From a virus, in IMG/VR virus record IMGVR_UViG_3300010357_000589, positions 1-24,000 of that record: a stretch of DNA of 24,000 nt, one strand, 5' to 3'. This document shows, in pieces, positions 1-24,000 of the stretch. The translations under genes were made by a program, and so were the position numbers. The stretch's first letter is position 1, and every line of letters starts with the position of its first letter. The notes beneath the pieces were generated by a model. It did not search any database. It saw nothing but the letters and a program-made list of their open reading frames with translations, and was not told where the DNA came from.

Positions 1-770
1 TACCATTTCGTAGGGTCTAATGCCCCACCACTGCGTTTATAAGCAGTTCCAATATTTAATAAATCATCTTTATTCTGTCCTTGCCAAGTTGTGTAATCGC
101 TTAATGCGGTGATAGTCAAATTCCCAGCTTGAATAAAATTAGGCGTTGTTCCTGAGGGAGTAGTTGTTATGAAAGATGTGCTATCTGACGTTAATTCAGA
201 AATCCCACTCGTTCTGAAATTATACGCCCAATATTGAGGCGATGTAGTCGCAGGGGTTATAAACGAAGCACAGTTCCTTGCGTTAAGACAGTTTGGAGCG
301 GAAGCTATGGAAGTATCAGTAACAACATCTCCGTCGTCATCAACCTCAACCACCTCAAAAGCATAATTAAATAATGCAGACCTCGTGCTTGTTGTAATCC
401 CAGTGGTAACTTGAAACGGCATTCTGAATTTTACTTTAGATAGAAGTATTGTTTCTTGGTATTCAGTCGCACCTGTTTCAATCTTTAAATATCTTGATCC
501 ATTTTCTTCGCCATCAACCCCGATTGTATGGTCAGTTCCTTGCTGAACAATAGTCCAATTATTCGTTGTATCAAACGTCGCAAATTCATCTCTAAACCTG
601 TCAATGCAAGTCGTAACTATCTGATTACCATTTTCATTTAACGCACCTTGATTGGCTTCAGTTGCAAGTCGTTCACTAACGCCACTATCATCAACCCCTC
701 TAACTCGTTGTGCGGAGTAACTATTCGTCGCTAAAAGTAAAATTAAAATTATTGATAATATTTTCTTCAT
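1..770 (-). CDS. Signal-peptide-bearing beta-rich putative virion/surface protein, paralog of 779-2119; truncated by left window edge (256 codons visible)
   Basis: Not in ORF track. ATG at 770, RBS AAGGAGG at 774-780, open to the edge. Hand translation MKKILSIILILLLATNSYSAQRVRG...DRFRDEFATFDTTNNWT...ETILLSKVKFRMPFQVTTG...EVVEVDDDGDVV...TTPSGTTPNFIQAGN...ALDPTKW aligns block by block with the neighbouring ORF. Confidence 0.85.
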   Translation of the reverse strand, partial: MKKILSIILILLLATNSYSAQRVRGVDDSGVSERLATEANQGALNENGNQIVTTCIDRFRDEFATFDTTNNWTIVQQGTDHTIGVDGEENGSRYLKIETGATEYQETILLSKVKFRMPFQVTTGITTSTRSALFNYAFEVVEVDDDGDVVTDTSIASAPNCLNARNCASFITPATTSPQYWAYNFRTSGISELTSDSTSFITTTPSGTTPNFIQAGNLTITALSDYTTWQGQNKDDLLNIGTAYKRSGGALDPTKW

Positions 771-778
771 ATTCCTCC

Positions 779-2119
779 TTATGAAACGTATGTCATTGTT
801 ACTATAACTTTACTTGCATCAATCGCTGTTGTATCATTATCAGCAATCCCTTTTGTAACGCCGTAACCAATCCCTAAAGGAAATCTTATCGGTGTAACGC
901 CAGCAGGCACAGAAACTGTCTGTCCAGCAGGGATCATAATCACTAAGACAGGCGTATCAGTTCCCACCGTTGGAGCTGTTGCTTTATTATATAACTTGAA
1001 ATAAACATCATCATTCCCACTATTCGATAAGACTATGTTTGTTATAACGCTAACTGTTCCGTCAACTAAAGTGTCGTTCGTTGAATTTCCGCATATTTGA
1101 TAATGATGAAATGATGACCCGTAACTTGTGGCTACATACGGATAAACTACTGAAACCATATTCTGGACATAGACAGGTGCGGCGGCTTGTGCATCAACTG
1201 GATTAACTAATCCAAAGTCAACAGATACACGAGAAGCATCACAAACCCTAATCATATGAATATTAAAATCAGCGGCGGTAACTGCGGCGTTATTCTTTAA
1301 TCTAATTCTAATTGTATAATTTTTCGTAGGGTCAATAACAGAAGTGTTCTTTTTATATAATGTCCCAACGGTAGTTAAATCAGGACGTTCGCTCGTATAA
1401 TACCCATATTCATTTGTTGCAATAATAACCTGATTTCCAGCTTGAATATAATTAGGATATGAACCAGAAGGCGTTGTTGAAGCATAGTTTCCCATAGCTG
1501 TCGCAACAGCACTCTCTGAATTTGCCGATGCCCTCATTACAAGTCTATTAGTCGTAACTGTCGTTCCATCATAAACGATACCCATTACATTCGGCACAAG
1601 CCCAGAATAAGTCTGTGCATCAGCAGTTTCAACTACATCTCCGTTATCATCAACTTCGACTACCTCCAAGATAGGAAGTAAATTAGCTTGTCGTCCAGAA
1701 GTAGCCGCACCACTCGTATCGCTTGATAAAGTAACTGAAACACCAAACGTAACCTTAAACGGCACTTTAAAACTTTTCTTACATAACAGAATTGTTTCAG
1801 CCCCAGACGTCGTTCCAGAATTGATTGCTAAGAACCTCGCACCGCCTGCAACGCCTCTTAATTCATAAGATTGCCCTGTTCCTAATTGTTTAACTGTCCA
1901 ATTATTAACCTCATCAAAAGTATTGAAATCATCTCTAAATTTATCGTTATGCGTTGAGATGATGGTATTGCCAGAAGTAGAAAGGTTTCCTTGCTTGTCT
2001 GACGTTGCGGGATTGATTATTGTATTAGTCGTGTCCTTTAACTTCATCGCCGAAAAATCAGCACTAAAGGCATTTGTCGCTAATAATAAACATAATAATA
2101 ATGATAAGAATTTCTTCAT
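779..2119 (-). CDS. Signal-peptide-bearing putative virion/surface protein with C-terminal phage structural module (YFKLYNKATAPTVGTDTP)
   Basis: Start reassigned to MKKFLSLLLCLLLATNAFSA (ATG 2119, TAATG overlap with upstream stop). Ser/Thr-rich beta-type sequence; the C-terminal motif recurs in phage structural proteins. Confidence 0.75.
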   Translation of the reverse strand: MKKFLSLLLCLLLATNAFSADFSAMKLKDTTNTIINPATSDKQGNLSTSGNTIISTHNDKFRDDFNTFDEVNNWTVKQLGTGQSYELRGVAGGARFLAINSGTTSGAETILLCKKSFKVPFKVTFGVSVTLSSDTSGAATSGRQANLLPILEVVEVDDNGDVVETADAQTYSGLVPNVMGIVYDGTTVTTNRLVMRASANSESAVATAMGNYASTTPSGSYPNYIQAGNQVIIATNEYGYYTSERPDLTTVGTLYKKNTSVIDPTKNYTIRIRLKNNAAVTAADFNIHMIRVCDASRVSVDFGLVNPVDAQAAAPVYVQNMVSVVYPYVATSYGSSFHHYQICGNSTNDTLVDGTVSVITNIVLSNSGNDDVYFKLYNKATAPTVGTDTPVLVIMIPAGQTVSVPAGVTPIRFPLGIGYGVTKGIADNDTTAIDASKVIVTMTYVS

Positions 2120-3930
2120 TAACTTCCCCTTTCCCAATTCGTTCCATTAGATATAACAACTATTGACCCAGCGTCATACATTTCAACTGACGCTTCTCCT
2201 CTTATTGTTTGACCGCCTGTCCCAATAATAGTTACTGTTCCAATCCCAGAGCTTGCAATAATATTATATTCTCTCCCTTCAATTCCTACTGCGGAAGGCA
2301 AAGTAATCGTTGCAGTATTTGTTACTATAACTTTATGATGTGTTTCATTAAGAGATGTGTTCCCAGAAACAATTGTTACTTTTGAACCAAAAGAACCGCC
2401 AATATCTAACATCGAAGAAGGCGTTGTCGTTCCTATTCCTACATTCCCAGAAGGTTGTTTTATTGCGACTTGAGTTGTTCCATCTCCATCTTTAATTTTT
2501 AGAGTGTGTTCATCTGAACCATCAGAAATAATATCCCAAACAGGAGTTCCTTCATCGGCTAATGTGATTTTTGAAGAATTTATTGCTTTTTTATATGTAA
2601 TAATAACAACACCACTTCCTCCATATCCACCATCACTATTATTCTTTTTACTACCACCACCTCCACCTCCTCCTGTTCCATTCTCCCCGTTAGAGCCTAC
2701 GCCTGTCGTTCCACCATTTCCACCGCCACCAAGTCCACCAGAACCAGCTCCAGGACCAGGACACTCTGTTGGGTCTTGACTTCCACCACCACCACCTCCA
2801 GCGTAATATGAACCTAAAATAGGATGCAAGAACCCTATTCCTCCATTTGGAGTTACACCATTTCCCGCCCCAACTCCACCTGCACCACCGCCACCGCCGG
2901 CAGCTCTTAATGTTGGATAATTTTGAATACCTCTTCCACCAGCATTTCCATATCCTATTGCCCCATTCATAGATATTTGTGTTGCGTCTCCTGGAGCTAC
3001 TTCAGACCAAGCACCACCGCCACCAGAACCACCATCATCACTATAAGTTCCAGATTCTCCATTTCCTTCACCACCACCGTAAGCTATAAATTCAGGAGAA
3101 TCTGCGGATGTTCCAAAATAGGATGAACCAGATTGAACAGAAGGATTTGCTCTTTTACCACCTACACCAACATTTACATAATATGTTTGTCCTCCGACTA
3201 ATTCATAATTACTATGATATAATAACCCACCAGCACCACCACCCCCACCTCCACGATAACCGCCACCACCGCCACCACCGACAACCATTATTTGGGCATA
3301 TCTGCCTACTGTTGGAGCGACAAAAGTAGCCGTTCCTGGTACGGAAAATGTATGAACAACATATTCATATAATCCACTTGTATGAGTAGTTATTACCCCA
3401 CCTTTTGAAGTTATCTCTCCTGTATCAACTGCATTTACCAAAACATCCCCAACAACTTCCAACTTCTCTGAAGGCGTTGAAGTGCCTATTCCGACATTTC
3501 CTGCATTATAATAAATATCTGTTCCGTTATTTGTCCATTGACTTCCAATGTAAGGAGTCCCATTTACATATAAAGCTGTTCCATTTATTATCCCATTTAC
3601 ATCTAATTTAAAAGAAGGATTAGATTTACCAATACCAACAGAATCAGAAGTTGCAGTTAGATAAACATTCGATCCTGATTTTGTCCATCCTGTTGCGTTT
3701 TGAGCATCTGCATCACTATATCCAGGAAGTCCTGCACATTCAGTTTTTCCATTTACATCAGAACATGTTAATCCTGTTGTGAAGTTTAGATAAGGTCGAG
3801 GTCTTAAACTAACACCATTATTTTGAATTATAATTGCTTGTGCAGTTTTTCCGCCAATCGTTGTTTCGCTGTCCGCAAAAGAAACAATAGGCATTATAAT
3901 TAATAATATTAATAATAAAAATTTACGCAT
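2119..3930 (-). CDS. Tail-fibre/adhesin-like protein with signal peptide, VGIG repeats and glycine-rich domain
   Basis: N-term MRKFLLLILLIIMPIVSFA; repeats SDSVGIGKSNP, AGNVGIGTSTP, SGNVGIGTTTP; Gly-rich domain (VVHTF...IMVVGGGGGGG..GGGGGGAGG); C-terminal TITLPSA..G..Y...SNGTNW module. Confidence 0.8.
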   Translation of the reverse strand: MRKFLLLILLIIMPIVSFADSETTIGGKTAQAIIIQNNGVSLRPRPYLNFTTGLTCSDVNGKTECAGLPGYSDADAQNATGWTKSGSNVYLTATSDSVGIGKSNPSFKLDVNGIINGTALYVNGTPYIGSQWTNNGTDIYYNAGNVGIGTSTPSEKLEVVGDVLVNAVDTGEITSKGGVITTHTSGLYEYVVHTFSVPGTATFVAPTVGRYAQIMVVGGGGGGGYRGGGGGGAGGLLYHSNYELVGGQTYYVNVGVGGKRANPSVQSGSSYFGTSADSPEFIAYGGGEGNGESGTYSDDGGSGGGGAWSEVAPGDATQISMNGAIGYGNAGGRGIQNYPTLRAAGGGGGAGGVGAGNGVTPNGGIGFLHPILGSYYAGGGGGGSQDPTECPGPGAGSGGLGGGGNGGTTGVGSNGENGTGGGGGGGSKKNNSDGGYGGSGVVIITYKKAINSSKITLADEGTPVWDIISDGSDEHTLKIKDGDGTTQVAIKQPSGNVGIGTTTPSSMLDIGGSFGSKVTIVSGNTSLNETHHKVIVTNTATITLPSAVGIEGREYNIIASSGIGTVTIIGTGGQTIRGEASVEMYDAGSIVVISNGTNWERGS

Positions 3931-4789
3931 TTCTATTTTTAAGATCCTCTTTTAACTTCCTCAGGGCTTCTTCTGTGTTTTTTTCATCCAGCAATTTAAC
4001 AAGATTAAGCTCTTTAATTAGAAGTTTATTCTCTTGATTTTTAATAGCCGCAAGACTCGCATCGATTGATTTTTGTCTTGATTCAAATAAAGACTTCTCT
4101 TCTTCATATTGTTTAATTTTATCAATCAAAGATTCTTGAATGTTATGAGCTTTTAATATTTCGCTATCCAGAATTTTCTTCTTTTCTTTAATTTCTAATA
4201 TTTGAGCAGAAATAACATTTTTATCATACTCAATTCTTTTCTTCTCAGACAAAACATCTTCCATCGACTCTTTGACTTCTTCTTCTTTCCTTTTTAAATC
4301 AATTAACATAGAGTCTAATTCTTTTTGTTTTTGAATATTAGAATTATAAGTTTCATTTGCGGCGTTTTGAATAAAATTAACAGACTCGATTTTCTTTTTT
4401 AGATCAGCAGACTCTATTAATAGCTTCTGCTCTCTTGATTTAATATCTTTTAGAAAATCTGAATTCTTTTTGACTAAAATTTCCTGTTCAGCTTTATTTC
4501 TTTCTATATCTGCAATAATTATTGATTGCTCACTTTTTATCTTATTTAGTATTGATGTCTCATTAGCAATATCTTCTTTTATCTTCGATAAAATATTCTG
4601 AGACGATTCTTTTTTATCTGTCAAATAATCAATAGACACATTCAAAGACTTTATAATTTCATTCTTCTCATTAATTTGAGAAGAAAAAGATAAATCCATT
4701 TGACGTTTGCTTTGTAATGTAGATTCTAATGAAGATATTCTTTGTTTTAATGAAATTATTTTATTTTCTAATTCTTTTTTATCTTCCAT
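3923..4789 (-). CDS. Long coiled-coil protein, function unknown
   Basis: 288 aa, K/E/I/L-rich heptad pattern throughout, no signal peptide, tightly packed with neighbours. Confidence 0.7.
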   Translation of the reverse strand: MEDKKELENKIISLKQRISSLESTLQSKRQMDLSFSSQINEKNEIIKSLNVSIDYLTDKKESSQNILSKIKEDIANETSILNKIKSEQSIIIADIERNKAEQEILVKKNSDFLKDIKSREQKLLIESADLKKKIESVNFIQNAANETYNSNIQKQKELDSMLIDLKRKEEEVKESMEDVLSEKKRIEYDKNVISAQILEIKEKKKILDSEILKAHNIQESLIDKIKQYEEEKSLFESRQKSIDASLAAIKNQENKLLIKELNLVKLLDEKNTEEALRKLKEDLKNRNA

Positions 4790-4790
4790 A

Positions 4791-5135
4791 TTACATCTCC
4801 GATGTTTTAACTGTTACATAAACTGTTCCTGTAAAATTTGCATTTGTGCATTGAACTTTTAGTTTATCTGAACTTTGAAGGTTCTCCTCTCCTTGAGGCT
4901 TATATCTTGCTGATGATTCTGCAACTAAAACAACATCCCATATTAAAGTATCAAATGCAGATCCAACTCCCATATCTATTGTCGCAGAGACCTGTTCAGA
5001 TATTGGAATAGATGAAGCGACATTAATGCTTTCTATTTTAACTTTTCTTCCGAAGTTAAAAGTATGATTAAGCGGAGCAAGAGATAAATCTTGGCTTATT
5101 GTTAAATCTGATCTTAAAAAATGGGCAGTTTTCAT
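4791..5135 (-). CDS. Small beta-rich putative virion protein (no signal peptide)
   Basis: 114 aa, RBS GGAGG, alternating beta-strand pattern ending KLKVQCTNANFTGTVYVTV. Confidence 0.6.
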   Translation of the reverse strand: MKTAHFLRSDLTISQDLSLAPLNHTFNFGRKVKIESINVASSIPISEQVSATIDMGVGSAFDTLIWDVVLVAESSARYKPQGEENLQSSDKLKVQCTNANFTGTVYVTVKTSEM

Positions 5136-5153
5136 TTTTTAGGCCTCCTAAAA

Positions 5154-5591
5154 TTATTGAGCGAATATTAAATCTACTGTCGCAATTCCATTTCCTGCAT
5201 TTCCTTGAATTAAAAATCTTCCATAAGTCAAATTAACAGACTCTATTGTCGCTAAAGAATATGTGTCTGATGTCGCAGATGTAGAAATAACATCTGTAAC
5301 AATATAAGATGTATCGATTGATCCCTCAATTTTAGGAGGCCTATAAGACTCTTGAAAAGAAATCTTAACATCTGGAGTTGTCCCAGTGACTTTATAAATA
5401 AGACCTATTTTATTAGATGATGCGGTTTTGAATGATTTTGAATATATTGTTCCTGTGCTAGTTACAACAATTGATGTATTATTGCTTGATTTTGCACTGT
5501 TTGATACTCTAAATTGTGCGTTAGCATTAACGCATAATATGAAGCTAAACGCTATCGTTAAAATTAAGTGAATAAACTTGATTCTTTTCAT
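5154..5591 (-). CDS. Signal-peptide-bearing beta-sandwich-like protein
   Basis: MKRIKFIHLILTIAFSFILCVNANA|QF with A-N-A cleavage motif; RBS GGAGGAG; Ser/Thr-rich mature part. Confidence 0.75.
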   Translation of the reverse strand: MKRIKFIHLILTIAFSFILCVNANAQFRVSNSAKSSNNTSIVVTSTGTIYSKSFKTASSNKIGLIYKVTGTTPDVKISFQESYRPPKIEGSIDTSYIVTDVISTSATSDTYSLATIESVNLTYGRFLIQGNAGNGIATVDLIFAQ

Positions 5592-6753
5592 TTTCTCCTC
5601 CGTGTATTAAAGCTATTATTATTGTTGTTATATATTGATAAACGCCCAATTGCCAAATAAATGTTCCAAAAGCACATAAGCATAGAACAACCATAGAAGT
5701 CGAAGTCCTAATATCAGAACTCATTTTGAATGAATTGAATAATGACATTATAAGCAAAATTAATCCAAACAATCCACAAGCATAAAAAAAGTCTAAATAT
5801 TCATTATGAGCCTGATTAAATTTTGTCTTAATATCGTCATTCTTTGCAGAAAATATTACAGCATAAGAACCTAAACCAACGCCTGTGAAAGAATATCTTT
5901 TAAGGTTATCTTCTTTAAAAGGATTTGTTGAGACATCTATAATTGTCCTTTTCCAAACTTCTTTTCTTCCGCTCATCCATTTACCATCTTTAATAACAAA
6001 AATAGCTGTTGATATTAATATGAATATAAATAATATTCTTAAGATATTGAACGATTTACTTAGTCTTACATGATCAAGAAAGATGAAAATATAACCGCAT
6101 ATCATTGATCCTATTCCGACCATACTCTTTGTTAAAATGCAAGATATGGCACATATAATAGATATATATTTCTTATCAACAATCCATGCCAAACAAGCAG
6201 ACAATGCTAAATAAGGTGCTAATAAAGTCGGTTGACCTAAATTTCCGACTATATAAAAAGATGGAACGGTTTTTATTATAGGATTTTCTGATTGTAAATA
6301 AAACTGATCAACGCCGAAAGATTGAATAATTGCATATATGGAAAGAATTAACCCACATTTAATAATAATATTAAAAATTTCATCTATATATTTATAATAT
6401 TGGCTCGCTGTTATAAACAATAGAAACGCAGATAAGACCTCAACCATCGGTTTCCATTTCCAGAAGCTCGTATAATCAACGTCGTTTAGTTGAAATGGCA
6501 TCTTCCACCATAAATGAGAAACATAAAATATGAAAAACACCATTATCGGAATTAATTTAGATCTTTTACTTAAACGGATATTCTTTCCTTCAATCAAATG
6601 TAAACAAAAACAGCCGACAGAGAAAAGCATTAATAAAAAAGCTTTTGCTTCCCTCGTATCGGCTGTTATACATTGCGAGAAAGGTAGTAATTTAATAATT
6701 ATCTCATAAAACGGAATAACAACCAATCCTATAAAAATCAAGTTTAATGTCAT
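5545..6753 (-). CDS. O-antigen ligase / O-oligosaccharyltransferase family (Wzy_C) integral membrane protein
   Basis: About ten hydrophobic segments plus family motifs in canonical order: YAIIQSFGVD, GNLGQPTLLAPYL, LTKS, SGRKEVWK (Arg), GVGLGSY, QAHNEYLDFFYACGLFGL (His). Confidence 0.9.
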   Translation of the reverse strand: MTLNLIFIGLVVIPFYEIIIKLLPFSQCITADTREAKAFLLMLFSVGCFCLHLIEGKNIRLSKRSKLIPIMVFFIFYVSHLWWKMPFQLNDVDYTSFWKWKPMVEVLSAFLLFITASQYYKYIDEIFNIIIKCGLILSIYAIIQSFGVDQFYLQSENPIIKTVPSFYIVGNLGQPTLLAPYLALSACLAWIVDKKYISIICAISCILTKSMVGIGSMICGYIFIFLDHVRLSKSFNILRILFIFILISTAIFVIKDGKWMSGRKEVWKRTIIDVSTNPFKEDNLKRYSFTGVGLGSYAVIFSAKNDDIKTKFNQAHNEYLDFFYACGLFGLILLIMSLFNSFKMSSDIRTSTSMVVLCLCAFGTFIWQLGVYQYITTIIIALIHGGENEKNQVYSLNFNDSV

Positions 6754-6776
6754 TATAACCCTTTTAAATAAAATAA

Positions 6777-7262
6777 TTAATTATTATCTACCCAAGTCCC
6801 AACACGATCTACACAATACCAAAATGAACCATCAGAAACTAAAGTCACAGAATCTCCTGTTGAACCAGCTGATATTAAGCTATCTCCTGTGGCAAATGTG
6901 TCTGCTCCATAAACACATCCCATTAGAGTATCTGACGATTGAGGATCAATGATTATTTTTTTAGATGACCCACTTGATGCAAGAACGAATTTATATATAA
7001 GACCATTTGCGGCTTTCGGTAAAGTCACAGTTGTGTTTGCTGTTGGCTTATATATAAAAGTTTTTCCTGTTTCAGCGGCTGTAATCGTGTCCAGTGTTGC
7101 CGTAACAACTTCATTTAGTTGTTTATATATAACCTGCCCAGAACTGTTAATCCTAAAACTATTTGTAGAAAACTCGTCTCCATCTGCGGCATAAACATTC
7201 ACAGATAAAGCTAACACAAACAGCATTAGAATAATAATTCTTAAATTTTTTATTCTAAACAT
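6777..7262 (-). CDS. Signal-peptide-bearing decoration/head-fibre-like protein
   Basis: MFRIKNLRIIILMLFVLALSVNVYA|AD; module TVTLPKAANGLIYKF...DTLMG...VTLVSDGSFW typical of phage structural proteins; first gene after the capsid gene; RBS GGAGGAG. Confidence 0.7.
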   Translation of the reverse strand: MFRIKNLRIIILMLFVLALSVNVYAADGDEFSTNSFRINSSGQVIYKQLNEVVTATLDTITAAETGKTFIYKPTANTTVTLPKAANGLIYKFVLASSGSSKKIIIDPQSSDTLMGCVYGADTFATGDSLISAGSTGDSVTLVSDGSFWYCVDRVGTWVDNN

Positions 7263-7281
7263 TCTCTCCTCCGTTTGATAA

Positions 7282-7307
7282 GATGGGGGACGATTAAATC
7301 CCCCATC
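7282..7307 (-). terminator. Hairpin directly downstream of the major capsid gene; probable leaky terminator or processing/stability hairpin
   Basis: Perfect 9-bp stem GATGGGGGA/TCCCCCATC with 8-nt loop; only a weak U-tract (UUAUC) follows on the minus strand. Confidence 0.55.
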
Positions 7308-7318
7308 ATTGTTAGCTA

Positions 7319-8257
7319 TTAAAGACCTGTTGAACCAAAAGCGGCACGCCAGTTATCATATCCACAGACATATCTCATCTCGCCTAAGAAATTATAAGCT
7401 CTGATTGAGTAATCAATCCATGCATAATAAGCTGGTTTCTTTCTCCAAACCATTTTGAAATATCCTAACCAAGGAAACACAATATACCAAGCTGTGTTGC
7501 TTCCGCCTAAAGCGGCACCAAGGTAAACATCTTCAACAGGTTTATAATTCCACATACCTTTACGAACTGCAAACTGATTAACATCTCTGTTAGTCGTTCC
7601 AGGTCGTTCAACAGCTCTTTCACTCAAAACTCTTTGAACTTGACCTCGTAATGCAGGTGGGTAAAGTAAAAGAGGATCTTGAGTAATAGGTATTGGAATG
7701 CCTTTCATATCAAACATATTAGCTGAGATTTGGGTCTCTGCTAATTCTAAATTGTCATGGCTGAAAGCTCCAGACAATAAGTTTGAAAATAAAGTTCCGC
7801 TTTCTTCACGATTTTTAGGATGGCTCGCAGAAAATAAATAAACACCATCAGGACCTGCGACGCTGAAACCATTAATCAAAACTCCAGATAAATCTTTTTT
7901 GACTTTAGCATCAGCACCGATACCCATATTCTTTGCATCGCTCTCTTTGCGAATTAAAGCATACTCATCATCTTCAACAGCCTGAAAGGATACTTGGAAC
8001 CCTTTAGTCATATCTCCGACTGTATATGTTTTTGGGTATCCTAAAACAGGATCTTCAAAATTAGCCGCAGATAATTCATCGACTGTTTCCCATTCTCCAA
8101 AACCAGAAATATCATCAACGATGAAATTCTTTTGTTTTGTCGTTATTTCATTAAATGCTTCAATACAGCCGCCTTTATACTGTTCAAAAGTTGATAACAT
8201 AAAACTATCATAAATTGACGTGTATAATTCGGCTACGTTTGCTCTTACTGTAGACAT
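7319..8257 (-). CDS. Major capsid protein, Mu gpT-like (HK97 fold)
   Basis: 312 aa; motifs GPDGVYLFSASHP, LLYPPAL, TAWY, C-terminal DNWRAAFGSTG; position after portal, scaffold and cement genes. Confidence 0.85.
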   Translation of the reverse strand: MSTVRANVAELYTSIYDSFMLSTFEQYKGGCIEAFNEITTKQKNFIVDDISGFGEWETVDELSAANFEDPVLGYPKTYTVGDMTKGFQVSFQAVEDDEYALIRKESDAKNMGIGADAKVKKDLSGVLINGFSVAGPDGVYLFSASHPKNREESGTLFSNLLSGAFSHDNLELAETQISANMFDMKGIPIPITQDPLLLYPPALRGQVQRVLSERAVERPGTTNRDVNQFAVRKGMWNYKPVEDVYLGAALGGSNTAWYIVFPWLGYFKMVWRKKPAYYAWIDYSIRAYNFLGEMRYVCGYDNWRAAFGSTGL

Positions 8258-8282
8258 ATTAATCTCCTTTCTTCAGTGTAAA

Positions 8283-8747
8283 TTAAGCTCCGATACGGAC
8301 GAAACGACCTTTGACATATCCACCAGCATTTACAGCAACAGCTTCTGCGGATATATCTATTTCGTCAATACGGAAACCCCACTGAACGCAAGTTGTATCC
8401 GTAACGTCAATATCATAGTTATGCTCTAAATCGACTATCTCACCAACGTCGGTTTGTGCGGCTTTAGTTGAAGAACCATTTGGAACCCAGAATGTATATT
8501 GATCATTCGGTGGGATAACAGGAACTTCAATTGCTCCTGCGGCACCTGAGTTATTATTAGCGTCTGCGGCGGCAATTCCTAAGAAAGTAGCCGCAAAAGC
8601 TGTCCCATTTACTGCATACCCATTACCATCATCAAACACTGCAGATCCTTTAGCAATGCTTGTCGTCCCAGCAACAGGCACATAAATTAAACCTTGATTT
8701 GTGATTAAATTATCAAGGGTAAATCCTGCTTTATAATATCGACCCAT
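8283..8747 (-). CDS. Capsid cement/decoration protein (DUF2190-like)
   Basis: Start reassigned to MGRYY (ATG 8747, RBS GGAGGA). Pattern VPVAGTTSIAKGSAV...FLGIAA; typical position just upstream of the capsid gene. Confidence 0.65.
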   Translation of the reverse strand: MGRYYKAGFTLDNLITNQGLIYVPVAGTTSIAKGSAVFDDGNGYAVNGTAFAATFLGIAAADANNNSGAAGAIEVPVIPPNDQYTFWVPNGSSTKAAQTDVGEIVDLEHNYDIDVTDTTCVQWGFRIDEIDISAEAVAVNAGGYVKGRFVRIGA

Positions 8748-8748
8748 A

Positions 8749-8937
8749 TTATCCTCCATACTGTGAGAGAGGAAGCTTTATTTTAGAAGGAATATCTTCA
8801 GGTCGAGTATTCTTATGACTCCATCCGCAATATCTGCAAGGAACAGGAGGCATTTCGCCTTTTAAGTATGTCTGCTCTGTCTTACAGCTTCCACAGATAT
8901 AATATAATTCGACTCTGTCTTGTTTGCGGTCTGTCAT
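8749..8937 (-). CDS. Small zinc-ribbon protein
   Basis: 62 aa with CGSC and CRYC pairs. Confidence 0.65.
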   Translation of the reverse strand: MTDRKQDRVELYYICGSCKTEQTYLKGEMPPVPCRYCGWSHKNTRPEDIPSKIKLPLSQYGG

Positions 8938-8939
8938 CT

Positions 8940-10196
8940 TTAACTCATTTTGCCAATAGAACCAACTCTCATTTCAGGATTTTTAGCTCTTAACCTATGT
9001 CGCTCTAAAACCTTATTGAAATCAAGTTTAGATCCTCTGGCATTTGCCTTTTCGACTTCCACCTTCAAAGCCTCTTCTTCAGCTGTTAATTTTAAACCAT
9101 CATTATTTTCATTTCTGTTCATATTAGACCTCACTCCTTCATCAACAGAAGCCTGTCTCTTTTTCTCTGCATCCAGAGCCTCTTGAACGGCTTTCTGAAC
9201 TTCTTCTTCCGTATAAAACGGTTTGTTTTTATTATCTGATTTCTGATCTTTAGGTTTAAGCCTCTTTTCGAGTTCTGATATAACAAAATCGCCAAAATCA
9301 ATTCTCTCCAATAAATTAGGATTCTCATTGACTAAATCATTAACGATTTTATATTCTTCGAACTCACTTTCGAGCTTTTTGACGATCTCTTTTTCAGATA
9401 ATCCTTGTCCTTTCAATTCCATAATCCTTGCATCTGGCCTGGAATTGGGATATTTTGAAATTAACCGAGATACAGATTGAGCTTGTTTCTGCAAGAACTC
9501 CTCTGCAACAGAAGATTCTTTAATCTTTTTGAGATTTTCGTTTCTTTCAAAATCTCTCCTCTTATCTTGACGAATCATCCATCTTTGAGCTTCAACAGGA
9601 TCTTCGGCAAACCATATCTCAAGTTCATCCTTAGACATCTCTCGTCTTTGCTCTCGTGGCTTTTTGACATCTTCTTCAAGATATTTAGCGATTCTCTCTT
9701 CTTCTTGCTTATCTAAGATTAAATTAATGTCATCTTTAGGTTCATATATAGACTTAATTTTATTCTCGAGTTCTGCAATTTTTCTTTCTTTATCCTCAAT
9801 CGCCTTTTTGAGATTGAATTCAAGCTCTTTATTCTTTCCTGTGAGCTTATCAATTCTCTTTAAAGCATCTTTCAACCCTTTTAGGATTTTTTGATTGTCT
9901 GGAAGAGATTCTTCTTTTTTCAGAATTTCTTCTTTTTTCTTTTTTTCATCTTCGGTTAACAAGTTTTCTTCTTTCTCAAGCAATGCTTCTTCTTCTTGCT
10001 GTTTCTTGAGTTCTTCCTGCTTTAAAATTGCTTCTTGTTCTGCCTTCTTTTTAGCTTCTTCAGCTAAAGATTTCTTCTGCTCTTCTGTGAGCTTTGACTC
10101 TGCTTCAGCTTTCTTTGCGGCTTCCTGCTGAGCTATAAATTCCTCAGCAACCTTTACCGCTCTATCTGAAGGGTCTATATTATTAATGGTTTCCAT
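8940..10196 (-). CDS. Putative capsid scaffolding protein (highly charged coiled coil)
   Basis: 418 aa, very E/K-rich and helical, between portal and capsid genes; no prohead protease gene visible. Function inferred from synteny. Confidence 0.6.
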   Translation of the reverse strand: METINNIDPSDRAVKVAEEFIAQQEAAKKAEAESKLTEEQKKSLAEEAKKKAEQEAILKQEELKKQQEEEALLEKEENLLTEDEKKKKEEILKKEESLPDNQKILKGLKDALKRIDKLTGKNKELEFNLKKAIEDKERKIAELENKIKSIYEPKDDINLILDKQEEERIAKYLEEDVKKPREQRREMSKDELEIWFAEDPVEAQRWMIRQDKRRDFERNENLKKIKESSVAEEFLQKQAQSVSRLISKYPNSRPDARIMELKGQGLSEKEIVKKLESEFEEYKIVNDLVNENPNLLERIDFGDFVISELEKRLKPKDQKSDNKNKPFYTEEEVQKAVQEALDAEKKRQASVDEGVRSNMNRNENNDGLKLTAEEEALKVEVEKANARGSKLDFNKVLERHRLRAKNPEMRVGSIGKMS

Positions 10197-10212
10197 TTAT
10201 TCTCCTTATCGA

Positions 10213-10533
10213 TTAAACGGTTTCCTCTGAGTTAGTCTTAGATTTCTTCTTTGACTTCTTGATAAAAGGATTATTATCAACCTCTTCTTCTTTTGGAGAT
10301 GATGACTGATCACTTGGAGTAATATCATCCGCTTGAACAGTTTTTAAATCATCTTCTTGATTTAGGAGCTCCTCTTCTAATTGCTTAGCTTTAGCTCGAG
10401 CATTTAATATCTTCTGCTCATCTGCAATTGCTTCAGCTTTCGTCATAAATAAACGATTCCGATTCTGCGGCATTGGAATTAAAATCGGAGATGAAGCTAA
10501 CTTCTTTTGTTTGAAATCACTCGTTATTCCCAT
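10213..10533 (-). CDS. Hypothetical protein, charged and low-complexity
   Basis: 106 aa, RBS AAGGAGG, within the operon. Confidence 0.6.
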   Translation of the reverse strand: MGITSDFKQKKLASSPILIPMPQNRNRLFMTKAEAIADEQKILNARAKAKQLEEELLNQEDDLKTVQADDITPSDQSSSPKEEEVDNNPFIKKSKKKSKTNSEETV

Positions 10534-10786
10534 TTTTTATTTCCTCCTTTAACATTTGCATCCGTTGTCTTATCGCAGACAACACCCCTATTAGAGCGTC
10601 GTGCTTGGCTAATGCAACCTTACTTTCATCGCATTTGCTGTCACGAATTAATCTCAATGCTTCAACTTTAAAATTCTCAGCTTTTTCATTTATAAAATTA
10701 ACCAGCAAAGAAAAATCGCTGTTATCAAACAGCCTCAGCCATTGCTCCAGCTCCAACCTTGCCAGCATTGAGTCTTGAGTTGACAT
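10517..10786 (-). CDS. Small helical portal-adjacent hypothetical protein (start uncertain)
   Basis: 89 aa ORF overlapping the portal 3' end; amphipathic helices; alternative ATG at 10768. Confidence 0.55.
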   Translation of the reverse strand: MSTQDSMLARLELEQWLRLFDNSDFSLLVNFINEKAENFKVEALRLIRDSKCDESKVALAKHDALIGVLSAIRQRMQMLKEEIKNGNNE

Positions 10787-12968
10787 CTAATTCTCCATTT
10801 CCTTGAGGTTGATCTTTTCCAGGAACATTAATTTCATCTGGATTTTTAACGCCTCTTGCTAAAACATTAGGACCTTCCATAATCATTCTTTGAGCTAATT
10901 GATTAGCCATCATATCTTGATAAGCTCTTTTTACCTGATCAATCATTGCAATAGATAAATCAAACATATATTTATCTAAATTAGGTCTAACCTCTTCTGA
11001 CAATTCATAATACTTCTCAGATTTTAATTGATCTAATCCTGCAACTAAACTAATAGCATCATCTGTTGGCTTGACCTCTGGGATTTCTCCTTGAGCTATT
11101 TGTTGCCACTTAGCCTTAACATCTTCACGCTGTCCATTCATAGCAGGCGGCTGTGGAGGCATTATATTGTCTATTCCAGGAACTCCTATTGTTTTAGCCG
11201 CATTCTTGACCAACTGCCAATTGCCTCTTGGATTTATTTGCGGATTAAACCAAACAGTATTCTGAAGAACTTCTAATCCCCATATAGCGATCTGTCTTTC
11301 AAGAGTTTTTGAACCAGAAATAATATCTGGAGTCATTCGAACATCATATCCGCCTCTTATTGATTCAAGCGTGAATTGTTCAAATAACCTCTTTCCATTA
11401 TCTCCTAAAATCCTCTCTCCTAAATCTGGCGGAGCCCAATCCTGATAAAACTCAAGCAACATTATTATTGCAGAACATATATCTTCAATTATTCTTGAAA
11501 CCCAAAGACTAAACCTCGTTTCGCTCTTCTGATTAATCAAAACATCTCGTGTAGCTGTTCCGCTTGCGTTTGCTTGATTTGTCATAAAATAAGAAGCCAC
11601 TCCTGTGACTTTCTCTAACATCTCCTGAAGTATCGAGAAATCTATTTGAGCCCACGCCATTGAACGAGATAAATTTGGAAAATAAACCTTTGATGGATCA
11701 TCAGAAGGATAAATATCTCCAGGCTTAATTTTATATGTCTGCTTCTGATAATTCTCATCTGGCTTCATAAACCCAAACGGAACATTCTGAATGTATTGAA
11801 AATCACTCTTTTGATTCCATATATTGTTATATGCATTTGAAATCGGAGCAATTAATCTCGGCAATGACCTGCCTTGAAAGAAACCAGGTCGTCTTATAAG
11901 AGCACCACCTCTAAAAGGATATTTTCCGCTTCTTGTTATCTTTCTTAAAGGCTTTATCGATAATAATGTCTCTGTTATCGGTTCAACATGACATCTAAAT
12001 CTTTCAGTCTTACCACCAATAGTCAATGTCCCATACCACTCAAGAATGTCTAAAGGAACATTGTCAAAATTCAAACTGTTTGAACCAGGAAGAGATAATC
12101 CTAAAGCGTTTGACTTCTCTTTCAATATAATATTATCTTTATCATAAATGCATCCTTTTAGATTTTTAAAGAAATCATCGTCAACTCCTTTAAAAATAGA
12201 CCTTTCGATTAAGACTTTTAATGCATCTGGAGTCTTATGAATAACATGAATTATAAAAGGCTTTTCTTCAAGAGTAGAGCCGAATGTCGGCAAAACAATG
12301 TCCTCAAGATTATCTATATTCTCAAGACACGCTCTTTCAAATCTCTTGTGAACTGTCTTTATATCATATCCGAGAAACTTGCCAACCTTTTCACCTGCAT
12401 TCTGATTTATTTTAGAAATAACCTTAACAATAGAACTATATCTCGGAATTCGAAGATCAACCCATTCATACCAAACTCTCCATGACCCTTTAAATATTGA
12501 AACTCCTTGAGTAATGCGATTATGAATAAAGTCGTCTATCTCTGGGAAAATATTACACTCAGAAGGAGACACCATCCATTTTGCAAATTTTGTTATATTA
12601 TCTCTTCTGTCAAAATCGTTCTCTTCATTCGCAATAAAATGAATTGTGTCTGGATTAAAACAAGTTGATAATAAAGTAGCTTGATATTGATCGCATGTCG
12701 CAGATGTTAACCCTAAGTTTCTGTCAGATTGCCAGCTCTCTTTATCTAAATTCTCAATTTGAGATGGCGGAGCTCCTTCATACATGGCAATGTCTAATGC
12801 CCTGTCATTTAGCCAAGTCGCCATCTGTGCCCTTCCATCCCTCATATCTTCTAAAATCTTCTTTACAATCGCTTTTTTATCAACTCCAGCAAAAGAGTCA
12901 CTCTCCATTTGAGGGTCTAATCTTCCATTTTTAATGTCTTTTTCTTCTAAAGGATTCTCTTTTGTCAT
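10725..12968 (-). CDS. Portal protein, podovirus/P22-like
   Basis: 747 aa downstream of TerL; motifs IAMYEG, ITQGVSIFKGSW, FQGRSLPRLIAPISNAYNNIWNQKSD, GTAT, Gln/Pro-rich C-terminal region. Confidence 0.85.
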   Translation of the reverse strand: MTKENPLEEKDIKNGRLDPQMESDSFAGVDKKAIVKKILEDMRDGRAQMATWLNDRALDIAMYEGAPPSQIENLDKESWQSDRNLGLTSATCDQYQATLLSTCFNPDTIHFIANEENDFDRRDNITKFAKWMVSPSECNIFPEIDDFIHNRITQGVSIFKGSWRVWYEWVDLRIPRYSSIVKVISKINQNAGEKVGKFLGYDIKTVHKRFERACLENIDNLEDIVLPTFGSTLEEKPFIIHVIHKTPDALKVLIERSIFKGVDDDFFKNLKGCIYDKDNIILKEKSNALGLSLPGSNSLNFDNVPLDILEWYGTLTIGGKTERFRCHVEPITETLLSIKPLRKITRSGKYPFRGGALIRRPGFFQGRSLPRLIAPISNAYNNIWNQKSDFQYIQNVPFGFMKPDENYQKQTYKIKPGDIYPSDDPSKVYFPNLSRSMAWAQIDFSILQEMLEKVTGVASYFMTNQANASGTATRDVLINQKSETRFSLWVSRIIEDICSAIIMLLEFYQDWAPPDLGERILGDNGKRLFEQFTLESIRGGYDVRMTPDIISGSKTLERQIAIWGLEVLQNTVWFNPQINPRGNWQLVKNAAKTIGVPGIDNIMPPQPPAMNGQREDVKAKWQQIAQGEIPEVKPTDDAISLVAGLDQLKSEKYYELSEEVRPNLDKYMFDLSIAMIDQVKRAYQDMMANQLAQRMIMEGPNVLARGVKNPDEINVPGKDQPQGNGELDVNSRLNAGKVGAGAMAEAV

Positions 12969-12981
12969 CTATATGCCTTTT

Positions 12982-13212
12982 TTAATTTGATCTTGGAATT
13001 ACTAAATCAGAATTAATGGAAATTTTTTTATTTTCTTCTTGTATCTTAAAATATCTGAACATGTTAGGAATTTCAATCATAGCAATACCCAACGATTGAG
13101 GAAGAAATCTTGAATTATCATATTTCCCATAAGTTATAAGTTTTCCGTCTTCAATAAAAACTGCGAAAACAATATTGTCTTTATTTATATGCTTTTCTTG
13201 ATCGTCTCCCAT
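12982..13212 (-). CDS. Hypothetical protein
   Basis: Start reassigned to MGDDQEK (ATG 13212, 1 nt after TerL stop, AAGGAAGG upstream). Confidence 0.55.
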   Translation of the reverse strand: MGDDQEKHINKDNIVFAVFIEDGKLITYGKYDNSRFLPQSLGIAMIEIPNMFRYFKIQEENKKISINSDLVIPRSN

Positions 13213-13213
13213 T

Positions 13214-14686
13214 TTAGTAAACCTTCCTTTCGTTAGTTTCATACTCTTGTTGAACTATATAACGAGGGTTTGCCATGACTAAATATCTAACACAATCTGG
13301 AAAATCTTTATATTTCTCCTTAGGCTTTACTCCATCTCGAATGTCTCCATCAGCAGTTTCTATATCTCTGTAACTATACTTTGAAAGCTGGCTTATTGTA
13401 TTAATGCAATTATCAGTTATAAATATCTTAGGGCTTACAGTAAATGAACCCTTTTTAGTCTCCCAATGCAAATATTCTTTAACTTGAATATGCCCAGCTT
13501 CTAAAGAATCAATCCCATCATCATAAAATAAACCTCTTTTTCTAAGCTGTTCCTTTGGAGTTGTCTTTGACTGTCCTCCTTGCCTCTCTGCCAACTGAAT
13601 TGTCTTTGTCCCAAAATTAGGATCTAAAATACGCTTAACATATTTATTAGACACAATCTTCAAAATAGGAATTTCTTTATTCTTAATCAAAGAAGCATAA
13701 TCATCATAAGTTTTGTCATCATATAACATCGAATTGAAATCAATATTCGGATACTCGTCAAATATGCAAACAGAGCCTGTCTTATGAACTGCCGCCCATA
13801 TCATAGCCCACGGCTTCCTGTCGTGAGGATCTGTAACTTGCCATATCTGACAATTATTCAAATCTAAATCATTTCTTGAAATAACATGAATATCCTTTGA
13901 AAACTTTGGATAAATCCTTCCAGCAAGGTTTATCGGCATGCCAAATATGCGACATAACCTCTCTTGAACGTCCATCGTTTTAATTTCGTCTTTTAATCTT
14001 TGCTGATTAATATAGATATTCTCTGGAGTCCATAGAAAAAATATCTTTGCACTGCCTTTTTCAGCTATTCTCGGAAGGTCTTTATTAACATCTTTTGCAT
14101 ACTGAACCTTTATCGGAATATAATTTTCAAATACCTCTTCGACAAGATTTGTTATGCCTTTTAATGATGTCATTGTAAGAATTAATCTTCCTGAACGATC
14201 AATAAGCCTCATTTTACATTCATCCCATATTTCTTTAGGAGGCTCTTCATCTAACCAAATAATGTCAACATCATCACCTTGGAACGCTTCAAATCCCTGG
14301 TCATAAGACTTAAATACCATTAGAGTCCCATTGTCGAATTCTATTTTTCTATTTGAAAAACCGTTTATAGGATTATATCTTGCATAAGTAACTCTGTTTT
14401 TCGGAAGAAGCTCCCAAATCTTCCTTTGCTGTATGTTGACACTGTCTGAAAAAGTAAGTCCGCAACACCAAACTCTTAAAGATTTATCTGACTTTATTAT
14501 CTCAGACAATACATCATAAGCTCCTCCTTCACTCTTTCCGCTTCTATTTCCTCCAAGAGCGACCTTTATTTTAGATGGACAATTAACAAAAAGAGACTGC
14601 ATAGGCATTAATGAATGCAGAAGTAATGGATTTATCTTCGATCTGACTTTAAGTTCATCAACAATTTCTTTTAATAAAGCGTTCAT
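13214..14686 (-). CDS. terL: Terminase large subunit
   Basis: Walker A GGNRSGKS, Walker B FQGDDVDIIWLDEEP, coupling motif LTMT, nuclease motifs DPHDRKP, ILDP and KDFPDCVRY. Confidence 0.95.
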   Translation of the reverse strand: MNALLKEIVDELKVRSKINPLLLHSLMPMQSLFVNCPSKIKVALGGNRSGKSEGGAYDVLSEIIKSDKSLRVWCCGLTFSDSVNIQQRKIWELLPKNRVTYARYNPINGFSNRKIEFDNGTLMVFKSYDQGFEAFQGDDVDIIWLDEEPPKEIWDECKMRLIDRSGRLILTMTSLKGITNLVEEVFENYIPIKVQYAKDVNKDLPRIAEKGSAKIFFLWTPENIYINQQRLKDEIKTMDVQERLCRIFGMPINLAGRIYPKFSKDIHVISRNDLDLNNCQIWQVTDPHDRKPWAMIWAAVHKTGSVCIFDEYPNIDFNSMLYDDKTYDDYASLIKNKEIPILKIVSNKYVKRILDPNFGTKTIQLAERQGGQSKTTPKEQLRKRGLFYDDGIDSLEAGHIQVKEYLHWETKKGSFTVSPKIFITDNCINTISQLSKYSYRDIETADGDIRDGVKPKEKYKDFPDCVRYLVMANPRYIVQQEYETNERKVY

Positions 14687-15123
14687 TCTTTTTTAGCTTC
14701 TATTTTTGAACTTGTTAATAATTTAACTTTATTTAAAATTTCTTCATCAGAAATATCAGAAAACTTTTCATTTCCCATTGACATGCGAGCGTCAATTTCT
14801 TGTTTTGGTAATCCATCTGTCCTATTCATTATAAGCTCTAAAGCCCTTAAATCTCCTTTAAGACCTTTTGCAATAAGCTGGAGACATAAAATCTCATAAA
14901 TCGACTTTTTTCCTGTCTTTTGAGATATTGGATCAAAAACATCAATTTCATTCTCAAATATCCGTTTTAATACTGTCGAAAACATCACATAACCCTTTGG
15001 TCTTCCTTTCTTACCAGCACCTCTATTTTCTCCAGGCTTTATTCTGTAAGGATTTCCAGTCTTAAATGTCTGAGGTCTTTTTTGTGCTCCATTCCTGAAA
15101 CCATAAAGTCCACCTGAACTCAT
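14683..15123 (-). CDS. Putative terminase small subunit (DUF5681-like N-terminus)
   Basis: FKTGNP...KPG...KGRPKG motif, GDLRALELIMNRTDG; ATGA overlap with terL. Confidence 0.7.
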   Translation of the reverse strand: MSSGGLYGFRNGAQKRPQTFKTGNPYRIKPGENRGAGKKGRPKGYVMFSTVLKRIFENEIDVFDPISQKTGKKSIYEILCLQLIAKGLKGDLRALELIMNRTDGLPKQEIDARMSMGNEKFSDISDEEILNKVKLLTSSKIEAKKE

Positions 15124-16298
15124 AATTTAACCGCCTTCTTTCCCGTGAATTCTTCCCATCTTCTTATGCAAACATCAACGAATAAATTGCTTATCTCTAT
15201 CGCATAACATTTGCGACGATGCTTTTCACAAACAATAAGAGTCGTTCCTGATCCGCTAAAAGGTTCATAAACAAGATCACCTTCATCTGTATGATTTAAT
15301 AAGAGTCTCTCAAATAACTCAAGAGGTTTCTGCGTTGGATGGATGTCGTTTTTCATCATCCTGTCTATTTCAAAAACAGAAGATTGATTAGATGGGGTGT
15401 TATTTTTAATTGTTTTTTTAGAAAGAATAAATATTGGCTCATGCTGATACTGATATCTTGCTCCCATGTGAAAACAGAAATTTTGCTTTTTCCAGACTAA
15501 AAGCTCTAAAAGATTAAATCCTAAAGACTCACTAACAAGAGCAAGATGAATTGTTTGTTTTCCTGCATAAGTCATAATAATGTTATTTGTCGGCATTATA
15601 GACATAAATCCATTAAGCAACGAACGAGGATCATCTGGGTCCTGATATGAATCTAATGTTTTATTTGTCTTATTCTTTCGAGATTTATATTTTACGCTAT
15701 ATGGCGGATCTGTAAGACATAATTCTGCATATTCATTTCCAAATAATTTTTTAACACAATTTATATCCGTTGATGAACCGCACATTATTTTGTTATTTCC
15801 TAAAAGATAAATATCTCCTTCTTTAACTTTACAATTTCCCTCATCAACATCTGGAACATCATCCTCTGCATCAATCCTAACTTCCGAGAAAGCTTTATCT
15901 ATTTCATATCCTTCAAATCCACAATCTTTCAACATATCATGATCAAAAGAATTTAATAATTTATATTCCCAATCTCCAAGGTTGCGATTTAATCTGAGAT
16001 TTAATTCCATCTCTTCTTTTGGAGTAAGTGGTCGATGAGGAACTGAAACAGAAACTTCTTCATCTCCGAGCAATGCGAGAATTTTTAATCTTTGATGTCC
16101 TCCAACTAATCTGTTGTTTGAATTCACGACGAGAGGTTCAGCCTGACCAAACCTTTCCAAAGACTTTTTTAATTCGTTAGCTTGTTTTTCACTAATTTTT
16201 CTTGGATTATAATCTGCAGGTATTAATTCTGAAATCTTTCTTTTTTCCGTCGTCCAATAAATCTTTCCATTTGAGGAAATGCTTTTTTGTTTTTTCAT
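15120..16298 (-). CDS. ParB-like domain fused to N4-C/N6-A DNA methyltransferase (beta class)
   Basis: N-term YNPRKI...EPLVVN...GGHQRL (ParB-like); catalytic DPPY, HPTQKP, SAM-binding EPFSGSGTT, C-term RRWEEFTGKKA. Common terminase-adjacent phage arrangement. Confidence 0.92.
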   Translation of the reverse strand: MKKQKSISSNGKIYWTTEKRKISELIPADYNPRKISEKQANELKKSLERFGQAEPLVVNSNNRLVGGHQRLKILALLGDEEVSVSVPHRPLTPKEEMELNLRLNRNLGDWEYKLLNSFDHDMLKDCGFEGYEIDKAFSEVRIDAEDDVPDVDEGNCKVKEGDIYLLGNNKIMCGSSTDINCVKKLFGNEYAELCLTDPPYSVKYKSRKNKTNKTLDSYQDPDDPRSLLNGFMSIMPTNNIIMTYAGKQTIHLALVSESLGFNLLELLVWKKQNFCFHMGARYQYQHEPIFILSKKTIKNNTPSNQSSVFEIDRMMKNDIHPTQKPLELFERLLLNHTDEGDLVYEPFSGSGTTLIVCEKHRRKCYAIEISNLFVDVCIRRWEEFTGKKAVKL

Positions 16299-16394
16299 TT
16301 TTCTCTTTTCTGAGGTGGTTTAAAAAAAATATTTGTTTCATTATCCGCACGAATGCTTATGATGAACGCTTTTATAAATGCCACCTCAAAAATC

Positions 16395-16423
16395 TTTATA
16401 GTATATTTTAAATATTCTGTCAA
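16395..16423 (-). promoter_or_regulatory. Sigma70-type promoter for the packaging/structural operon
   Basis: TTGACA (16423-16418), 17-nt spacer, TATAAA (16400-16395). Confidence 0.7.
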
Positions 16424-16519
16424 ATATTTTTATAAAATAATTGTTACACATAAATGTGACATAGATCATTCGCTTTAAAAATTAAAGCGATGAAAAAAAT
16501 AAAATAAATTTAATTTACC

Positions 16520-16548
16520 TTGAATTAATCTTGTTTCAGCTATAACAT
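16520..16548 (+). promoter_or_regulatory. Candidate sigma70-type promoter for the early arm
   Basis: TTGAAT (16520-25), 17-nt spacer, TAACAT (16543-48); AT-rich upstream tract. Weaker match in very AT-rich DNA. Confidence 0.4.
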
Positions 16549-16597
16549 TAGGTGTAAATAAAACAAAAAACAAAATAAAAAAAAAGGAGACGACGAG

Positions 16598-16789
16598 ATG
16601 AAAAGAACACAAGAACAGGTTGAAGAATTAAGAAAAAGATTAACAACAATGTCATCGGACGATTTATTGTTCTTACTAATCGATTTTTATAACAAACAAG
16701 ATAGAGATTACATTGGAATGGCAGAGTTTGGTAAAAAATTAGCTAAAATAGCGAAAGAGATTAGAAGAAGAACATCAATAACAAAATAG
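16598..16789 (+). CDS. Hypothetical protein
   Basis: 63 aa, RBS AAGGAG, first gene of the plus arm. Confidence 0.7.
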   Translation: MKRTQEQVEELRKRLTTMSSDDLLFLLIDFYNKQDRDYIGMAEFGKKLAKIAKEIRRRTSITK

Positions 16790-16833
16790 GATTAAAAATC
16801 TATAAACATTTAAAATAAAAAAAGGAGACTAAA

Positions 16834-17184
16834 ATGAAAAAAAGAACATTCAAAAAACTCAATTTTATATTACCAAAATCAGTCCAAGAAAGGATCGAAG
16901 CAAAGAAGAATGGGACTTTCGAAGAAACAAAGAGACAAACAACATTAAAAGGGAAGTCAAGAAACGATTTAATGTTAGATGCAAAAGAAAAAGGAATTAA
17001 AAATTTCAGGATCCTAAACAAAGAAGAATTAACAGCTGTTCTTGATGAGAAAGCATCTCCAGAAACAATAAAAGAAATAACAGCAAAAGCTGTTGAAAGA
17101 TGGAAAAGTGGATGGGGCTCTAAAGATAAACTTGGAAATATACCAACAGAAACATTAAACAAATCAATCAAAAAAGGACTATAA
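16834..17184 (+). CDS. Protein with Rho N-terminal-like (helix-extended-helix) motif
   Basis: SRNDLMLDAKEKGIKNFRILNKEELTAVL fits the Rho_N pattern (L...AK..GI.....L.K.EL); RBS AAGGAG. Confidence 0.6.
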   Translation: MKKRTFKKLNFILPKSVQERIEAKKNGTFEETKRQTTLKGKSRNDLMLDAKEKGIKNFRILNKEELTAVLDEKASPETIKEITAKAVERWKSGWGSKDKLGNIPTETLNKSIKKGL

Positions 17185-17185
17185 T

Positions 17186-17434
17186 ATGTTTAGATATTCA
17201 ATTAAAATCCCTTATTGGAAAGAGAAAGGCATCAGCGTGGACTTAGATAAATGCCACGATGATGAATTTGAAGTCGAATGCACACATAAAAACGCAGATG
17301 GATCAAGATATTTTGATGGAGTGTATAAAGTAAAGCGTCACATAGTTGAACAGATGAAAGATGTCCGAGCAAAGAATAAAACATTAAAACTAATCACTTT
17401 CGATTATCTAAGGACTTTAAAGGAGAAATTATGA
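17186..17434 (+). CDS. Hypothetical protein
   Basis: 82 aa, starts 1 nt after the upstream stop. Confidence 0.65.
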   Translation: MFRYSIKIPYWKEKGISVDLDKCHDDEFEVECTHKNADGSRYFDGVYKVKRHIVEQMKDVRAKNKTLKLITFDYLRTLKEKL

Positions 17435-17568
17435 AAAATAAAAAGCTTGAAATTAATTATAAGAATGTTTACAGTGATCAAATAAAATTCAATAAAGAAC
17501 CAGAAAATGATAAATGGAAAAAATCCCACAGAGAAGTTTTTATGGATGTTGAAAAAGATTCAATTTAA
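17431..17568 (+). CDS. Small hypothetical protein (45 aa, MKNKKLEINY...)
   Basis: Not in ORF track; ATGA overlap with upstream stop, RBS AAGGAG, fills the gap. Confidence 0.55.
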   Translation: MKNKKLEINYKNVYSDQIKFNKEPENDKWKKSHREVFMDVEKDSI

Positions 17569-17591
17569 ACCAAACAAAAAAGGAGACGACA

Positions 17592-18386
17592 ATGAAAAAC
17601 AGATTAGAGTTATTAGACCAAATCAAATCAATCAAAAATCTAAAGATTGAACCTATTAAATGGAAAGGTCAAGAAACAGGAAAAAATATTGTCCATGATG
17701 ATGAAAGATTTTATTCAGTGGTTGGAGACCAATATGTGCCAATTCCTTATGGAGACCTTCTTGCAAAAGTTATGGAGTATCTTCCAGATGGCATACCAAC
17801 ATCAGCTGTTACTAATAAAGGAATGACTCGAACAATGATTTCAATTGAAATCCCAAACAAAGACTATGATGTCGGAGGAGACAAAATTAAGACTTATGTA
17901 AATCTTCTTAATTCATTGGATGGATCTGCTCCAATAGGTCTTCTTGTCTCACCTGTAAGGGTGGCGTGTCAAAATCAATTTGTTCTTTGTAAGAAAAGTG
18001 CATTTATTCATTTGAACTATAAACACATACAATCAAGAATCGAGATATTTAATAAAGATGTAAAGATTCTTGAAAAAGTCGATGAACTTGTCAAACATCA
18101 AGTAATCTTAGCACAGGCTCTAAACGGTCGAAAAATAACAACACAAAAAGGACTGGACATCATAAATGATCTCCATAAAGAATTAATTATTCCTAAGAAA
18201 ATTATGGAATCAGCAACATCGCTTTGGGAGTCTCCAATCAGAAAGAACGATGAAGAAAGAAGCTTGTGGAGACTTTTTAATTCAATAACAGATCCTCTCA
18301 ATCGGTTAATAGATGAAAAAGAAAATATCCTATACACAGAAAAAATCCAGAATATAGGACATGAATTTGCATCAATGCTAAACTAA
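17592..18386 (+). CDS. DUF932 family protein
   Basis: LLNSLDGS...VRVACQNQ...KH and SLWRLFNSIT motifs. Confidence 0.8.
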   Translation: MKNRLELLDQIKSIKNLKIEPIKWKGQETGKNIVHDDERFYSVVGDQYVPIPYGDLLAKVMEYLPDGIPTSAVTNKGMTRTMISIEIPNKDYDVGGDKIKTYVNLLNSLDGSAPIGLLVSPVRVACQNQFVLCKKSAFIHLNYKHIQSRIEIFNKDVKILEKVDELVKHQVILAQALNGRKITTQKGLDIINDLHKELIIPKKIMESATSLWESPIRKNDEERSLWRLFNSITDPLNRLIDEKENILYTEKIQNIGHEFASMLN

Positions 18387-18400
18387 ACAAAACATGTGGT

Positions 18401-18420
18401 GGGGGAGTAAAATCTCCCCC
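18401..18420. other. GC-rich intergenic hairpin upstream of the replication initiator
   Basis: GGGGGAG-TAAAAT-CTCCCCC, extendable by GTGG/CCAC; no clean U-tract on either strand. Confidence 0.45.
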
Positions 18421-18455
18421 TTCCACTTCCACAAACTAATCATAATGGAGATAAT

Positions 18456-19370
18456 ATGGAAGAAAAAGATAAACAGTTTTATTGGCTTAGGCTAAAAAAG
18501 GATTTTTTCAAAAAACATGACATAAAAATTATTGAAGGAATGCCAAATGGGAAAGATTATATTTTATTTTATCTTAAACTTTTATGCGAATCAGTAGATC
18601 ATGAAGGTAATTTAAGATTTAATGAAGAGATACCATACAATGAAGAGATGATATCAATAATAACTAATACTAATATTGATATTGTAAGAAGTGCCATAAA
18701 AATACTAACATCTCTAAAGATGATGGATATTCTTGATGATGGCACTTATTATATGAATAAAATTGAAAAAATGATTGGACATGAGACATATTGGGCAGAA
18801 AGAAAAAGGAAGCAAAGATTGGACAATGTCCAACAATTGTCCAACTTGTCCAAGCAAGAGTTAGAGATAGAGTTAGAGATAGATAAAGATAAAGAGTTAA
18901 ATAATAAGATAAAGCGTTTTGTAAAACCAGATATTAAAGATGTTATTGATTATTGTAATGAACGAAATAATTGTGTAGATCCTCAAAAATGGTTCAACTT
19001 CTATGAATCTAAAGGTTGGATGATAGGCAAGAATAAGATGAAAGATTGGAAGGCGGCTGTTAGGACATGGGAAAAGGGAATAATTAAAAAACCAACAAAT
19101 TCAGAAGCTATTGAATATTTTTATAAGAAATATGAAGAAAAAACAGGATCTAAATATGTTTTAGGAGAAAAAGATGTTGATTCTATTAATGAAATTCTAA
19201 GTTTTTTAACACTAGAACAATTCAAATATAAAGTAAATGCTTTTTTTTCAATAGAAAGTGAGTTCGTAAGAAAAGCTGGATGGACTATTGGAGTCTTTAA
19301 ATCACAAATTAATAAGATAAAAGGAGACAAATATGAAGAAGGCATCGAAAGATTCATCAAGAATGATTGA
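18456..19370 (+). CDS. Replication initiator, phage replisome-organizer N-terminal family
   Basis: N-term FYWLRLKKDFF...ILFYLKLLCES; central FVKPDIKDVIDYC...FYESKGW...MKDWKAAVRTWE module; internal DNA repeats. Confidence 0.85.
   Translation: MEEKDKQFYWLRLKKDFFKKHDIKIIEGMPNGKDYILFYLKLLCESVDHEGNLRFNEEIPYNEEMISIITNTNIDIVRSAIKILTSLKMMDILDDGTYYMNKIEKMIGHETYWAERKRKQRLDNVQQLSNLSKQELEIELEIDKDKELNNKIKRFVKPDIKDVIDYCNERNNCVDPQKWFNFYESKGWMIGKNKMKDWKAAVRTWEKGIIKKPTNSEAIEYFYKKYEEKTGSKYVLGEKDVDSINEILSFLTLEQFKYKVNAFFSIESEFVRKAGWTIGVFKSQINKIKGDKYEEGIERFIKND
18819..18897. repeat. Iteron-like repeats, probable replication origin inside the initiator gene
   Basis: Palindrome TTGGACA-A-TGTCCAA (18819-33); TGTCCAA x3 (18827, 18838, 18847); GAGTTAGAGATA x2 (18858, 18870); GATAAA x2. 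Confidence 0.6.
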
Positions 19371-19860
19371 AATAATAAAACTTCCAATAGAAAAAAGGAA
19401 ACTAATGGTTGCTATATGGACAGCAGAAATGATTGATCAATATAAACCATTAAAATTTCCTAAAATGCCAAAACAGATGATTGATTATTATAATGCAGAC
19501 AGAATAAGAAGATCAAAAATATCAGATGAGTTTTGGAAACAACCAGAAATAAAAATGTATATAAAATTAAAAAATAAAGTTTATGTTCATAACATGTCTT
19601 GCTTGCATCATTTAAATGATTGTTTATCAATATTAAACGATGAGAACCACATTGATTTAAATGTAATTAAAGACGCTCTAAGTCTTTTTGATGAAACAAA
19701 AAATTATCATAATAATAGAATAAAAGAGATTTTAGAGGATGAAAATCAAATAGAGCCAGAATTTGTTAATAGCGAACCTGAACCAATATCAGTCGATGAT
19801 ATAGAATGGGATGATGATGAACCAAAAAAAGAAAAAAGAAGAGCAGATTTGGAAGATTAA
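19333..19860 (+). CDS. Hypothetical protein with acidic C-terminal tail, downstream of the initiator
   Basis: 175 aa; RBS AAGGAG (19321-26) supports ATG 19333. Confidence 0.7.
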   Translation: MKKASKDSSRMIEIIKLPIEKRKLMVAIWTAEMIDQYKPLKFPKMPKQMIDYYNADRIRRSKISDEFWKQPEIKMYIKLKNKVYVHNMSCLHHLNDCLSILNDENHIDLNVIKDALSLFDETKNYHNNRIKEILEDENQIEPEFVNSEPEPISVDDIEWDDDEPKKEKRRADLED

Positions 19861-19951
19861 TCCGATTTTAATATTTGGAAAGGAGGGATGGGATGAATTA
19901 AAAAAAGTCTTAAAAATGTTTAATGGCAAAGTGACAAAGATATACAATTAA
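19817..19951 (+). CDS. Possible small protein (44 aa, MNQKKKKEEQIWKINPILIFGKEGWDELKKVLKMFNGKVTKIYN)
   Basis: Not in ORF track; fills the gap before the 19955 promoter; overlaps upstream gene, no clear RBS. Confidence 0.35.
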   Translation: MNQKKKKEEQIWKINPILIFGKEGWDELKKVLKMFNGKVTKIYN

Positions 19952-19954
19952 AGC

Positions 19955-19983
19955 TTGATTTTTAAATTGCATTATGTTATAAT
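19955..19983 (+). promoter_or_regulatory. Sigma70-type promoter with extended -10 for the recombination module
   Basis: TTGATT (19955-60), 17-nt spacer, TATAAT (19978-83), preceded by TGn. Confidence 0.75.
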
Positions 19984-20009
19984 TCCAAAAAATGACGACG
20001 GAGGAAAAA

Positions 20010-20141
20010 ATGAATAATAAAAATAACGACGACGATTTAACTCCTAACGAAGAAATTATGGAAAGTGCATTAATAGTTTTCTCTTGTATTTGTATCTGCA
20101 TTTTAATTTTAATCGGTTCACTAATAATAGGGAGGGTGTAA
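20010..20141 (+). CDS. Small single-pass membrane protein (43 aa)
   Basis: Not in ORF track; RBS GGAGG at 20000-04; MNNKNNDDDLTPNEEIMESALIVFSCICICILILIGSLIIGRV. Confidence 0.6.
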   Translation: MNNKNNDDDLTPNEEIMESALIVFSCICICILILIGSLIIGRV

Positions 20142-20142
20142 A

Positions 20143-20844
20143 ATGGAAAAAAACATTACTGTAAAAGAAGAAACATCTCCATCAGAGATGATAAAGACCG
20201 CAGTATCAAATGGTGCTGATTTAGAGAAGATTGAGAAGCTGTTAATATTACAAGAACGATGGGAAGCAAATGAAGCGAAGAAAGCTTACCATAGAGCTAT
20301 GGCTGATTTTAAAGTAAATCCACCTAAAATAAACAAAGATAAAAAGGTGTCGTTTCACACTGAAAAAGGAACAACATCTTATAATCACGCAACTCTTGCG
20401 AATGTCACTCAAAAAATTAATTCAGAATTAAGTAAATATGGTCTTTCAGCTTCTTGGAAAACAAACCAATCAAACGAATCAATAACTGTAACTTGTAAGA
20501 TAACACATGTCTTGGGTCACAGTGAAGAAACATCTTTGACGGCTGGAAGAGATAAATCTGGGTCAAAAAATGACATACAAGCACTAGGAAGCACAATTAC
20601 ATATCTTGAGAGATATACTCTTCTCGCAATGGTCGGTCTTGCAACATACGATCAAGATGATGATGGAGCCATGACATCTAAAAAACCAGCGGTTAAAGCA
20701 ACAGAATCAAAATCTGAGAACGATTTAAGTAAATATAAAGAATGTGAATGTGGAGCTGTTGTGATTGATAAAGTCGCAGATTTTAGCGAGAAAAAATATG
20801 GTAAAATACTTTGTTATTCATGCCAAAAGAAGGTGAAAAAATGA
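20143..20844 (+). CDS. erf: ERF-family single-strand annealing protein with C-terminal Zn finger
   Basis: YNHATL...GLS, GSTITYLERYTLLAMVGLA..DDDG signature; C-terminal CECG...CYSCQ. Confidence 0.88.
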   Translation: MEKNITVKEETSPSEMIKTAVSNGADLEKIEKLLILQERWEANEAKKAYHRAMADFKVNPPKINKDKKVSFHTEKGTTSYNHATLANVTQKINSELSKYGLSASWKTNQSNESITVTCKITHVLGHSEETSLTAGRDKSGSKNDIQALGSTITYLERYTLLAMVGLATYDQDDDGAMTSKKPAVKATESKSENDLSKYKECECGAVVIDKVADFSEKKYGKILCYSCQKKVKK

Positions 20845-21449
20845 GCGAATTAATATTTGACGAAATAAATCATCAATATTTTATAAAAAATGGGGATGAT
20901 TTAAAAATTGTTCCTTCAGTAACTCAAATATTAGATCATTTCAAAATGATGGATTTTTCAAATGTAAATGAAGAAATCCTAAAAAATGCGTCTGATTTTG
21001 GGAAACAAGTCCATAAAGCATGTCAATTAGACGATTTAAATGATCTTAAAAATGTTGATGAAAGAATAGAGCCTTATTTAAATCAATATCGATTATTTAA
21101 AGAAGCAGTATGCCCAAAATGGGAGATCATAGAACAGAATTTATATTTCAAATCATATAATATCTGTGGAACTCCAGACAGGGCAGGGATTATTAAAAAT
21201 AAATTTTGCGTCTTAGATATAAAAACAGGAGTTAAAAAGCCTGCAGACGCATTACAGTTAGCTGGATATAAATGTTTAATTGAGGAAAATTATAAGAATC
21301 ATATAAAAGATAATGCTCAAAGATATACATTGCATCTATTTCCTAATAAATTTGAATTAGTTAAACATGAAAATATATCAGACAAAAGAATATTTTTATA
21401 TCTTGCAGATGTTTATGATTGGAAAGTAAGAAATAAACTAATAAAATAA
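20841..21449 (+). CDS. PD-(D/E)XK exonuclease-like protein
   Basis: Start reassigned to MSELIFDE (ATGA overlap). Motifs PSVTQIL, GKQVH, GTPD, LDIKTG, LQLAGY. Confidence 0.85.
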   Translation: MSELIFDEINHQYFIKNGDDLKIVPSVTQILDHFKMMDFSNVNEEILKNASDFGKQVHKACQLDDLNDLKNVDERIEPYLNQYRLFKEAVCPKWEIIEQNLYFKSYNICGTPDRAGIIKNKFCVLDIKTGVKKPADALQLAGYKCLIEENYKNHIKDNAQRYTLHLFPNKFELVKHENISDKRIFLYLADVYDWKVRNKLIK

Positions 21450-21481
21450 TTTTATACAATGTTTAAAAAGGAGACAAAAAA

Positions 21482-22165
21482 ATGGCGACGAAAAATGAAA
21501 TAGTAAAATTAGAAAAAGAAACAAATGAAGTGCTGGATAAAGCTAAAAGCCTTGTTATTAAAACACAGGATCAATACCTTTTTTGTGCAGAGTTCTTAAA
21601 AAGGGTAAAACAAATAAAAAAACAAATTGATGAAGCTTATGATGAGGGAATAGAGAATGCTCATAAAACTTGGAAAGGATTATTATCAAAGAAAAAAGAA
21701 TATTATGATCCGCTTGAACAGGCTGAAAAGATAATAAAACAAAAATCGATTGATTATATTATAGAGCAAGAGGCAATTCAGAAAGAACTCCAAAGGAAAG
21801 CAGAAGAAGAAGCTCGAAAAGCTGAAGAAAAAAGAAAATCAGATCTTGAGGCTCAAGCAAAAAAATGGGAAGAAAAAGGGAACATTGAAAAAGCCAAAGA
21901 GAAAAGGCAAATGATGGAAGATGTTTTTGTTCCAATAAAGAATGTTGATACGATTGAAATTTCTAAAGACCAGATAAAACGAAGTTTATGGAAAGCCAGA
22001 ATAAAAGAATTAGATTTAATCCCAAGAAAATATTTAATTGAAAATAAAAAACAGCATGATGAATTGATGTCTGTTCTTAATAGAATAGCATCATCCACAA
22101 AAGGATTAATCGAGATCCCTGGCGTTGAATTTTATGAAGAAAAAATACTAGCTGTTAAAATCTAA
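21482..22165 (+). CDS. Coiled-coil recombination-module protein (Gam/Gp157-like, tentative)
   Basis: Long coiled coil, then W....IP.KYL...IPGVEFYEE; location after ERF and nuclease. Confidence 0.5.
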   Translation: MATKNEIVKLEKETNEVLDKAKSLVIKTQDQYLFCAEFLKRVKQIKKQIDEAYDEGIENAHKTWKGLLSKKKEYYDPLEQAEKIIKQKSIDYIIEQEAIQKELQRKAEEEARKAEEKRKSDLEAQAKKWEEKGNIEKAKEKRQMMEDVFVPIKNVDTIEISKDQIKRSLWKARIKELDLIPRKYLIENKKQHDELMSVLNRIASSTKGLIEIPGVEFYEEKILAVKI

Positions 22166-22191
22166 TTATAAAGATTAAGTAATTTATATTA

Positions 22192-22332
22192 GTCGGGGTG
22201 CCTCTATAGTCGCCAAGCGTCTATAAGCACACTTCTCGGCAGTCGGCGTGGGACAAATCGTAAACATCTATTGATACTGTCATGACGGGTAGATAGAAAA
22301 GAACGGACAAAGACCACGCCTAAAAAGGAGGC
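22192..22332 (+). ncRNA. Candidate structured RNA element (two long imperfect hairpins), family unknown
   Basis: Hairpin A 22192-22240 and hairpin B 22245-22320; several G-U pairs favour the plus strand; no ORF with a plausible start. Confidence 0.4.
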
Positions 22333-22403
22333 TGTTAAAGATAAATATAATTGTAATATGTCTACAGGTAAAATTCAGGGGTATGGAGAAGTGATTATAT
22401 AAA

Positions 22404-22469
22404 TAAAAAAGCCCTGGGTTTCCTCAGGGCTCCGATCGCTTAGGCGATCCACCTCCAATTGCTTGGATT
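22404..22469 (-). ncRNA. Candidate ~65-nt antisense small RNA: three hairpins ending in an intrinsic terminator
   Basis: UCCAA-GCAA-UUGGA, GAUCGC-CUAA-GCGAUC, AGCCCUGAG-GAAA-CCCAGGGCU then U-tract; two GNRA loops only on the minus strand; promoter at the expected distance. Confidence 0.65.
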
Positions 22470-22475
22470 AATTAA

Positions 22476-22504
22476 AGTATAAAAGGTGTTTTAAAGAAAA
22501 TCAA
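22476..22504 (-). promoter_or_regulatory. Sigma70-type promoter for the candidate sRNA
   Basis: TTGATT (22504-22499), 17-nt spacer, TATACT (22481-76); shares GCTTGATTTT with the 19955 promoter. Confidence 0.65.
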
Positions 22505-22563
22505 GCGGTATTTTGTAAAAGGTCGTTAGAATAAAAAGTTTTCAGAATACGTGTTGTTAATTG

Positions 22564-22613
22564 TCAGATTATCGTCAGATGAAATTGAATAATCATCAGA
22601 TTTGACATATGAT
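22564..22613 (+). promoter_or_regulatory. Sigma70-type promoter with three TCAGAT direct repeats
   Basis: TTGAAT (22585-90), 17-nt spacer, TATGAT (22608-13); TCAGAT at 22564, 22575 and 22596. Confidence 0.55.
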
Positions 22614-22671
22614 GGAAAGACAAAAAATAAGTGTTTAGGCGTTTGAATTTTAATGATTAAAGGAGTGATGA

Positions 22672-22758
22672 ATGGCACAAAATAATGAACTAGAAAAAAC
22701 TTTATGGGCGGCGGCTGACAAGCTCCGCAATAATATGGAGGTTATATGTTTGCTATAG
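22672..22758 (+). pseudogene. hsdM: 28-codon ORF matching the N-terminus of type I R-M methyltransferase HsdM
   Basis: MAQNNELEKTLWAAADKLRNNM-EVICLL*; LWAAADKLRNNM is the HsdM N-terminal signature, normally continuing DAAEYK. RBS AGGAG 6 nt upstream. Confidence 0.75.
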
Positions 22759-22907
22759 TTGGTCATTGTCCTAAATGTGGATGTCCTATTTATTCGTGTG
22801 TTCAATGGCATGGCGTATGTCCGCCACCATCTCACTATTCGTGTCAGTGTCATCAAAACGAAACAGGTGGAATAAATGAAAGGGTAATAAATGACAAAAC
22901 CATATAA
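22746..22907 (+). CDS. Small Cys/His-rich putative metal-binding protein (53 aa)
   Basis: Not in ORF track; RBS GGAGG at 22737-41; MFAIVGHCPKCGCPIYSCVQWHGVCPPPSHYSCQCH... Confidence 0.65.
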   Translation: MFAIVGHCPKCGCPIYSCVQWHGVCPPPSHYSCQCHQNETGGINERVINDKTI

Positions 22908-23328
22908 AGAATTTTTAAAAGACGTGTACCAAAATCTGCTCAAACATAAAAATAATTTTGAGGAGATGGTCGAACGTGCTGAAGAATATGCTAAACAAGA
23001 GGAGGAGGAGCTTAAGGCAAAACTACCTACTGAAGAAGAAATAAAAAAATTATTTGATAAGTTTCAATTAATGGTTAATGGAAAGTGTATAGGAATACCG
23101 ACTTGGAATTATGATGATTTAGCTAAATCAATTCGTTTGTTAATTATAGAAAAGGAGAATAGAATGGAACAAGAGCATTGGAGAATAATTACAGCAGAAA
23201 CAAGTTGTCATTTTAGAATTAAAGCAGATGAGAAACTAAGCAGTGAAATTTATTTCTGTGGAAAGAAAACAGACCCAGAAGATAATCCTTATTGCTCATA
23301 TACCAACTGCCCAATAAAGGAGATTTAA
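22891..23328 (+). CDS. Hypothetical protein, possibly with a second internal start at 23164
   Basis: 145 aa; C-terminal part has three Cys plus one in SCH; internal AAGGAG RBS before in-frame M92. Confidence 0.6.
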   Translation: MTKPYKEFLKDVYQNLLKHKNNFEEMVERAEEYAKQEEEELKAKLPTEEEIKKLFDKFQLMVNGKCIGIPTWNYDDLAKSIRLLIIEKENRMEQEHWRIITAETSCHFRIKADEKLSSEIYFCGKKTDPEDNPYCSYTNCPIKEI

Positions 23329-23387
23329 TGGAGGTTTTAACTGCTTCAAATAATCAAACAAAACCGTATAAAATCGGTTAAATTAAC

Positions 23388-23416
23388 TTGACTTTTAGGG
23401 CAAAAAACGGTAAAAT
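23388..23416 (+). promoter_or_regulatory. Sigma70-type promoter
   Basis: TTGACT (23388-93), 17-nt spacer, TAAAAT (23411-16). Confidence 0.7.
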
Positions 23417-23422
23417 AGGAGC

Positions 23423-23632
23423 ATGGAAATGAAGATAACGAAAGTAACAAAAACATACTTTGAAACCGAAGGCGAGCGTGTTTATTTCTTTGAACCGCTT
23501 GATGAGGAGATGACTGTTTCTGAGTTGCAAGAACTGATGAATGAGAATGAGAAGTTTCTTTTGGGTGAGATTCAGAAGATGAAGAAAGAGCAAATCACGG
23601 AGCCCTCCGTGATTGACAAGAAAGGAGAATAA
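23423..23632 (+). CDS. Small acidic hypothetical protein with its own promoter
   Basis: 69 aa; starts at 23423 or 23429. Confidence 0.7.
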   Translation: MEMKITKVTKTYFETEGERVYFFEPLDEEMTVSELQELMNENEKFLLGEIQKMKKEQITEPSVIDKKGE

Positions 23633-23633
23633 T

Positions 23634-23846
23634 ATGAAAGAAAATGGCGGTCCAGCATTTCCTCAAAATGATGCTTGTGTCAATCGAATAAATAATCTTG
23701 ATGGAATGAGTTTAAGAGATTATTTTGCAGCTCAAGCATTAGTCGCATTGATAGGAATAAATGATGAAGATGCAAGAAATACAGCTATTACTTCACACGC
23801 AGCCTATTGCTATGCTGACGAAATGTTAAAAAGGAGAATCGAATAA
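23634..23846 (+). CDS. Conserved small phage protein (GGPAFP...GMSLRDYFAA motif), function unknown
   Basis: Start reassigned to MKENGGPAFP (RBS AAGGAG); motif is widespread in phage early regions. Confidence 0.8.
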   Translation: MKENGGPAFPQNDACVNRINNLDGMSLRDYFAAQALVALIGINDEDARNTAITSHAAYCYADEMLKRRIE

Positions 23847-23880
23847 GGAAAGGTGGAGAAATTAAAAGGGGAGGTGGAAA

Positions 23881-24000
23881 ATGCGGATAAAGTATGACAA
23901 TATCAAACCGAACGAAAACATTATATGGATAGAGCCAGAAGTTACCAATGTTGAAGGAGATAATGTTTTTTCTATTCAATGCAAGGTTAAAGATAGGTAT
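23881..24000 (+). CDS. Hypothetical protein truncated by right edge (MRIKYDNIKPNENIIWIEPEV...)
   Basis: RBS GGAGGT at 23870-75, 40 open codons to the edge. Confidence 0.55.
   Translation, partial: MRIKYDNIKPNENIIWIEPEVTNVEGDNVFSIQCKVKDRY

Follow-up and report, generated by a model that had tools for sequence, protein, structure and literature searches.

The DNA analysed here comes from an uncultivated, short-tailed phage (IMG/VR record IMGVR_UViG_3300010357_000589), and by the window we mean the whole stretch of 24,000 nucleotides, positions 1 to 24,000 of that record. At its left end lies a cassette formed by a gapless run of minus-strand genes 3' of the capsid gene. The upstream boundary of this cassette is the gene for the HK97-type major capsid protein (7319..8257, minus strand), which is recognised by Phage_capsid_4 (E 4e-7), Mu-like_gpT and phrog_371. 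Downstream of it, and also on the minus strand, follow the genes for a predicted exported spike-domain protein of 161 aa (6777..7262), assigned by signal peptide and fold and conserved as the partner directly 5' of the next gene; a polytopic Wzy_C/WaaL-like glycan transferase of 402 aa (5545..6753); a small exported beta-sandwich protein of 145 aa (5154..5591), with a signal peptide and a match to phrog_28213 (E 1e-6); a conserved protein of 114 aa without signal peptide (4791..5135); a coiled-coil protein of 288 aa, also without signal peptide (3923..4789); an exported fibre- or adhesin-like protein of 603 aa (2119..3930); an exported lectin-like protein of receptor-binding type, 446 aa from its ATG (779..2119); and an exported paralogue of the latter (3..770), of which the window holds the N-terminal 256 of 505 aa and which is complete in the related locus L001.

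The preliminary description of this DNA had presented these genes as abutting or overlapping on one strand 3' of the capsid gene, and the coordinates bear this out: 47 nt are shared by the start of the 145-aa gene and the end of the Wzy_C gene, and 8 nt by the 288-aa and 603-aa genes. It had also seen no obvious internal promoter, in agreement with the modest excess of promoter-like sites within positions 1-8400 (44, versus 33.5 in shuffled sequence, sd 5.8), the best of which reaches 10 of 12 matches. Terminator-like sites in the same interval number 4, versus 4.0 in shuffled sequence. In L001, one more ORF whose start resembles a signal peptide, the sixth, lies just past window position 1, and in relatives the block is followed by small ORFs with predicted membrane-spanning segments. 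No sugar-pathway genes are present in the cassette. Longer relatives carry the canonical tail adaptor and nozzle genes farther downstream, beyond the window. The block is therefore an accessory late-gene insertion that separates these genes from the capsid gene, and not the tail itself. Thus, of the late-operon module of virion proteins initially proposed, the late block 3' of the capsid gene stands, whereas its genes form an accessory insertion, with the tail adaptor and nozzle encoded elsewhere.

Export signals were called with a simple rule of our own, which combines an n-region, an h-region and a small-x-small cleavage site. Among the 30 ORFs of the window, this rule selects exactly five with predicted Sec/SPase-I-type N-termini (starts 7262, 5591, 3930, 2119 and 770), the same five that had been pointed out before, and it makes no call over the remaining 25-27 ORFs. 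The selected N-termini have a basic n-region, an uncharged hydrophobic h-region, small residues at -3 and -1, and a polar mature part. Predicted cleavage sites are VYA↓A in the 161-aa protein (n-region RIKNLR, Leu/Ile-rich h-region), NANA↓Q in the 145-aa protein, VSFA↓D in the 603-aa protein and SYSA↓Q in the 505-aa paralogue. The basic n-region, a 10-15-residue uncharged h-region and the small -3/-1 residues persist in orthologues despite sequence drift. The preliminary description had named homologues lacking these signals as an outcome that would count against it; the orthologues keep them, two of them having been dropped by gene callers and restored through upstream in-frame starts. The signals missed at these two loci would also be of relevance to phage annotation, should the glycan transferase modify these proteins. 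Altogether, signal peptides are carried by four unrelated protein families in these phages, two of which have relatives elsewhere without signal peptide.

The 402-aa protein scores 34.3 bits against Pfam Wzy_C (cut-off 31.7), and most of its phage homologues carry a precomputed PF04932 match. A profile built from 12 phage homologues (alignment A1) matches WaaL (7TPG) across the catalytic region with an E-value of 4e-5; among these 12, H316 (AHNEYL), G291, G293 and G295 are invariant, and R263 (GR..W) is nearly so. At least nine hydrophobic segments are present, and a 68-aa loop (254-321) contains both R263 and H316. Judged from its sequence, the protein is a predicted member of the Wzy_C/WaaL-like glycan transferase superfamily, and the Wzy_C-family membrane enzyme of the preliminary description is upheld. 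Within this superfamily, WaaL proper transfers Und-PP-linked O-antigen to lipid A-core, and PglL/TfpO enzymes glycosylate Ser/Thr of an exported protein, often encoded by the adjacent gene. The phage sequence cannot be placed as that of a ligase, an O-oligosaccharyltransferase or a polymerase. At E<=0.1, Pfam reports Wzy_C alone and no O-oligosaccharyltransferase-specific accessory domain, and NCBIfam gives a weak IctB match and nothing else; since such accessory domains are lineage-specific, the phage enzyme may still have a PglL/TfpO-type activity. The phage clade forms a separate lineage, with two full-length relatives among 185,579 species genomes, and the nearest full-length cellular relative adjoins two GT4 genes and one Bac_transf gene.

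The AF2 model of the 161-aa protein has a pLDDT of 85.6. Its residues 48-160 match the spike domain of CBA120 TSP4 (7REJ, Z 13.0, rmsd 1.8) and the capsid spike of Pa223 (9NY6, Z 12.4), with rmsd 1.8-1.9 over both matches, and a Foldseek search of the model likewise returns spike-type folds. The family is usually encoded 3' of the capsid gene; for members without signal peptide, this is a Phage_capsid_3, Phage_capsid_4, SU10_MCP or Phage_capsid gene, either immediately adjacent or separated by one gene. By predicted fold and by position near the capsid gene, the protein would fit the class of capsid decoration or spike proteins.

L010, L011, L013 and L060 have orthologues of the 145-aa protein that also bear signal peptides. 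The ESM Atlas groups this protein with clusters of small viral jelly-rolls, including one that is 13% Bbp16 cement-like, a lead only; shorter viral look-alikes hint that this family may likewise have relatives without signal peptide. The 114-aa protein, which has no match in Pfam or PHROG, is 50% identical to its L010 orthologue, and the same gene, at 113-114 aa, also lies 3' of the transferase gene in L013, L060, L062, L063 and L066. Behind it, relatives keep the 288-aa protein at about 280-310 aa. Its composition (Lys+Arg 19%, Asp+Glu 20%, no Gly) leaves a fibre shaft or an assembly factor as only a guess. The 603-aa protein combines fibre repeats with matches to Gly_rich_2 (E 2e-20) and phrog_2295 (E 2e-33), and its orthologues in L010, L011, L013 and L060 retain the signal peptide. 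The sequences of the near-identical strains L002 and L003 part from that of the window at precisely 3482, some 149 codons into this gene; mosaic breakpoints of this kind are seen in receptor-binding proteins. For the 446-aa protein (AF2 model pLDDT 82.8), the best Foldseek match is the receptor-binding domain of TM4 gp23, followed by ConA-like lectin and GH16 folds. Its family comprises 4702 representatives, with a signal-peptide start in three of the top 150, and 72 of the 73 members in IMG/VR are without one. The 505-aa paralogue is 38% identical to it over 327 aa. The fibre or decoration look earlier ascribed to the mature parts is thus supported by structure prediction and fold search, which give spike, fibre and receptor-binding folds.

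The association between the transferase and the export signals extends well beyond the window. Across 24 IMG/VR loci, the gene directly 5' of the transferase gene encodes a signal-peptide protein in 19 of 23 cases by our rule and in 21 of 23 by eye, and signal peptides are found on 5 of 155 upstream head and packaging ORFs and on 32 of 87 ORFs downstream of the transferase. Wherever flanks are visible, the transferase lies among structural or late genes, in the lineage of the window directly 3' of the capsid gene. A sporadic, non-syntenic enzyme, which would have spoken against the initial proposal, is therefore not what is seen: the gene is fixed beside signal-peptide genes across many phage contigs. 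Signal-peptide homologues of the 161-aa protein lie directly 5' of Wzy_C in L009, L010, L011, L013 and L060. The spike-domain and transferase genes also occur as an isolated pair in L009, a phage whose portal is of T7 type and whose tail module is otherwise complete. Within the 161-aa family, eight members have both the signal peptide and the transferase, two the signal peptide only, 58 neither, and one the transferase only, the last being a 5'-truncated ORF; that is, 58 of the 59 relatives without signal peptide belong to phages without the transferase, as do 72 of the 73 such relatives of the 446-aa protein. On the tree of the 161-aa family, the signal-peptide-plus-transferase state requires one change only, so the association represents one event, and the two-by-two table is to be read as one event plus inheritance.

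The best explanation of this arrangement is that the cassette pairs a membrane glycan transferase of WaaL/PglL type with proteins of particle type, which have acquired Sec signal peptides. Since export signals are found on the spike, fibre and lectin-like proteins around the transferase, the phage may coat the proteins that it exports with sugar, and the reading we tentatively prefer, at somewhat short of an even chance, is that it directs a periplasmic transfer of glycan to its exported spikes and fibres. Late in infection, the host Sec system would export the spike-domain protein, the beta-sandwich protein, the Gly-rich fibre and the two lectin-like paralogues. Having crossed the cytoplasmic membrane, these proteins would receive at its outer face a preassembled host undecaprenyl-PP-linked glycan, transferred by the phage enzyme in the manner of the pilA-tfpO and PglL O-oligosaccharyltransferase pairs, a scheme for which sugar-pathway genes would not be required. 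The modified spikes and fibres would reach the cytoplasm-assembled particles only at lysis, or else remain on the envelope. The more far-reaching version, in which the particle is part-completed outside the cytoplasm, with Sec-exported, glycan-loaded head spikes and fibres joining capsids at lysis to give sugar-cloaked virions, we regard as rather unlikely. Against the preferred reading stand the two conserved proteins without signal peptide (114 aa and 288 aa) inside the block, and the canonical adaptor and nozzle genes encoded elsewhere, which would allow the exported proteins to be something other than components of the particle. The single change on the tree of the 161-aa family and an enzyme that cannot be assigned to one subclass likewise weigh against it. 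We also know of no acceptor sequon, nor of a tailed phage that adds exported proteins to its particle. The Ser/Thr richness of the exported proteins equals that of relatives without signal peptide; it is a family trait and therefore lends no support to glycosylation.

Less probable still, though the strongest of the rivals, is that the cassette remodels the host surface, with a WaaL-type ligase or Wzy-type polymerase acting on LPS, capsule or EPS late in infection. This could mask receptors and so limit the loss of progeny on debris, or exclude other phages, and the lectin-like exported proteins would bind or present host glycans rather than serve as substrates. The sole solved match of the enzyme is indeed a WaaL, its nearest cellular relative sits in a polysaccharide cluster (two GT4 genes and Bac_transf), the exported proteins have lectin and receptor-binding folds, and O-antigen- or capsule-converting Wzy enzymes of phages and prophages are documented (PMC4815439, PMC13228068). 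However, the conversion genes known so far are of the lysogenic or moron type, without a fixed place in a late structural operon, and a change made shortly before lysis would have little time to act. Neither the gain of signal peptides by several unrelated particle-type families in the same phages nor the near-constant adjacency of the spike-domain and transferase genes would be explained.

We consider it improbable that the exported proteins, instead of accepting glycans, act in release or against readsorption as spike, lectin or depolymerase-like factors, sent to the envelope to loosen or coat surface polymers at lysis, with the transferase in a separate or supporting role. The ConA/GH16-like fold of the 446-aa and 505-aa proteins, the fibre repeats and Gly-rich adhesin-type domain of the 603-aa protein, and the membrane-segment small ORFs after the block in relatives would suit such factors. 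The GH16 catalytic motif is ExDxxE, whereas the 446-aa consensus, judged by eye, keeps E.V.VD..G; moreover, no secretion route across the outer membrane is encoded, and the strict adjacency of partner and transferase in the two-gene form of L009 is left unexplained. Finally, it is very improbable that the hydrophobic N-termini are uncleaved membrane anchors or assembly helices with which the proteins join particles at the inner membrane face, the polytopic protein being an assembly platform and not an enzyme: AF2 models the N-terminus as a helix, and a nozzle-like gene of L011 would also acquire a signal-peptide-like start if read from a possible TTG codon upstream, which has a strong ribosome-binding site, but the kept n-region, h-region and small -3/-1 residues follow the typical SPase I substrate pattern, and an inert scaffold would not need the conserved Arg/His motifs of the enzyme.

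On the usual view, the particle proteins of tailed phages both fold and assemble within the cytoplasm. The Wzy/WaaL-type enzymes known from phages are, to our knowledge, encoded by lysogenic-conversion genes; here, an entire group of uncultivated phages retains one within its head-to-tail block and bears export signals on proteins of spike, fibre and lectin type that belong to several unrelated families. Should the enzyme modify the exported proteins, this would represent the first phage-run periplasmic protein-glycosylation system, and we found no paper describing a phage ligase together with exported virion-type proteins. If true, the preferred reading would bear on how hosts are recognised and on how particles avoid being adsorbed to debris or recognised by the immune system. 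The cassettes are a possible source of compact enzyme-and-substrate pairs for glycoconjugate engineering, and the two-gene minimal form, a spike-domain protein plus the transferase, opens the question to direct co-expression.

Among known systems, WaaL from Cupriavidus metallidurans (7TPG/7TPJ) shares with the phage enzyme the polytopic architecture, the Wzy_C domain and a large loop with a conserved Arg and H-N/D-x-x-L, whereas the phage enzyme forms its separate lineage in a late operon beside exported phage proteins. The PilA-TfpO/PilO and PglL systems use enzymes of the same superfamily and, as here, place the gene for a Sec-exported protein directly 5' of the transferase gene. PilA-TfpO and PglL systems draw on the host Und-PP-glycan pool without sugar genes of their own, and the phage cassette would do the same; its partner, however, is a spike-domain protein and not a pilin, and its pairing with the transferase is seen at the level of gene arrangement. 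In mycobacteriophages, virion glycosylation is carried out by cytoplasmic phage glycosyltransferases on unexported capsid and tail proteins. The phage modifying its own particle proteins with sugars is common to both cases, whereas the chemistry proposed here is an en-bloc transfer outside the cytoplasm. The fold of residues 48-160 of the 161-aa protein is that of the T4 gp10-like or XD-domain spikes (Pa223, 9NY6; CBA120 TSP4, 7REJ), which, in contrast, fold and assemble in the cytoplasm without signal peptide. Membership in the serotype-converting Wzy class was considered and rejected, as the transferase gene has structural or late genes for neighbours wherever flanks are visible, and does not occupy a lysogenic or moron position. 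Members of that class, such as Wzy-beta of the P. aeruginosa phage D3 and the Wzy of an Acinetobacter prophage, are likewise phage-borne and act on host Und-PP glycans (PMC4815439, PMC13228068). However, they are lysogenic-conversion genes without exported structural partners, whereas the transferase described here is a fixed component of the late block between head and tail genes, linked to signal-peptide proteins.

The 24-kb window is the entire record of this virus. Its early arm (16834 to 24000, plus strand) encodes a DUF932 protein, a replisome organiser, an ERF recombinase and a PD-(D/E)XK nuclease, and its late arm, on the minus strand, encodes a DNA methylase, the small and large terminase subunits, an SU10-type portal, a coiled-coil scaffold-like protein, a phrog_1731 structural protein and an HK97-type capsid protein (7319-8257). 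The capsid gene marks the 5' boundary of the block considered here, which comprises all the genes downstream of it. The eight ORFs that the preliminary description had placed in this block were confirmed at their coordinates, as were the five signal-peptide starts proposed for them (7262, 5591, 3930, 2119, and 770), since a rule requiring an n-region, an h-region and a small-x-small site, which is simple and not a trained predictor, selects these five and no other ORF of the window. The tight packing held as well, with genes overlapping or abutting. Promoter-like sites are in only modest excess (44 versus 33.5 in shuffled sequence, standard deviation 5.8). Terminator-like sites are as many as in shuffled sequence.

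The last gene, cut off at window position 1, is complete at 505 amino acids in L001, a longer contig from the same phage. Past this position (L001:15984-18098), the rest of that gene is followed by ORFs of 55, 81 and at least 61 amino acids, the 81-residue one with a weak DUF553 match and the last one again with a signal-peptide-like start. A circular genome was rejected, as this 1,345-nt extension has no match to the opposite end of the window, which puts the genome length above about 25.3 kb.

The 402-residue protein (5545-6753) had been described as a Wzy_C enzyme, and its Pfam match is indeed above threshold. Only 14 proteins match it at E<=0.001 in a search of 5.8 billion clusters: the window's own sequence, 12 homologues on contigs of metagenomes or MAGs, and a weak match in Gracilibacteria. 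In an alignment of 12 of these proteins, H316 (in AHNEYL), G291, G293 and G295 are invariant and R263 (in GR..W) nearly so. The ligase profile matches the solved WaaL structure 7TPG (E 4e-5) precisely over the catalytic-motif region, and hydropathy indicates at least nine membrane segments, with R263 and H316 both lying within one 68-residue loop. Among 185,579 species, represented by one genome each, there are only two full-length relatives, the remaining matches being confined to the catalytic-motif area; one of the two, in an Eisenbacteria MAG, adjoins two GT4 glycosyltransferases and a Bac_transf initiating transferase. Thus, from its Wzy_C match, conserved motifs, WaaL profile match, membrane segments and the species-genome search, this protein truly belongs to the WaaL/Wzy_C superfamily and forms a clade specific to phages. 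It is assigned by neither NCBIfam nor Pfam to the ligases, the protein O-oligosaccharyltransferases or the polymerases.

The mature parts of the proteins with predicted export signals had been likened to phage fibre or decoration proteins, and structural models and domain matches bear this out, with a spike fold in the 161-residue protein, receptor-binding and lectin folds in the 446-residue protein and fibre repeats in the 603-residue protein. The model of the 161-residue protein (6777-7262; pLDDT 85.6) matches, over residues 48-160, the spike domain of CBA120 TSP4 (Z 13.0, rmsd 1.8) and the Pa223 capsid spike (Z 12.4), and further matches include other phage spike and baseplate proteins as well as hundreds of Caudovirales models. 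The best match of the 446-residue protein (pLDDT 82.8) is the TM4 gp23 receptor-binding domain, followed by ConA-like lectin and GH16 folds; the motif E.V.VD..G, judged by eye to be kept in its family, differs from the GH16 catalytic motif. The 603-residue protein (2119-3930) adds a Gly_rich_2 domain to its fibre repeats. Two near-identical strains, L002 and L003, share 99.5-99.9% identity with the window upstream, and both stop aligning exactly at position 3482, past roughly codon 149 of this gene; L002 then runs on to encode a variant of 663 residues or more. This looks like a strain-level exchange of the distal fibre part, a mosaic pattern like that of receptor-binding proteins. The 145-residue protein resembles small viral jelly-roll proteins, which is to be taken only as a lead. 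Judging by these matches, the predicted-exported proteins are particle-type proteins.

A sporadic ligase would have spoken against a connection with these proteins. Both the contexts of its homologues and 24 IMG/VR loci, collected with the ligase profile, place it instead in synteny with signal-peptide genes. Four related loci (L010, L011, L013, and L060) share the order capsid gene, small signal-peptide protein, ligase and further signal-peptide proteins. In another phage, L007, signal-peptide proteins of 1061 and 438 residues precede the ligase, and in L008, whose portal is of the P22 type, two ligase paralogues lie amid five signal-peptide proteins. These paralogues (L008:5054-6292 and L008:10001-11200) are divergent, about 22% identical, and lie in one structural block. 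The arrangement is reduced to a pair in L009, a phage with a T7-type portal, where a 191-residue signal-peptide protein with a spike domain and the ligase are flanked by the capsid gene and apparent gp11-like adaptor, nozzle and internal-core genes. Across the 24 loci, signal-peptide-like starts are found in 5/155 upstream head and packaging ORFs, in 19/23 genes immediately upstream of the ligase (21/23 when two that escaped the rule are added by eye), and in 32 of the 87 ORFs downstream of it. In two orthologues of the 603-residue fibre gene (L011:13399 and L013:13372), the called start is an internal Met in or just after the signal peptide, which is restored by an upstream TTG or ATG; automated annotation therefore conceals export signals in these phages.

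Whether homologues lack these signals depends on their distance: orthologues in ligase-bearing phages keep the signal peptide, whereas more distant relatives in ligase-free phages are without it. For the 161-residue family, 69 IMG/VR loci could be scored, of which 8 have both signal peptide and ligase, 2 the signal peptide only, 1 the ligase only (a 5'-truncated ORF), and 58 neither. Two exceptions to the coupling (L165:3620-4405 and L113:1973-4324) have the family domain and a signal-peptide-like start, with no Wzy_C gene within 4 kb, and the tree shows at least the former to be an independent gain. Members lacking the signal peptide follow capsid genes of several types, either immediately or with one gene between, which fits an ancestral head-decoration or spike role; in one ligase-free phage, a GIY-YIG/NUMOD3 homing-endonuclease-like gene (L132:2914-3882) lies immediately upstream of the family gene. 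In the 446-residue family, signal peptides occur in 3/150 best representatives and 1/73 IMG/VR members, the latter at a contig end where ligase presence is not scorable; the 145-residue family yielded 2 homologues and one locus.

On a tree of the 161-residue family built without the N-terminus, the state combining signal peptide and ligase needs a single change, so that the strong 2x2 statistic reflects one acquisition, retained thereafter. Independent origins of the pair were accordingly rejected, and convergence is not claimed. Even though the origin is single, the association remains informative on three grounds: the pair has stayed together down to about 28-36% identity; the phages carrying it have portals of different Pfam families and capsid proteins lacking mutual BLAST similarity; and several unrelated protein families bear signal peptides in the same phages.

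In longer relatives, an SU10-type adaptor and a nozzle-like gene encoding about 1000 residues lie several kilobases downstream of the block, with small ORFs with predicted membrane-spanning segments in between. In L059, a related phage lacking the ligase, just two genes separate the capsid-like gene from the adaptor, and one of these belongs to the 161 family and has no signal peptide. The block is thus accessory, inserted or expanded at the head-tail junction, and is not the adsorption apparatus proper. In L011, translation of the nozzle-like gene that follows the SU10-type adaptor might begin at a TTG preceded by an AAGGAGG ribosome-binding site, which would give the product a signal-peptide-like N-terminus (18998-19094), and the conserved nozzle-type motif starts at a later ATG without such a site. 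An export-like signal on a core tail protein, should the long form be produced, would be hard to reconcile with the export model.

As for the host, Gln at +1 after three signal peptides hints at Bacteroidota, which are disfavoured by the strong Shine-Dalgarno motifs (AGGAG, GGAGG or AGGAGG, typically spaced) before most window genes. Among 50,697 deposited phage records, the ligase and the 161-residue protein have no match, the capsid gene has distant matches only, and the 446-residue protein matches through its C-terminal domain only. Single-protein queries against IMG/VR gave no matches, the relatives from that source coming from alignment-based scans, and the signal-peptide proteins of L007, L008 and L009 gave none in PHROG.

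On the best-supported reading, ligase and exported proteins make up a single functional unit at the outer face of the cytoplasmic membrane. In the simplest chemistry, a host Und-PP-linked glycan would be moved en bloc onto the exported phage proteins, which might then attach to particles set free at lysis or have their effect on the envelope. Such a mechanism would require no sugar-pathway genes, and none are present. Several points count against glycan transfer: no sequon is known, the ligase subclass is not settled by family models, two conserved proteins inside the block have no signal peptide, and Ser/Thr content does not differ from that of relatives lacking signal peptides; being a family trait, Ser/Thr enrichment was rejected as a sign of a sequon. 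In the main rival, a WaaL- or Wzy-type activity, aided by the lectin-like proteins, would remodel the glycan of the host surface late in infection. This reading agrees with the enzyme family and with known conversion phages, but leaves the export signals on particle-type proteins unexplained.

A full-text search of the published literature found no description of this arrangement, and did find phage Wzy conversion enzymes and bacterial O-oligosaccharyltransferases. For transfer onto exported phage proteins, the proposed logic is modelled on the bacterial pairs pilA-tfpO and PglL, by analogy with which the phage ligase would modify the exported proteins encoded beside it.
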